Virus record (IMG/VR): IMGVR_UViG_3300021979_000003
Span: 96,001 to 160,000 of that record
Reading direction: 5' to 3' (one strand)
Length of the DNA stretch: 64,000 bases
DNA from: a virus
Lineage: Duplodnaviria; Caudoviricetes
The notes beneath the pieces are model-generated. The model ran no database searches. It was not told where the DNA came from and saw only the letters and a program-made list of their open reading frames with translations. A program made the position numbers and the translations under genes. This document shows positions 1 through 64,000 of this stretch, piece after piece (within the stretch, counting starts at the first letter, position 1; each line of letters begins with the position of its first letter).

Positions 1-372
1 AACAGTTTCTTGAACGTCGTCTTCTGTACCTAGTTCAGTATCAGTACCAGCAGAAACACCAAAGTTTACGGAACCTAGTTCACGAATTTTCTCTTGGATT
101 TCAGCAGCGTCAACAGCATCGTTGTGTTCAACAGCAACGGTGAAACCACCAGCAGCTAGTTCACTAACGATAACTACGTTACCACGAGTGCGGAAGATTT
201 CGATAATCTGTTCCCAAACACGCGCTTGCTCGTAATAGTTGTTGAATTCTACAGAACCGTAAGTCGCTTCGCTGTCGCCAGTAGGAACGATAGAATTTGG
301 AGTTGCTACGGTGAAGTGTTCTAGACCACCAGTAAGCATTTGAGTATCTTGTACTTGAGTATAACGTTTCAT
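1..372 (-). CDS. Small virion protein, paralog of 498..950 (3' end runs off window; missed by ORF track)
   Basis: Manual translation from ATG at 372: MKRYTQVQDTQMLTGGLEHFTVATPNSIVPT...YYEQARVWEQIIEIFRTRGNVVIVSELAAGGFTVAVEHNDAVDAAEIQEKIRELGSV..., highly similar to the 150-aa ORF; SD (aaggag) upstream. Confidence 0.9.
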   Translation of the reverse strand, partial: MKRYTQVQDTQMLTGGLEHFTVATPNSIVPTGDSEATYGSVEFNNYYEQARVWEQIIEIFRTRGNVVIVSELAAGGFTVAVEHNDAVDAAEIQEKIRELGSVNFGVSAGTDTELGTEDDVQETV

Positions 373-406
373 ATTGTATTCTCCTTAAATCTGTTATATA
401 CATTAT

Positions 407-414
407 TATTTATA
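407..414 (-). promoter_or_regulatory. T4-type late promoter TATAAATA
   Basis: Exact TATAAATA on the minus strand about 35 nt upstream of ATG 372. Confidence 0.7.
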
Positions 415-453
415 CTAATTAATAAAATTCTTTTTAAAGTATGCAAAAATAAA

Positions 454-477
454 AAGTAGTCGGTACGCCGACTACTT
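454..477 (-). terminator. Rho-independent terminator
   Basis: aagtagtcgg-tacg-ccgactactt 10-bp stem, followed by a T-run on the minus strand, just after the stop of 498..950. Confidence 0.8.
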
Positions 478-497
478 AAAATTACTTTAAAATGCTA

Positions 498-950
498 TTA
501 AAGAAGACTGTAGTCAACTTTAGATACTGTAACACCAGATAGGTCTACAGTAGCTGGTTGAACTTCTTCAGTTGTAACATATCCAGCTTCACCCGGAAGA
601 GTACCAAATTCATCGGCAACTTCAACCGTTTCCTCACCGAACGCTACGGAACCTAGTTCACGAATTTTCTCTTGAATTTCAGCAGCATCAACTGCATCTT
701 TGTGTTCAACAGCAACAGTGAAACCACCACCAGCTAGTTCACTAACGATAACTACGTTACCACGAGTACGGAAAACTTCAATTAGTTTTTCCCAAACACG
801 TGCCTGTTCGTAGTAGTTTTTGAATTCTTCGCTGTGATATTCTACACTACCGTCAGCAGTTGGAACAATGGATTCTGGGGTTGTTACTGTGAAATGGTCT
901 AGACCACCAGTAAGCATTTGTGTTTTTTTAGCTTGAGTATAACGTTTCAT
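498..950 (-). CDS. Small abundant virion protein (decoration/fibre candidate)
   Basis: 150-aa ORF, high-expression codon bias, own late-type promoter (GATAAATA 990..997), tandem paralog. Confidence 0.7.
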   Translation of the reverse strand: MKRYTQAKKTQMLTGGLDHFTVTTPESIVPTADGSVEYHSEEFKNYYEQARVWEKLIEVFRTRGNVVIVSELAGGGFTVAVEHKDAVDAAEIQEKIRELGSVAFGEETVEVADEFGTLPGEAGYVTTEEVQPATVDLSGVTVSKVDYSLL

Positions 951-1004
951 ATTGTTATTCCTTTTTTGTTATTAAATAGCTTATACTTATATTTATCAAA
1001 ATTG

Positions 1005-1730
1005 TTATAATTTCTTGAAAGCGTCTCTAATTCTTTGTTGCTTTTCTCTCTTTTTTTGAAGAAATTTATATGCAGCAAGGCCACCTAAAGCATACATAGC
1101 CTTCTCAGTATTACTCATACCTTCAGGCTTTTTCTCTTCAGGCTGGTTTTTAGAAACGGGTTCTTCGGCTTTATCGTCCACTACTTTAAATTCGGATGCG
1201 AATTCACGAATTTTATAAGTAACTTCACTATACCTAAACTTAACTGTACCGTAGTTCTTCATTTTGTCTAGAGTTAACTTGCGCTCTCTTAATGTTAAAC
1301 GGTTCCAGTTGATAGCCATTCTGCCAATAGACCTTAGAATGTTATCTTCGATATATAAATCTTTTGTAATTCTCTTCATGAAAGAATCGAACTCTACTAC
1401 AGACAATGATCCGTTTATCATACGTCTTAGATATCTAACATAAAAGTCTATATCCAGTTTGGCTCTCTTCATGAGAATTTCATCTTTTTTGTTATAGTTA
1501 CCATCCTCGGCTAGTTTGTTCAAATAGACAAATAGGTTATAAAGATCAGTACCATTAATTTTATGGGTATTGAAATTAGAATACTTGATGGTATCTTTTG
1601 CGTATTTTGCTGCATAAGAAGAATATTCATAATCCTTATACATGATACACAAACCTATCATTTCATAATATACGTGGTTGAGAACATTTCTTAACCCACG
1701 ATTTTTCAATTCACTTAGACTTCTAATCAT
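1005..1730 (-). CDS. Hypothetical protein, probably virion-associated
   Basis: 241-aa ORF in structural operon; C-terminal small hydrophobic helix plus basic tail. Confidence 0.6.
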   Translation of the reverse strand: MIRSLSELKNRGLRNVLNHVYYEMIGLCIMYKDYEYSSYAAKYAKDTIKYSNFNTHKINGTDLYNLFVYLNKLAEDGNYNKKDEILMKRAKLDIDFYVRYLRRMINGSLSVVEFDSFMKRITKDLYIEDNILRSIGRMAINWNRLTLRERKLTLDKMKNYGTVKFRYSEVTYKIREFASEFKVVDDKAEEPVSKNQPEEKKPEGMSNTEKAMYALGGLAAYKFLQKKREKQQRIRDAFKKL

Positions 1731-1739
1731 GATGTTTCC

Positions 1740-3710
1740 TTATGAATAAGATATAATTACTTTTAATGCACCTACAGTACTAGTACCAGTATTTAGATAT
1801 GCATTCAAATCCGTATCACCACCAGCATCATATACGTATGATGGTGTAAAGGTATACGTACCAGCTTCAGTTAGATCAATTATATCTTCAGACATCAATC
1901 TATCATTAACAGATGCATCGCCTACATTTAATGTAGCATTAACATCATCAAAAGCTTGGGTTACTTCAACTGTTACATTAGTGACTCTAGAGTTATTCGA
2001 CACAGTACCCACAAGATGTGTTCCAGTGTCTGCATTTGTAAGCACGATAGAGAGTACATCTGCATCAGTTCTTGCAGAATCTTGAGTTGCAATCAATTCC
2101 CAACCAGATGATGTATATAGCCAGTACTGCCACTCACCATTACCACCGTCTTCTACATACGCTCCATCACCTACAATAACATCAAGCTGTAGTCTTTGAG
2201 TGTTATCAAGTACAGAATATACTTCACCTTTACGAATACCTTGACCAATATAAGCAGCTTTTGCTTTCACACCATTTTCAACAGAGTATATACCAAGGTC
2301 AGTTAAAATATCACTCGTGTTACCACTCACATTGCTCAATCTAATTTCACCAGCATCACCTTTTTCTAACTTTAGATATGTTGATGTTGAAGGTCCATAA
2401 GAGCCTGCAACTATGCCGGTACAAGAAGGTGTTGAACCGTCAGGAGACAACATAGGATTTCCACTATTATCATTTTTTACATTGACCAAATCCAATGTAC
2501 CTCCCGCAGTATTAACTATTTTTAATATATTATTACCTACTTGTGCTTCTACATTAGGAATGTTAGCAGCATTGATATCAAATGCCATATCTTCTTCTAG
2601 ACCAGCTTCAATACCATATGTTGCTTGACCAGTAGCACTAGTAGTAAATGTTACTGTTACACCATTGATGGATATTTGCGGCCCATTAGCTACATATGCG
2701 GCAGGCTCACCTAAAGAAAACGATGTTGTACTTTGTACAACTAAAGGTGCTGTTATTTCTGATGCCGTAACGTCGTGTGTTGCAGTTAAACCATTTATTG
2801 AATTAACTGCATCCGAAATGGTTCCGGCCCCACCTATTGTTACGTTAGTACTATTAATCTGTAAACTATTTGCAGGATCAGTAGTAGCATCAGCCACTGT
2901 TCCCGTTATATTTGTTAATGTATAGTCTTTAAGTTTAACGTAAACAGGAAGTGACGTTTCATAAGTAACATTTTCATCAATATCAGGGTCATAATAAATA
3001 ACGTCGCCAACTTCACCCAATAATTTATTAAATTCATTAGAAGATGTCAACGGCTCCATAACAAAACTATCCTGACTGGTAATGTCAACCACACGCCCAA
3101 CTAAAATATTTTTAGTAGTTGGTATTACAAAGTTGTTATTGTTAGTATCAACTGATATAAGATCATCAATCTGGAAACCATGTTGGGCTTGATCAATTAT
3201 GATATATTCCCCCTCGGTTAGATTTTGAAATCTGGATAGAAGGTTTGACCAAAACGCCGATCCAAATCCACCGCTTGGTGCTGGATCGACGACAGGCATA
3301 CCTAAGTGGTTTAATTCAAAAACCACAATAGATGTAGGGATGTTAAATATACCATTCGCAAGTGCAGAACTAAAAGTATTATATCTAAATAAGTCTTCTA
3401 CAATTAATGTGGCAGTTCTATTTGTTTTGCTTTCTACTGAAACTATTTTTACTGCCACACCAGTATTTTTCGAAGCCACCCACATATTCGGTTTAATATC
3501 CATTGCATTATAAGCGTTTGGAATTCTAGTCAAATGGCTGGAATGCTCTTGCTCTTCAACAGTTATATCAATTTTCCACCTATACGGTCTAGGTGTGGTG
3601 CCGCCTTCCCAATATGGGTCACCGGTTCCATCATCATACGGCCAATATCCTTCGGGTGACACAGAATTAGCGTCACCACTAAGAACTATTGGTGGTAAAT
3701 TTAATTTCAT
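1740..3710 (-). CDS. Virion structural protein (beta-rich, fibre/baseplate-associated)
   Basis: 656 aa, T/G/N/D-rich, tightly linked to fibre genes; two (I/S)NG-type beta modules. Confidence 0.6.
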   Translation of the reverse strand: MKLNLPPIVLSGDANSVSPEGYWPYDDGTGDPYWEGGTTPRPYRWKIDITVEEQEHSSHLTRIPNAYNAMDIKPNMWVASKNTGVAVKIVSVESKTNRTATLIVEDLFRYNTFSSALANGIFNIPTSIVVFELNHLGMPVVDPAPSGGFGSAFWSNLLSRFQNLTEGEYIIIDQAQHGFQIDDLISVDTNNNNFVIPTTKNILVGRVVDITSQDSFVMEPLTSSNEFNKLLGEVGDVIYYDPDIDENVTYETSLPVYVKLKDYTLTNITGTVADATTDPANSLQINSTNVTIGGAGTISDAVNSINGLTATHDVTASEITAPLVVQSTTSFSLGEPAAYVANGPQISINGVTVTFTTSATGQATYGIEAGLEEDMAFDINAANIPNVEAQVGNNILKIVNTAGGTLDLVNVKNDNSGNPMLSPDGSTPSCTGIVAGSYGPSTSTYLKLEKGDAGEIRLSNVSGNTSDILTDLGIYSVENGVKAKAAYIGQGIRKGEVYSVLDNTQRLQLDVIVGDGAYVEDGGNGEWQYWLYTSSGWELIATQDSARTDADVLSIVLTNADTGTHLVGTVSNNSRVTNVTVEVTQAFDDVNATLNVGDASVNDRLMSEDIIDLTEAGTYTFTPSYVYDAGGDTDLNAYLNTGTSTVGALKVIISYS

Positions 3711-3712
3711 AA

Positions 3713-5707
3713 TTATTCTCCAAAGGCAAACATAATATATAATCTAGCACGTTGTCCAAGACCTGCACTTGCACCTACCTGTCCCATAGCACAGTCTAAT
3801 GTAATAACATTGTTGAACGATCCAGAGAAAAGAGTAGTTTGATCGTATGTTGCACCACCACCTGATACTTTTCTAGTGCCAGTAACAGGAGTCATAAGAA
3901 TATATTCATTAGTAGTAGTAACATGCGCGTATTGCTGAATACTTATAGGTGGATAAGCCTTACCAGTAAAGGTAAACTCAACTATACCACCGGGACCATC
4001 TGTTATAGTAGTAGTAACACCAGAAGTTTCGTTCTGTATCGCGTCAGGCGCACTTAAATCACCACCTGCCCCAGAGGTATACCATAACTCTACCCACTCA
4101 TAGCTAAATGTACTTGAACCACCAGAGATTGCCTGTGGTACGAAGTTGGTGCCATCATACACAAGTGCATCACCAGAGGTTGGAGCAGTTGTTGTAGTAT
4201 CTACGTCGCTCAAGTCATCAAGTGCGCTTGCACCACCGCCTGAAATAGTTGCAGGAACAAAGCTAGTTCCATCAAACTGTAGAACCTGACCGGTAGTAAT
4301 ACCAGTAGTATTTACATCTGTAAGATCATTAATTTCTGATGGTATTGATGGTGTATTAGCTAAATCAGTATATGATCCAGAAGTTGCGACAGTTGCTAAG
4401 ACTGGTAAATTAGTTAAGTCATCATATGATCCAGTAGTTGCTACGGTTGCTAGTGTTGGAGTACCAGTTAGATCAGAATACGCACCAGAGGTTGCAACAG
4501 GAGCCAATGTAGGAGTTCCAGATACCTCGCTGTAATCTACAGAACCGTCAACCCAAGTTGTTCCATTGTACTTAAGAACGTTGTTAGTAACAACACCAGT
4601 AGTATCAACATCACCAAGATCATTCACATTCGCTGGAATGGATGGTAAATTAGATAGATCATTATAATCACCACTAGTAGCAACAACTGCTAGTGTTGGA
4701 GTACCAGTCAATTCGCTATAAGACACAGAACCATCTACCCAATTAGTACCATCGAACTTAAGTACATTATCGGTGATCGCGCCAGTTGTATCAACGTCAG
4801 TAAGCTCATTAAGATTGGTTGCACCGCTTCCAGAAACTGCTTGTGGTACGAAATTAGTACCATCGAATACCAGAGCATCACCGTTAGTCGGGGCAGTGGT
4901 AGTAGTGTCTACATCGCTCAAGTCATCTAGTGCAGTTGCACCACCGCCTGAAATAGTTGCTGCAACGAAGCTTGTGCCGTTGTATTGCAAAACCTGTCCA
5001 GAAGTTATCCCACTAGTATCAACATCACCCAGATCATTAATATTAGTTGGAATAGTAGGTTGATCAAGTAAATCAGTATAAGAACCTGTAGTTGCCACTG
5101 TAGCCAAAGTTGGTGTACCAGATAAATCAGAATACGCACCAGTAGTCGCAACAGTCGCTAGAGTTGGTGTACCAGTAACTTCAGAATAATCAACAGAACC
5201 ATCTACCCAATTAGTGCCATCGTATTTCAATACATTATTAAGAGCTACACCAGTGGTATCAACGTCAGTTAGATCACTGATAACACTAGCTCCACCACCG
5301 GAAGGTGCTTGTGGAACGAAGTTTGTACCATCGAATACCAATGTATCACCGTTAGTTGGGGCAGTGGTGGTAGTATCTACATCACCTAATTCGTTAAGAA
5401 TTGTAGCACCAACTTGATCAGTAATAGTAAAAGGTACGAAGTTTGTACCATCATATTGTAGAACCTGTCCAATACTGATACCGCTGGTATCTACATCAGT
5501 TAGGTCATTAATTGCTTGTGCACCAGCAGGGACAGTGTAGAAACCTGTAACCCCACCAACTTTACCATAAAAGGTATTGTCTGCCGCTGAAGAGAAGCCT
5601 TCAATATCTTGAGCAACTTCAACTACATTGTCTTCATTAGAATCGTATGTAGTCTTCGTCATCAAGTCTTGCGGTTCTAAAAAACTAAAATCTATTTCGT
5701 TAGCCAT
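3713..5707 (-). CDS. Repeat-rich fibre protein
   Basis: Many LxDLxDVDTT..(L/V)x(Y/F)DGTN(F/W)V and YSDLxGTPTLATVAT(T/S)G repeats, unique C-terminal domain. Confidence 0.75.
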   Translation of the reverse strand: MANEIDFSFLEPQDLMTKTTYDSNEDNVVEVAQDIEGFSSAADNTFYGKVGGVTGFYTVPAGAQAINDLTDVDTSGISIGQVLQYDGTNFVPFTITDQVGATILNELGDVDTTTTAPTNGDTLVFDGTNFVPQAPSGGGASVISDLTDVDTTGVALNNVLKYDGTNWVDGSVDYSEVTGTPTLATVATTGAYSDLSGTPTLATVATTGSYTDLLDQPTIPTNINDLGDVDTSGITSGQVLQYNGTSFVAATISGGGATALDDLSDVDTTTTAPTNGDALVFDGTNFVPQAVSGSGATNLNELTDVDTTGAITDNVLKFDGTNWVDGSVSYSELTGTPTLAVVATSGDYNDLSNLPSIPANVNDLGDVDTTGVVTNNVLKYNGTTWVDGSVDYSEVSGTPTLAPVATSGAYSDLTGTPTLATVATTGSYDDLTNLPVLATVATSGSYTDLANTPSIPSEINDLTDVNTTGITTGQVLQFDGTSFVPATISGGGASALDDLSDVDTTTTAPTSGDALVYDGTNFVPQAISGGSSTFSYEWVELWYTSGAGGDLSAPDAIQNETSGVTTTITDGPGGIVEFTFTGKAYPPISIQQYAHVTTTNEYILMTPVTGTRKVSGGGATYDQTTLFSGSFNNVITLDCAMGQVGASAGLGQRARLYIMFAFGE

Positions 5708-5742
5708 TGTTATTATTCTCCATAAGTTATTTTAGAACTTCG

Positions 5743-8700
5743 TTACACTTGAACGAAGTCCACAATTCTAATAGTATCGCCTGCATTACGTGCAGTAGTT
5801 AATGTAATTTGTGATGGATCGCTGGTGTCTACCTGACTAGAAGGCAACAGTATACCGTTCGCATAAACCATAACATTTCCACTGTGTGCAAATGTGATAA
5901 CTGTCTGTCCGGCAGTCATAGTAAACTCATCATCAACCGCATTTGTAACAGAAGCCTGTGTGTTAGTCTGTGTATTGTTTGGATCGTGAATTACAAGAAT
6001 CCTAATGTTATCACCAGCATTACGTGCAGTGTTTAGTGATATAACGCTTGTGCTAGTAGTATCATCAACTTCACTTGTAGGTAGTAAGAAACCGTTCGCA
6101 AAAACCATTGTGTCATTGTCGTGCTGAACTGAGAAGTCTGTTTGACCCGCAGTCGCTGTAAATTCATACAGACTAGTTCCTTGTGTACCAGCAGCAGTAT
6201 CACGTGGCTCATACTTTTGAGTAGATGAGTTATACGTCAACACTTGATTGTCTTGAGGTGTTACTGTCTCATCTACGTTATCTAAGTCTTCGATAGAGTT
6301 AACACTACTTGTCACACCCATTTCGAACAGACCAGACGTAGAGTTATAAACCAATGTCTGTCCATCAGCCGGGGATATAGCAGAGTCAACATCACTCAAT
6401 TCACTAAGCTGTGTAGCACCAACCTGATCTGTAATGGTAAATGGTACAAAGTTTGTACCGTCATACTGCAATACTTGACCTGAAGTAATACCAGTGGTAT
6501 CTACATCACCTAAATCATTAATATTTTCTGGTATGAATGGTGCTGCCTGATTCACATAGTTTGAACCATCATATACTAGAGTATCACCGATACCGACGTT
6601 GGTTAGCTCGATTCCATCAATGTTGAAAATGCTTGGAGCCGTGTATGTGAAACCGTTTGTAACGATATTTTTATACTTTCTCTCAATCACATCTTCTGTT
6701 TGAACAGAATTATATACAGCAAGGTTATCAATGCTATATGCCTGTGATCCTGTTTCTAATTCTTCAAGCATTGTCATTGAAACTGTATAAGAAAGGTCAC
6801 TATCCAACGCAGTTGCTAATGTCTGATCGACCTGTCTATTTGTGTTAACATATACATCTAGCTCAGTATTTGTACCGTTCTTTCTGTAGTTAACAACAAT
6901 ATGGTTGTAGATGCTATCGTTTAGCGTTATTCCATATCTACCAGATTCAATACCATTCTTTATAACTTTAATTTCATGAATAAATGAGCTACCAGATGGT
7001 GTAATAACCATTTCTAAATTTATATATTCAGAAGCAAGGTTATCTGCCGCAATTTCCATACTGGCTACAGTGGCTTCTTCTGGTGTTCCTAGATATGCAA
7101 CGTTAGTAGTTGGCTGATACCAGAAGTCATAAGAAAACTCATTAGCATTTGCTTCAGCAAAGCTTCCAACGGTAGTTGTAAATGCTGATACAGGAGAGCC
7201 ACCATTAATATCGTAAGATGTTCCAGAGTAGATGCTTTCACTACCTTTAACACCGATGCCATAATTAACGGTATATCCTGAATCAGGAGTTATAGTTGTA
7301 TTATTAATTGAACCAGTAAGGTTGCTGTCAAAGTTCCAGTACTCATACGCGTTAGTAACTTTTACGATTTCATCATAAGAAAGTTCTACCTTCGCTTTTA
7401 TGTACTCAGAGCCGTTCCATACTATGGAGTCTCCATTCACTGGTGCAACGTCTGAAACATTACTTAATTCTTCTAATGTTATTTCTGGTGTTCCATTTAC
7501 GAACACGCCACTTCCAGAATCCCAAACGATTGCATCACCGTCGCTTATTGAGGTAATAGCTAGATCATCCGCACTCTGAAGATTGACTTTTCTAATTTCA
7601 AAGTTACCAGTGGAATTGTTATAAAATACACCACTTCCATTTGATTGATCAACTACGTCAACATTAGAAAGAGATTCTAGGGTAACATTGGATGATACCG
7701 GAGTGATTAGATATTCACCCGCTGTCTGATCCCAACGTAGTGTGTATACTTCACCATCTACTGGTGTATTCTCTTCTGAAACATATAGTGCCCATGCCGC
7801 ACTTTCATACTGTTCATTGGTTCCGTTATATACAAGTACATCACCGTCTTCAGAGTTAGAAGTATCGATACCTAGTACCGCAGTAGGATCAGTATTAACG
7901 AAGCGAGAATTTACGTCATCATAGCTTAGAATCTGATTTGCAAGCGGAGTTGTTAATTCATATGGTAGAACGTCCTGTGCTGAGAAGTTAACACCATCAT
8001 ATATTAATGCTTGTCCAGAAGTAATACCCGTTGCAGAAACATCAGATAGTGAAGCTAGTGCAATTGAATCAGAAACATTCTTATTAACATATTGAGATAG
8101 TGCACCATCATATACTACAATCTGACCATCACTTACTGAAGTAATAGTCACGTCTAATAGATCACCTAAGTTTTCAACACCAAGGTTTCCGCCAGCTACA
8201 GACTCAAATTGACCAGATACACTATTGTATTGTAAAATATCGCCATCATTAGGTGCAGTGTTTGCATCATAAGGTAGAAGGCCCTGTGGTACGAATGTAC
8301 CAGATTGGTATACTAGAACCTCTCCATTAGCAATACCAGATGCACTAACATCACTTAGTGTTGATAGCGACTGTGCAAGGTCGGTAAATTCAAATTCACC
8401 AGAAATAGAATTGTATACTAGACCGTATCCATTTTGTGCATTAAGTACACTGGATTCGTTTACATTGTTAAGGTCTTCGATACCCATGTTTACAGACACG
8501 TTCAATGATGAACTATCCGCAGGAACAAATGCTGACTGTGCAGAACTCCAAACAAGAACATTACTATCAGAAACGCCAGTAGTATCTACATCTGTTAGTG
8601 AATTAATACTAATATTTTGAAGTGCGTTGATTAGGTTAGTATTATTAAGGAACCTGTTCTGAGAAGTTTCACTTAGATCATCAGTAGTCTTTTGAGTAAA

Positions 8701-10170
8701 GAAACTATCAAAAGAAATTGAATTAAAATGTAAACTATCTGTTGTTTCACCAAGGTCTATTAGGTTTTCAGGTAGTTGACCTACTTGGAATTCACCAGTT
8801 CCAGAATTATAAACAATGGTTGATCCATCGCTTAATCCTGTAAGACTAACATCAGAAATATCAGATAGTAGAATTTCTCTATTATTCCAACGCGTACCGT
8901 CAGAATATAGGAATGTACCAGCAGACTGAATTGCATCCACATCACTTATTTCATTTAGAGAAATACCATAGTTAATATCAACTAGATACTCGCCAATGTC
9001 AGTGTAGACTCTCTGAGAGTCATAATATAGGTTGCTTGTGCCTTCAGGGATATCATCAGTACTGGAAACGTTAGCCGCCACATCAGTAAACACCCATTCA
9101 GTGCCATTCCAAACAGGAGCCTGACCAGATACCGGAGCAGTTGCGTTTACAGAACCCAAGTCTTGAATTGATACAGTACCTAATGTATCTCTAACTCTCT
9201 GTGAGGTAAAGTAAAGATTGTTATTACCTTCTGGAAGATCATCAGTGGTTTGTGGCACATCAGCATCAATAACAATTTCTTCGTCATTGAAGTTTGTAGT
9301 TACTGTAATGTTTGATCCACCGGTTACACTACGGAACTGTAAGTTCCCACCAAATCTAGCAAAGAACGTACCAATACCATTACCTACGTTTTCTGCATCA
9401 GTAATTGTACCCGCAGTACCACCGTCTCCGCTAGTAACACCTAGAGAACTCAATGGTGCAGATTCCCAAAGGTTTCTGATACCGTTGTAAACCAATACGC
9501 TTTCGTGTTGAATATTATTTAAATCAACATCTACTAATTCAGATAGCCTACTAGTTGAAGATTCTTGAGGAACCCAACCGCCTTCGGAACTATCCCAAGT
9601 AAGAACGTCACCGTTCTGTGCGCCCTTTCTTTCAATTGTTTGGGAAATAACAGCTTCAGTGGCAAGACCGTGGAATGTAACCGCGTACATATCCGCATAA
9701 CGACGACCGTTAGAACCAATATCATAGGTAGCGTCTACATCTGGAATATTATTTGCATTAGCAAACATGAATGAGCTATCCGACTCACCTCTGCTATATA
9801 CATCTATATTATTTCTCACGTCCTGTGCATTAGCATCGCTTAGATTATTGCCTTTTTCAAGAAATCCTGATCTTCCAAGACCTTGTAGTGTAGTAGCATC
9901 ACCATCAAAACTGATGTCGATGTACGATCCTGAAGATGTTAATACAATACCGTCATTACCGCGAATTCTTCTGAAACGCATGGTATTAGAGACAACATTG
10001 TTAAAAATGTGTTCACCGTCACCTTGACCAAGATTCATACCACCTTGAATATAGGTAGTATTGCCAAATAGGCTAAGATCAGGTTCGACGTTTACAAAAG
10101 CTTGTTGAGTTTCATCGTAAACTAGTATTTGGTTAGATGAAGGGTTGGTTACATTTATTTCGTCAGCCAT
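5743..10170 (-). CDS. Long repeat-rich fibre protein with LamG/ConA-like domain
   Basis: 1475 aa; LxxLxDV repeats, DDLPEGxxNLYF motifs, LamG-like segment (YEYWNFD...IDNLAVYN), duplicated C-terminal ATAGQT..ANG..TARNAGD domain. Confidence 0.75.
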   Translation of the reverse strand: MADEINVTNPSSNQILVYDETQQAFVNVEPDLSLFGNTTYIQGGMNLGQGDGEHIFNNVVSNTMRFRRIRGNDGIVLTSSGSYIDISFDGDATTLQGLGRSGFLEKGNNLSDANAQDVRNNIDVYSRGESDSSFMFANANNIPDVDATYDIGSNGRRYADMYAVTFHGLATEAVISQTIERKGAQNGDVLTWDSSEGGWVPQESSTSRLSELVDVDLNNIQHESVLVYNGIRNLWESAPLSSLGVTSGDGGTAGTITDAENVGNGIGTFFARFGGNLQFRSVTGGSNITVTTNFNDEEIVIDADVPQTTDDLPEGNNNLYFTSQRVRDTLGTVSIQDLGSVNATAPVSGQAPVWNGTEWVFTDVAANVSSTDDIPEGTSNLYYDSQRVYTDIGEYLVDINYGISLNEISDVDAIQSAGTFLYSDGTRWNNREILLSDISDVSLTGLSDGSTIVYNSGTGEFQVGQLPENLIDLGETTDSLHFNSISFDSFFTQKTTDDLSETSQNRFLNNTNLINALQNISINSLTDVDTTGVSDSNVLVWSSAQSAFVPADSSSLNVSVNMGIEDLNNVNESSVLNAQNGYGLVYNSISGEFEFTDLAQSLSTLSDVSASGIANGEVLVYQSGTFVPQGLLPYDANTAPNDGDILQYNSVSGQFESVAGGNLGVENLGDLLDVTITSVSDGQIVVYDGALSQYVNKNVSDSIALASLSDVSATGITSGQALIYDGVNFSAQDVLPYELTTPLANQILSYDDVNSRFVNTDPTAVLGIDTSNSEDGDVLVYNGTNEQYESAAWALYVSEENTPVDGEVYTLRWDQTAGEYLITPVSSNVTLESLSNVDVVDQSNGSGVFYNNSTGNFEIRKVNLQSADDLAITSISDGDAIVWDSGSGVFVNGTPEITLEELSNVSDVAPVNGDSIVWNGSEYIKAKVELSYDEIVKVTNAYEYWNFDSNLTGSINNTTITPDSGYTVNYGIGVKGSESIYSGTSYDINGGSPVSAFTTTVGSFAEANANEFSYDFWYQPTTNVAYLGTPEEATVASMEIAADNLASEYINLEMVITPSGSSFIHEIKVIKNGIESGRYGITLNDSIYNHIVVNYRKNGTNTELDVYVNTNRQVDQTLATALDSDLSYTVSMTMLEELETGSQAYSIDNLAVYNSVQTEDVIERKYKNIVTNGFTYTAPSIFNIDGIELTNVGIGDTLVYDGSNYVNQAAPFIPENINDLGDVDTTGITSGQVLQYDGTNFVPFTITDQVGATQLSELSDVDSAISPADGQTLVYNSTSGLFEMGVTSSVNSIEDLDNVDETVTPQDNQVLTYNSSTQKYEPRDTAAGTQGTSLYEFTATAGQTDFSVQHDNDTMVFANGFLLPTSEVDDTTSTSVISLNTARNAGDNIRILVIHDPNNTQTNTQASVTNAVDDEFTMTAGQTVITFAHSGNVMVYANGILLPSSQVDTSDPSQITLTTARNAGDTIRIVDFVQV

Positions 10171-10250
10171 ACTTTTTATCCCTTTTAAATAAAATCTGTC
10201 TATATATTTTATTTATTGCTAAAGGGTAATAACAAAATGCACATATACAA

Positions 10251-10278
10251 AAAAGGGTAAACCGAAGCTTACCCTTTT
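10251..10278. terminator. Rho-independent terminator downstream of clpA
   Basis: aaaagggtaa-N8-ttaccctttt inverted repeat with A/T flanks. Confidence 0.7.
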
Positions 10279-10296
10279 AAAACTGACGTTTTTCTT

Positions 10297-12522
10297 TTAG
10301 TTCAAGACTTTAAGGCTGTATCCATCACCTTGAACATTAACGGTAGCTTTACCACCACCTTTAAGCTCACCATAAACAATTTCTTTAGAAAGTGGCTTTT
10401 TGATTTTGTCTTTAATCTCACGCTTAAGTGGACGTGCACCCAAGGTCTGATCAAATCCATCTTCAATAAGCTTTTCTTTGGCTTTCTTAGAAAGCGTTAC
10501 AGTAACACCATTGGAAGCTAGCTGCTCATTAAGTAGCTTGATTTCTTTTTCAACAATAAGCTCCATACTTTCCAGAGTTAGATTATTGAATGAGCTTGTA
10601 GCACTTAGACGGTTTAGGAACTCTGGGGCAAAGAACTTCTTAATTGCGTCCAGATCAGCCATACTCTGTGCTTTGTTATTGAAACCAATACTTCCTGCAT
10701 TCTTTTCCTGTGCACCAAGGTTGGTGGTCATAAGAATGATCACATCCTTAAAGCTCACGGTTTTACCCTGTGACGATGTTAGTTTTGCATCATCCATTAC
10801 TTGTAGAAGTACAGTTAGCACTTTTGGATGTGCCTTTTCAACTTCGTCTAGAAGTAGAACACAGTTCGGATTGTCTGCGATATCATCAATCAGCTTAGCA
10901 GAGTTTTCATCATAACCGGCATAACCGGGAGGAGCACCAATCAACTTCGCAACTGAGTGTGATTCCTGATACTCAGACATATCGTATTTAATAAGTGGAA
11001 CAGCTAGGTTATTCGCAAGCTGTCGTGCAAGCTCAGTTTTACCCACACCAGACGTACCACTCATCAAGAACGAACCAACAGGTTTATTTTCCTCTTTCAA
11101 ACCAGACTTGGAAATCAAGATTTCTTCACAAATCAGATCAACAATATGATCCTGACCAAAAAGATTTTTCTTGATATTGGAGTCAAGATTCTTGAATACA
11201 TTGTCTTCTGTTTTCTGCATTGACTGTAGTGGTACGTTAGAAATCTTTGATACCGTCTTCTGGAACTCATCGATAGTCACAGTACTTACGTCATTGATTT
11301 TACAGTGTGCACCAGCAGCATCAAGTACATCAATAGCTTTATCTGGGAACGCACGTTGCTGGATATAACGCTGACATAGACCAAGCATATCTTCTAGGTC
11401 TTCTGGCTTGTAAGTTACGTTATGGAACTTCTCGTAAATTGGAACAAGCTTTTCCAAGATAGTAAGAGTGTCTTTGAATGAAGGCTCTTTAATAGTATAG
11501 TTCTGAAAACGACGAACCATTGCCTTGTCTTTTTCAAAGCTGGTTTTGTATTCTTCACCAGTGGTAGCCGCGATACACATTAGTTCACCACGAGCCAACA
11601 TTGGTTTCAGAATGTTACCAAGGTCAACACCGCCTTGTGTAGAAGCACCAGCACCCATTACAGTATGAGCTTCGTCAATAAAGACAATGCAATTACCTTG
11701 CTCAGCAAGATATTCGATAGACTTCTTAGCACGTTCTTCAAACTCACCACGATACTTAGTACCAGCAAGCATACCTGCTACATCAAGTACCATGACACGC
11801 TTGTCTGTTAGAGTTTCATGGCAATTACCTTGTTGGATAGCCAGTGCAATACCTTCCACCACCGCAGTTTTACCTACACCGGGGTTACCTAGAAGCATCG
11901 CATTGTTTTTCTTCTTACGTGCTAGAATTTCCGTGATTTCATGAATTTCAGTATCACGTCCAATGACTGGATCAAGACGACCTTCTTCAGCTTCGGTAGT
12001 AAGATCGGTAATGAAGTCACCTTCTTCAACAACTTCTTTGCCACTCTTTGTGCTTGCTTTTTTAAGAGCATCAAGGATTTTCTGACGTGCATCATGCACA
12101 GAATGGTCAAGAATTTCAGATGTGACATCAAGACTATCGTAGTGTTCCTCAATAAGAACTGCGAGAACATCTTCACAACGAGTATCTTGTGTGGTTCGAC
12201 CTTTAGACATAACATTCATGACCGCAGTTGAGATAGACTGCATAACAGTCTTTGAGATTACCAGTTCGTTTTCATTACGAACGGTTGCGCCGGGGGAATG
12301 CCTTTGAAGTTCGTTTTTAATAACTCGGGCTAGTGTCTCTGCGTTAATTTCTGCGTCACGGAAAACACTTACAATGTGTTCATTGGAAAGCAGTGAAACG
12401 AAGAGGTGATCTGCCGTAAGCGCGTCGTACTTTGTTTGAAGTGCCAGTTCGGAACTTTCGGTAATTACATTCGCGACCTCTGGCGGTACACGTGGATCAC
12501 GGCTTTGATTCTGATCACTCAT
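10297..12522 (-). CDS. clpA: ClpA-like Hsp100 ATPase
   Basis: Clp N-domain, Walker A GNPGVGKT and B FIDEAH, KYRGEFEER pore loop, second Walker A GTSGVGKT and B LLDEVEK, GAPPGYAG, IGF loop, GARPLKR; no M-domain. Confidence 0.93.
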   Translation of the reverse strand: MSDQNQSRDPRVPPEVANVITESSELALQTKYDALTADHLFVSLLSNEHIVSVFRDAEINAETLARVIKNELQRHSPGATVRNENELVISKTVMQSISTAVMNVMSKGRTTQDTRCEDVLAVLIEEHYDSLDVTSEILDHSVHDARQKILDALKKASTKSGKEVVEEGDFITDLTTEAEEGRLDPVIGRDTEIHEITEILARKKKNNAMLLGNPGVGKTAVVEGIALAIQQGNCHETLTDKRVMVLDVAGMLAGTKYRGEFEERAKKSIEYLAEQGNCIVFIDEAHTVMGAGASTQGGVDLGNILKPMLARGELMCIAATTGEEYKTSFEKDKAMVRRFQNYTIKEPSFKDTLTILEKLVPIYEKFHNVTYKPEDLEDMLGLCQRYIQQRAFPDKAIDVLDAAGAHCKINDVSTVTIDEFQKTVSKISNVPLQSMQKTEDNVFKNLDSNIKKNLFGQDHIVDLICEEILISKSGLKEENKPVGSFLMSGTSGVGKTELARQLANNLAVPLIKYDMSEYQESHSVAKLIGAPPGYAGYDENSAKLIDDIADNPNCVLLLDEVEKAHPKVLTVLLQVMDDAKLTSSQGKTVSFKDVIILMTTNLGAQEKNAGSIGFNNKAQSMADLDAIKKFFAPEFLNRLSATSSFNNLTLESMELIVEKEIKLLNEQLASNGVTVTLSKKAKEKLIEDGFDQTLGARPLKREIKDKIKKPLSKEIVYGELKGGGKATVNVQGDGYSLKVLN

Positions 12523-12598
12523 AGAACTTACTCCTGTTTTGATTGTTTAGTTACAATATTTGGTCATTATACTCAGACCACAACTTTTTTTGCAAGCA

Positions 12599-12982
12599 TT
12601 ATTCTTCGTTTTCTTCAGAAGGGTCTTTCTTATAGTAGTCTTTTACTGACTTCAAAAGAATCTTGTTCGCTTCCAGATAACGATTAATGTCTTGGATATT
12701 ATAGGACATGCTTTCATAACCGTCAACACTCAAGCCATAGTAAACAACAGGTAAGTCGTTTGGATTGCCGTTGAGAATTTCTCTCATCTTATCGCGTGTA
12801 ATAACATAAAACTTCACATCACGCATATTGATAGGCTCTGGTTCCTCAAAATCGTAAGGAATTTTACATACCAAAGCAGGATTTTCATCAATCTCTTCTG
12901 TTTTGATCATTCGTGTGAAGAATCCACACCCGCTGATCATACTACTGATCAGAATTAAAGTTAGAATTTTTTTCAACATCAT
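12599..12982 (-). CDS. o-spanin (Rz1-like outer-membrane lipoprotein)
   Basis: MMLKKILTLILISSMISG|C lipobox, Pro-rich periplasmic part, overlaps 3' end of upstream TM/coiled-coil gene. Confidence 0.75.
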   Translation of the reverse strand: MMLKKILTLILISSMISGCGFFTRMIKTEEIDENPALVCKIPYDFEEPEPINMRDVKFYVITRDKMREILNGNPNDLPVVYYGLSVDGYESMSYNIQDINRYLEANKILLKSVKDYYKKDPSEENEE

Positions 12983-13379
12983 CAAACACCTTCTTAGTTG
13001 CATCGTTTATTCTTCGTTCTATGAGTCCGGGCTTAGCTTCACTTAAAGCCTCTAGGTCACGTTCTGTCCCATCAGCAGATGTATTGAATGTTTCATATAG
13101 TTCACTGATGATCTGATTGTTTCTTTCATTTGATTCTCTAATCTCATTCGCATACTGTTCTTGCTGATTAAGATCACGAACTACTTGGTTTCGAAACTCA
13201 TTCATATCTCTTTCTAAGTTTTGATTGGCAGTAACTACTTCTTCTACCTGACTTTCAAGTAGGTCATTCTCAGACTTTAAAGCATCTATACGAAAGTACC
13301 CATACACTAACACACTTCCTATTATAAGGTACACGGACCAGTTAGAAAAATTAAAAAAGCTCTTTATCGCTGTTAACAC
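12942..13379 (-). CDS. i-spanin (Rz-like)
   Basis: N-terminal TM helix (WSVYLIIGSVLVYGYF) followed by long coiled coil; overlapped by lipoprotein gene. Confidence 0.75.
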   Translation of the reverse strand: MLTAIKSFFNFSNWSVYLIIGSVLVYGYFRIDALKSENDLLESQVEEVVTANQNLERDMNEFRNQVVRDLNQQEQYANEIRESNERNNQIISELYETFNTSADGTERDLEALSEAKPGLIERRINDATKKVFDDVEKNSNFNSDQ

Positions 13380-13395
13380 AACACACCTCCACTAC

Positions 13396-13797
13396 TTATT
13401 CTTCATCCGACTGCTTTTCAAAATAAGTCTTTATATCATTAATATCTATTTTCTTAGATTCTTGTTTGTAAATCTTCACTTTCCACTTATCTAATCCAGA
13501 TACCATTCCTAATTCTAGTAATATACGCATGATGTCATCCCATGTTTTATCATTTAGGAACAGTTCTATATAAACAGTATAACGTCCTTCAGTGTCACTA
13601 TAGTCGATTGTAGTAACATCAACTAACTGTGTTAGTGGCATATAGTTTATAAAACTTTTCATATCAGATAGAACATCTTCCTCTTTTACATAAAAGTTTA
13701 CAACCAGCATTTCACTATTTTTTCCACTTTTAGGATCGAACATACCAACCTCCAAATATGGAAGAAGTACGTACTCTAAGTCTTTATGTTTGAACAT
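13396..13797 (-). CDS. Hypothetical protein
   Basis: 133-aa ORF, translationally coupled (TAATG) to a 68-aa in-strand ORF call; co-oriented with neighbours. Confidence 0.6.
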   Translation of the reverse strand: MFKHKDLEYVLLPYLEVGMFDPKSGKNSEMLVVNFYVKEEDVLSDMKSFINYMPLTQLVDVTTIDYSDTEGRYTVYIELFLNDKTWDDIMRILLELGMVSGLDKWKVKIYKQESKKIDINDIKTYFEKQSDEE

Positions 13798-13815
13798 TAT
13801 CTTTTAACCCTTGTA

Positions 13816-14412
13816 TTAAAATTCAAAATCTTCATCACCGCCACCTTCGTCGCCTCCACCAAGGCCACCAAAGTCGTCTCCACCACCGCCTCCCATAGAG
13901 GATGCAGCACTTTCTTCAGCTTCTTCTTCACCTTGATAGATAGCTTCAATGTCACTGTATTGAATATCTTCACCATCAATATTAAACATGGTGTTGCCAT
14001 CAAGTGCTAAGTAACGTTGTGGTACGCGTATGGTTACTATCCACACACGGTGTTCAAATACTTTTTTATGAAACCCCTGTTCAGCGGTATATTCAATTGG
14101 CCTTTCGCTATCATCTTTAACCAAAGCCACTCTTTTATATGTGTCTTCTTCTAGCTCAACCATACATTCTAGATTTGTTAATCTTTCGAATACAGCAGGG
14201 TTAGGTGGCATTTTATTTGGAAACATGATCTTTATAGTCACATAATACTTTTCAATTTGAGGACCAAATACCAATTCCCCATCTATCCAGTTATCAAACG
14301 CAAAAGCACCAATCTGCTCCATAAAAGCAGCAACTTCCATGGCAGCATCAAGCTTACCATAGTCATCATTTACATTTTTTGTGTTTTTATATATTGTACT
14401 TGTCGTAATCAC
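13816..14412 (-). CDS. Hypothetical protein with acidic Gly-rich tail (start uncertain)
   Basis: 198-aa ORF, AFDNWIDGELVFGP segment, late promoter TATAAATA at 14435..14442 (-). Confidence 0.65.
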   Translation of the reverse strand: MITTSTIYKNTKNVNDDYGKLDAAMEVAAFMEQIGAFAFDNWIDGELVFGPQIEKYYVTIKIMFPNKMPPNPAVFERLTNLECMVELEEDTYKRVALVKDDSERPIEYTAEQGFHKKVFEHRVWIVTIRVPQRYLALDGNTMFNIDGEDIQYSDIEAIYQGEEEAEESAASSMGGGGGDDFGGLGGGDEGGGDEDFEF

Positions 14413-14477
14413 AGCAAATATCCTTGTTTATTGATATTTATAGGAGGATAAATATTACTACCACAGATGAGGTGACT

Positions 14478-16271
14478 ATGAAACCAAAAAAAGAAGAACT
14501 TGAAGTAAACACAAAATATATTCCAAAATTGAAGCCTGAAAATAAGGAACAGTCCAAAGCCTTAAGTAATCTTGAGTCGGATGTTCCTTATAATTTTCTA
14601 GTCGGACCCGCAGGAACTGGTAAGGCTCAGCCGCTAGATGCAAAAATAAAAGTACCCAATGGTTGGAAGCTAATGGGGGAGATTGAGGTAGGTGATACAG
14701 TATCTACACCTACTGGTGATAGTGCACCAGTTAGCGGTATATTTCCACAGGGAACTAAAGACATTTACCGTGTGACTTTTACAGACGGTCGTAGTACTGA
14801 ATGTTGCGAAGATCACTTATGGGAGGTTTACTATCCTGATAATTGGGGGCAAAAACCAAAAGTGCTTTCTTTAAAAGAAATTAAAGAAAAGTCTAAGACC
14901 TTGAGAAGAAAATTTCAAGTAAGATTGCCGCAACATGAAAAAAATACAGACACCAGTCTGCCCATCGACCCTTACGTGTTAGGCTGTCTCTTAGGAGACG
15001 GTGGTATGACAGTGACTGGAAGGATAGTAATAACTACAGCAGACGAATGTATTATTGATAAATTAAACGAATCAGTAGAAGGTATATTTAAGCATAAAAA
15101 TAATTCAGATTACGATTACATATACACGCATGGTGGGAAAGGTTCTGGTAATAGAAAGGGAACCTTTGGTTCAGAACTACGCCAAAACATTTATGAATTA
15201 GGATTATTTGGAAAAAAATCTCACGAAAAATTCATACCGGACCAATATCTTTATGACACTTCTAAGTCTCAAAAAATAAAACTATTACAAGGACTTCTTG
15301 ACACAGACGGATATGCAGCAAAGAAAAACAACTCATTATATTTCACGTCAACAAGCGAAGTGTTAAGCAAACAGGTGCAGTACTTAGTTAGGTCCATTGG
15401 CGGAACAGCAAAAATATCTTCTAGAACTAATTCTTATACTTACAAAGATCAAAGTAAAAAAGGAAGATTATCATTTACAGTCACCATTGACTATGCAGAA
15501 AAAACAAATCTTGTGTCCTTAGAAAGAAAAAAACTCTGTCTTAAAGATAATGGTCAATATATAAAAACTGGACGTATTGGAATTGACACAATAGAATACG
15601 TAGGAAAGAAAGAAGCTCAATGTATCATGATAGATTCGGAAGATCATTTATATATCACAGATGATTTTGTAGTTACCCATAATACCCTGTTTGCTACCGT
15701 GTATGCTATTAAAAAATATCTAGATGGTACATATAAAAAGATTGTTATCACTAGACCCGCCGTATCCGTTGATGAAGATCACGGTTTCCTCCCCGGTGAT
15801 CTTACGGCTAAGATGCACCCTTGGATGCTTCCAATCATAGATGTATTCATGGAGTTCTTTGATTCTGAAACACTAGAACATATGATCAGAGAAGGCGACC
15901 TCGAAATTGCACCGCTTGCCTATATGCGTGGACGTAACTTGGGCGCAATCATGATCGATGAAAACAGTGACAAACGTGGATTCATAATCATAGCAGATGA
16001 AATTCAAAACTCTACTCCTGAACAAATGAAGATGCTATTAACTAGACTAGGTAAAAACAGTAAAATGATTATTACTGGCGACTTATCTCAACATGATAGA
16101 GGTTTGGAATATAATGGACTTGGTGATGCTTACAACCGAATAAAGAAGCACGGCATCAATGAATCTTATATAACTATCGATACATTTAATAAAAAAGGTG
16201 TTGTTCGTAGTGAAGCTGTTAAAAACGTACTAAACTTATATCCAGAAGATGATTCTAAGGATGACAAATAA
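14478..16271 (+). CDS. phoH: PhoH-family ATPase interrupted by an intein
   Basis: GPAGTGK|T Walker A split by intein; RPAV, EIAPLAYMRGR, IIADEIQN, IITGDLSQHD motifs; SD gaggtg before ATG 14478. Confidence 0.93.
   Translation: MKPKKEELEVNTKYIPKLKPENKEQSKALSNLESDVPYNFLVGPAGTGKAQPLDAKIKVPNGWKLMGEIEVGDTVSTPTGDSAPVSGIFPQGTKDIYRVTFTDGRSTECCEDHLWEVYYPDNWGQKPKVLSLKEIKEKSKTLRRKFQVRLPQHEKNTDTSLPIDPYVLGCLLGDGGMTVTGRIVITTADECIIDKLNESVEGIFKHKNNSDYDYIYTHGGKGSGNRKGTFGSELRQNIYELGLFGKKSHEKFIPDQYLYDTSKSQKIKLLQGLLDTDGYAAKKNNSLYFTSTSEVLSKQVQYLVRSIGGTAKISSRTNSYTYKDQSKKGRLSFTVTIDYAEKTNLVSLERKKLCLKDNGQYIKTGRIGIDTIEYVGKKEAQCIMIDSEDHLYITDDFVVTHNTLFATVYAIKKYLDGTYKKIVITRPAVSVDEDHGFLPGDLTAKMHPWMLPIIDVFMEFFDSETLEHMIREGDLEIAPLAYMRGRNLGAIMIDENSDKRGFIIIADEIQNSTPEQMKMLLTRLGKNSKMIITGDLSQHDRGLEYNGLGDAYNRIKKHGINESYITIDTFNKKGVVRSEAVKNVLNLYPEDDSKDDK
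14625..15683 (+). mobile_element. Class 3 intein (353 aa) with LAGLIDADG homing endonuclease
   Basis: Starts with Ala (AQPLDAK), block B CCEDHLW, block F AQCIMID, block G VVTHN|T; LAGLIDADG motifs LGCLLGDG and LQGLLDTDG. Confidence 0.9.
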
Positions 16272-16340
16272 TTAACTTATAATGTTTTTATTGAAAGGAT
16301 TCTATAAATAATAATATACACAATATAGGAGATATACACT

Positions 16341-16556
16341 ATGACACACGAAGAAAAATTCACATCACTACTTGGCTCTCTAAGCGGTTCAGAGCAAGCA
16401 TTTATGATCAACATCCCAAGCAACATTGGTAATCCGGTTAAAATGCTATCTCGTAAGGTTCCACAGGGAGCAAAAGTAAAAATCGACGGTTCTGTAATGT
16501 ACGTAAAAGCGCCAGAGTTTACTCACCAAGACGCTGTACTTCTACAGGTATCTTAA
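16341..16556 (+). CDS. Small hypothetical protein
   Basis: 71 aa, SD aggaga, TATAAATA at 16303..16310, followed by terminator. Confidence 0.7.
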   Translation: MTHEEKFTSLLGSLSGSEQAFMINIPSNIGNPVKMLSRKVPQGAKVKIDGSVMYVKAPEFTHQDAVLLQVS

Positions 16557-16560
16557 TTCA

Positions 16561-16585
16561 AAGGGAGGCTTAGCCTCCCTTTTTT
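16561..16585. terminator. Bidirectional terminator
   Basis: aagggaggc-tta-gcctccctt plus T-run between convergent genes. Confidence 0.8.
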
Positions 16586-17459
16586 ATACCGCCATTGGTG
16601 GACGTTCTGCTAGAATCGGTGTTTTATTAACTTCCAACCCATTAACTTCAATATCTTCCCACTTCAATTCAATAATATCATCAATCGTATGAAACTCTTT
16701 ATTAATAGTAAGAGTACCGGGAGTGCCCAAATCCCTATGAACAATTTCTTTTGCAAATTCAATTTGATTTTCATACATGTGAATGTCAGTAAGATCACAA
16801 GACATATATCCAACGTTCATATTTGCTAGCTTAGCCATACAAACTAGGTATAGGGCATATTGCTGTCGAGCGAATGACTCACCAAACACAACATCCAGAC
16901 TTCGATTCATTACTTTCATATTTAATGTAACTGAACCATCTTTCTCAGGAATGCATACGAACTGGTGAGAATGCCAACAAGGTGTAAGTGCCATTTGCTT
17001 ACTTTGTGCTGGATTCCAAAACGTTGTAACCATTCTTCTACTATAAGGGTCGTTAAGTAGGGTATTACTGATTTCCATAAGCTGATCAAATTCATCAGAG
17101 AAGTTTCTCCACTGGTATCCGTATGCTTTTCCCATATCGCCAGCAGGTAAGTGTTTTAATCCACGGTTGTCTAGGAATTCTCTGGTTGTGTTGCCTTCCC
17201 AAAACTTAACGCCTTGATCATATAAAATATTCGTATCTGTTAAACCTTTCATAAAGAACCAGAATTCTTTATAGGCCATTGACAGTGGATTAGACCTGAA
17301 TGTTGAGAATGGGAACTGTTTACCCACATTCCATACTAGTTTTCGATCAAATACCTTATAGCATCCAACTCCTGTCCTATCAGGAGTTTTCACGCCATTT
17401 TCTAAAACATCTTTCATAAGGTTGATGTAACCTTGCTCATCGTAGTATACTACTGACAT
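16584..17459 (-). CDS. thyA: Thymidylate synthase (ThyA family, atypical active-site residues)
   Basis: DRTGVG, YGYQWR, SRRM, catalytic PC (LTPCW), RSLD, DIHMYENQ. Confidence 0.9.
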   Translation of the reverse strand: MSVVYYDEQGYINLMKDVLENGVKTPDRTGVGCYKVFDRKLVWNVGKQFPFSTFRSNPLSMAYKEFWFFMKGLTDTNILYDQGVKFWEGNTTREFLDNRGLKHLPAGDMGKAYGYQWRNFSDEFDQLMEISNTLLNDPYSRRMVTTFWNPAQSKQMALTPCWHSHQFVCIPEKDGSVTLNMKVMNRSLDVVFGESFARQQYALYLVCMAKLANMNVGYMSCDLTDIHMYENQIEFAKEIVHRDLGTPGTLTINKEFHTIDDIIELKWEDIEVNGLEVNKTPILAERPPMAV

Positions 17460-17471
17460 ATTAACCTCTTT

Positions 17472-17500
17472 TTGCTTGCAATTCGATTAAGAACTATGAT
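17472..17500 (+). promoter_or_regulatory. Host sigma70-type promoter
   Basis: TTGCTT-N17-TATGAT upstream of 17530. Confidence 0.55.
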
Positions 17501-17529
17501 ACCATAGATTAAATTATAGGAAAGGTCTT

Positions 17530-18606
17530 ATGTACAAAAATATTTTTATTGATTGGTTTGAAAACGTATTCTCTGGTGAAATGGTCCGTGACGACATGGT
17601 AGATACAGTTGAAGATTCTCCATGGCACCGCGAAGACAACGTATGGGTTCACACCGAAATGGTAGTGAATCATTATGTCAACATGTCACCGAACACATGG
17701 GATAAGCTGGACCTTATTGGGGCGCTTATGTGTGCGTTCCATGACACCGGTAAGCCGATGGCAGAAGAAGTGGTTACTCGCAGTGATGGTACTGAATATC
17801 GCCGTTACGGAAATCACGATACTATGTCTGGTAACATCTTTATCGATTATTATCTCAAAAATCGTGATATGGAAGTGTTCAAGGTTCTGAACGAAACAGA
17901 CGTTTATAACATCTGGGTAATGATTGCGTATCACATGCCGTACAAGATGAAGAACGAACGCCTTGAAGCTTTGAAGGTTCACATGGAAAGGTTTGAGCTT
18001 ACTGAGGTATTCACTCGTGGTGTGTTTGCAGATGCCAAGGGTCGTTTTGCTGACGATCAGGCTAAGACTGAATCTCAGTCAAAGGCTTGGTGTGATCGCT
18101 TTAAAGCACTTGAGGTTAAGGAAAGTGATCGGGACACTTCCAAGAATGTTATTCTGTTGGAAGGTTGCTCTGGGATCGGTAAGACTACTTTGTCCAATGG
18201 GATTATCCGTTTCTATGGTGAAGACAATGTAGCTTATCACTCTATGGATCAGTTGCGCCTTGACGTGTATTCCAGCGATTACAGTGAGGCATTTCGTCTT
18301 TCGACCGAAGATTCTGATTTCGGAAATAAAGTGAATCAGGACTTTGCCAAAAAGCTTAAGTCTCATAGCTACGTACTGGTTGATAACACCAACCTGACAT
18401 GGAAGCGTCGTAATCAGTACTTGAATAACAGTAAAAATGCTGTTAGAATTGCTTATGTCCTTGTGGCAGACTTCAAGACGGTCTTGGACCGTCAGGCAGG
18501 TCGCGAGGATAAGTTTATTCCGTACCATGCAGTCGAGCGTATGTATTACTCTCACCGTCCTGCAATTTACGGGGAAGTTGACCAAGTAATTCTTAAGGGG
18601 TTTTGA
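17530..18606 (+). CDS. HD-domain phosphoesterase fused to P-loop polynucleotide kinase (HD-Pnk-like)
   Basis: WHREDNVWVHT...FHDTGK...NH..H...D HD signature; C-terminal GCSGIGKTT Walker A, SMDQLR and VLVDNTN motifs. Confidence 0.8.
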   Translation: MYKNIFIDWFENVFSGEMVRDDMVDTVEDSPWHREDNVWVHTEMVVNHYVNMSPNTWDKLDLIGALMCAFHDTGKPMAEEVVTRSDGTEYRRYGNHDTMSGNIFIDYYLKNRDMEVFKVLNETDVYNIWVMIAYHMPYKMKNERLEALKVHMERFELTEVFTRGVFADAKGRFADDQAKTESQSKAWCDRFKALEVKESDRDTSKNVILLEGCSGIGKTTLSNGIIRFYGEDNVAYHSMDQLRLDVYSSDYSEAFRLSTEDSDFGNKVNQDFAKKLKSHSYVLVDNTNLTWKRRNQYLNNSKNAVRIAYVLVADFKTVLDRQAGREDKFIPYHAVERMYYSHRPAIYGEVDQVILKGF

Positions 18607-19058
18607 TGATTGTAACATTTGGCTTTGATGTTAAAGAAGACCAATTTGTGCCAACTCTAGAACCAAGCATGGATCATGAGGTTTGGATTGATAGGGAAAT
18701 CAATCTACCTCATTTTATTTCAAAAGAATTTTTTGTAACACATTACAGAAAACTCACCTTCATGAAACGCTTTGGATTTGATTTTTCTAAATTGAAGTCC
18801 GAAGACGAGCTATATAAAATTCTAAAACTATCAGGCAACGATCTATATTACGCCTGTCAGCTTCTTACAACACGTAAAAGAACCGCACTGTATACCTCGT
18901 GTAAGTCTCAACTCAAAGACTACATTAAAGGTAAAATCCAAGAACCGGTATGGTCACCCAGACAAACTCGTTGCTTATGTGATGACTTTGGGAAAGAATA
19001 TACAGCAAAGTATATTGCTATTTCCAAATCACTTAACGTAATATCATCATTTACTTAA
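18606..19058 (+). CDS. Hypothetical protein
   Basis: TGATG coupling to the HD-Pnk stop, 150 aa. Confidence 0.6.
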   Translation: MIVTFGFDVKEDQFVPTLEPSMDHEVWIDREINLPHFISKEFFVTHYRKLTFMKRFGFDFSKLKSEDELYKILKLSGNDLYYACQLLTTRKRTALYTSCKSQLKDYIKGKIQEPVWSPRQTRCLCDDFGKEYTAKYIAISKSLNVISSFT

Positions 19059-20837
19059 TTTTTCGTTAAGGACATTGTTTATATCTTTAAGCATGTCCTT
19101 AGCTCTTTCCATTTCAGAATCATAGTCAACAACCACATCAGGATATTGATTCAAGAACCACATGAAGATCAACATTTCCTTAACACGTTGTTCAAGATCG
19201 CTTACTGACAGTGAACTAGGTACGCACATAGGACACTGTAAGTTATGTTGTTCTAGCATCTGTTTTACGTAAAGCTTGAATACCGGCATGTCTTTATCGA
19301 TATCAATGGGGCAATTGATAAGCCTATGGAATTCCTTAACCTTCTCTGGATATGTTTTTTCTAAGAATTTGGCAATCATAATCTTATTTTCCATATCGCC
19401 ATGAACAAACATGGAACTTTCAGGGAATCGAGTGTTTTCAGACCAATCAGATAGGATTGTACTTAGGTTATATTTTTCCATGAGCTTATGAATATAATCA
19501 TCAGTGGGTTGGACTTTAAATTTACCATCCTCAATGAACAGTGTTGATTTCATAGCGTCCCTAATATAATTCAAAGAGTCCTTGTTGGTTGCTCCTACAT
19601 ATCCAACGTCAAATATACCATACCTTCCTGCTCTACCTGAGATTTGCTTGGTTAGCATATCACCTAATACGGTGTTGGTTTTACCATTATATTTTTCGTG
19701 CGTAGTAAAAAGTATATGCTCTATTGGTAGGTTCAATCCCATACCTATTGCATCAGTGGTTATCAAAACATCAGTCTCACCATTGATATATCTCTCAGCT
19801 TGAAGCTTGCGTACATCAGAACCAAGTGCACCATAAATCAAAGATGCTTTAACATTCTTAGGCAATTGCTTTTTAAGCTTAAAGATATCTCTTCTCGAAA
19901 ACGTAACAAGTGCTGTATTTTTCTTTATATTATTGATATTAGTAGGATTTCTATCTATTTTTAGCTTAGACTTCCTATCGAAGTGTTTTATTTCTACTTC
20001 ATCATCAAGATATTCTGCTATTTGTTTGATACGTTCATCGTATTCTTTTGGACCGGTTACAATAATAGTTCCTGCGTTCGCACCTACCAATGCTTGAATA
20101 AATGCCCATCCTCTATCAGGATCATCTATCATTTGGATTTCATCGATTATTATTAAATCATAGTCGTTATTGAAGTTGAAGCATTCAACAGTAGATGACA
20201 CACATTGATTATTTTCCACATATCGCCTTTCTTCACCAGTCACCAAAGAGGTTGGTATACCACGGTCATTTAGATAATCATAGTTCTCAAGTGCTAGAAG
20301 ACGCAACGGTGCAAGATATGCAGTATTAAAATTATTAGCTAACTCACTTAATGCCTGAAAGGTTTTTCCTGAATTTGTCTCGCCAAGGTGAGCAACAATC
20401 TTTCTCTTACGCTTCCTAGCCAATGGGAACACATCAGGATAATCAATTACATTCTCGAAATCACTTAATTCATTATCAATAGATGTTTTTTCTATCTGTT
20501 CGATGAGTTCTTTCTGTATCCTTTTAATTTTTTTGTTGTAAGAGTCCACATCTTGTAAGATTGGAACTATATCATTTGGATGTAAATTTTTATAATTATC
20601 CACACAGGATTCTACTATTTTGACTAATTCCTGTTCTTTAGATAACAATTTTGATGTTATGGACTGAAGTTCTTTACTTACATTAGTACTTTTAGGTGTG
20701 TGATTTATTTCCAGTTGATAAGATATGTCATTGATTTTAGTTATTTTATATATGCTATCGTTCTTTAGTTCTATTCCTTCATTGAGTAGTGCTTTGCTTA
20801 ATTCCTTATGTACTTTACGTATTCGACTTGATTTCAT
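19047..20837 (-). CDS. Suv3-family SF2 RNA/DNA helicase
   Basis: HLGETNSGKT, YLAPLRLLA, LVTGEE, STVE, IIDEIQM..D.DRGWA, FSRR, IYGAL, TDAIGMGLNLPI, KQISGRAGRYG. Confidence 0.88.
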   Translation of the reverse strand: MKSSRIRKVHKELSKALLNEGIELKNDSIYKITKINDISYQLEINHTPKSTNVSKELQSITSKLLSKEQELVKIVESCVDNYKNLHPNDIVPILQDVDSYNKKIKRIQKELIEQIEKTSIDNELSDFENVIDYPDVFPLARKRKRKIVAHLGETNSGKTFQALSELANNFNTAYLAPLRLLALENYDYLNDRGIPTSLVTGEERRYVENNQCVSSTVECFNFNNDYDLIIIDEIQMIDDPDRGWAFIQALVGANAGTIIVTGPKEYDERIKQIAEYLDDEVEIKHFDRKSKLKIDRNPTNINNIKKNTALVTFSRRDIFKLKKQLPKNVKASLIYGALGSDVRKLQAERYINGETDVLITTDAIGMGLNLPIEHILFTTHEKYNGKTNTVLGDMLTKQISGRAGRYGIFDVGYVGATNKDSLNYIRDAMKSTLFIEDGKFKVQPTDDYIHKLMEKYNLSTILSDWSENTRFPESSMFVHGDMENKIMIAKFLEKTYPEKVKEFHRLINCPIDIDKDMPVFKLYVKQMLEQHNLQCPMCVPSSLSVSDLEQRVKEMLIFMWFLNQYPDVVVDYDSEMERAKDMLKDINNVLNEKLSK

Positions 20838-20856
20838 ATATTTTCCTTATGTACTA

Positions 20857-20884
20857 ATTATAGTTATGCATTGCGATATGTCAA
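20857..20884 (-). promoter_or_regulatory. Consensus sigma70 promoter for the Suv3-like gene
   Basis: TTGACA-N16-TATAAT exact on minus strand. Confidence 0.8.
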
Positions 20885-20885
20885 T

Positions 20886-21110
20886 TGAATTTCGTTAGAA
20901 ATTCATCGCAAGACATGTCTTGCGAATATTTATCCCTCTCCTAATATGTAACATGTTTATTATCTGTATTCCATTTCATTCCATACAGATATGAAATATC
21001 ATATAGATATTTCTATTCATCAATAATAATATCTCTTTTGTAACTAAAACTCTTACTTTTTCTTTATAAAGAAATATAAGAAATAGGTTAGACTTTTTAG
21101 GTTAGACTTT
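20886..21110. repeat. Intergenic cluster of inverted repeats plus a 13-bp direct repeat
   Basis: IRs at 20886-20905, 20906-20925, 20961-20991, 20993-21013, 21059-21074; taggttagacttt x2 at 21084 and 21098. Confidence 0.85.
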
Positions 21111-21112
21111 CC

Positions 21113-21140
21113 TTGACAGATCAGAGCTTCATGGTAAATT
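21113..21140 (+). promoter_or_regulatory. Sigma70-type promoter (extended -10)
   Basis: TTGACA-N16 with TGn-TAAATT. Confidence 0.55.
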
Positions 21141-21183
21141 CATATCAGTCAGTAAGTCATTCAATTGTAATTTTAGGGATAAT

Positions 21184-22644
21184 ATGTCAGAGAAAACCAA
21201 ACCAATTCAATACCTTAGCTCCCTTACAGGAAGCGGCAAATCAGAACACGTAATTGATAAGATAGCCAAAGATGATCAAAAATATATAATTGTTGCACCA
21301 AACCGTGAACTATGTGATGAACTCTACGCCCGATTAATCTATTCATTTAATACCAATATAGAGCCAGAAGTAGATGCATTAGTAGTTCACCAGAATACAA
21401 ATGACAAACCATCAAAACATTTGAAGAACATTATAGAGAATAATCCTACTGTTAGGATACTCATAACAACTCATGCAGCTTTTTTCTTAATGTTGAACAA
21501 ATCTATTGATGTATCTCAGTGGAATTTGATTCTAGATGAGGAAATGCCTATATTTGAAGAACATGAAATCAACGTAACTAAGTACACCAAATCTATCATA
21601 GAAGATACCTTGAGTTTTGAGAAAGCCCCTGATAGTGGCTTCTATAACGTCAGTTTTTTGACACCTATGTTTGGGTTAAATCATAATGCTGGTGTAGTGA
21701 GGGATTCTTTTTTAAGTAATAAAGCCTTCAGCAAACTATCCAAACATATCCTCGATGACAAGTATGATACTATGGTGTCAGAGGAAAGCCTTGAATACTT
21801 TGATAATGCCGAGTTAGATACGTCAGGTAAGAAGTTTACAAAATTTTATGCTATCTCTATATTGAGAATGGAGATACTATATAAGTTTAAATCTATATTG
21901 GTGCTTTGTTCTTTCTTTGAGAAAACAGTTACTTATAAACTTCTTAAGTGTCTGGGTTGTAAGCTAGAGCCATATTACTATTTGCCTGAAATGAGAGAAC
22001 ATGCTAATACTGAGAAGATCACCATTCATTATTTCTTTGATATGAATTGGAGTACAACGCTTCGAAAGACTAAGGTCAATAAGAAAAAGACGGTAGAAGA
22101 ACTAGTATATGAGAATATTAAAGCACTTATCGGTAATGAAAAGTTCTTATACAATGCTAATGTAAACTTTCGTCAATCGATCAAAGGTGGTACACTTGCT
22201 GCATCAACACACGGTATTAACAAGTATAAGACTTATACTGAATTAGTTTTCATGCCGAGTCTGAATGCCACTAGTGCCACGGTTAAGCTTTTGTCCAAGT
22301 TTGGTATGAAGCGTCAGGACATAGACTTTGCTAGAAACGTTCTAACTGCTTATCAGTTCGCCTCTAGGGGAGCTATACGCGACGTTAATAACACCAAGGA
22401 TGTGAACCTGTATGTAATGGATAAGCGTACTGCGATGTTCCTGAAGAGCGTATTCACCAAGGCTAAAGTACAGCATCATTCTATGGATGATATTGTTAAG
22501 AACAAAGGAACAACAAAGAAGGTTCCAAATAAGGTTAAAAGTTTTATGTCTAGGGTTAGAAAACGATTAAACGATGGTGAGAACGTTCGAGGGAATACCT
22601 TAGATAAGTATAGAGAATACTATGAGGAATATTACAATGGCTGA
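21184..22644 (+). CDS. SF2 helicase-like protein (possible origin-binding/replication initiator)
   Basis: Walker A SLTGSGKS, IIVAPNREL, LITTH, Walker B LILDEE, motif VI-like YQFASRGAIR, basic C-terminal tail. Confidence 0.7.
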   Translation: MSEKTKPIQYLSSLTGSGKSEHVIDKIAKDDQKYIIVAPNRELCDELYARLIYSFNTNIEPEVDALVVHQNTNDKPSKHLKNIIENNPTVRILITTHAAFFLMLNKSIDVSQWNLILDEEMPIFEEHEINVTKYTKSIIEDTLSFEKAPDSGFYNVSFLTPMFGLNHNAGVVRDSFLSNKAFSKLSKHILDDKYDTMVSEESLEYFDNAELDTSGKKFTKFYAISILRMEILYKFKSILVLCSFFEKTVTYKLLKCLGCKLEPYYYLPEMREHANTEKITIHYFFDMNWSTTLRKTKVNKKKTVEELVYENIKALIGNEKFLYNANVNFRQSIKGGTLAASTHGINKYKTYTELVFMPSLNATSATVKLLSKFGMKRQDIDFARNVLTAYQFASRGAIRDVNNTKDVNLYVMDKRTAMFLKSVFTKAKVQHHSMDDIVKNKGTTKKVPNKVKSFMSRVRKRLNDGENVRGNTLDKYREYYEEYYNG

Positions 22645-23695
22645 TTTAACCAATATAAAATCTGCGTGGAAAACACCTACTGGATTGACTGTAACAACCT
22701 ATTCACCTACTGATATAGTGGAATTGCAGAAAGTTATTAATATGCTATTGAGTGTTAAGCAGCAAGAATACATTACCGAAATAACATTTTCCAATTGGAA
22801 CGATCCTGCTGTCAGTAAGATAGGAGTAATGATGATAACCCCTGCTATCTTCTTGTCTATAGATGATTACATGATTTTATGTGAGCATTTCAAAGATGAT
22901 AAATCACAGCACAATCATATTGATATATGTGGTAAAGACAAGTTGTACATAGATTCTAATTTCAAAACAGAATCATTTAATACTTTCTTAGAAGTTGTTC
23001 CAAAAGTAAAAGATTTGAAAGCACAATCATTAACGGACGTAAATAAATTGTTGACTGACATGCTTGCTATGAAGCCATTAACTGAAAGTTATCGTTATAC
23101 ATTTCATGAATTAGGTGGAGAATACTTAGTACATAATTCAGAATCCAGTATAAAGAATTGTATGTTTGTAATGTTATCTAAGGTATTCTCTTATTATAAC
23201 CCTCTTATCACTAACATGGAATTTCTAAAGGCTGGTGATAGAAACCTTACTTACTTTCTTTCTAATAACACTTTCATGACCAATAAGTTTGGGAAGAACC
23301 ACTATGATGACAGCACCTACGGTATGTACGCAACACTTTATTCTTCGTTTGTGGAGTATTACCGTAGGATAGCAAGGAATTTAACAGAAACCGATAGGGT
23401 AATGATTATAGACCATTATAGCCGATATGTGGTTTTCAACGAATCATTCATGAACCTTCATAAGGATTCTTGTTGTTATGTGGTTGAATATAATGATAAA
23501 AGATTTTTAGTCATTGAATCCAAAGAACAAATTAAAAATATAAAAAGCCAAGCCAATGACGTTTCTTTATCATTGTCAGATGGTATGTATGTATTGTTTG
23601 AAAAGCATCTAGATAAACTTTATAAGTTAAGTCTTTTGAGGTCTGGATGTGGTGGCTACGATGAAGTGAAGCTAAAAGATGTCCCTTTAAAATAG
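22637..23695 (+). CDS. Hypothetical protein
   Basis: ORF overlapping the helicase-like stop; SD gagga before ATG 22637. Confidence 0.65.
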   Translation: MADLTNIKSAWKTPTGLTVTTYSPTDIVELQKVINMLLSVKQQEYITEITFSNWNDPAVSKIGVMMITPAIFLSIDDYMILCEHFKDDKSQHNHIDICGKDKLYIDSNFKTESFNTFLEVVPKVKDLKAQSLTDVNKLLTDMLAMKPLTESYRYTFHELGGEYLVHNSESSIKNCMFVMLSKVFSYYNPLITNMEFLKAGDRNLTYFLSNNTFMTNKFGKNHYDDSTYGMYATLYSSFVEYYRRIARNLTETDRVMIIDHYSRYVVFNESFMNLHKDSCCYVVEYNDKRFLVIESKEQIKNIKSQANDVSLSLSDGMYVLFEKHLDKLYKLSLLRSGCGGYDEVKLKDVPLK

Positions 23696-23908
23696 GGACA
23701 TCTTACTTAGTTTAGACATAAGTTCAATCTTTTCTTGCACGGTTTCATCTAACATTTCTAATTGATCAAACGACATAGACCATGCTTCTTCATAAGTTAC
23801 ACCACCACCGCTGTAAACCACGGCGGTTATTATTTTCTTGGTGTATGATTTTTCAATGTCACTATATCTATTCAACATTTCGATAACGTGTTTAGGCTCC
23901 GCTATCAA
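23687..23908 (-). CDS. gp51-like / tail-chaperone 'T' segment, probably expressed as a -1 frameshift extension of 23905..24792
   Basis: Only a TTG start with no SD; GGVTYEEAWSMS motif; in the -1 frame of the upstream slippery site. Confidence 0.6.
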   Translation of the reverse strand: MIAEPKHVIEMLNRYSDIEKSYTKKIITAVVYSGGGVTYEEAWSMSFDQLEMLDETVQEKIELMSKLSKMSLF

Positions 23909-23926
23909 GAGCCAGTTCCGAAAAAA
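23895..23926 (-). other. Candidate programmed -1 frameshift signal
   Basis: T TTT TTC heptamer (23926-23920), 6-nt spacer, GGCTC/GAGCC stem-loop. Confidence 0.65.
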
Positions 23927-24792
23927 TCAGTCGGATTCGTATCAAACGGCTGATCCCATTCATGTCCGCATTCAACACATTTTATTTTTTCTTCACTACG
24001 TACACCATGCTTGTTTATTTCAATTAGTTTATCTCTAATGGCTTCAAACGACTTGTTATCCAATTGCTTAAGCCATTCATAGATTTCATCACGGTCTGTT
24101 TCTACTTCGCCATCTTCAGTAACAATTCTTTGAATACAGTTAGCATATACGTCCATGGTACTCATAGTAAGGTCTTTGAATATCTCATGAATAGATGATA
24201 GAAATTTTACCTCATCTTCCTCTTCAATTTCCTTTTCAGATAGCATCTGATTTAGGTTTTGACGAATCTGTGTGATTTTCTTTTGCTCTTCAAATGCATG
24301 TGCATCTAGAGTCAATGCATCTTGGAAAGATGATGGTCTTAAGTATACTGTCAGACCATCAAGGTTTTCATGATTTATTTTATATTCTTTTTCATGAGGC
24401 TGAACCTCGGATAGTAAATTTTTCAAATTTCTGGAATATGTTTGTTCATGTTCACACTTTGGACAAGTAAGCTCAATTTCTTGTTCCTCACCCTGACTTG
24501 CTAATTTAATGGCTACTAGAAGAACATCTACGTCGGATTTAATCATTTTCTTAACATCTACGTCTGATAGTGTTGTTGAGTCTTTGATTAAGTTTTCTAT
24601 AGCAGTGCCATTTAGTAGTGCTTCTGGATTTTTAAGCATAAGGTCGTTCATCGTAGTCATTGGTAGAACACCAACTTCATTATTACTACTGATATCATTT
24701 GATGATATAAAACCGTCTTCATAAAAGTTGAAACCTGACGGTAGTTCTATATACAACTTGGGTTTTCTATAATATTTTTTAAGAGCAGACAT
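23905..24792 (-). CDS. gp26: T4 gp26-like baseplate hub assembly / tail assembly chaperone
   Basis: KPKLYIELPS, LPMTTxxDLMLKNPEALLNG, CPKC and CVEC Zn-type motifs, ends DFFGTGS. Confidence 0.75.
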   Translation of the reverse strand: MSALKKYYRKPKLYIELPSGFNFYEDGFISSNDISSNNEVGVLPMTTMNDLMLKNPEALLNGTAIENLIKDSTTLSDVDVKKMIKSDVDVLLVAIKLASQGEEQEIELTCPKCEHEQTYSRNLKNLLSEVQPHEKEYKINHENLDGLTVYLRPSSFQDALTLDAHAFEEQKKITQIRQNLNQMLSEKEIEEEDEVKFLSSIHEIFKDLTMSTMDVYANCIQRIVTEDGEVETDRDEIYEWLKQLDNKSFEAIRDKLIEINKHGVRSEEKIKCVECGHEWDQPFDTNPTDFFGTGS

Positions 24793-24869
24793 ATAATCTC
24801 ACCTATCCTCTATAATGTTTGATAAATAATTGTAGTATATTATTTATGGAAGTATAATTTGGGGTTTCT

Positions 24870-27806
24870 ATGAGCGAAGAAATGATTCTCAGCGGTGCGT
24901 TTTTTGATAACAATATGCCTAAATGGGCAACTGAGGAAACAATGAAACGCATTGGTAATGATTTGAAAAAAGACAATACGCAAACACGAAAGCAGCATGA
25001 TAAGATGATTTTGCTTTTGGGTAAGATTGTTCAAAATTCAACCAAGGAAGAAAAGACTCAAAGGGAAACCCTAAAAGAAATAAAGAATATAGCTAAGGAA
25101 ATAAAGGATTCGAACAAAACCAACAAAGAGCTTGTTAAAGAAGTTAAGAAAAGTAACAAGCTAGCTGACGAAGCCAATAAACAAGCTAAGAAAACCTCTA
25201 CTACCAACCAGAAGGGCGAGAGTATTGACACTTCTGAAATGGAAAGTCATCTATTAGATGTAAATCGTACCTTGGAAAAAATTCATCTAATGATGTCGCA
25301 GTCTAATAGTGCTATGATCAAGACCATGGAAGAACGTAATCAAATGGTGGGGCGATCAAATTTATCTAGAAATGCCAAGAAATCATCTGAATCTGAAGTT
25401 ATTAGGGATAGTTCTAGTGGTATAGACGCAATGCTTCACGACACATTAGAAGAACTACAGAGTAAAAGTGGAAGACGAAACTCAGGTAGACAACGTATTA
25501 CAAACGAAATTTCTGGATCAAAAGGACCAATTGGAAGGTTTAATGGTCGTATTGCCTCTATGCTTGGTGCTATTGGGGTGTTTGTTAAAAGAATAAAACA
25601 GTTTGGTTCAATGATACTTGACGTAATTAAGAAAATTCCATTTATTGGTACGAAGATTGCTGCTGCTATTGCTGCTGTAAGTACAGTATCTGACTTCATA
25701 GACACCATCCAAAGTTCATTGAGTGATTATAAGAGCATGATTGATCGTGGTATATCTTTTGCTAGAGCCAACGTCGAAGGCATCCGTATGGATGGCATCA
25801 TGGTTCGAAAAATGATCGGTGAGGCTGGACTTACATTAGAAGCTGGTACAGAAGCAATGAAAGAAAACATTGCCATAATTAATGAGCTTGGTGTAAAAGA
25901 CTATATGACAACTATAAAGGATGTCATGGGTAATGCTCAGAATTCCGCTTCGTTCATCAATAGAATAATGATGTCCCAAAATGATATTGCTGAATTTTCA
26001 CGCGACTATCTTAAAAGCTTAAAAATGCTTGGGGATTACGAAAGATTGAATAGTCGTGAGCGAGTGCAGGGAATCCAAAGATTTGCTAAGCATAGTCGTA
26101 TGTTCGCTCAAATGACAGGCGAATCAATTAAAGACTTGCGTGAAATAATCACTGACATGGCTTCTGATCCAAGTATAGCAACTTATCTTAGTGGTATTAC
26201 AGATCAGAATCAGAGGGGAGAAACCCAATCTTCTTTACAGCTTATAACCGCTACTTTTGGTAAAGGTTCGCCTATGCAAAAAGCGTTCATGGAAGCTATT
26301 ACTGATGTGACTGGTGCTGGATTTGCTTCTACCGATGCTTATCGCGAACTTATGATTTTATCTCAGAACATGCCAAATCAGGGTGAGTTATTGAATCAGT
26401 TACAATCTCTATCGCAAAATATTGATAGTCAAACAGCGGAAGAAACTGCAAATCAGTTGGGTAGCATAGCCGATATTCTTAGGGAAGGAATGAATGGTAT
26501 GGATGCTGATTCACGTGAAAATTTACAAATTTTGATGAGAAACAATACAAACCTAGAAGCTATCTTTGGTGGTCTGTTACAAATGCAAACCAAGTTTGCT
26601 GATAGAGAAGCTAGACAAGAAATATTAAGACAGGGCGGTATGGTTGATGAAAAGAGTACCGAAACCGTAATGCTTAACCAGCAAATGAAAACAACTGCTG
26701 AACAATCTCAGGCTGCTGTACAAGCTATGATAGCAAATGCTGCTGATAGTGATGCTTCTAGATATGCAATGGAAGCTGGTTATCGTGTAATGATTGAAGC
26801 CAACAACCTTACTGAAAAAGGTGCCCAAGCAGCGGTTACATCAGCACACGCAATGGTTGATTATCTACCAAAAATAAGCAACTACATCTATGATATCCTT
26901 GGTATTATGGATGATGATAGAAAGACCAGAAAAGAGCAAGCTGAAGAAGCTATGAATTCTAGAGATTTAGGCGCAGGAGCTAGTGCACAAAGACAGGCAC
27001 TGTTGGGTATGTTGGGAGAAAATGGATTAACTACTGGCAACTTAGACGCTAGAATTAGTACTGGTAGAGGTTCTATGCCCACAGTAGAACGAAAGTATGA
27101 TGAAAATATGGCTAGGTTTGAAAAATATGGCATGAATGCGGAGGCTTTAATGACTCAAGCACAAAGTTCCAACAGCCATGTAGCAAGCTTAGCAAGAGAC
27201 ATGCTAATGTATATGGGTTCTGAACAGATGTCTGGTGTTATATCACGTAGTGACCGTTCAGAATATCGTGATATGCTTGAACAGTTAATGGATAAAATGC
27301 CTGATGAACAGCGCGATCAATATTACGATCAGATGAATCAAAAAATGAGGTCAGGTGTTGCTGCAAGGCTTTTCCAAGCTATGTTTAAACAGAACTTTGA
27401 GAGAGTAGAAGGAAGAAACTTAACATCACAAGTAGAAGATGCACAAAGTAGTGAAGTAGAGTCTGCTAGTTCAAATGCAGCTAGTGATGCTGCACGTCAA
27501 GCTGAAGAAGCAGAAAATCAAAGACAAGCACAACGTACACAAACTCCAACGCAGAATGAATCTGGACAAGATGTCACATTTAATGAAAATGGAATACCCA
27601 ACACTATTGCTAGACAAAACGCTACCGTTGACAATCAACAGAATGGTGTTAACTTAATGGGTATTCTAAATGATAATTTGAATCTAATGAATTCGAAGCT
27701 TGATGATCTTATTGGTATAACCAAAATTAGTAGTGAAGAATCACAAAACATATTCAGAGATATAAAAATTAATACTGGTAGGAACGGCGGATCAATAAGC
27801 TCATAA
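24870..27806 (+). CDS. Tape-measure-like protein
   Basis: 978 aa, helical/coiled-coil, hydrophobic segment (IASMLGAIGVFV..IAAAIAAV), adjacent to gp26-like gene and portal. Confidence 0.6.
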   Translation: MSEEMILSGAFFDNNMPKWATEETMKRIGNDLKKDNTQTRKQHDKMILLLGKIVQNSTKEEKTQRETLKEIKNIAKEIKDSNKTNKELVKEVKKSNKLADEANKQAKKTSTTNQKGESIDTSEMESHLLDVNRTLEKIHLMMSQSNSAMIKTMEERNQMVGRSNLSRNAKKSSESEVIRDSSSGIDAMLHDTLEELQSKSGRRNSGRQRITNEISGSKGPIGRFNGRIASMLGAIGVFVKRIKQFGSMILDVIKKIPFIGTKIAAAIAAVSTVSDFIDTIQSSLSDYKSMIDRGISFARANVEGIRMDGIMVRKMIGEAGLTLEAGTEAMKENIAIINELGVKDYMTTIKDVMGNAQNSASFINRIMMSQNDIAEFSRDYLKSLKMLGDYERLNSRERVQGIQRFAKHSRMFAQMTGESIKDLREIITDMASDPSIATYLSGITDQNQRGETQSSLQLITATFGKGSPMQKAFMEAITDVTGAGFASTDAYRELMILSQNMPNQGELLNQLQSLSQNIDSQTAEETANQLGSIADILREGMNGMDADSRENLQILMRNNTNLEAIFGGLLQMQTKFADREARQEILRQGGMVDEKSTETVMLNQQMKTTAEQSQAAVQAMIANAADSDASRYAMEAGYRVMIEANNLTEKGAQAAVTSAHAMVDYLPKISNYIYDILGIMDDDRKTRKEQAEEAMNSRDLGAGASAQRQALLGMLGENGLTTGNLDARISTGRGSMPTVERKYDENMARFEKYGMNAEALMTQAQSSNSHVASLARDMLMYMGSEQMSGVISRSDRSEYRDMLEQLMDKMPDEQRDQYYDQMNQKMRSGVAARLFQAMFKQNFERVEGRNLTSQVEDAQSSEVESASSNAASDAARQAEEAENQRQAQRTQTPTQNESGQDVTFNENGIPNTIARQNATVDNQQNGVNLMGILNDNLNLMNSKLDDLIGITKISSEESQNIFRDIKINTGRNGGSISS

Positions 27807-27845
27807 ATAATAAAATAAAAGAATAACAATAATAGGATATACTTC

Positions 27846-30146
27846 ATGGGTTGGAAAAGTAGATACAACACAATTAAAATAAAGCCTAGACCACAAGAAG
27901 GGACTCAAGGTAGTTCCTCTACGACTAGTATAAACAATAATAAATCTTGGCTACCACAGTTTTACCAAGGCTCTTATGATCGTATCGCTCGTTATATGCA
28001 GTATGATCATATGGATTATGACGTTGATATTAACTTGGCACTCGATACTATAGCCGAATTCTGTACTCTTAATAGTGAATACGATGATATGCCGTTTGAG
28101 TTACAGGTTTCAGATGAAATTTCAAGTTCAGATGTAGTAGTTCTTCGCGAACTTCTAAAACGTTGGGTTCGTATTAATGAGTTTTCTTCACGCCTTTTTG
28201 ATATTTTTCGTAATGTAATTAAGTATGGTGATCAAATAATGATTCGCGACCCTGAAAGCTTTAAATTGTATTGGGTTGATATTTACAATGTTGCGAAAGT
28301 GCTAGTAAATGAAGAAGAAGGTAAAGAACCTGAGTATTATTTTATAAAGAATCTATCTTTCAATCTTACTGATTTGATTGCAACTGACGACTCTAAACTT
28401 CTTATGAATATTCCCCTAGCTGGTGGTGTTAGAGCAAGCCGTATGACAAGCTCTCAGAGCTTCACAGGCTTCGGCAACGAATCTTACACAAACAACTACG
28501 GTTCTGACAATGACGTTGATAGAGAGTATCCGGTAGCCTCTAGTCATGTAGTTCATATTACTAAGTCAACTGGCATGGACAATCTTTGGCCGTTTGGCCG
28601 AAGTGTACTTGATTCAGTATTCAAGCCTTTTAAACAGAAAGAACTACTTGAAGATGCAATCATTATCTATCGTGTGCAGCGTTCCCCAGAACGTTTGATG
28701 TTCAAGATTGATACTGGTGGTATGTCACCAAAACGTGCTAACGAATACGTAAACACTATTGCTGATACTTTTAGACAAAAGCGCCAGCCTGTTGTTGATT
28801 ACAACAAGGGCGAGACAATTATGGATACCACATATAATCCAATGTCTATCACTGAGGATTTCTTCTTTGCTCAAGGCCCTGACGGTCGAGGCTCTAGTGT
28901 AGAAGTACTTCCCGGTGGTGAGTGTTTAGCTCTAGAAACTGAAGTGCGTTTGATTGATGGTACAACTGATACTCTAAAGAATCTTATAAAAAGATATGAA
29001 GACGGTGAAATGTTAATGACCTACACCGTAGATAAAGTTACCGGAGTTGTGTGTCCTGCGATGATCACATGGGCAGGCGTGACAAGACAGAATGCTGATG
29101 TTATCAAACTACATTTTAGTGATGGCGAAAGTGTTATATGTACTCCTGATCACGAATTCCCTGTTAAGGGTAAGGGTTATGTTCAAGCACAAGACATCGA
29201 AGACGGTGATGAATTCTTTGTTCTTCATGAACGTTTTGAAGATAACAAACTTCAGTACTATGTTGATAGAACACAAGAATGGTCCTCAACCGAAGAAATG
29301 TTTAATGACTTCTTTGATGAATTTGGTAAACCATACCGATTCAAAGACTATTATACTGATCAATTAGACCGTGAAGGTGATGTAATTGAGTACAAAACAC
29401 TAGAACGTAAAGAATCTATTGGCACTATGGATACTGGTACTTTAACCATCGACGGTGCTGAAAGGTTTACTGATAATCATACATTCCCAATTGGTAACGG
29501 TATTTTCACTAAAAACTCAACAGGTAGTATTGAAGACTTGAAGTTCTTCACTTCAAGAATGATTCGTGGTCTACGTGTCCCAATTGCATATATGTCTTAC
29601 CTAACAGAAGACGGTCAGACTTATCAATATAATGATGGTAAGACTGGTACTGCTTATATGGAAGAGTTTAAATTCTCCAAGTATTGTGAGCGATTACAGA
29701 AGCAGGTTATTCGAACATTGAACCGTGAGTTCAAGCTTTTTGTTAAAAATCAGGAAGTAGATATTAGTTCCGGTGATTTTGATATTAAGTTTGTTGAGCC
29801 ACAGAGCTTTAGTGAGTATCGTCAGATCGAACTTGATACTGCACAAATGGCTGTATTCCAGAGTGTTGCTGATGTGCCTTATATGTCTAAGCGTTTTGTT
29901 ATGAAGAGGTTCATGGGTCTAAGCGATGCCGAGATTAAAGAGAATGAGAATCTATGGATGGAAGAAAAAGGATTCGATGTTACTCTTTCTAAAGCAAATG
30001 CGTCTGAAGGTGACATTAACGTTCCAAATGAAGAAGATATTGATGAATTGGAACAGGAAGAGCTTACAGCCGATGAGGAACAGGAGAACTCAGAAGACTT
30101 GGATATTGATATGGACTTTGGTGATGAAGGGGGTAATGAGGAATGA
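27846..30146 (+). CDS. gp20: Portal protein (T4 gp20-like) with mini-intein
   Basis: IIIYRVQRSPERLMFKIDTG, EDFFFAQGPDGRGSSVEVLPGG, IEDLKFF..RGLRVP, EEFKFSKYCERLQ. Confidence 0.92.
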   Translation: MGWKSRYNTIKIKPRPQEGTQGSSSTTSINNNKSWLPQFYQGSYDRIARYMQYDHMDYDVDINLALDTIAEFCTLNSEYDDMPFELQVSDEISSSDVVVLRELLKRWVRINEFSSRLFDIFRNVIKYGDQIMIRDPESFKLYWVDIYNVAKVLVNEEEGKEPEYYFIKNLSFNLTDLIATDDSKLLMNIPLAGGVRASRMTSSQSFTGFGNESYTNNYGSDNDVDREYPVASSHVVHITKSTGMDNLWPFGRSVLDSVFKPFKQKELLEDAIIIYRVQRSPERLMFKIDTGGMSPKRANEYVNTIADTFRQKRQPVVDYNKGETIMDTTYNPMSITEDFFFAQGPDGRGSSVEVLPGGECLALETEVRLIDGTTDTLKNLIKRYEDGEMLMTYTVDKVTGVVCPAMITWAGVTRQNADVIKLHFSDGESVICTPDHEFPVKGKGYVQAQDIEDGDEFFVLHERFEDNKLQYYVDRTQEWSSTEEMFNDFFDEFGKPYRFKDYYTDQLDREGDVIEYKTLERKESIGTMDTGTLTIDGAERFTDNHTFPIGNGIFTKNSTGSIEDLKFFTSRMIRGLRVPIAYMSYLTEDGQTYQYNDGKTGTAYMEEFKFSKYCERLQKQVIRTLNREFKLFVKNQEVDISSGDFDIKFVEPQSFSEYRQIELDTAQMAVFQSVADVPYMSKRFVMKRFMGLSDAEIKENENLWMEEKGFDVTLSKANASEGDINVPNEEDIDELEQEELTADEEQENSEDLDIDMDFGDEGGNEE
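28923..29516 (+). mobile_element. Mini-intein (198 aa) in portal
   Basis: E|CLALET start, CTPDH block B, TGTLTIDG block F, GIFTKN|S end; no endonuclease motifs. Confidence 0.88.
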
Positions 30147-30343
30147 AGTTAGGTGATCTAACAGAATCTACCGAAAAGGAACAGCCATCTAAGATTAAGT
30201 CTAGGAGAACAACTAGACTTACCATGGCTCATTTGTTGAAGATGAGACGCATACGTGAGAAGAAAAAACTTGAAAAGCTTAAGGATCAAAAGCTTTATCA
30301 AGTGATGTATTCTCCTGATGAAGGTGGAGGTGGAGGTTTCTAA
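30143..30343 (+). CDS. Small basic protein downstream of portal
   Basis: 66 aa, overlaps portal stop (ATGA), basic helix. Confidence 0.65.
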   Translation: MKLGDLTESTEKEQPSKIKSRRTTRLTMAHLLKMRRIREKKKLEKLKDQKLYQVMYSPDEGGGGGF

Positions 30344-30370
30344 CTTTCACTATAAAAATAGCAAAAAGTT

Positions 30371-30402
30371 AAAAATGCACACTTTTTAGTGTGCATTTTT
30401 TT
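30371..30402 (+). terminator. Rho-independent terminator
   Basis: aaaaatgcacact-tttt-agtgtgcattttt 13-bp stem plus T-run. Confidence 0.75.
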
Positions 30403-30407
30403 ATTCA

Positions 30408-30415
30408 TATAAATA
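30408..30415 (+). promoter_or_regulatory. Late promoter of head operon
   Basis: TATAAATA upstream of prohead core gene. Confidence 0.75.
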
Positions 30416-30462
30416 ATATACGACATTAATGAACCACTTTGAGATTTAGGAGAATTAAAATT

Positions 30463-30993
30463 ATGTCTAAAGTAACAATGCAAGATGTATTCAGTCTTTT
30501 GAAAGAAGATAATGAAGAACTAGCACGTGAGAAGATGCGTGAGTTTATTATTCAGCGTTCTCGTGAGATTCATGAAGGTATCATGGAATCTGACCTATCT
30601 GAAGACGACGTTCTAACAGCCGAGCTAGAAGACGAGCTAGAAGATCAGTCCGAAGACCTAGAAGGTATGGAAGCTGAAGTAGACGGTGAAGAAATTTATG
30701 ACGACGAAGGTGTTGAAGACGCAGTAGACGATCTAGAGTCTGGTGAAGACGCTATTGATGACGTTGAAGATCGTGTAGACAGCATCGAAGACGAGCTTGA
30801 AGAACTTAAGCGTGAGTTCGAAGAGTATATGTCTGATGAGGAAGGTTCTGAGGAAGATTCCGAAGAAGGTTCCGATGAAGAAATGGAAATGGGTGACGAA
30901 GAATCCGAAGAAGAGTCCGAAGAAGAAATGGGCGACGTTGAAGATTCACTAGACGCCGACATTGAGAACATCGAAGACGAAGAAAATAATTAA
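30463..30993 (+). CDS. Acidic prohead core protein (gp67/68-like position)
   Basis: Extremely D/E-rich, between portal and protease; SD aggaga before ATG 30463. Confidence 0.7.
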   Translation: MSKVTMQDVFSLLKEDNEELAREKMREFIIQRSREIHEGIMESDLSEDDVLTAELEDELEDQSEDLEGMEAEVDGEEIYDDEGVEDAVDDLESGEDAIDDVEDRVDSIEDELEELKREFEEYMSDEEGSEEDSEEGSDEEMEMGDEESEEESEEEMGDVEDSLDADIENIEDEENN

Positions 30994-31017
30994 TTAAAGA
31001 TTTAAGGAACGTCAATT

Positions 31018-31665
31018 ATGCGTCCAAGCCAAATATTAACAGAACATTTAGGATTCTCACAAGCCAACCTGCACCTTGAAGAAAACGAGGCAAGGGGAAC
31101 TGGTGAAAAATCATTTTATCTAAATGGTATTTTCATTCAGGGTGACGTAAAGAACCATAATGGTCGTGTATATCCTTCGTCTGAAATCCGTAGTGCGGTA
31201 GATGATATTAATCATCGCATTAGTAAAGGGTTCTCAGTTTTGGGTGAAGTTGATCATCCAGAAACTTTAACAATTAACTTGGACAGGGTAAGTCATGTTA
31301 TTGAAAGTATGTGGATGAACGGTAGTAACGGACATGGAAAGTTGAAAATTCTACCTACACCTATGGGCAAGATCATTGGGTCACTTTTGGAATCTGGTGT
31401 GAAGCTAGGTGTTAGTTCTCGTGGATCAGGTAACTTAGATCATACTGGTAATGTTGCAGACTTTGAAATTATTACCGTAGATATCGTTGCTAATCCATCT
31501 GCACCAGAAGCATATCCTAAAGCGATTTACGAAAGCCTTATGAACATGAATGGTGGAATGCAGATGATGGAAACTGCCAAACATGTAAATACAGGTAGCA
31601 GCGCAGCTAATAGACATTTTGCTAATCAAATGAAAAAGTTTATTAGTGAGTTGGATAAAAAATAA
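31018..31665 (+). CDS. gp21: Prohead protease (T4 gp21-like)
   Basis: GIFIQGDVKNHNGRVYP, LGEVDHP, GVSSRGSG, DIVANPSAPEA. Confidence 0.95.
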   Translation: MRPSQILTEHLGFSQANLHLEENEARGTGEKSFYLNGIFIQGDVKNHNGRVYPSSEIRSAVDDINHRISKGFSVLGEVDHPETLTINLDRVSHVIESMWMNGSNGHGKLKILPTPMGKIIGSLLESGVKLGVSSRGSGNLDHTGNVADFEIITVDIVANPSAPEAYPKAIYESLMNMNGGMQMMETAKHVNTGSSAANRHFANQMKKFISELDKK

Positions 31666-31683
31666 TTAATAGGAGAATTAAAG

Positions 31684-33036
31684 ATGAGTAAAGGTATTAA
31701 CAATCTACTAAGCTCTATGGGCTTAAGTGATGACCTACGTGACGAAGTTCTAGAAGCATGGGAAGCGGTTAAGGAAGAAAACAAGCAACATGCTATCGAG
31801 CAGGTTCGCCAAGAATATCGCGAACAATACAAGAAAGACATGGATGCCATGGTTCTTGCTGCTGAGACTATCGTAAATGAATCTCTAGAAAAGGAACTAA
31901 CAGAGTTCAATGAAGATCGTCAGAAACTTCATGAGGGCAAAAAAGTACTTCTTAAGAATCTTAAGAAAGCTAAAGCTCTTAAAGAGAGTCACGAAGAAAA
32001 GGTCAACAAGCGAGTTGAAGTATTTGAAAACTTTGTTATGGACACACTAAAGTCTGAACTATCTGAGTTCGCTCAAGATCGTCAGCAACTAGAAGAAAAC
32101 ATGGCAAAGGAAAGAATGAAGCTTGTGAAAGAACAAATGCGTACTAAGAAGCTAGCGGAAAGCAAAGAAAAGGCGCTTAACCTATTGGTTAAAGATGTTC
32201 TTAAGGAAGAAATCAGCGAATTCCAAAATGATCGTAAACACTTTGTAGAAAGTATTGGTAAAATGGAAAACCTAATGGTTAGTCAGCTAACCGAAGAGCT
32301 AAGCGAATTCCAAGAAGACCGTAAGGAACTTCAGGAACGTCGTGTAGAGCTAGAAAAGGAATACAACCGTAAGCTTGAAGAAGCTAAGAATGTGTTCATT
32401 CAACGTGCAAGTAAATCCGCAGAGTCTATCGTTAACGAAACTCTATCAAGCGAACTAGCTTCACTAAAAGAAGACATTCAGGTTGCTAAACAGAACACAT
32501 TTGGTAGAAAGCTATTCGAAGCTTTTGCTAGTGAGTTCTACTATTCTCACATGTCTGAGAACACAGAAATTTCTAAAATTCTGAACAAACTCGAAGAAAG
32601 TGAGAAAAATGCGCAAAAATTGCAGAAAATTGTTAAAGAACAGGCTGAAACTATAAATAAAACTAGACATGAGCTAAACGAAACTCGTGAGAGTTCTGTA
32701 CGTGAAGCTAAGATTGACAAACTTGTACGTCCACTAGCTGCTACTCAGAAGAAGATTATGTCTAAGCTTTTAGAAGGTGTTGAAGCTGAAAAACTAGATG
32801 AGGCTTTCGAGCGTTATCTACCAAGTGTACTAGAGCGTAACAGTTCTACCACTAAAAAGGCAGCAAGTAGTGAAGCAAATGGTCGTAAGAAATTGAGCGA
32901 AAGTAACGGAAACCGTGAAAAGCGCAAACATATTGCCGAGAGCAAGAGCGCTGGTAAGCCAGAAATCGCAAATGATGAATACGCTGATGAGATTTCTAAA
33001 ATTATCTCTCAAGCAGGCATTAAACACAAAAAATAA
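31684..33036 (+). CDS. gp22: Prohead scaffold/core protein (T4 gp22-like)
   Basis: 450-aa E/K-rich coiled coil between protease and capsid; FGRKLFEAF segment. Confidence 0.85.
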   Translation: MSKGINNLLSSMGLSDDLRDEVLEAWEAVKEENKQHAIEQVRQEYREQYKKDMDAMVLAAETIVNESLEKELTEFNEDRQKLHEGKKVLLKNLKKAKALKESHEEKVNKRVEVFENFVMDTLKSELSEFAQDRQQLEENMAKERMKLVKEQMRTKKLAESKEKALNLLVKDVLKEEISEFQNDRKHFVESIGKMENLMVSQLTEELSEFQEDRKELQERRVELEKEYNRKLEEAKNVFIQRASKSAESIVNETLSSELASLKEDIQVAKQNTFGRKLFEAFASEFYYSHMSENTEISKILNKLEESEKNAQKLQKIVKEQAETINKTRHELNETRESSVREAKIDKLVRPLAATQKKIMSKLLEGVEAEKLDEAFERYLPSVLERNSSTTKKAASSEANGRKKLSESNGNREKRKHIAESKSAGKPEIANDEYADEISKIISQAGIKHKK

Positions 33037-33062
33037 TAATTTATTAATAGGAGAAAATTAAA

Positions 33063-34247
33063 ATGGCTACTAATTTATTTGAAGGACAAGCGTGGAACCA
33101 AGTGAAAACTGGTCTATGTGAAGGTCTTGAAAACAAAAAGCGTGAGAACTTCGAGAAGGTTCTAGAAAACACTCGTAAGTTCATGATGAACGAATCTGCA
33201 TCTTTCGGTGCAACCAGTTCCGGTAATATCGCGACTCTAAACAAGGTAATTCTACCTATGCTACGTCGTGTAATGCCAAACGTTATTGCGAACGAAATCA
33301 TGGGTGTACAGCCTCTTCCGGGTCCAGTTGCTCAGATTCATACCATGCGTTATGTTTATTCTCAGAACTCTTCTGAAGTAAATGCTGGTACTGAAGCACT
33401 ATCCCCATTCGACGTTGCACGTGCTTACTCTGGTAACGATGACGCTGCTAATCCAGCCGCTGCATCTACTGCAACTCTAGAAGGTCAGCCCGGTAAGAAA
33501 ATCGCTGTTAACATCGTTAAGCAGACCGCTGAAGCGAAGACACGTCGTCTAAGCTCTCGTTGGACTGTTGAAGCTGCTCAGGATGCTGAGAGCCAGTTCG
33601 GTGTTGATATCGAGTCTGAAATCATGGCTGGTCTAGCACAAGAAATTACCACTGAAATCGACCAAGAGCTACTAGGTCGTCTACGTAACCTAGCACGTAC
33701 TGGTGCTATCTACGACATGACTCAGGACGCTGATTTCACTGGTTCCCCAACTTTCGTTGGTGACCGTCACGCGGTTCTAACTACATTGATCAACCAGCAA
33801 GCTAACCTAATCGCTCAGCGTACTCGTCGTGGTCGCGCTAATTGGGTAGTTGTTGATCCAATGGCACTAACTATTCTACAGTCTGCGACAACTTCCGGTT
33901 TCGCACGTACTACTGAAGCAACCTTTGACGATCCAGACAACCAGAAGCTAGTTGGTACTCTAAACAACACCATGAAGGTGTATGTTGATACCTACGCTGA
34001 TGAAGGTACTCCGGTTCTAATCGGTTACAAGGGTCAGAACGAGTTTGACGCTGGCGCATTCTATTGCCCATACGTTCCTCTAACTGCAACTCCTGTGATC
34101 ACTGATCCAAACACCTTCGAGAACGTTGTTGGCTTCATGAGCCGTTACGCTTATGTTGAACTAAGCAACAGCGCTAGCTCCTTCGGTAACGCAGCGGATT
34201 ACGTATCCAAGATCGATATTCCTGCTGGTTCTATCAAGTTTATCTAA
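33063..34247 (+). CDS. gp23: Major capsid protein (T4 gp23-like)
   Basis: LPMLRRVMP..IA..IMGVQPL.GP, KTRRLSSRWTVEAAQD, EITTEIDQE, GAFYCPYVPL, SRYA. Confidence 0.96.
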   Translation: MATNLFEGQAWNQVKTGLCEGLENKKRENFEKVLENTRKFMMNESASFGATSSGNIATLNKVILPMLRRVMPNVIANEIMGVQPLPGPVAQIHTMRYVYSQNSSEVNAGTEALSPFDVARAYSGNDDAANPAAASTATLEGQPGKKIAVNIVKQTAEAKTRRLSSRWTVEAAQDAESQFGVDIESEIMAGLAQEITTEIDQELLGRLRNLARTGAIYDMTQDADFTGSPTFVGDRHAVLTTLINQQANLIAQRTRRGRANWVVVDPMALTILQSATTSGFARTTEATFDDPDNQKLVGTLNNTMKVYVDTYADEGTPVLIGYKGQNEFDAGAFYCPYVPLTATPVITDPNTFENVVGFMSRYAYVELSNSASSFGNAADYVSKIDIPAGSIKFI

Positions 34248-34288
34248 TAGGCTTGAACCGAAAGAAGGTTACGGATGTAACACAGTAA

Positions 34289-34825
34289 TTAAAGACTCTC
34301 TTCGGAGAGTCTTTTTTCTTGCCTGTCAAAAAACTTTTGAAGTCTACGTTGCACTCTTAGAAGCTCAGAATCAAATCCTTCATTTCTCATGGGTGGTGCC
34401 ACTCTAACGAAGTTCTTAGGATAGAGTCTAGCATTTCTTTTCTTATCATCTACCAATACAATATTTTCAATATCATATTTGTCTGTAAATATAGAAATAT
34501 CTTTTACAATGTCACCTTGATAAAACGTAGTACTTTCTGTCCCGTAACATCCAACAATATTGATATCTGAGAAAATTTCCCTACGAACTTTCCTGACATA
34601 GTTTACATTTGCAGTACTAAATAAAACAATATCTGCATCTAATTCATTGGTAATAAACTCTAGAAGCTCAGTAGCACCAGTGCGCTCAAAGCATGAATTA
34701 CCTTCCAATGAATATTGCCATTCGACCAACGTTTCATCAACATCACAAACTACAAGACGTTTTTTCAAATTAATTTCCTCATCATCATAAAACACCATTA
34801 TAGCAAAATCTTCAGGGATTTTCAA
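34289..34825 (-). CDS. FCP1/NIF-like HAD phosphatase (likely start ATG 34798)
   Basis: LVVCDVDETL (DxDxT), LFSTA, KDIS, IVLVDD. Confidence 0.75.
   Translation of the reverse strand: MKIPEDFAIMVFYDDEEINLKKRLVVCDVDETLVEWQYSLEGNSCFERTGATELLEFITNELDADIVLFSTANVNYVRKVRREIFSDINIVGCYGTESTTFYQGDIVKDISIFTDKYDIENIVLVDDKKRNARLYPKNFVRVAPPMRNEGFDSELLRVQRRLQKFFDRQEKRLSEESL
34291..34320. terminator. Terminator after capsid gene (UUCG tetraloop)
   Basis: aaagactctc-ttcg-gagagtcttt plus T-run. Confidence 0.9.
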
Positions 34826-34865
34826 GGATAAATAATACTGTTACGTGACACTATAGGAGAACACA

Positions 34866-35294
34866 ATGATTTTATTTTACCACAATAAACCAAAATCATC
34901 TATTCCTTACAATGCAAAAGCTATACGAATTGAAGAAGTAGATGACATAAAACCAAACTTGAAAACCCTATTAGAAGAGAATGAAGGAAAAGAACATGTA
35001 GATGTATGCGTGTTTGATGGAGAGTTTGAAGACTCTACCCTAATGGAATATTTCAAAAAGTACCTAAATCTTTCTGTATTCAGGGTATCTATTATCGACC
35101 CAATGAAAGTATATGATTTATCAAATGCATTAGAAGTTAATACTTTGGTTTCTTTTTCCAAACCTAATGCTATGACTAGAATTAAAAAGATCAAAGAAAG
35201 TATGCCTTATGCTAAAACACATATGATTGACGATTACCGTTACAGCATCATTAATGTTCAACGTCAAGACTTTGATACCAATAAGAATAAATAA
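34866..35294 (+). CDS. Hypothetical protein
   Basis: 142 aa, SD aggaga, GATAAATA at 34827..34834. Confidence 0.65.
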   Translation: MILFYHNKPKSSIPYNAKAIRIEEVDDIKPNLKTLLEENEGKEHVDVCVFDGEFEDSTLMEYFKKYLNLSVFRVSIIDPMKVYDLSNALEVNTLVSFSKPNAMTRIKKIKESMPYAKTHMIDDYRYSIINVQRQDFDTNKNK

Positions 35295-35315
35295 AAATAA
35301 ACGGGATTATTTTCT

Positions 35316-38300
35316 ATGGCAAAGCGACTATATTTTAAAGACTATTATTATTTACAAGGCAATAACGTACACATTCATGGTGTAGGCGGTTTTAAAGTAC
35401 CTACTGGTGACACTAACCAACGTCCTACCGTAATGGAAGGCATTGTGCGTTATAATACTGAAACCAATTCATGGGAGTTAGGTACTCATGATGACATGGT
35501 TATTTTTAATACTAACAATGATGGATCGAGTACTTTCTACACTAAACAAGGTGGTACTTTGTTTGGTGACATCATCATGGATGATGGTAGAAAAATACAG
35601 AATGCCGATGGTTCTTATATTCGTCCAAGCTATGGATTTGCTAATGATCTAGACACTGGTCTTTTTAGAAGTGCAGAAAACACAATTGATGTTGTGGTTG
35701 GTGGTGAGCTAAATTCAAACTCAGTCCCTGCTATTCGTGTTTCACGTAACGGCTCTTCTACTGGTGACTTTGATCAAGTCGTTGAAATAAATGCAGACCT
35801 TGTGATTAATGGTACTGTTACTAATGTGAACAGTGTTGATCTTGAGGTAGAAGATAATACTATAACTTTAAACAAGAATGGTACAAATGCTGGTCGCTCT
35901 GGTATAGAGATAGAAGCAAACGGTAGTATTGCTTCAAGGTTCTACTATGACTTCAGTAAGTCTAAGTGGTCAACTAACAACATTTCTATAACAGATATAC
36001 CTCTCCCGGTAATGGGTACTGACGTTACAAATAAAAACTATGTCGATGTGGAAATTCAAACCCTAGATGATGATCTATCTGCTGTTATTGCACAGAATTA
36101 TCAAACACTTGATCAAAAGATTGATAATGAAATCAACCGTGCAACTACCCGAGAAAATACAATAGAATCTAATCTTAATGCTGAGATTACACGTGCTACT
36201 GGTGAAGAACAGCGCATAGAAGACAAGTTCGACAATGCGGTAACCAACCTTAATAATACAGATGCTAGCTTACAACAGCAAATAAACAATGAAGTAACAC
36301 GTGCTACTGGTGAAGAACAGCGCATAGAAAATAAATTTGATACTGCTGTTACTAATCTTAATAACACTGATGCTGACTTACAACAACAGATAACTGATGA
36401 AGTATCACGAGCAACAACACGTGAAGATGATTTGCAACAACAAATCACTGATGAAGTTAACCGTGCAACTACTCGTGAGAATAATATCGATACAGCACTT
36501 ACTAATGAGATTACACGTGCTACAAACGAAGAGCAGCGAATCGAAACCAAGTTTGATAACGCTATCTCTAGTTCACAAAGTACTGATGCTGACTTACAGC
36601 AACAGATCACTGACGAAGTAACACGTGCTACTGGTGAAGAACAGCGCATAGAAAATAAATTTGATACTTCTGTTACCAATCTTAATAACACTGATGCTGA
36701 CTTACAACAACAGATAACTGATGAAGTATCACGAGCAACAACACGTGAAGATGATTTGCAAACACAAATTGATGGAAAGGAAGATACTTTAGGATTTACC
36801 CCTGAAGATTCGGCTAATAAAAGTCAGCCTAACGGTTATGCAAGCCTAGACTCTAATGGTAAAGTACCAACTTCTGAACTACCCAACTCAGTGTTTGGTG
36901 GTATTGTATATCAAGGAGGTTGGGATGCAATCAACAATACTCCAACGTTACAGTCTGGTGTAGGTACTCGTGGTAATTACTATAAAGTTAATAATGCAAG
37001 TACTAACACGACCTTAAACACTGAACTCGATGGTGTTACTGATTGGGCAGAAGGCGATCTATTGCTATTCAATGGTACAGCTTGGGAAAAGTTTGATCAG
37101 ACAGATAAAGTAACCAGCGTAAGAGGCACGAACAATACAATACCTAAAGTTGGTGATGTAGTTCTTAGCCTACAGGATTTAGGAGCTTCGGCGTATGGAG
37201 CCGATCTTGCAACTGCAACTGATGCCCCAGATGGAAGATCGAAATTAGGTCTGGGAACGGCATCTACGTTGAATACAGGTACGTTAGAAGGCCAGATACC
37301 AGTTAGAGTTGTAAACGGTGACCTTACAGGCAATCTTTTAGGTAATGCTAATACAGCTTCTGAGCTACAAACAGCTAGAACTTTCAACTTCTTAGGTGAT
37401 GCTACAGGGTCTGCATCATTCAAAGGCGACAGTAATATTGACATCACATTAACTGTCCAAGACGACAGCCACAACCATATTATTTCTAATGTGGATGGAC
37501 TACAATCTGTATTGGATGGATTGCAGAACTCTATCGATGGGAAACTAGATGATACTGCAACTGCTACTAACTCTGATTTGCTAGACAATATAAGTTCAGA
37601 GCAATTTTTAAGAAGTGATGTATCTGATCTATTTACTTATACAAATCTAGGATTAGGAACTGGATTGATTCTTGAAGCTAATAGTGATGTGAATGTTACA
37701 CACAGCGGCTTAGTCATGAAAGCTGGTACTAATCCAACTGCCGGTGATAGATTACTTACGGTTAAGTCTGCTGGCGAATCACCACGTTTGATTGTTGAAC
37801 ATGACGGTGCTGTTAAAACTTCTAACAGTGATATGTACGTCGGTGTTGATGTTGCTGGCACAGGCGGAAATCGTGTGTTTCATGAAGGTTTCCACCCAAA
37901 TGCTGATGCATTAACTAATAGTGTGTCATTGAGTCTGAGTGGTGACGTTTCTGGAACTGCAACAACTGATTGGTCTGGTAATGTAGATATTGCTGTTGAA
38001 GTAGTTAATGATTCACATACCCATGAATGGTCTAACATAACAAGTAAGCCAGTAGGTTCTACCGGTGAAGTATATTACTTTGCTAATGACGGAAGTGCGG
38101 TAGAATCATCAATGATTTTACAACAATTGAGAATTGTTGATAACGCGCAAAGACTTTCAGAAGAGCAACAAATTGTCGTTTCGTTTGAGGATGTATTTAA
38201 TACATGGTATAGATTCTCTCATGGTGCATCAGAAACATATCCATCTGATGGAACCGAGACAAACGCTTGGAGTTATCAAAGTGCTACTGATACAGTCGAG

Positions 38301-39416
38301 TGTACTATAAACTCAGCGACCCATGTCGGCTTTGTAAGTGAAGAAAAGTATAGTACTTATATTCACGAAGCAACTCTTACTTCTGCTGGTGCAGACAATG
38401 ATATGTTAGGTGTTGTGATAGCATTTGATTTTGATGAAAATGACTTGGTTACTAACAATGCATATAATGATGATCCAAGTAATTATAGTTGGGATATTAA
38501 TACAACAGATGCTTTAATACCTAACGAACATACACTTACATTAATACGTACTAGAAGCACTGAGGCTCATTTAAACGTTAATAGCACACCAGTACAATAC
38601 GCTGTAGTTTATAACTATAACAAGCCCGACGAAAAAGTTATTGCAAATGGTGATGCTTTAATCAATGATACGGTTGGAAACTTTTCAGGAGTAGAAGCTA
38701 AAGTACGTGTTGAAAGAAACGGCGATATCATAAACGTGTGGACAACTGAGTGGTCAGACTCAACTAGTTATGATGGTACTCTTAAAGGTAACATGACTAT
38801 TGACTTAACTTCTGATCCAGACTTAGAGAAGTTCCGTGGTGATAAATCGTATGGTTATTCAGCGCTATCACAACCAAGCGCTACGTACAAAGATATCTTA
38901 TTCACTGATCCCTCTGGTAGAATTTATGATGTAAGTACTGATACCTCATGGTATTATGATGGTACACAATGGATTCAGGACAGTAATACTAACGTTCAAA
39001 GTGAGATTGGTGTAGGAAGACTTATACAAAATCCAACTGATAAGAATATATATTTCGTTAAAAGTCAAGATGAAGTTGTTAAGATATATGATTATGATGA
39101 TCCTAATAATTACTACACTAAAACTGAAGTTGGAAATTTATTAGAATCGTTGAAATGGAACACAGAAGTTACACTTAGTGGTGGTGGAACACAGGTGTTT
39201 GATCTTAATACCATATTTGGAACTAACCTTGGGGATTCTAGAGACGTAATAGTTGATATCAAAGTTCTAGATAATACTTCAGGAAGCCCAACAAATGGAA
39301 TGTGGATAGATGCAAGTGCGGTAGCAACATATGGAATTAATACGACTAATGAAACCGTAACTATTATCAACGAATATACCAACAGTTTGACATTTTACAT
39401 TAGGATATCTCTATAA
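35316..39416 (+). CDS. Long tail-fibre-type protein with coiled-coil repeats and lectin-like C-terminal domain
   Basis: PTGDTNQRP..RYNT, PSYGFANDLDTG, 18-aa repeats, DDSHxH motifs, TSP_C-like domain. Confidence 0.75.
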   Translation: MAKRLYFKDYYYLQGNNVHIHGVGGFKVPTGDTNQRPTVMEGIVRYNTETNSWELGTHDDMVIFNTNNDGSSTFYTKQGGTLFGDIIMDDGRKIQNADGSYIRPSYGFANDLDTGLFRSAENTIDVVVGGELNSNSVPAIRVSRNGSSTGDFDQVVEINADLVINGTVTNVNSVDLEVEDNTITLNKNGTNAGRSGIEIEANGSIASRFYYDFSKSKWSTNNISITDIPLPVMGTDVTNKNYVDVEIQTLDDDLSAVIAQNYQTLDQKIDNEINRATTRENTIESNLNAEITRATGEEQRIEDKFDNAVTNLNNTDASLQQQINNEVTRATGEEQRIENKFDTAVTNLNNTDADLQQQITDEVSRATTREDDLQQQITDEVNRATTRENNIDTALTNEITRATNEEQRIETKFDNAISSSQSTDADLQQQITDEVTRATGEEQRIENKFDTSVTNLNNTDADLQQQITDEVSRATTREDDLQTQIDGKEDTLGFTPEDSANKSQPNGYASLDSNGKVPTSELPNSVFGGIVYQGGWDAINNTPTLQSGVGTRGNYYKVNNASTNTTLNTELDGVTDWAEGDLLLFNGTAWEKFDQTDKVTSVRGTNNTIPKVGDVVLSLQDLGASAYGADLATATDAPDGRSKLGLGTASTLNTGTLEGQIPVRVVNGDLTGNLLGNANTASELQTARTFNFLGDATGSASFKGDSNIDITLTVQDDSHNHIISNVDGLQSVLDGLQNSIDGKLDDTATATNSDLLDNISSEQFLRSDVSDLFTYTNLGLGTGLILEANSDVNVTHSGLVMKAGTNPTAGDRLLTVKSAGESPRLIVEHDGAVKTSNSDMYVGVDVAGTGGNRVFHEGFHPNADALTNSVSLSLSGDVSGTATTDWSGNVDIAVEVVNDSHTHEWSNITSKPVGSTGEVYYFANDGSAVESSMILQQLRIVDNAQRLSEEQQIVVSFEDVFNTWYRFSHGASETYPSDGTETNAWSYQSATDTVECTINSATHVGFVSEEKYSTYIHEATLTSAGADNDMLGVVIAFDFDENDLVTNNAYNDDPSNYSWDINTTDALIPNEHTLTLIRTRSTEAHLNVNSTPVQYAVVYNYNKPDEKVIANGDALINDTVGNFSGVEAKVRVERNGDIINVWTTEWSDSTSYDGTLKGNMTIDLTSDPDLEKFRGDKSYGYSALSQPSATYKDILFTDPSGRIYDVSTDTSWYYDGTQWIQDSNTNVQSEIGVGRLIQNPTDKNIYFVKSQDEVVKIYDYDDPNNYYTKTEVGNLLESLKWNTEVTLSGGGTQVFDLNTIFGTNLGDSRDVIVDIKVLDNTSGSPTNGMWIDASAVATYGINTTNETVTIINEYTNSLTFYIRISL
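36129..36776 (+). repeat. Twelve 54-bp coding repeat units (18-aa coiled coil)
   Basis: E(I/V)xRAT.. and AVTNLNNTDA.LQQQI units; near-identical 147-bp duplication at 36291 and 36615. Confidence 0.9.
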
Positions 39417-42361
39417 TGTCAGTTAATGTACCTGCTTATAATTTAAACGGGCAACAAATAAAAGAACTTTACGGCACCACTGAAACTGCAACTCAGTTTT
39501 ATTATGGTACGGGTTCTACAAACCAGCCATCTTTTGAATTAATTCAGGAAGACTCGTTTAATATCTATTTTTATAGAAAAACAAATACTGGACAGTTATA
39601 CCTTATGGTGGTATTCAATAAGTATACACCAAGTAGAGTAGGACAACCGGGAGGTAGTATATCATTTAGTATCTCCGGTTTAAGCTCTGGGTATAATATA
39701 GAGTTTTCAGATGACTCTACTGAATCTTTTACTATAGTCGATTCGGATACTATATCTAATTCTTATGCATGGCAACGTGACTTGACAGATGGTTTTGCTA
39801 TAGAGCTTATTGAGCCTATTAATACTTTAACCATTGATGTAACCGCGTACAGTAATATTAATCAGTTTAGTTTTATTGATAATAACGAACAATTATATAC
39901 TATCCCATTCTCTTCAACAACGCAGTTGACTATAGAACCAACTCAAATTACATACAGTGGTGACATATATCTTGATCCACCTGCCGGTATCTATCAGGTT
40001 CCTAAAACGGTCAACGTATACCTTTCTGGGAACGTACAGGATGCTATTACGACAAATGATGGTACAACACCAACGTTAGCAGAATATATCGCATATGATA
40101 ACTTGCAACCACCAAACCCTTTTATTGCGGTTGTTCAAGACGGTAAAGGTAATGTTACCTTCGATGGTGGTTTTCCAAAACTTTATAACTATCAACATGA
40201 CCCTGCGTGGACAACATTTAATGATTTGAGTCCTACTTTTAAGTATGCATATAATGTGTTGGATTATATTTCTAACGATGATAAAGTTCAAGCTGGTAAC
40301 AATAAGATATTAATTCTTGGTGATGCGAACACCGGAGCTAACTATTGTATTAAAGAGACTGCTACAAATGACTTCTACCTTTCTTTGGAAAAGCTTTCTG
40401 AGGTTAGTGGCTATGAGTTTGTTTATAGAACTACTGAAGACTATGGTACTGAACTAAATCCCTCGTATGCCTTCTTAGAAGAACACGTAGCAGTAGTTTT
40501 ATTTTCCACATTAAGTCTTTCTGAAGGTGCAGGAAAATTATCAACTCAAGCAATAGCAAACCTTGTCGCTTTTCGTGAGAATGGTAATGGTATTTTCATT
40601 ATAACCGATCATGGTTCAGGCCCTAGTGGGTTTTATGTAACTGCAAACCAATTAGCATCTGAATATGGCGCATACTTTGAAGGTAATTATAATCGAACTT
40701 CAGTTAATGTAGGTTTTCTTCGTTCTACCTATGGTGACCATCCTTTGTATAACAACCTACTAGATACTGATGATATATATGCGGGTGGTTCTGAGTCTCG
40801 TGTATTCGTTACAGAATACCCAACATATAATAATAGCACTATTCCTGATCAAGACCTTAGCACTCCCGGTTATACAAGTTATAAGTATCTATTGCGTGAT
40901 ACTAATGGTGATTTACAGTCTTTAAACTATACTTATGGATTACAGGTTGCTGAGATTGTAAATTTCTTAAATGAGCAAGATCAAATTATAACTATTAAAA
41001 ATATTGGTGTTGAAAATCGTGCGGCAATTGACTTTCAAATTAATGATGCGGGTCTAGGGGATATAAATGGTCTGGTTAAAAGAAACGGTATCGTAGTTGG
41101 TGATGTATTCTTTGATGGAACAACTCAAGAAGTACAATACTATCGTCATGATGGTAATCAAATAATCGTTGATGATGGTGACATTATTAGTGTTGAGATA
41201 ACATCCCCACTACAATATACTAAAAATTTACAAATAGAAAGGTTTCAACCATCAGTAGATGACATATATTCATATTCAAGGTTCTTATCAGAAATTAATA
41301 ACCCAGAATGGTTTACTCAGAAAGTCAACCGAAATGAGTTTTCTGTGTTAGATAATATGAACTATAACCGTTCATATCGAAGAGCCTATAACATTGAGCG
41401 TATACGTGGTTACGTTAACAACACAGGCGAGTTACCTGAAGCTACTGCACTGGTGTACTCTAATCCAACTGACGCTCAGAACGCGTTAGCGACCGTCGCA
41501 GAGCCAACACAACAAGATATATTCAACCAGTTTGGAATATTTGCGATGGCAGGCGCAACCCAATCGTATTATCCTACTAAGTCTGATGCCCCTAATACTG
41601 ATCCATATTCTACATGGGTTTATGATACTAATTTAAATGCTATAGTACAGACTGCTAATACTGGTTTCTATACAGGTTTCGTAAGTCCAGAATACCTAGA
41701 TAGGTATGTATTGGAAGTGACTGTAACTTCACCGGGAGGTGATGATGATGTTATTGGTGTAGTAGCGGCACATTATTGGGATGCTACTAATGGAGAAAAC
41801 TATACATTATCATTTGATGTGAACAATGGTGGTATATTTGGAAACCTTGGTCCTATTGTTGCTAATAAAAATCATAGAGGAATTGGAGAAAAAGTACTTG
41901 GTGTTAGTAATCATGATGTTACTTATGCCAATGCAGCAAGTGGCAATGGTTGGTCAGGAAGACGTATGCGTGTTAAAGTCGAACGTAACCAAAATATAAT
42001 TAAAATGGTCGCCACGAAATGGGATGTGTTAGATACTTACGATCCTGCAAGTGAAATTATTATAGACATAAATTCAGACCCAGATTTGAGTATGTTTGCT
42101 GGACCCAAGTCTTATGGTTATTCTTCTAGGTCACAGGCCAATAGTACATTTGAAAACATAAGCTTTACCGGTGGTGTTAACTATGATTTCGTTGTTGACA
42201 TGCAGCAACAGATTGTATATCGTTACAACGTTGTGACACTTCAATGGGAAAGTACTGGTATAACTGTTCAAGACCTTTACGGGTATCCGAGAACCGTTCG
42301 AAACCCCAACACAGGAGAAACTTTCTACATAACTGAAACGTCAGTCACACAAATCTCTTAA
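39416..42361 (+). CDS. Virion/fibre-associated protein with lectin-like C-terminal domain
   Basis: 981 aa, TAATG-coupled to upstream fibre gene; C-terminus paralogous to it. Confidence 0.65.
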   Translation: MSVNVPAYNLNGQQIKELYGTTETATQFYYGTGSTNQPSFELIQEDSFNIYFYRKTNTGQLYLMVVFNKYTPSRVGQPGGSISFSISGLSSGYNIEFSDDSTESFTIVDSDTISNSYAWQRDLTDGFAIELIEPINTLTIDVTAYSNINQFSFIDNNEQLYTIPFSSTTQLTIEPTQITYSGDIYLDPPAGIYQVPKTVNVYLSGNVQDAITTNDGTTPTLAEYIAYDNLQPPNPFIAVVQDGKGNVTFDGGFPKLYNYQHDPAWTTFNDLSPTFKYAYNVLDYISNDDKVQAGNNKILILGDANTGANYCIKETATNDFYLSLEKLSEVSGYEFVYRTTEDYGTELNPSYAFLEEHVAVVLFSTLSLSEGAGKLSTQAIANLVAFRENGNGIFIITDHGSGPSGFYVTANQLASEYGAYFEGNYNRTSVNVGFLRSTYGDHPLYNNLLDTDDIYAGGSESRVFVTEYPTYNNSTIPDQDLSTPGYTSYKYLLRDTNGDLQSLNYTYGLQVAEIVNFLNEQDQIITIKNIGVENRAAIDFQINDAGLGDINGLVKRNGIVVGDVFFDGTTQEVQYYRHDGNQIIVDDGDIISVEITSPLQYTKNLQIERFQPSVDDIYSYSRFLSEINNPEWFTQKVNRNEFSVLDNMNYNRSYRRAYNIERIRGYVNNTGELPEATALVYSNPTDAQNALATVAEPTQQDIFNQFGIFAMAGATQSYYPTKSDAPNTDPYSTWVYDTNLNAIVQTANTGFYTGFVSPEYLDRYVLEVTVTSPGGDDDVIGVVAAHYWDATNGENYTLSFDVNNGGIFGNLGPIVANKNHRGIGEKVLGVSNHDVTYANAASGNGWSGRRMRVKVERNQNIIKMVATKWDVLDTYDPASEIIIDINSDPDLSMFAGPKSYGYSSRSQANSTFENISFTGGVNYDFVVDMQQQIVYRYNVVTLQWESTGITVQDLYGYPRTVRNPNTGETFYITETSVTQIS

Positions 42362-42386
42362 TTATCTTGTACCTTAATTTTGTAGC

Positions 42387-42394
42387 TATAAATA
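42387..42394 (+). promoter_or_regulatory. Late promoter
   Basis: TATAAATA upstream of the giant gene. Confidence 0.75.
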
Positions 42395-42423
42395 GTTTAT
42401 ATAGCAATATTATGGAGTAATAA

Positions 42424-45400
42424 ATGGCTGATAAAAATATCAAGAATTTCCTTCCTTCGGTATTCCGTACAAATAAAATTAAAAACTTCATGGATTCAAC
42501 TTCGGAGACATTGTTCAGTGACAATAACTCCGAGAATAAATCTTATTTTGTTGGTAGACGTGTAGGTGGACTTTACGATCCACTAAGCGATTACTATGCT
42601 CAAGAAATTAATAAGATCAGGGAAAACTATCAGCTTGAACCATCGCTTGTTATTCGTGATAAAGACACCAGTGAAGTAAATGATGTTCTATTTTACGAAG
42701 ACCTTCTAAGAAGTCTTGAAAACTCAGGATCACAAGTAAGTGATCATTCTCGTCTATTTGCTTCTACGAAGTTTTCTTATGCACCACCTATCGACATGGA
42801 TATGTTTATCAATTACTCAGACTACTACTGGTATCCAGAAGGTGGTTTCGAAATTCGTGTTGATGCTAATCCATCTGATTTAGAAGGAAGAATTGCAGCC
42901 ACTGTACGTATCATCGAAACTAGTGAACCACTAGAAGTATCTACGGGTATGCATTTAGAGCTAAACGACAATAACATTTATATTGTTGAAGGTGTTGGTA
43001 CATATATTCGCTTGATTGAGTTTGATCCAGATAATAATAAGCCATTCAAAATAGACCGTGTGTACAATGTCACACAGACTTCCAATGATGTTATTGAAAG
43101 GTTCCCTGCTGAATACATCACTATGGAGCGTGGTGCAAATGATAAAAACCCATGGTCCAGAAATAATTCTTGGTATCACAAGGATGTTATTAATAAAATA
43201 ATCGGTCAGAGCAGATTCCTAGCAGAAAGAAGCCGTAGGGCACAGCGTCCAATAATTTGTTTTAGACGCGACCTTGAGCTTTATAACTATGGTAATCATT
43301 TTGATTTTGTTAAATCAATTGATACTACTTTATCTACATCTATGGATGGCGCAAACATTGAATCTGGTGATAAAGTAATAATCAACGGTGATTCTAACAT
43401 ATATCAATATGATGGTTCTGCATTCTTGAGCGTAGCGCAAGCAAACCATGATGATAAAGTTACTATCTATGATGGAAATAACAAAGCTGATGAATTTAAG
43501 TGGGATTCTATTGAAGATGATTGGGTTCTATGTCAACGAAAGTTAGAAGTAAACCAACCGATCCTTTTCAATATTTACGATTCGAATGATGAGAACGCTA
43601 CGCTAATTTCTGATGAGTTCAAGTACCCGAACAGTTCATTTGATGGCTGTGAAATATTCCGTTACGCTAGGTCTTCTACTAGTCTTGAAGACCCTGTTCT
43701 TGGATTTGGTATTAGATATAAAGCTTTCCGTGAATCCTCAGATATTGTATTTGAGAACGCTATGTCTGATACTTGTACATACGAAATCGGTGGCGAAACG
43801 CGTACAATACAAAATGGTTTCTATAAAGTAAACAACCCCAATAACATTGAAAGAAATAATATTATTAAATTTACTATCGGAAAAGATTATACTACTGGTA
43901 ATCCTGTAGTTTATATCAATGGTAGACAGCAACGTAATATTGTTTTGAAGGCCAACACACAATACCGTTTGGATTATACCGACAGTAGTACTACTGTACG
44001 TGGATGGTATGAAAATTACAGTCCTATTGAAATTTTGGATGAGACTGGAAGTCAGGTTATTCGCCCAACACATGCAGATTCCTCAAAGAATGATGTTCTT
44101 TATACATTTAATGAAACTTCTGCTGGTGGATATGTCTATAAGACCTCTTATTACGAAGGTCGTATCTATGTAGTTAATGAGACAGTAGAAGATTTTTATT
44201 TCGAAAACTCATGGATTGAATCAGAAGACACAAATATAACATTAAAATTAGAAAAACTAGTTACTGATGAAAATGATTTAGAAGTTAAGCTTTCATATAC
44301 TCCAAGAAATGATAACGCAATTCGTGTTACATACAATGGCGATGTATTGGGTAAATCATCTTATTACTTTTCAGTAGATAGTGTGTTCATTACAGATATT
44401 GAGGGTGAAGTTGAGAAAGGCGATTATATTGAAGTCTTTTACACTACTAATGATCCGGTGAGTAATGAATCTGAAGAAATTCAGATGGTTCACCCTAGTT
44501 TGAATAATAACCCCAATAACGATGATATTGAAGATTTCGCTTTCTCTGAAGTGTTTGATCAGTTCCGTTCTATTATTAGAAACCAACCGTTTCTTAAAGG
44601 TACGGCTCTAACTGATAACAATTTCCGAGATACTATCAAGGATGGCTCTTTAGGTACTTCTATTCTAAAACACAGTGCGCCAATGGTCCCACTAATGTTT
44701 GCAAACCTATCAGATGAAGCTGACGTTGTTGAAGCAATCATCAGCGCAAAGGATTACTATAATAACTTTAAAAATTCATTGATCGTTGAATCAGATGAGT
44801 TTAACAGAAACAACGATATAACAAACGAGAATGTTAGAGATATCTTTGATGATATTGTTGCGTCTATTAACTCTGGTCGTCGTAAAACAGACCCTTATGC
44901 ATATTCATACATGTTTGCAACATACAACAAATATACAAACGTTACCTTTGATGCATCTGGTGTCGCTAGTGAGTACCTTGACATAGATATTGATTCGAAC
45001 GAGTTATATATCTACACGCAAGACGGTTTAAGATTAATTGATATCGATTACCGTATTGAAAACGATAGCTCTACCTTAACAACTACACTAGTTCCATTAA
45101 CGTTCAGTATAGAAGATATTATTGAATCTCGTTATTACCAAGAAATGGAACCATCCTTCTGTGCGCCCACTCCTATGAAGTTTGGTCTTGATCGTCCAAA
45201 GCGCCCAGAAATTATTAAAGATGAAACTTATCTTTCTGACAAGTACTTTATTATAGGCCATGATGGATCGAAATTCTTAGCATACTCATCTGAAGATCAA
45301 ATTAACTCAGGTGAGCTAGACGGTAGAGACTTGTTGGTGCTTGAACTTGAGAAAAGAATCTATAATGGTATACGTCCTGAGTTCAAAGACGAAAGTAAGT

Positions 45401-48400
45401 TTATCATTAACTTAAGTGATGTAACACCTTCTTACTATAAAGAATTGTCAGTAACTAAACAGTTTGTTGAAGATGTAGAGTTCAGATTCTTCAGCAAATG
45501 GTGTAATGATAATAATATCAACTATACTGCTAATGATACGTTCGATATCAACAATGAATTAACTTATAACATACCAAGATTTGAAACTGATAATGGCGTT
45601 GTAATAAGCGGTCATTGGAAATCTATCTATCAATATTTCTATGGTACTGTTACTCCTAATAAAACACCGTGGGAAATGCTTGAGTTTAAGATAAAGCCTT
45701 CATGGTGGGAATCAGAATATGGCACTGACTATTCAAGCAATAACACTCAGATGTGGAGTGATATCGAACAGGGTATTGTGAGACAAGGTGTGCGTGAGAA
45801 CCTAGCGTTTGATGCGTATAAATCTTCCACAAACCGTCTAAGAAAAGATGGGTTGATGCAAATTCTCCCTGTAGATTCCAATGGTGATTTACGTACAGTG
45901 AGTGATATAGGACTGGTTGATAGTTCTACCTTTAATTATTATCAAATTAAACGTGAATGGTCATTCGGTGAATATGGACCGGTAGAACAGGCATGGAGAA
46001 ATAGTTCAGATTACAGCTTCGTTAAGCAAGCGCTGTTTTATATTTCTAAACCTCTACAGTATATCACAGAGGCTTGGGATACTGAACTAAGCTTTAATCT
46101 TCCAGTGGGTAACGTTCATAAGCCTTCTGAAATGGGCGTACACTCTTTTGTGGAGAATAGCACTAATTTTAATTACGTTGCTGGTGTGTCACAGTGGCTA
46201 TACTCTTACCTACAGGTAAAGAATCTTTCTGGTGAAAGATTGCTACGTGATAGATTTTATGAATCAGATATTCAACTGTCACATAAAGCTGGTGGATTTA
46301 TCGATTCAACTAATATTAATATTTCTACAGAAACGTTCAACCCACGTTCTGATAGTACGGTCACTAATATTCCAACAGAAGACATTAGTGTCCTTTTACA
46401 TGAAAGTAAAGACATTAAAACTGAAACTTATAGTGGTGTTCTAGTTGAGCGTGTGGACGCAGACAAAACTTTCTATAATTTCAATGAAGGTCAAATTTAT
46501 GATATCAATGAAGTAGTTTATAATACAAATGATAAAAACTATTATAAGCTGGTTTCAGATCATAAAAGCTATCCTGATTTTGAACCATTTACTCTATATG
46601 TCACTGGACGCGTAGTTAAGTATGCAAATAGATTATATGTCTGTCTGGAAGACTATAGAAGCGATGATCAAGAGTTCCCCAATAATAGTTCTAAGTGGAA
46701 ACTAAGAGGTTTCGTAGCAAATGATTGGGCACTATTAACAGGTAAGCCTTCTGCGAAAACTACATACTTCAAGGTATATGGTTACGATCTATATGATTCT
46801 GGATTTAGAACAATACCAGCTAGTGATACGTCACGCGATATTGAAATTACTGTACCAACCGTGGACAGTAAGCAAGTTCCTGTAGTTAATTGGGAACCAA
46901 ATAAGCAATTCTATACTGGTCAATATGTAAGAATTAATGACGGTAACCTTTTTGCGTGTAGAAGGGATCATGTATCTTCTGAAGTTTTTGACACTCAGCT
47001 ATGGGTTAGAAGTGATAAACTACCATTTACTAATATGGCTAGTGTGAATGTTAAAACTGAAGGTTCTAATAAAGTTTCTTACGTTCCTTATGGTACTGTG
47101 TTTAGAACCACACGAGAAGTATCAGAATTCCTTATGGCTTATGGAAGATATCTAGAGAGTCGTGGATGGAAATTTGATTCTTTCGACTCAAGCAGAAATA
47201 AATTTAAAAATTGGAAATTATCCGTAGAAGAGTTTATTCGTTGGGCTTATGAAAATCAATCTGCTGGAAGTGTAATTGGTTTATCTCCTATCTCAGAAGA
47301 TATTAAATTCTCTGCGAGTCACGGTGTTCCAAGTATCACCCGCAATAAAATCAATACTCCGGTAACTCTTATTGGACCAAAGGGTAATATTATTGACCCT
47401 AAGAACGCTGAATATAACCGCTCTGGTGGTATCTACCACGTAATGGCTGGCGAACCAGTGTTCTTCTGTAAGCTCTCTATTAAAGAGTATGAGCATATCA
47501 TTACGGTTAACAATAGAACTGTGTTCAATGATGTAATTTATGATCCAGAATTGGGTATACGTAAAGACCGTCTAAAAATCCGCACCCTTAAGACTAAAGG
47601 ATGGGATGGACGTTTACGTGCAGAAGGTTTCATTGTGACCGGTGATAAAATTTTACCTAACTTTGAAACGTCTGTTTCCGATATTAAATCTATTTCGGAT
47701 AAAGATGTCATTTCTATCCAAGATATATACAACCGCCTGAAGTATCACAACTTTGGTTACGAACAGCGTTCATACCTTGAAGGTCTTTCTATGGACGCCA
47801 AGGCACAGATATCCTTCTATGAAGGGTTTGTGCGTCAGAAAGGCACCTCAGAAGCGTTCCAGAGGCTATTACGATCTTCTGAGCTAGATGTTAGTGGTGA
47901 TATGAAAATCAACGAAGAGTGGGCGTTTAAGCAAGGCACATTCGGTTCTGTTGAGACTGATCAGCGTGTGGAAATTCTATTCGATAACACAGATATGAAA
48001 TCCACACCACAGGCAGTGTATCTTGAATATAAGCAAGAATTTGAAAACAAAAAAGCGACAGATGTATATGTAGACATTGAAGATAGAGATAAGTGGATCA
48101 CAAAACCAAAATCTCTGGTTGATGGAAATATATTCGTTGAAACGAAATTCAATAACGTCAAAAAGTATCCAACCGCTGGATATGTCCGCTGGTCAGATGC
48201 TGACTTTAAAGCATTTACTTTAAAAGGATTGGGGGCATCTATTAGAGAATCGAATCGTTCTATTGTGGAAGGTATGAGAGCTTGGATTGCTAAAGATAGT
48301 TCAGAGCAGTATGGATGGAACGTTTACCATAGCTCTTTTGTTAATGTAACGGTTGACGAAATTATTACACTTGGTAGAAATTCCGTTTCCAGTGCGGTGC

Positions 48401-51400
48401 TAAGACTTTCTGGTGATGTTAATGAAGATTATGTGTATGGTATATATGACGGTGGATACAACTATACATTTAAATTAACTAAAATTGATCCAAACGATAA
48501 CGTTTATATCATGTTAAGCTTCGATGAAGAAATGTATACAACATTTGAATCATCCGAAGATTTGACTTCACTAAATCAATTGCAGTTTGTGCGTTGGGTT
48601 CCAAGTCGAATCAATATGTTCTATCACCAGTTCTTTGATGATGTACAAGATACTATTGATACTTTTATTGGTAATATTGCACACTCTCCAAGTGATGGTT
48701 ATAGACTATACATTGATATAACCAACAGCCCTGTTTCTTACAAGGCAGAAGTTATGAATAGTAACCCTTATGAATACTGGTCTTTTGATAGTAATTCATA
48801 TGCAGGTATGAATGGCAATAACTTTAGTCAACAGGATTCATCATCTGTACCGTCTGACGTTATCAACAACTATAATTCACTGGTGAGTGATGGAACTACG
48901 TTTAGTCCAGCTAGTGATGAATGGCCTAATATGATTTGGTCAGATTTAGGCTCAACCACAGAAAACACTAAAACAATCGAGTTTTGGTTTGAATATGATG
49001 AGACTGTTAGATTTACCGAAGATATGTCCCATAGCTATCCGATTGCTGCGATAGTTCAGAGAGATACTACTGGTGAAGTTGTCTCTACCCATATTGGCGT
49101 ATATCCAGATACGGATAATGAAACTAACGATTATCGTGTGATTCATACAATTGATGGAAACCTAGAATACAGTTCTTCTATACCTCTAGAAAACGGTATG
49201 AACCATTGTGTACTTACTGTAGATAATGGTCCTTCTGGTAATACAATTAAAACTGTAATTAATGGTACAGTAGTTGATGAGGTAAGTTCAATTAACGGTA
49301 TTGTACAGAACACCACCCATAGTGTATTTGTCGCTTGTGTTGATAATCATCAAAGCGGCGATGACATGCCAATGGTTGATGAACTAGCATTCTATGAAAG
49401 CTCACTTTCTATTATCGATATACAATCGCACTATCGCTCTGGTATTGCAGGACTGGTAGCGTCGAACGAAGAAAAATGGGGAGTATTTGAATATAACTCT
49501 GGTTCTTGGTCTGTCGTTTATGAAGAGAAACCTGTTATTGATACTGACATGATCCATGAGTGTTTAATATACAACACTGAAGATAGCTCATATATCGACA
49601 ATGTTAAGATACATGATCCAGTTAAAGGATACTTTGCTGGTGCACCTATTCAAGACATCGATTACATCACTGAGTACGATCCTGTAGACTACAATTCTGG
49701 TACAGAAAATTACAGTGCGTGGGGTAGCAACAAAGTAGGTACTGTATGGTGGGATACATCTACCATGAGATACCTAGAGTATGAAAACGGTACTAGTGAA
49801 GACAGAATAAACTTCTGGGGTACATTATTCCCACAGAGTACTATAGATGTATATGAGTGGAGACAATCTACTGTAGTTCCTTCTGAATACGAAGGAACTG
49901 GTACACCATACACAACTGAAGAATATGTGTTTGAAGATGTTTATGATGAAGAAACTAATGAAACTACGAGATTCTACTTCTTCTGGGTTAAGAACACCAG
50001 TGGTATTCCTGAGAATACAAATAGAACTAGTAGCATCGTTAATATTTCAAACTCAATTAGGTATCCTGATAACAATGGTGTTCCTTATATCAATTTTATT
50101 AATAATGAATGCATTCTACTAAACGATAACACAAATGTTATGGTTCAGAATGACTTTGTACTTCAGATTGAATATGAAACCAATAAAGATGATATTGACA
50201 CACATACTCAATGGACTCTAGTATCTGAAGATGAAAGAGAAGATGAAATTCCAGATTTCCTATTCAACAAAATGATTGATAGCATTCTTGGATACACTGA
50301 AGAAGATGTGAACGGTATTGTACATCAAATACCTGACGTGAACCTTTCTGAGTCAAAGAAATATGGAAACCTACAATTCCCTCGTCAAACATGGTTTATT
50401 AATACTAAAGAGGCACGTAGAAACTTCTTTGAAGCTATCAACGAAGCTTTAGAGGGTATTAACATTTGGGATGTCGAACTATTCTGGGAAGAATTAAATG
50501 AAGATGTCCTACGTGATACGAAATACTTTGGACTAATTGATTGGTATAAAGAAGGCTATGACCCGTTAACTATAGTTTCCAACTTGGTTAATAAACGTGT
50601 TGATATTCTAACAACACCACTAAATGATGGTGAGTATATCAAAGTGAACGAATCTGTAGGAAGAATGCCTTCAGTATACGAAAGTGGATTTACTATCTAT
50701 CAGTATCATTCTGATATTAATAGTTATGAAAAAGTAGGACAATCTCGTGCAGAATTGAAGTTCAAAGAAGCCTTCTATGTTGATGATATAAGTCAAGAAG
50801 ATGCTGCTAAAATACGCGATATTCTAGGAATTGTTTTCGAAACGTTCTTGGGTAAACAACGTCCAGAGTTTATTAATAAGATTTTCTACACTATGGTTAG
50901 ATATGTAATCAGTGAACAGCCAACAAATGATTGGGTGTTCCCAACGACTTACATAAACATCAACCAAGAGTCTAGAAGCTTAATTAAGAAGCGTGTTTAT
51001 CAGGATGACAAAGAAGAAGAAATTATTGGATATGTTACTGAAGCAAAACCTTTCCATACTAAGCTAAGGGAAATTAATAAAATTGCTACAGGTGATATTG
51101 AATACAATGGTTTCTATGTTACTGATTTTGATAAACCCCCGTATCTAACTGATTCGAGAGAAATTATCAATATTCAAGAAGAAACTATTGATACTATTCC
51201 GTACAAGAAAGACTTGTACTACAACCTAAGCATTCGAAATGCAAAACCTGTTGAATACTGGCCGATGAATGTGAAGTATTCACCAAGCACTATCGAAGGT
51301 GAATTTGGCGTTAACTTCTATAACAGAGATAGTGATTTCGTTGCTAAACCTAGTGGTATCTGTTTCAACAACGGTTTCGAACTGCTTGGACCATATAGCA

Positions 51401-53787
51401 CTGATCCTATTACACTTGAATCCAGTAAGATAACGATGGAAGCTTGGTTATATGGTCATGACATTGATATTCTAAACGGTCAGAGTTCATATGAAGTGAT
51501 GTCTATAAACGTCACTAACAGCGATAATCCATCCGATAGCGTGGTTTATAAAGTAGTGATGCTAGACAACGCAGGCACAGTAGAATATCGCGTACAGGCG
51601 TTCAGAGGCAACGTACCGTACCTTGATGAGGTTGTTACCCTGACACCAAACGTCATGAACTACTTCGTTTTTGGTATTGATAATTCATCAACTAATACTA
51701 AGTTGAATCTATCAATAAACCGTGATAACTATGTTACATATAACTTAGGAAACTTTATCAATGTTAATGGATTCTATGATGTATCACTTAATATAGGTAG
51801 TACTGATGTTCATTATTTCTATGATGAATTCGCACTTTATGATAGACCGCTTGATATTCAAACGGTAGAAGACCATTACGATTATGCAAGTGAGTCTGTA
51901 CCTCAAAGAGTGTTTAAGCTTGAAAACTACCATGATCCTGATAGTACAAACGTGTTTATCGAAGGCGTTCTTCTCCCGAAGAATGAGTACAGTATCATTA
52001 ACAATGAACTACGATTAGTTAATGAGCCACCACGTGCTTACAGACATGTTTCTAACGTGGTTGTTAAATCAACTAATATTGCCGATGATAGAATATTGTC
52101 TGAATATGATCAGGCACGTGGCTACTATGGTGTGAACAAAAACGATTTAAATGAATGGATGATGACTGTTAACCAGAAGCGTACACACGCCATGTTTGAC
52201 CGTATTTCTGTCTTACCTTCTCTTCCATTAGAAGACTTGGTGACACGCTATAATGATGTGTTAAGTTCAGAAACACCACTAGAAGAATTCAGTAACCAGT
52301 CTTACAAGTTCAAGGGATTCAATGGACGTAAGTTTACTGAAACTGATCGTATAGTGACAAACATGTACTTTGATGATCTAACTGTGTTAGTTAGCGAGTC
52401 GTATGTTGAAACAGTAAACGCTCCTATAAAGAAGAACTTCAACATTGGTGATTCTTTCTCTGAGGATAATATTGCTGTATTTGTTAACGATGATCTTGTA
52501 GAACCAAGACATTACAACACTTCAATCGATTCTGGTACATCTGAAATCACCGTATCAATGTTATTTGATGTGAAAAAGAATAGTAAGTTTACGGTTAGAC
52601 CTAAAGACAAATATGAAGACCTTATGTTCAAGGTCGCACATCACCGTGGAGTGGGTATACCGTTCAGAAATCTTGATGAAATAAAAGAAATAGGTTTCAA
52701 GGTAGACGAAAATACTTATCCAGTTAAAATTGATACCAATGGAGAGTTAATTCTTGACTCTGATTATATCGAAATGGTTGAAGACACAGGTCATGATGTT
52801 AGCTTAGACGTTCTATATTCTGAGTTCGATGATGTGACCGCAGATATTAAAAATGCTGATAAGTTCCTTCGAAATGCTGAAGAAGCTATACCCGAAGAAA
52901 GAACTGACTTGAACTTAAAAGAAGCACTTGTGTTTACGTTCAAGACTAACTTGAAGATAATTCAGAGAGGATATGAAACAGGATCAGGCTTTGATATATT
53001 TGACACAGTAAGCTTTACAGCGTCTGGTGGAGAAACCGAATACCCAATCACACTAGGATCAATACCTAAAGAACAAATCCTTGTATTGGTTAATGAAGAC
53101 GAATGGGTTATGGACGGTGAATATACCAACGATCAGCATCATTATAGTGTTGAGCCTGATAAAATTGTTTTCAATAAGCAGTTGAGAAATAATGACAAGG
53201 TTATTATTACTGATAGGTATTCTGCGTTTGATCAATATCGCGGTACGCAAATGTTTATTCATAAAAATATTCAAGCGGGCGGTTACGATGGCGACATGGT
53301 TATGCCTGACTTCATGAATGATAGTGAAGATCGCCGTGAATTTATCATCTATACACAGGATGGTAGAGTACATGCGTTTGAATGTCCAGAATCTGAGGCA
53401 ATAACAGTTAATGGTTCGGTAACATATGCACAAGAATCTATCGAACTAACAGGCAATGTTTCTGATAGCATGAAACTTGCTAATAAAGATCAAGGTAAAA
53501 TTGCCGTGGTTTATGGCGAGGAAATAGATGGTTCAGGAAAGCTAGTTAGTAGTCGATGTGAATTCATCCACTATACACAAGCAGATGGCAATGTTATTGA
53601 AGGAATAAAGCGTGGCCTGTTTGGTAAAAATCCAAAGGATTTCGATAGCAATAAATATAATATAAAGGTATATCCATTAACAATTGATGATAGCCTACCA
53701 AGTTTCACAATAACAGAGCCTTATCTAGGAGTTAGAGGAAAAGCATCTTATCCTAAATATGGTCATATAATGAGTGGTAAAGATTAA
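42424..53787 (+). CDS. Giant virion structural protein (baseplate wedge-like)
   Basis: 3787-aa uninterrupted ORF under a late promoter; two LamG-like domains, three CBM5/12-like aromatic repeats; position among tail genes. Confidence 0.7.
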   Translation: MADKNIKNFLPSVFRTNKIKNFMDSTSETLFSDNNSENKSYFVGRRVGGLYDPLSDYYAQEINKIRENYQLEPSLVIRDKDTSEVNDVLFYEDLLRSLENSGSQVSDHSRLFASTKFSYAPPIDMDMFINYSDYYWYPEGGFEIRVDANPSDLEGRIAATVRIIETSEPLEVSTGMHLELNDNNIYIVEGVGTYIRLIEFDPDNNKPFKIDRVYNVTQTSNDVIERFPAEYITMERGANDKNPWSRNNSWYHKDVINKIIGQSRFLAERSRRAQRPIICFRRDLELYNYGNHFDFVKSIDTTLSTSMDGANIESGDKVIINGDSNIYQYDGSAFLSVAQANHDDKVTIYDGNNKADEFKWDSIEDDWVLCQRKLEVNQPILFNIYDSNDENATLISDEFKYPNSSFDGCEIFRYARSSTSLEDPVLGFGIRYKAFRESSDIVFENAMSDTCTYEIGGETRTIQNGFYKVNNPNNIERNNIIKFTIGKDYTTGNPVVYINGRQQRNIVLKANTQYRLDYTDSSTTVRGWYENYSPIEILDETGSQVIRPTHADSSKNDVLYTFNETSAGGYVYKTSYYEGRIYVVNETVEDFYFENSWIESEDTNITLKLEKLVTDENDLEVKLSYTPRNDNAIRVTYNGDVLGKSSYYFSVDSVFITDIEGEVEKGDYIEVFYTTNDPVSNESEEIQMVHPSLNNNPNNDDIEDFAFSEVFDQFRSIIRNQPFLKGTALTDNNFRDTIKDGSLGTSILKHSAPMVPLMFANLSDEADVVEAIISAKDYYNNFKNSLIVESDEFNRNNDITNENVRDIFDDIVASINSGRRKTDPYAYSYMFATYNKYTNVTFDASGVASEYLDIDIDSNELYIYTQDGLRLIDIDYRIENDSSTLTTTLVPLTFSIEDIIESRYYQEMEPSFCAPTPMKFGLDRPKRPEIIKDETYLSDKYFIIGHDGSKFLAYSSEDQINSGELDGRDLLVLELEKRIYNGIRPEFKDESKFIINLSDVTPSYYKELSVTKQFVEDVEFRFFSKWCNDNNINYTANDTFDINNELTYNIPRFETDNGVVISGHWKSIYQYFYGTVTPNKTPWEMLEFKIKPSWWESEYGTDYSSNNTQMWSDIEQGIVRQGVRENLAFDAYKSSTNRLRKDGLMQILPVDSNGDLRTVSDIGLVDSSTFNYYQIKREWSFGEYGPVEQAWRNSSDYSFVKQALFYISKPLQYITEAWDTELSFNLPVGNVHKPSEMGVHSFVENSTNFNYVAGVSQWLYSYLQVKNLSGERLLRDRFYESDIQLSHKAGGFIDSTNINISTETFNPRSDSTVTNIPTEDISVLLHESKDIKTETYSGVLVERVDADKTFYNFNEGQIYDINEVVYNTNDKNYYKLVSDHKSYPDFEPFTLYVTGRVVKYANRLYVCLEDYRSDDQEFPNNSSKWKLRGFVANDWALLTGKPSAKTTYFKVYGYDLYDSGFRTIPASDTSRDIEITVPTVDSKQVPVVNWEPNKQFYTGQYVRINDGNLFACRRDHVSSEVFDTQLWVRSDKLPFTNMASVNVKTEGSNKVSYVPYGTVFRTTREVSEFLMAYGRYLESRGWKFDSFDSSRNKFKNWKLSVEEFIRWAYENQSAGSVIGLSPISEDIKFSASHGVPSITRNKINTPVTLIGPKGNIIDPKNAEYNRSGGIYHVMAGEPVFFCKLSIKEYEHIITVNNRTVFNDVIYDPELGIRKDRLKIRTLKTKGWDGRLRAEGFIVTGDKILPNFETSVSDIKSISDKDVISIQDIYNRLKYHNFGYEQRSYLEGLSMDAKAQISFYEGFVRQKGTSEAFQRLLRSSELDVSGDMKINEEWAFKQGTFGSVETDQRVEILFDNTDMKSTPQAVYLEYKQEFENKKATDVYVDIEDRDKWITKPKSLVDGNIFVETKFNNVKKYPTAGYVRWSDADFKAFTLKGLGASIRESNRSIVEGMRAWIAKDSSEQYGWNVYHSSFVNVTVDEIITLGRNSVSSAVLRLSGDVNEDYVYGIYDGGYNYTFKLTKIDPNDNVYIMLSFDEEMYTTFESSEDLTSLNQLQFVRWVPSRINMFYHQFFDDVQDTIDTFIGNIAHSPSDGYRLYIDITNSPVSYKAEVMNSNPYEYWSFDSNSYAGMNGNNFSQQDSSSVPSDVINNYNSLVSDGTTFSPASDEWPNMIWSDLGSTTENTKTIEFWFEYDETVRFTEDMSHSYPIAAIVQRDTTGEVVSTHIGVYPDTDNETNDYRVIHTIDGNLEYSSSIPLENGMNHCVLTVDNGPSGNTIKTVINGTVVDEVSSINGIVQNTTHSVFVACVDNHQSGDDMPMVDELAFYESSLSIIDIQSHYRSGIAGLVASNEEKWGVFEYNSGSWSVVYEEKPVIDTDMIHECLIYNTEDSSYIDNVKIHDPVKGYFAGAPIQDIDYITEYDPVDYNSGTENYSAWGSNKVGTVWWDTSTMRYLEYENGTSEDRINFWGTLFPQSTIDVYEWRQSTVVPSEYEGTGTPYTTEEYVFEDVYDEETNETTRFYFFWVKNTSGIPENTNRTSSIVNISNSIRYPDNNGVPYINFINNECILLNDNTNVMVQNDFVLQIEYETNKDDIDTHTQWTLVSEDEREDEIPDFLFNKMIDSILGYTEEDVNGIVHQIPDVNLSESKKYGNLQFPRQTWFINTKEARRNFFEAINEALEGINIWDVELFWEELNEDVLRDTKYFGLIDWYKEGYDPLTIVSNLVNKRVDILTTPLNDGEYIKVNESVGRMPSVYESGFTIYQYHSDINSYEKVGQSRAELKFKEAFYVDDISQEDAAKIRDILGIVFETFLGKQRPEFINKIFYTMVRYVISEQPTNDWVFPTTYININQESRSLIKKRVYQDDKEEEIIGYVTEAKPFHTKLREINKIATGDIEYNGFYVTDFDKPPYLTDSREIINIQEETIDTIPYKKDLYYNLSIRNAKPVEYWPMNVKYSPSTIEGEFGVNFYNRDSDFVAKPSGICFNNGFELLGPYSTDPITLESSKITMEAWLYGHDIDILNGQSSYEVMSINVTNSDNPSDSVVYKVVMLDNAGTVEYRVQAFRGNVPYLDEVVTLTPNVMNYFVFGIDNSSTNTKLNLSINRDNYVTYNLGNFINVNGFYDVSLNIGSTDVHYFYDEFALYDRPLDIQTVEDHYDYASESVPQRVFKLENYHDPDSTNVFIEGVLLPKNEYSIINNELRLVNEPPRAYRHVSNVVVKSTNIADDRILSEYDQARGYYGVNKNDLNEWMMTVNQKRTHAMFDRISVLPSLPLEDLVTRYNDVLSSETPLEEFSNQSYKFKGFNGRKFTETDRIVTNMYFDDLTVLVSESYVETVNAPIKKNFNIGDSFSEDNIAVFVNDDLVEPRHYNTSIDSGTSEITVSMLFDVKKNSKFTVRPKDKYEDLMFKVAHHRGVGIPFRNLDEIKEIGFKVDENTYPVKIDTNGELILDSDYIEMVEDTGHDVSLDVLYSEFDDVTADIKNADKFLRNAEEAIPEERTDLNLKEALVFTFKTNLKIIQRGYETGSGFDIFDTVSFTASGGETEYPITLGSIPKEQILVLVNEDEWVMDGEYTNDQHHYSVEPDKIVFNKQLRNNDKVIITDRYSAFDQYRGTQMFIHKNIQAGGYDGDMVMPDFMNDSEDRREFIIYTQDGRVHAFECPESEAITVNGSVTYAQESIELTGNVSDSMKLANKDQGKIAVVYGEEIDGSGKLVSSRCEFIHYTQADGNVIEGIKRGLFGKNPKDFDSNKYNIKVYPLTIDDSLPSFTITEPYLGVRGKASYPKYGHIMSGKD

Positions 53788-53798
53788 CAGGAGAATAT

Positions 53799-54407
53799 AT
53801 GAAAGACCTAATGGGTTTGGGTGTCACAGGGCATTTGAAGATTAACAGTTGGGAAGTGGATAGTGAAGGTAACAAAATCGACTTCACTAACCATGTTGAT
53901 AAAAAGAATGCTATTCATGACGGTAACATGGTCTTTGCAATTGCAAAGGCTATGATTGGTCAAGATAGTGCAAATACCTTCTCAATTGGATGGATCGCAT
54001 TTGGTGATGGCGGTTCTGAAATTGCAGAAACAGGCACTGTGACTTATCGTCCCACTAACACGCAAAATAACCGAAACGAGCTTGCTGATCTTCATCAACG
54101 TGTGTATCAGAAAAAGATAGAAGATGAAGGCTTTACTATGGAAGTTAGCCCTATAATTTATAATAGAGCGATAGCTGATATTAATACAAACATTGTTCTA
54201 CAACAGGGTGAGCCATTTGGTCAGTTACCTATGGACAATGCTGTAGAGTTTAGTGACAGGTTTGTTTTTGATGAGTTGGGATTTTTTACAAATGCAAACA
54301 ACATAGAAGATTCTTATATGTTGACCCATATTGTTTTTCATCCTATCCAAAAATCATTAAATCGTGTGTTTGAAATAGACTACACAATTAGATTTGAAAT
54401 TTTATAA
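53799..54407 (+). CDS. Baseplate/tail-collar-like structural protein
   Basis: KKNAIH, FGDGGS, FVFDELG, LTHIVFHPIQKSLNR motifs; within tail operon. Confidence 0.55.
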   Translation: MKDLMGLGVTGHLKINSWEVDSEGNKIDFTNHVDKKNAIHDGNMVFAIAKAMIGQDSANTFSIGWIAFGDGGSEIAETGTVTYRPTNTQNNRNELADLHQRVYQKKIEDEGFTMEVSPIIYNRAIADINTNIVLQQGEPFGQLPMDNAVEFSDRFVFDELGFFTNANNIEDSYMLTHIVFHPIQKSLNRVFEIDYTIRFEIL

Positions 54408-54419
54408 GGGTTAAATTAA

Positions 54420-55883
54420 ATGAGTTATAGAGTTGATAGAACTGACGAAACAAACGTTCCTATTAATGTTGATATGTCAGTTACTAAAAGACAGTTGGGC
54501 CTTACATGGGTAGGTCAATACTATTCCCGATATGGCGAAGTACAGAGTGAAAACTTTCTAAGGCTCCTAGAAAACTTTGCCAGTGATACGCAGCCTAACT
54601 CAAATGATGATCCCGGCCTAGCATTGAATAATGTTCTAGGTCAGCTTTGGTATCATACTGACGACACTGGAACAAACCTTAGAACAACATTAAAGGTTTT
54701 TAATGATAATCGACATAATGGGACTGATGGTTGGAAGCGCTTAGAACCTATTATCAATAATCTAGAACCTAGCGTACATACTGAAGGCGAAATGTGGTAT
54801 CAACCCTCAACAAATACTCTTAAAATTTCTAGGGGTAATCGTTGGGAAGAAACAACTGTTCTTTTAGCTCAAGACTCTGAACGTTTAGGCGGATTCACCC
54901 CTGATCAATATGTTAGAAGTGACATTAATGATACCATCTATGGTGAGTTACGTACTAATGTGATTATGCCAGATCGTCACAATGAATTCGATTTGGGTAA
55001 GAGTAACCTACGATGGGAGACAATCTATGGTAACACATTGGATGTGAACTCTTCCCATACTATTCTTCCTGAATTTACAGACAGTTATGATCTAGGTGTT
55101 AGTTCTCGCAGATGGAGAAATGGTTATTTCTCTTTGATGGACTCTATTAACTACACTAACGTTTCACCACTTACTACTAATCAATATTCTTTAGGTAACT
55201 CTGCTAAATGGTGGAATGATGCATATGTAAGAACGCTTAACGTTAATAAAATAAGTACGTTTGAACCAATAAACTCATCTGCATCTGTTGGTACTTCAAC
55301 TGTTCGTTGGGGATATACTTACTTTGATATTCTTGATACAAATTATTCAAAAAGTCTAATACCTTTGACTGGTTTGCAGCACGATCTTGGCTCAAATGCA
55401 AGGAAATGGCGCGAATTACATGTGGATGTAATAAAGCAAGCAAAGACTGAAAGACTATATCCGAGGTTAGATAATACCTACGATCTAGGCTCAGTATCAA
55501 ATAAATATAGAGATATATATGTAAACAATATTGCCAGTGATGTGAAAGTCGAAGGTGATGTAACATTTGAAATCGTTAGAAATGGTGCGTCAAAGGGAAT
55601 ATCATGGACTGGACTTACGGATAACCATGCAATCTACGTTGAAGAATTTGCGAATGCTGAAAACACGCGTCTTGTAATTCACAACCAAGATAATACCTCA
55701 GATTATACTGTTTTCCGTGGTGATAGTGGCGATATTGCATACTTTAAACACAATGAACTGGAAGTTGTTGGTGGAGTCTTAAAAACGAAAGGTAGCTTGA
55801 AAGTTGAAGATCAATCTACAACAAGCGGCTGTGAAATGGTATATAATGAAGCCAACGAAACACTTGATTTTATATTTTACTAA
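54420..55883 (+). CDS. Short fibre-type protein with six approximately 33-aa repeats
   Basis: ENFLRLLENFA/GQLWY N-terminus; P....YDLGS...RW..Y repeats. Confidence 0.65.
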   Translation: MSYRVDRTDETNVPINVDMSVTKRQLGLTWVGQYYSRYGEVQSENFLRLLENFASDTQPNSNDDPGLALNNVLGQLWYHTDDTGTNLRTTLKVFNDNRHNGTDGWKRLEPIINNLEPSVHTEGEMWYQPSTNTLKISRGNRWEETTVLLAQDSERLGGFTPDQYVRSDINDTIYGELRTNVIMPDRHNEFDLGKSNLRWETIYGNTLDVNSSHTILPEFTDSYDLGVSSRRWRNGYFSLMDSINYTNVSPLTTNQYSLGNSAKWWNDAYVRTLNVNKISTFEPINSSASVGTSTVRWGYTYFDILDTNYSKSLIPLTGLQHDLGSNARKWRELHVDVIKQAKTERLYPRLDNTYDLGSVSNKYRDIYVNNIASDVKVEGDVTFEIVRNGASKGISWTGLTDNHAIYVEEFANAENTRLVIHNQDNTSDYTVFRGDSGDIAYFKHNELEVVGGVLKTKGSLKVEDQSTTSGCEMVYNEANETLDFIFY

Positions 55884-55895
55884 TAGAGAGAGTTT

Positions 55896-57461
55896 ATGCA
55901 GATTAAAAGGCTATCTGGTCTAGGTGGGAACATATTAACAAATAATACGTTACAAATCGTAGAGTTGGAAGGATCAAATATTGATGCACCCGGATTCGGA
56001 AATATGATTATTAATAATAATCAAGTTACTTCTATAACATCCAACTCTGGATTATTTGTTGTTGTGATGGATGAATTTTTAAATGTTCTTGAAACAAGAC
56101 GTTTCACATTGACTAGCAATGCAGCAGCAGGAAGAAGAGACACAGACTTTATTAATTTCGTTGGCTCTCTACCACCAAGACGTTATTACGCGTTTGTTAG
56201 CAATGGACAAATTGGCCGATCAACATCTGTTGATAGTTTCTTTCGCGACGTTCTAAACAGTAATGTTTGGGATAATATGTGGACACTATATAACACTGCC
56301 TATAGCAATCCCCAGACTTTGGGTAAAATTTCATATTCTGCATTCGGATCAACTGAACTTGGGGTTACACATGAAAACTTCTTCAATGGATCGTCAGAAG
56401 CACATCTATCAGTAAGCATAAGCGAATACGATTACTTCATGAACACTGGATATGGATCACCAGTATATAGCTTAGGTTCACAAACATATGGATCAACTTA
56501 TACAACAGAAACGGTTCCTGCATCTTTATTTAATTCAGTCGGTGCGTACTTTACAGTAAGGTATAGAGGTAGTTTACAGTCAGATGATATAGTTATTGAG
56601 AAAGTATATACTAATGCTACAGTAGATACATTTAACCTTTCTGAGGTTAACACTAATATGTTTAAATCCAACTCACTACGCTTGTCAAATAGCAATGTTA
56701 GTGAATATCGCATTAAAGTTAAAAATGTAGAACTGCTATATCTAGATGTTTATCGTTCCAGTCCTAATAGTATACCTAATCCAGTATCATCTATATCGAA
56801 ACGGGGTGATGGCCTATCCGTATCAAATATAAAGTTTGGTATGAATGGTTACGACTTTGAAAATAATAACCACCTAAGTAACTTTTCTAACTTAAATAAA
56901 GTTTACACATGTAACAACACAGTAAGTGTCAATAATGTAAACATGGATTCATTTACATTAACTGGAACTCAAGAAAGCAACTTTATAGCGGTAGATAGTA
57001 ACATAGATTATTTTGTTTCATTTTTTGGAAAAAATAATACCACCAACAGTACGTCAGCCATTATTGCTGTAAAGACATTTGATTCTTCATTTAACCCTAT
57101 ATCGACTGTTTCTCTAATGAGTTTAAGTAGCTCAGAAATTCATAATATGGGTAGCATATCTAATAGTACACAAGATGTATTCTATCAAGAATACTATGTA
57201 TTGTCGTCTAAGCAATCCACATCTGATGTAACAAATGCTTCTTATTTAGTTAGTGATATATATGGAAGTATAGTATCTGGTGGCTGGTCTTCTGAAACTA
57301 ATACTGTAAATGATATTGTAATCATGAACAGCGACGTGGCATTTATAAAAGTTGAAATAACAACTGATAATAGTCTAGAGATAATTAATCCTGTATGTGA
57401 TGTTGTTAAATTTTCTTTAACAAAAGATTCAACATATATTGGAAATATTAACGAGTCTTAA
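55896..57461 (+). CDS. Putative receptor-binding/fibre-tip protein, N-terminal ILEI-like domain
   Basis: GLFVVVMDE..VLETRRF...FINFVGSLPP..YYAFVS pattern; S/N/T-rich beta protein. Confidence 0.5.
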   Translation: MQIKRLSGLGGNILTNNTLQIVELEGSNIDAPGFGNMIINNNQVTSITSNSGLFVVVMDEFLNVLETRRFTLTSNAAAGRRDTDFINFVGSLPPRRYYAFVSNGQIGRSTSVDSFFRDVLNSNVWDNMWTLYNTAYSNPQTLGKISYSAFGSTELGVTHENFFNGSSEAHLSVSISEYDYFMNTGYGSPVYSLGSQTYGSTYTTETVPASLFNSVGAYFTVRYRGSLQSDDIVIEKVYTNATVDTFNLSEVNTNMFKSNSLRLSNSNVSEYRIKVKNVELLYLDVYRSSPNSIPNPVSSISKRGDGLSVSNIKFGMNGYDFENNNHLSNFSNLNKVYTCNNTVSVNNVNMDSFTLTGTQESNFIAVDSNIDYFVSFFGKNNTTNSTSAIIAVKTFDSSFNPISTVSLMSLSSSEIHNMGSISNSTQDVFYQEYYVLSSKQSTSDVTNASYLVSDIYGSIVSGGWSSETNTVNDIVIMNSDVAFIKVEITTDNSLEIINPVCDVVKFSLTKDSTYIGNINES

Positions 57462-57931
57462 AACAGACTCGTTATAAAGTTGTACATAGCTTCAGCTTCA
57501 GTTAATAAAGCTTGCTGTTCAGTCTCAGTTAAGTTTTCGTAATTACTATCTAGGTAGGTAGCAATGGCTACTAGGTTTTCGTTGGAAGGGGTTTCGGAAA
57601 CTGCTACATATCCATCTGGAAGAACTAAACCATCCTTATACGTGTTCACATACTGAACTATTCCATTTAACTCAGCAGGTCCAGAAGCTTCATTGAGTAT
57701 ATCATTAAAGCTTCTATCCCAAGACTTGGTATAGTTGACATAGTTATTAGCTTCACCTGTGTTCTCAAAAACAGTGAATGAATCTTTACGCTTAAGGTAT
57801 AAAGCATTCTCTCCCCAATCACCTTTTCCTTTCACAAAGTCTTTTATATCAGACTCTGGCACATCCGAGCTTATATTAATTTCTTGTTTTGGAAGTTGTA
57901 CAGTCCAAACATCATTTATAAACTTTTTCAT
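57458..57931 (-). CDS. Hypothetical protein
   Basis: 157 aa, last gene of minus-strand late operon. Confidence 0.6.
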   Translation of the reverse strand: MKKFINDVWTVQLPKQEINISSDVPESDIKDFVKGKGDWGENALYLKRKDSFTVFENTGEANNYVNYTKSWDRSFNDILNEASGPAELNGIVQYVNTYKDGLVLPDGYVAVSETPSNENLVAIATYLDSNYENLTETEQQALLTEAEAMYNFITSLF

Positions 57932-57940
57932 ATGTTATAA

Positions 57941-58231
57941 TTACCTTTGGTCCAAAAACAACATAAGCTTACGTCTTATATCATTTACGTCTACATCAAC
58001 AAACCATTCACCCTCTGCACGTTGTTCGCTGAAACAATTATGTAAATACTTTTCAGCTTTATTTGCCTCGGTTCTTTCCTCTACCCACTCGACATTTATT
58101 TTATGTGGGTTTCCGGTTTGCAATGACTTAATCCTTTTATATAAATTATCATTTTTACAAACACCAATCTTATGAAACTTTTTGTCTTGGCAACTTAATA
58201 TATAAAGAACATTATATGTAAATTTTCTCAA
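57941..58231 (-). CDS. T5orf172/Mug113-type GIY-YIG nuclease domain protein
   Basis: YIL..KIG...KRIKSLQTGNP...AEKYLH..F...GEWF. Confidence 0.8.
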   Translation of the reverse strand: MRKFTYNVLYILSCQDKKFHKIGVCKNDNLYKRIKSLQTGNPHKINVEWVEERTEANKAEKYLHNCFSEQRAEGEWFVDVDVNDIRRKLMLFLDQR

Positions 58232-59028
58232 AACCTTTCTCCATCGTTATATCTATTTATAACATTTTGAAATAGCTCGATTGGAGTTTTTCTTGACTTA
58301 GCTATGATTTTCTTTTTGTTAAGCAACAAGTAGCTTTTGGAAACTACCATAATTTCATTATTAGTCTTTGATAAACTGGTAGGAAGTTCGCCCATGTTAT
58401 CGGCAACTTCATATGTTGAGAGAAGCTTAGTAATTTGCTTTTTAATTTCGTCAAAAATACTTTTAGTTAAATCTTTAGAATCTTCTTTACTAAACCCTTT
58501 CTTTATAAAGGCTCTGTATAGATCATTAGATATTTCAGATATAGATTTCTCGTTACTCTCCAATACCTTGAAAACAATATCAGCAACCTTATTTTCATCA
58601 TACTTGGTGTCTATACGATGCATTACAATATCAATTATTTCTTTACGCCATGTCATGTACCAGTCATAAATTTCTTCAGAGTAACACATCTTATAATTAC
58701 CAGTGGGTAATAATATAAAAGGTGACCCGTAAGACGATGAACCGTTTAGGGTAGTATATATGGCATCTTTTCTAAAATTTATTCCATAGTTTTCATTGAA
58801 AAAGTCATCAAGATAATTACCAAAATAATTATGTGCACCTTCCTGTGGTGATTTATGATCTTCGGTGACAACGATAAAATCAGTATCTAAAGAACCACTG
58901 TTATGATGTAGGACTGTGTTGGACTTAACACAGTCTTCCATGTACTTAAGCATTTCAGGGTACTTATCGATATGAAATAAAAGTATATCTATAAAGTTCG
59001 ATGGTTCGTATATTTCATCTATTTTCAT
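58228..59028 (-). CDS. Hypothetical protein, possible internal head protein with ART-like fold
   Basis: MKIDEIYE N-terminus; FFNENYGINFR..IYTT..SYGSPFILLP.G motif. Confidence 0.45.
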   Translation of the reverse strand: MKIDEIYEPSNFIDILLFHIDKYPEMLKYMEDCVKSNTVLHHNSGSLDTDFIVVTEDHKSPQEGAHNYFGNYLDDFFNENYGINFRKDAIYTTLNGSSSYGSPFILLPTGNYKMCYSEEIYDWYMTWRKEIIDIVMHRIDTKYDENKVADIVFKVLESNEKSISEISNDLYRAFIKKGFSKEDSKDLTKSIFDEIKKQITKLLSTYEVADNMGELPTSLSKTNNEIMVVSKSYLLLNKKKIIAKSRKTPIELFQNVINRYNDGERF

Positions 59029-59031
59029 GAA

Positions 59032-59826
59032 TTATTTCTTGTCTTTTTTATATTTTCTTAATAAGTTAAGAGTGTAGTACTTCATATTGTGTGTTTTTAC
59101 AGCAGTAAATAGCTTATAAAACATTTTTATTTTTGCTAAGAATAGTAATGGTGCAATAAATCCTTTTCTGTCTTCAGTATCTATCACCACATTGCCACGC
59201 TTAAGAAGAAGTTCTTCACCGAAGATATCTTCATAAAATAAAGATGGAAACATAGGAATTAAGTCACCATCCATACGATATTTATATACTTTTGTTTGTT
59301 TGCAATTGTCGTAAAAGTCAGACTTTGCTAGACATGGTGCGCCAAAACTTATTACAGTAGTATCTACATGACTCATACAGCCAACGTATTTTGCTAACAC
59401 ACCACCTAGAGAATGACCTGTAAGAATAATATCGTAGCCTTTCAGCTTTGCTTCTTTAAGATCGTGCTTCATTATGGAATACATATGGTTGCCTGCTCTG
59501 ACATAACCATTATGAGCCTTAGTTCCATTCACCTTCTTAGGCCACATACGTAAGCTTATAATAAGGTCCATCCACTCATCCTTGAATCTTTTTATATCAG
59601 TACCACGTATTACAAAGTAAGCCTTTTTGCTATGATCATCAAACGCTACATAATACTGAAGTGTTTCATATTCAGATGATTTAAAGTAATTCATGTTGAA
59701 TCTACTTGAAAGCCACTTTTCTTGCTCTTTATCAGATTTGTATGATAAAGTACAAAGGTAGCTACAAAGTAAAGCTACCTGATCTACGTTTTCGTAGTCT
59801 AAGTTGTTTATATCGTTTCTATTCAT
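59032..59826 (-). CDS. Class 3 lipase (Lipase_3, alpha/beta hydrolase)
   Basis: IRGT, HNG, LTGHSLGG nucleophile elbow, FGAP, DLIP, HNMKYY; SD ggagga before ATG 59826. Confidence 0.88.
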   Translation of the reverse strand: MNRNDINNLDYENVDQVALLCSYLCTLSYKSDKEQEKWLSSRFNMNYFKSSEYETLQYYVAFDDHSKKAYFVIRGTDIKRFKDEWMDLIISLRMWPKKVNGTKAHNGYVRAGNHMYSIMKHDLKEAKLKGYDIILTGHSLGGVLAKYVGCMSHVDTTVISFGAPCLAKSDFYDNCKQTKVYKYRMDGDLIPMFPSLFYEDIFGEELLLKRGNVVIDTEDRKGFIAPLLFLAKIKMFYKLFTAVKTHNMKYYTLNLLRKYKKDKK

Positions 59827-59828
59827 TT

Positions 59829-60860
59829 TTAATCCTCCATTGGACAACGTTTGTTTAGGTATCTTGTTACTGATGACTTAGAAGAATGTATCGCATAACG
59901 GTTTGGTGCGTACTCTGGTACACTCCCTACAGTTCCATGACCGCACATACCACCTAATAGATAAATGCCAGTAGAAACGCTGTCAGAGCCACTTAAGGAC
60001 TTAATATTCTTCTTCTTCATTGAATCGTAACCTTTATAAACTGTGTTCTCTCTGAACCAGTTTTCTTTTCTGTATTTGCAGCACATACCTTTATCTTTTA
60101 ACTTCTTATTTAGTTCGCGCAGTGACTTATTAGCACTCGCTTTAAGTTTTTGTCTGGCTTGTGCCTGAGACTTAGCATTAGTAACGAGAACGTTTTTAAA
60201 GTTTTTGTGTGGTACTTTTTCAGACTTGTTGTTATCGTAGAGTGATAGTTCGACAACCATGTAATATTGGTCAGGGTCCATCTTGCGACCTTCGTTAAGC
60301 TCTTCCGCACCATAGTTCGCTTCGATCATTTCAAGAACACACTCAGAGACAGATTTTGAATCTTTTGTGTTTCTATCATAAAAGTTATCTATTTGATCCT
60401 TGACTACTTCGTCCATGTCTAGGATTTCACGAATAAATCCCGCACCTTTGTATTGCTCATTGCGATCAAGGGTACGCTGTAGTGCAGATTTAAAGTACTG
60501 GTGGTTTGCCTTAAGCTTTTCATTAGGTTCTATTACTTTCTTTTCGAATTCCTTCAACTCTTTTAGAGTTTCAGTTTCGTTAGAGTGTAGTAGTTTACTA
60601 ATACCCATCATAGACGGTCTGTCTGGGTCAGTTTTCTTAGATGCTTTGTCGTAGGCGAGAATGGTTCTTATTGTTGGTATAATATCGAAATATTTCCCAA
60701 TGAACTCTTTGATTTCCTTTTCCACCACAAGCTTTGGGCGTTTATTTTCTATACGTTCATGAATGTATTGGGCCTCATTCACCATTTTTCCGTATAGATT
60801 TTCAATGCTTTCATCCAGAATATATTTTTCTTTTTGTTTGTTTATTTGATGTAAGCGCAT
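59829..60860 (-). CDS. Basic protein, probable protease-processed internal head protein
   Basis: Start MRLHQI at 60860 with SD; multiple (L/I/V)xE|(S/A/G) sites; late promoter at 60905..60912. Confidence 0.55.
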   Translation of the reverse strand: MRLHQINKQKEKYILDESIENLYGKMVNEAQYIHERIENKRPKLVVEKEIKEFIGKYFDIIPTIRTILAYDKASKKTDPDRPSMMGISKLLHSNETETLKELKEFEKKVIEPNEKLKANHQYFKSALQRTLDRNEQYKGAGFIREILDMDEVVKDQIDNFYDRNTKDSKSVSECVLEMIEANYGAEELNEGRKMDPDQYYMVVELSLYDNNKSEKVPHKNFKNVLVTNAKSQAQARQKLKASANKSLRELNKKLKDKGMCCKYRKENWFRENTVYKGYDSMKKKNIKSLSGSDSVSTGIYLLGGMCGHGTVGSVPEYAPNRYAIHSSKSSVTRYLNKRCPMED

Positions 60861-60896
60861 ACAGTTATCCTTTATGTTTAATTTTAGAATTATAGT

Positions 60897-60912
60897 TATA
60901 AATATATTTATA
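60897..60912. promoter_or_regulatory. Palindromic pair of late promoters
   Basis: TATAAATATATTTATA = TATAAATA on both strands between divergent genes. Confidence 0.75.
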
Positions 60913-60981
60913 TTACATAGATAAACGAATGGATAAAAGTAAGCAATGTGGTCACCATTCTCTATAAAAATCGGACACAAT

Positions 60982-61305
60982 ATGAAAGAACACTTAACAT
61001 TAGATCAAATAAAAAAAATTCTAGAAAAAATAGATGGCGAGTGTGTACCTTTAGTTTTCATAGATCACATTGATATTTTCTATAACAATGGTTCTGTAAA
61101 AACCGTTGATGGTGCACGTATTAAAAGATTATTCCCAGAAATAAGAAATACTACGATGGGTATACTTAAGCATAACAATGATATCTCTGAAATCAATGTT
61201 AAAGTTGATATGGCTAAGATACATGGTTATCTTAATGCTTTATGTAATCAGCTTGATATTCTTAAGAATAAAGAAGTGAAGAGAATTCTTGAAGGGAATG
61301 AATAA
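60982..61305 (+). CDS. Hypothetical protein
   Basis: ORF from ATG 60982, followed by terminator. Confidence 0.6.
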   Translation: MKEHLTLDQIKKILEKIDGECVPLVFIDHIDIFYNNGSVKTVDGARIKRLFPEIRNTTMGILKHNNDISEINVKVDMAKIHGYLNALCNQLDILKNKEVKRILEGNE

Positions 61306-61329
61306 AGGGAGCGTGTTGCTCCCCTTTAT
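61302..61329. terminator. Bidirectional terminator
   Basis: ataaagggagc-gtgtt-gctcccctttat (one bulge) between convergent genes. Confidence 0.7.
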
Positions 61330-62309
61330 TACGACTTGCTTGTATCTTCTTTTTTACGCTCTTTCTCTGCTTTCTTTTGCTTACGCTTTCCAGCAGACTC
61401 TAAAGCTTTAACTGCTTCAGCCTCAGTCAAATCATAGCGATTGATTAGGCGTGTAATAACAGTGTCCTTAGAACGGCTCTTAATAGCTTTTTCTAGTGCA
61501 TCGAAGCGCTCATCAAGATAGTTATTATCTGCCGCAGGCTGTGTAGCACCGGGAAGTTCTGAAACCTCTGTACCTTTCCCTTCACTGTCAGGTGTAGGCC
61601 CGAAGTCTACTGTTTCAGTACCAGACTCATTCACATCAGGCGTATAATCACCACCCTCTAGAATAGTAACACCGGGAACCTTACTTAGATCAACGGCATC
61701 CGCAGGTTGTTGATAGCCCTGTTCTGGCGCAGGCTGATCTACTGCTTCTGGGATTGGTTCAGGAGAAACCGACTCGTTAACCTGCTTTGGTTCTTGTGGG
61801 TATTGATTGCCACTACGCTCAATAGTTGCAGGCTGAATATTATCTTCGTTCATACTGGAATCAGTATATGTAGAAGAAATTTGGTTTTGCTCAGCAAGCT
61901 TCTTTTCATTCGCAGAACGAATCTCACGGTTGATATCAGTCATAGGAATCTTTTGCTGATGCCCACCTTGGCCTACAACAACGCTTACATCAGAAGCAGG
62001 AACACGACTGATTTGCTTCATACGGTGTAGCCATTGTAGAACATTCTCACCATTACGGAACACGGTTTTTGTAGCATATGACATAAACGTGGTATGTCCT
62101 TGAAGTTCACGGTTTTGAATCATTTCTTCAAGCTGCGACTTGAAATCAAATTCCATAGTCTGAAGATCAACGACTAGCGAATGATCATAGTCAATATCCC
62201 TTAGATTTTCTGAAGTTTGCACGTATGGAGATAGGATTAGAACCCTACGTGCTTGTCGTGATTTGTCACTAAAAGTAATGACTGCCTCACCAATAAAACG
62301 ATCTAACAT
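61329..62309 (-). CDS. Hypothetical protein with Pro/Glu/Gln-rich linker
   Basis: 326 aa, globular N-terminus, low-complexity acidic middle, basic tail; SD gagg. Confidence 0.65.
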   Translation of the reverse strand: MLDRFIGEAVITFSDKSRQARRVLILSPYVQTSENLRDIDYDHSLVVDLQTMEFDFKSQLEEMIQNRELQGHTTFMSYATKTVFRNGENVLQWLHRMKQISRVPASDVSVVVGQGGHQQKIPMTDINREIRSANEKKLAEQNQISSTYTDSSMNEDNIQPATIERSGNQYPQEPKQVNESVSPEPIPEAVDQPAPEQGYQQPADAVDLSKVPGVTILEGGDYTPDVNESGTETVDFGPTPDSEGKGTEVSELPGATQPAADNNYLDERFDALEKAIKSRSKDTVITRLINRYDLTEAEAVKALESAGKRKQKKAEKERKKEDTSKS

Positions 62310-62354
62310 ATTTGTAACCTCTTGTTTTTATTCTTTAATACTACGTAATAACAA

Positions 62355-62377
62355 GATAGTGGCACGAGGCCACTATC
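62355..62377 (-). terminator. Terminator
   Basis: gatagtggc-N5-gccactatc immediately after the stop of 62379..62636. Confidence 0.7.
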
Positions 62378-62378
62378 A

Positions 62379-62636
62379 TTAACCTTCAGATGAACCAGCG
62401 TCTTCAGTAGACTCACCTTCAGCTTCGGCTTCAGGCTTTTTGTTTGCTTCTGGCGCATTGTGAGAAACGAAAGCACTCACACGATCATATACGCGACCAA
62501 CTGAACTCATTTCTTCAGCGCGGAAAGCACCACGTGAGCTAGCAGTAGCAATGATACGTTGAACCATAACAATATCCTCAATAGTGATCTTTGGTTCTTC
62601 AACTTGTTGGTTTTCAGTGTTTTGCTCTTCAGCCAT
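62379..62636 (-). CDS. Small conserved viral protein (ASSRGAFRAEE motif)
   Basis: 85 aa, SD aggaga, high-expression codons, motif RIIATASSRGAFRAEEMSSVGRVYD. Confidence 0.75.
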   Translation of the reverse strand: MAEEQNTENQQVEEPKITIEDIVMVQRIIATASSRGAFRAEEMSSVGRVYDRVSAFVSHNAPEANKKPEAEAEGESTEDAGSSEG

Positions 62637-62694
62637 TTTTTTTTCTCCTAGTTTTTATTATTTTGAATAACAGCTTTAATAATCTCATTGATTT

Positions 62695-63999
62695 CTATTT
62701 TGTCAAGTAGGAATTTAAAATATTTCTTACTCCTGCTTGATCTACAAGGTGATTGATCAATTGATCAACAACCTCTTCAGACTCAATTCTCACTGATGAC
62801 ATATTTATAGAACGGATCATAGCTCTAGCAAGAGGTCTGTCCAGAAGCTTTTTAAACATTTCATCAGCAATGTCTATGTTTTCTATATTAGACGAAATAT
62901 CAGATACGTCAATCATTACTTTTTCAAAATGATCACTAGCGGTGCTAGAAATATTGCTTTCAATCTCAAGGAACCCATGTGTTCTAAGATGATGCAACAA
63001 AGTAGTACAACAATTGTACGTTTGGTTATTCACTGCAATGGCATCACGGCCATTTTTGTCTGTTTCATCTATATTGCTGTTTAACTTATCTTTGAGAAGG
63101 TCGATGTTTTCTCTGATAGAAGTAACAGTTACAGGTTCCTGAACCTTCAAACTAGTGGTTTTGATCCTGTCAATAATATAGTCATTGAAAGAATATATAT
63201 TGTCATTATTGATATAATCAACAATTTTGTCGTATTTATTTTCGTCACATACCATAATAATAGTATCTTTAGGCAAAAGCTTAGTAATATCTGCGTCAGA
63301 TATATTTTTAGTGTGCAGAGTCTGTCCAATAGAATCAGTAACGGTTATAACGCCACTGAATTCTTTCCATGTATCGTTATCAAAGAATTTTACTTTAAAA
63401 TCAATACTCACGTTTTTACCATCCAATGTAGTAGCATTGATTGATGCTGACTTATCATTCAATTTTAGAACATAAACAGAGTCAACACTTTCAGTACACT
63501 CCAATAGTACATCAGACATTACAGTCCTTTTTGTAGCAGGCTGTATTTCATAGTCATAGCTACCTTGGGTCATCTTATTGAAACGATAAATCCCGCCAAT
63601 TCGTTTATGCACTTTATTTCTTTTCTGATCTTTACGATCTTCTTTAATCAATTCGATAGTTTCCGAATATTTTTCTTGAAGCTCACTAACTTTGACGACG
63701 GTTCTAACACCTTCGTCAATGAGGGTCTTATAGACGTGTTCATTACCTTCATATTCGATAAGGTATGCTTTATCGAATGTAAGCTCATCATCATAATGAA
63801 TCAAGCCACAAGGAAGCTTAAAGGATTTCTTCATATCTTTAAAAATAAAAACACAGTTAGATGAACCAAGATATCCCTTGAGTGCACGTTTAAAGTTAGA
63901 CAAAGAATCGTAAAAATACCTTACCTTGTCTGCTTCTTCTGATTTTTCAGCGTTACTAACCTGACGGTTAATAGCACCTACGTCATAAAGATGTTTGAG
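62695..63999 (-). CDS. Hypothetical protein, C-terminal part (5' end beyond window)
   Basis: Reading frame of the 402-aa call stays open upstream of 63903 to the window edge (..LKHLYDVGAINRQVSNAEK..). Confidence 0.7.
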   Translation of the reverse strand, partial: LKHLYDVGAINRQVSNAEKSEEADKVRYFYDSLSNFKRALKGYLGSSNCVFIFKDMKKSFKLPCGLIHYDDELTFDKAYLIEYEGNEHVYKTLIDEGVRTVVKVSELQEKYSETIELIKEDRKDQKRNKVHKRIGGIYRFNKMTQGSYDYEIQPATKRTVMSDVLLECTESVDSVYVLKLNDKSASINATTLDGKNVSIDFKVKFFDNDTWKEFSGVITVTDSIGQTLHTKNISDADITKLLPKDTIIMVCDENKYDKIVDYINNDNIYSFNDYIIDRIKTTSLKVQEPVTVTSIRENIDLLKDKLNSNIDETDKNGRDAIAVNNQTYNCCTTLLHHLRTHGFLEIESNISSTASDHFEKVMIDVSDISSNIENIDIADEMFKKLLDRPLARAMIRSINMSSVRIESEEVVDQLINHLVDQAGVRNILNSYLTK

Positions 64000-64000
64000 C

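Follow-up and report, generated by a model that had tools for sequence, protein, structure and literature searches.

The window analysed here is a stretch of 64,000 nucleotides of viral DNA and belongs to an uncultured, SCTP-2-like jumbo phage with a single PF12322 (T4 gp26/gp51-type) baseplate-hub assembly gene. This gp26-like gene is a minus-strand open reading frame at 23905..24792, taken from the ORF list and assigned through PF12322 and phrog_150, and its 0 frame encodes a short product of 295 aa that ends ...PTDFFGTGS*. PF12322 (T4_baseplate) matches residues 54-291 of this protein over positions 36-218 of the 219 in the profile, with 76.5 bits against a gathering cut-off of 24.5, and the match of phrog_150 (baseplate hub) has an E-value of 7e-28. 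The AF2 model of the protein has a pLDDT of 86 and in BFVD matches solely viral baseplate hub (assembly) proteins. Two CxxC motifs are present, CPKC at about residue 110 and CVEC at 272-275, followed by DFF at 289-291; Cys 272, Cys 275, Phe 290, and Phe 291 are invariant or almost so in alignments A1 and A4. The region 5' of the gene (24793..24869, minus strand) carries a putative ribosome binding site (GGTGAG, 6 nt from the ATG) together with CATAAATA, which resembles a T4 late promoter and may act as one.

On the other side of this region and on the plus strand, a divergent gene at 24870..27806 encodes a 978-aa protein, a candidate tape measure or virion structural protein that belongs to no Pfam or PHROG family; the genes after it are those for portal, protease, and major head protein. 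In phages 121Q, PA5oct, and RaK2 its counterparts bear the annotation "structural protein" or "similar to tape measure", and the BLASTP match to the syntenic RaK2 ORF088 is weak (1e-5). The original prediction placed the gp26-like gene next to a tape-measure candidate. The adjacency to the 978-aa candidate stands, the tape-measure identity of that candidate is unproven, and BLASTP found no similarity between it and T4 gp29.

Close to its 3' end, the gp26-like gene reads ...CCG ACT GAT TTT TTC GGA ACT GGC TCT TGA on the minus strand. The slippery heptamer T TTT TTC (23926-23920, minus strand) is in X XXY YYZ phase with respect to the 0 frame, i.e., with TTT in the P site and TTC in the A site, and the 0-frame stop TGA (23905..23907, minus strand) is located four codons 3' of it. 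The -1 frame opens right at the heptamer, there being a TGA immediately 5', and then runs as FF-RNWLLIAEPKHVIEML... without a stop to the TAA at 23689-23687; from heptamer to TAA (23687..23926, minus strand) it has 79 codons, that is, FF and 77 new residues. This frame is that of a downstream 73-aa ORF, whose TTG start (23908-23906) overlaps the TGA and has no Shine-Dalgarno (SD) sequence 5' of it, and the -1 extension also lacks an upstream site of the GGTGAG or CATAAATA kind. The predicted products are a short form of 295 aa and a long form of 291+77 = 368 aa, and the predicted trans-frame junction peptide for this window is ...DFFRNWLLIAEPK, also written ...TNPTDFFRNWLLIAEPK. In all these respects, i.e., the in-phase heptamer, the stop-free -1 frame in register with the 73-aa ORF, the TTG without SD, and the two product sizes, the sequence agrees with the original prediction. 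The stop codon of the extension is found in the loop of an 11-bp, terminator-like hairpin (23676..23704, no strand assigned) between two convergent genes.

A 6-nt spacer, GGAACT (23914..23919, minus strand), separates the heptamer from a first helix, S1 (23895..23913, minus strand), in which GGCTC (23913-23909) pairs with GAGCC (23899-23895) over 5 bp. This is the stem that had been predicted 6 nt after the heptamer, and 98.7% of its cells are paired in 15 clade sequences; because S1 is almost invariant, no covariation is obtained from it. A second helix of 9 bp, S2 (23880..23908, minus strand), pairs TTGATAGCG (23908-23900) with CGTTATCGA (23888-23880). S2 is the minimum-energy fold given by ViennaRNA (-9.4 kcal/mol) and shows compensatory double changes at three pairs, 86.7% of its cells being paired against 31-44% when the partners are slid. 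The two-helix model, derived from the same clade sequences that were used to score it, has 91% of cells paired in the window's clade versus 31-44% slid. The 5' arm of S2 lies inside the loop of S1, and S1 and S2 are therefore a candidate H-type pseudoknot, a topology that we only propose here. A canonical -1 signal has a spacer of ~5-9 nt and then a stable hairpin or pseudoknot; the window has the 6-nt spacer followed by S1 and S2. Family-wide, the 50 nt after the heptamer have a mean z of -1.75, compared with -0.31 in control segments (p = 3e-12). Some of the structure signal may reflect a coding constraint, since S1 is invariant and the arms of the helices encode conserved residues (WLL/RLL, EP).

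The heptamer and the -1 frame relation are indeed conserved across gp26 homologues. All 86 scorable related loci have an in-phase X XXY YYZ heptamer within a short 0/-1 overlap, followed by a -1 ORF of 74-106 codons, and chance does not account for the arrangement; this and similar counts do not represent independent events, because the homologous sequences are related. The 86 loci include Salicola phage SCTP-2, 121Q, RaK2, PA5oct, Atu_ph07, Phosso, and Kaldavass as well as 78 of 80 IMG/VR loci, with protein identities of 28-76% across the loci compared, and ~600 IMG/VR loci match the gene family. The heptamer is T TTT TTC in 69 loci, A AAT TTT in 14, and T TTT TTT in three. In the A AAT TTT subgroup the site is one codon further upstream, so that the 0 frame ends NFS* and the slipped product still reads NFF-IRSL. 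The codons NNT TTT TTC are found in every one of the 62 unique T TTT TTC genes, Phe being encoded by TTT in 73% of other positions, and in the -1 frame the final C of the heptamer opens a conserved codon for Arg, His, or Gln.

As a protein, the extension is predicted to be a compact helical domain (AF2 model, pLDDT 91). Scanned on its own against Pfam and PHROG, the downstream ORF could be placed in no family, and a search of BFVD with the extension model returned only small uncharacterized ORFs (best E 1.9e-3), a match to a "tape measure chaperone" being weak (E 0.3). At E<=1e-3, the profile built from the extension alignment A2 (59 extensions) retrieves 767 proteins; among the best 150 of these, 22 are in-frame fusions with a length of 319-351 aa. 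In these natural single-ORF long forms, PF12322 is N-terminal, the extension is at the extreme C terminus, and the two are joined at the slip point. Their N-domain, their extension (matched by the extension profile at E down to ~3e-20), and their join point are shared with the window; what sets them apart is the lack of a slip site and a junction ...LDLDxxxxFRxKLI with a single F. In-frame long forms together with a short paralogue occur in uncultured jumbo phages (P0078, P0088, P0093, and others; loci L102-L107 and L150), and a second, adjacent PF12322 gene without the extension was present in all five in-frame long-form records searched. Exactly one PF12322 gene was found in each of five near-complete (91-100%) frameshift-type genomes, and likewise in the window's own record. 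The phages thus have either a single gene that contains a slip site or a pair of genes.

We consider that a programmed -1 frameshift at T TTT TTC very probably joins the gp26-like ORF to the downstream ORF, one gene yielding two proteins, with a probability of roughly 0.87. It is the comparison with relatives that makes this the best reading, and the frameshift originally predicted to fuse the two ORFs gains strong comparative support from the 86 loci, the frozen codons, and the natural fusions. Two separate genes could be read here instead, with no fusion at all and a free protein of 62-73 aa, whose start would be either TTG 23908, used through termination-reinitiation at the TTGA overlap, or ATG 23878. 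Indeed, the TTG/TGA overlap is present in the window, gene callers and GenBank annotators have called ORFs of 60-73 aa at this place in several relatives, and the ATG at codon 15 of the extension is kept in 14 of 15 clade members. Neither start, however, is preceded by an SD, and the TTG is not kept in the clade, where relatives have CTG, TTA, CTA, or TCG; independent initiation at the TTG, one of the outcomes that would have spoken against the original prediction, is rejected on these grounds. Among 69 unique extensions, the first ATG lies past codon 15 in 49, six (e.g., PA5oct) have no ATG anywhere, and an SD-like motif 5' of the first ATG is seen in only five. The extension peptide, on the other hand, shows conservation right from the codon next to the slip (FFR..LL; alignment A2), whose first base is the final base of the heptamer. 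In the interval from the 0-frame stop to the first ATG, the entropy is 0.39, 0.16, and 0.85 at -1 frame codon positions 1, 2, and 3; the variation follows -1 codon positions, and the -1 frame is under a coding-type constraint from the slip site on. Separate genes also leave unexplained the frozen NNT TTT TTC and the in-frame fusions at the exact join point, and we regard them as highly unlikely; an additional, separate 62-aa product from the codon-15 ATG may nevertheless be made in the window's close clade.

The same long protein could also be made by another mechanism, in which the polymerase adds one U on the T6 run (U6 in the mRNA). By sequence comparison alone its protein outcome is identical to that of ribosomal slippage; the site is homopolymeric, and the run is lengthened by the T with which the codon before it ends in every case. 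Six bases are nevertheless few for the polymerase to slip efficiently, the known bacterial and phage cases using ~8-9 identical bases or more. The 14 loci with A AAT TTT have only five T and still keep the correct X XXY YYZ phase, and the family-wide structured element at the canonical 6-nt spacing is expected for slippage by the ribosome rather than the polymerase, so that transcriptional slippage seems very unlikely to us. Homopolymer runs are also error-prone in sequencing, and with in-frame long forms known in other phages one might suspect that the true gene is a single 368-aa ORF, misread or recently broken. Yet isolate genomes show the same frame layout, as do dozens of assemblies made independently from differing samples and sequencing platforms, the 0-frame tails are short and stop-terminated in every case, and genomes with in-frame long forms have an extra short paralogue that the window genome is without. 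The recurrence across isolates and independent assemblies leads us to reject a sequencing error, and an artefact or decay of any kind is extremely unlikely.

For the programmed ribosomal frameshift, the following sequence of events may be envisaged. Most ribosomes would read GAT TTT TTC GGA ACT GGC TCT TGA and release the 295-aa short form. Some would pause at the RNA structure that starts 6 nt past the heptamer (S1 and S2, possibly an H-type pseudoknot), whereupon the P- and A-site tRNA-Phe would slip one base back on T TTT TTC. Translation would then continue in the -1 frame (RNWLLIAEPKHVIEML...) for 77 further codons and give the 368-aa long form with its small helical C-terminal domain. 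That slippage takes place, and at what rate, we infer from the nucleotide sequences. By analogy with T4 gp26/gp51 and lambda G/GT, the short and long forms would cooperate, as chaperones that stay out of the virion, in the assembly of the central hub or the tape measure; the shared N-domain could hold the client and the extension could recruit a second partner.

T4 gp26 and gp51 are both listed as hub assembly chaperones, and gp51 is reported absent from the particle (PMC3004832). T4 gp26 (208 aa) is PF12322 alone and ends just past the conserved FF, as the window's short form does. T4 gp51 (249 aa) is a full PF12322 paralogue of gp26 with a 48-aa C-extension, which runs on from the same point (...DVF-KLLVNPDEI...) as in the window's long form, although it is ~28 residues shorter than the window's -1 extension. 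In T4, however, the two proteins come from two divergently transcribed genes without any frameshift; the FF of gp26 is encoded by TTC TTT, and gene 25 comes immediately after gene 26. Since TTC TTT is no slippery sequence, the C-terminal FF of the family is not slippery everywhere: the suggestion that it encodes a conserved slippery site is borne out in all 86 scorable loci and fails in T4. We also reject the idea that conservation of the FF is purely a nucleotide-level slip signal, T4 having kept the FF without a slippery sequence.

The downstream ORF had also been labeled a gp51-like gene, which is too broad, as it resembles only the C-terminal extension of gp51, and moderately so (hhalign 70%). 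In the profile comparison, the gp51 extension and the -1 extension align over 28 columns with a probability of 69.8% (E 4.1e-5), a moderate match, and the extension HMM gives a weak 5.4 bits against T4 gp51 in HMMER. In two of eight natural long forms the phrog_150 alignment extends as far as position 270 of 282, within the tail of gp51 type; PF28602 is a precomputed Pfam match to the C-terminal extension of T4-like gp51 homologues. In a midpoint-rooted N-domain tree with a long gp26 branch, T4 gp26 and gp51 group together (support 100/99) outside all jumbo-phage genes; the T4 pair is therefore probably a separate duplication and not orthologous to the two products of the window. A single frameshifting gene might have been the older state, split into two genes at least twice independently, i.e., in the T4 lineage (51, 26) and once or more in jumbo phages; we offer this tentatively and hold it somewhat doubtful.

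Xu, Hendrix, and Duda reportedly described in 2004 a conserved -1 frameshift of tail assembly chaperone genes, as in lambda (gpG/gpGT), P2 (E/E+E'), and Mu. The P2 slip site is T TTT TTG, very near the T TTT TTC of the window. As in those systems, a small morphogenetic gene with a heptamer close to its 3' end would yield a short and a C-extended form in a fixed ratio, and the gene is beside a long candidate tape-measure gene. The gene order is nevertheless unlike that of lambda (tube, chaperone, tape measure): the gp26-like and 978-aa genes diverge from each other, neither a tube nor a sheath gene is found next door, and a same-strand placement between tube and tape measure is not found. The window protein is also roughly double gpG in size and contains two CxxC motifs of the zinc-ribbon type. 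Among profile matches, PF16459 (Phage_TAC_13) reaches 14.3 bits (E 0.055), below its cut-off of 28.8, and phrog_344 has an E of 0.0024. Foldseek found no match in the PDB to the gp26-like model at E<=1e-3, and a wide structural search with the same model found generic helical hairpins (Z up to 8.4) and no chaperone fold. As neither the Pfam/PHROG, Foldseek, nor structural searches gave one, no chaperone fold link could be made; with the HMM matches sub-threshold and no solved chaperone fold matched, the G/GT chaperone identity of the original prediction is an analogy only.

None of nine GenBank records of relatives joins the two ORFs, and the extension is wholly unannotated in several of them, in agreement with the original remark that a frameshift is absent from the usual annotation. 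Our full-text literature search, with most subscription journals outside its coverage, found no paper describing this frameshift. A programmed -1 frameshift in the genes for tail assembly chaperones is regarded as a near-universal trait of long-tailed phages, from which those of the T4 type depart. Our analysis suggests that a frameshift following this logic exists in the hub-assembly family of a large, globally distributed group of T4-related jumbo phages, whose carriers include the well-studied isolates RaK2, 121Q, PA5oct, and Atu_ph07. For evolution, it would provide a natural case of gene duplication replacing a frameshift. For the biology of T4, it offers a testable explanation of why both gp26 and gp51 are needed: if the frameshift is ancestral, then the long-puzzling gp26/gp51 pair would be a fixed-ratio two-form chaperone, like lambda G/GT, on the hub/tape-measure complex, and the C-terminal extension would be an adaptor domain.

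The gp26-like ORF of the window (295 aa; minus strand, 23905-24792) ends ...CCG ACT GAT TTT TTC GGA ACT GGC TCT TGA, in which T TTT TTC (minus strand, 23926-23920) is a slippery heptamer in X XXY YYZ phase with the ORF. The -1 frame has a TGA immediately 5' of the heptamer, and from the heptamer on it reads FF-RNWLLIAEPKHVIEMLNRY... over 79 codons to a TAA stop at 23689-23687. The ORF coordinates and this -1 reading would give products of 295 and 368 aa (291+77), i.e., the sizes stated in the original prediction, and GGCTC and GAGCC are also found where it had placed them, 6 nt 3' of the heptamer. A good ribosome binding site (GGTGAG) and a CATAAATA motif precede the gp26-like gene, whereas in the window sequence the extension (the C-terminal part read in the -1 frame after the slip site) has neither. 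We consider that the window carries a real, conserved -1 frameshift signal, with a probability of roughly 0.87. Full-text literature searching found no paper on this frameshift, and slippage is annotated in 0/9 of the GenBank records examined.

Salicola phage SCTP-2 (440 kb), the only GenBank relative of the window at the DNA level, shares the GAT TTT TTC; its -1 frame translates as FFRKWLLIAEPEEI. The comparison also included the GenBank jumbo phages 121Q, RaK2, PA5oct, Atu_ph07, Phosso, Paride, and Kaldavass, 80 IMG/VR loci (28-76% identity), and 13 close relatives from metagenome assemblies. The heptamer conservation by which the prediction was to be checked was found throughout: an in-phase slippery heptamer lies within a short 0/-1 overlap and leads into a -1 ORF of 74-106 codons in 86/86 scorable loci (69 T TTT TTC, 14 A AAT TTT, 3 T TTT TTT), these being related sequences and not independent events. 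Please note that in the A AAT TTT group the site has shifted upstream by one codon, with NFS* as the end of the 0 frame, but slippage would still give NFF-IRSL, indicating conservation of a functional slip site and of the fused protein sequence, not of particular bases. In all 62 unique T TTT TTC genes, the two Phe are encoded by TTT and then TTC and follow a T-ending codon; Phe elsewhere in the same genes is TTT in 73% of cases. The final C of the heptamer is the first base of a conserved Arg/His/Gln codon in the -1 frame, and 3' of the site the 0 frame continues as a variable tail of just 1-6 codons. One marine subgroup (L042:2322-2612, L057:2322-2630, L044:2322-2579) has an extra acidic, Trp-rich tail of 10-25 residues on the extension, which is then 84-101 aa long.

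Of the rival explanations considered, a sequencing error and transcriptional slippage on the T run are each less likely. The extension might also be initiated independently, as a separate gene. ATG is wholly absent from 6 of the 69 unique extensions, PA5oct included; the first ATG falls past codon 15 in 49 and past codon 30 in 34 of them, and an SD-like motif precedes it in only 5. The TTG at 23908, named originally as the possible start, is not kept in the nearest relatives, which have CTG, TTA, CTA, or TCG instead. Variation in the stretch from the 0-frame stop to the first ATG tracks the -1 frame codon positions (entropy 0.39, 0.16, 0.85). The extension is left uncalled by gene callers in several assemblies and is without annotation in RaK2, PA5oct, and Paride. 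The window's close clade does keep an ATG at codon 15, so that an additional free 62-aa product may be made there; as a general explanation, independent initiation seems less likely than frameshifting.

Scored relative to shuffles, the 50 nt after the heptamer are more stably folded in the 69 unique loci than control segments taken from them (mean z -1.75 vs -0.31; Mann-Whitney p = 3e-12), and the downstream helices are not the same from lineage to lineage. A two-helix model was tested in the 15 sequences of the window's clade: S1 pairs GGCTC with GAGCC, and S2 pairs TTGATAGCG, located in the loop of S1, with CGTTATCGA. In this model 91% of cells pair vs 31-44% with slid partners. S2 has double compensatory changes at three pairs and a covariation score above all 500 shuffles, while S1 is invariant and hence uninformative either way. 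Conserved residues are encoded in the helix arms, and the sequences used for testing are also those from which the model was built; therefore, the S1+S2 pseudoknot is put forward as a proposal.

The 295-aa ORF clearly belongs to Pfam PF12322, T4_baseplate (76.5 bits, cut-off 24.5), and to phrog_150, "baseplate hub". The Pfam and PHROG scans assigned no family to the downstream ORF. A divergent 978-aa gene with no family adjoins the gp26-like gene, and beyond it are the T4-type portal, prohead protease, and major head genes. This neighbor is a candidate tape-measure protein. It is weakly similar (1e-5) to the syntenic RaK2 ORF088, annotated tape-measure-like, whose counterparts were identified by mass spectrometry as virion proteins in PA5oct and are labeled "structural protein" in 121Q, but no similarity to T4 gp29 was found. 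On the other side is a convergent 357-aa gene (22622-23695); its stop codon and that of the extension are both in or at an 11-bp hairpin (23676-23704) common to the two 3' ends.

Several other genes of the window deserve a brief description. The T4-type portal protein (plus strand, 27846-30146; 766 aa; PF07230, 2.7e-91) is matched in two stretches, and the insert at about residues 371-541 starts with Cys and has a sub-threshold intein-splicing match (PF14890, 22.9 bits, cut-off 35.8), so the gene may contain an intein. A single 3787-aa ORF (plus strand, 42424-53787), with no Pfam family at E<=1e-3, comes after two large virion or fibre-like genes (35316-39416 and 39416-42361). A Lon-like ATP-dependent protease is encoded at 10297-12522 (minus strand; phrog_4871, 2.4e-243), and a 615-aa protein at 14424-16271 (plus strand) has a C-terminal PhoH-like domain (phrog_170, 2.8e-60) and an N-terminal region matching terminase-large-subunit, primase, and helicase-loader ATPase families.

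The idea that the C-terminal FF of this family encodes a conserved slippery site does not hold for the whole family. T4 gene 26 (208 aa) terminates in ...EFFELL*; its FF is encoded by TTC TTT, there is no slip site, and gene 25 is directly after. In T4 gp51, residues 1-201 are PF12322 and are followed by a 48-aa extension that begins at the same place as the -1 extension (...DVF-KLLVNPDEI...); the short/long architecture is thus encoded in T4 as well, by a pair of genes. The profile of 59 -1 extensions (A2) was matched by one built from 91 T4-like gp51 extensions with a probability of 70% (E 4e-5, 28 columns), the comparison being not significant by HMMER alone. Besides PF12322, the T4-like gp51 homologues (P0211-P0302) carry the precomputed Pfam family PF28602, which may represent the C-terminal extension of gp51.

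For the short form, the AlphaFold 2 model (pLDDT 86) has no matches in BFVD other than viral baseplate hub (assembly) proteins, and structure searches gave no convincing match among solved structures. The extension is predicted with confidence (pLDDT 91) to fold into a small helical domain, for which the structure search returned no informative match. In a G/GT-type role the shared domain would act on the tape measure or hub, with the extension as an adaptor. This part of the original prediction stands as an analogy drawn from the two-form logic and from the T4 literature, in which gp26 and gp51 are listed as hub assembly chaperones (PMC3004832); matches of the gp26-like ORF to tail-assembly-chaperone models fall below threshold in the Pfam and PHROG scans, and the sequence and structure comparisons found no homology supporting it.

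The A2 profile gave 767 matches among 1.84 billion representative proteins, and 22 of the best 150 are proteins of 319-351 aa with PF12322 in the N-terminal part and the extension at the extreme C-terminus. Seven IMG/VR loci have such long forms as a single ORF, the junction being ...LDLDxxxxFRxKLI. A tree of the N-terminal domain separates T4 gp26 and gp51, as a pair (support 100/99), from every jumbo-phage gene. The in-frame long forms of the jumbo phages make up a single clade (96/81) within the frameshift genes, and their short paralogues are likewise nested there, in two places. The topology suggests that T4 and the jumbo phages underwent duplication separately, frameshifting being the older state among the latter; we take this as a lead and not a result because the root is a midpoint root and the gp26 branch is long. 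In one locus (L183; G001:C1:99070-102810) the short paralogue beside the in-frame long form groups with the frameshift-type gene PRF_L068 (99/84) and not with the other short paralogues, which hints that the two-gene state among jumbo phages has more than one origin. A second, adjacent PF12322 gene without the extension is present in 5/5 searched records having an in-frame long form, and exactly one PF12322 gene is found in five frameshift-type genomes (91-100% complete) and in the window's own record (239 kb, estimated ~54% complete). Such one-gene/two-gene complementarity is the pattern expected if the short and long forms are both needed.
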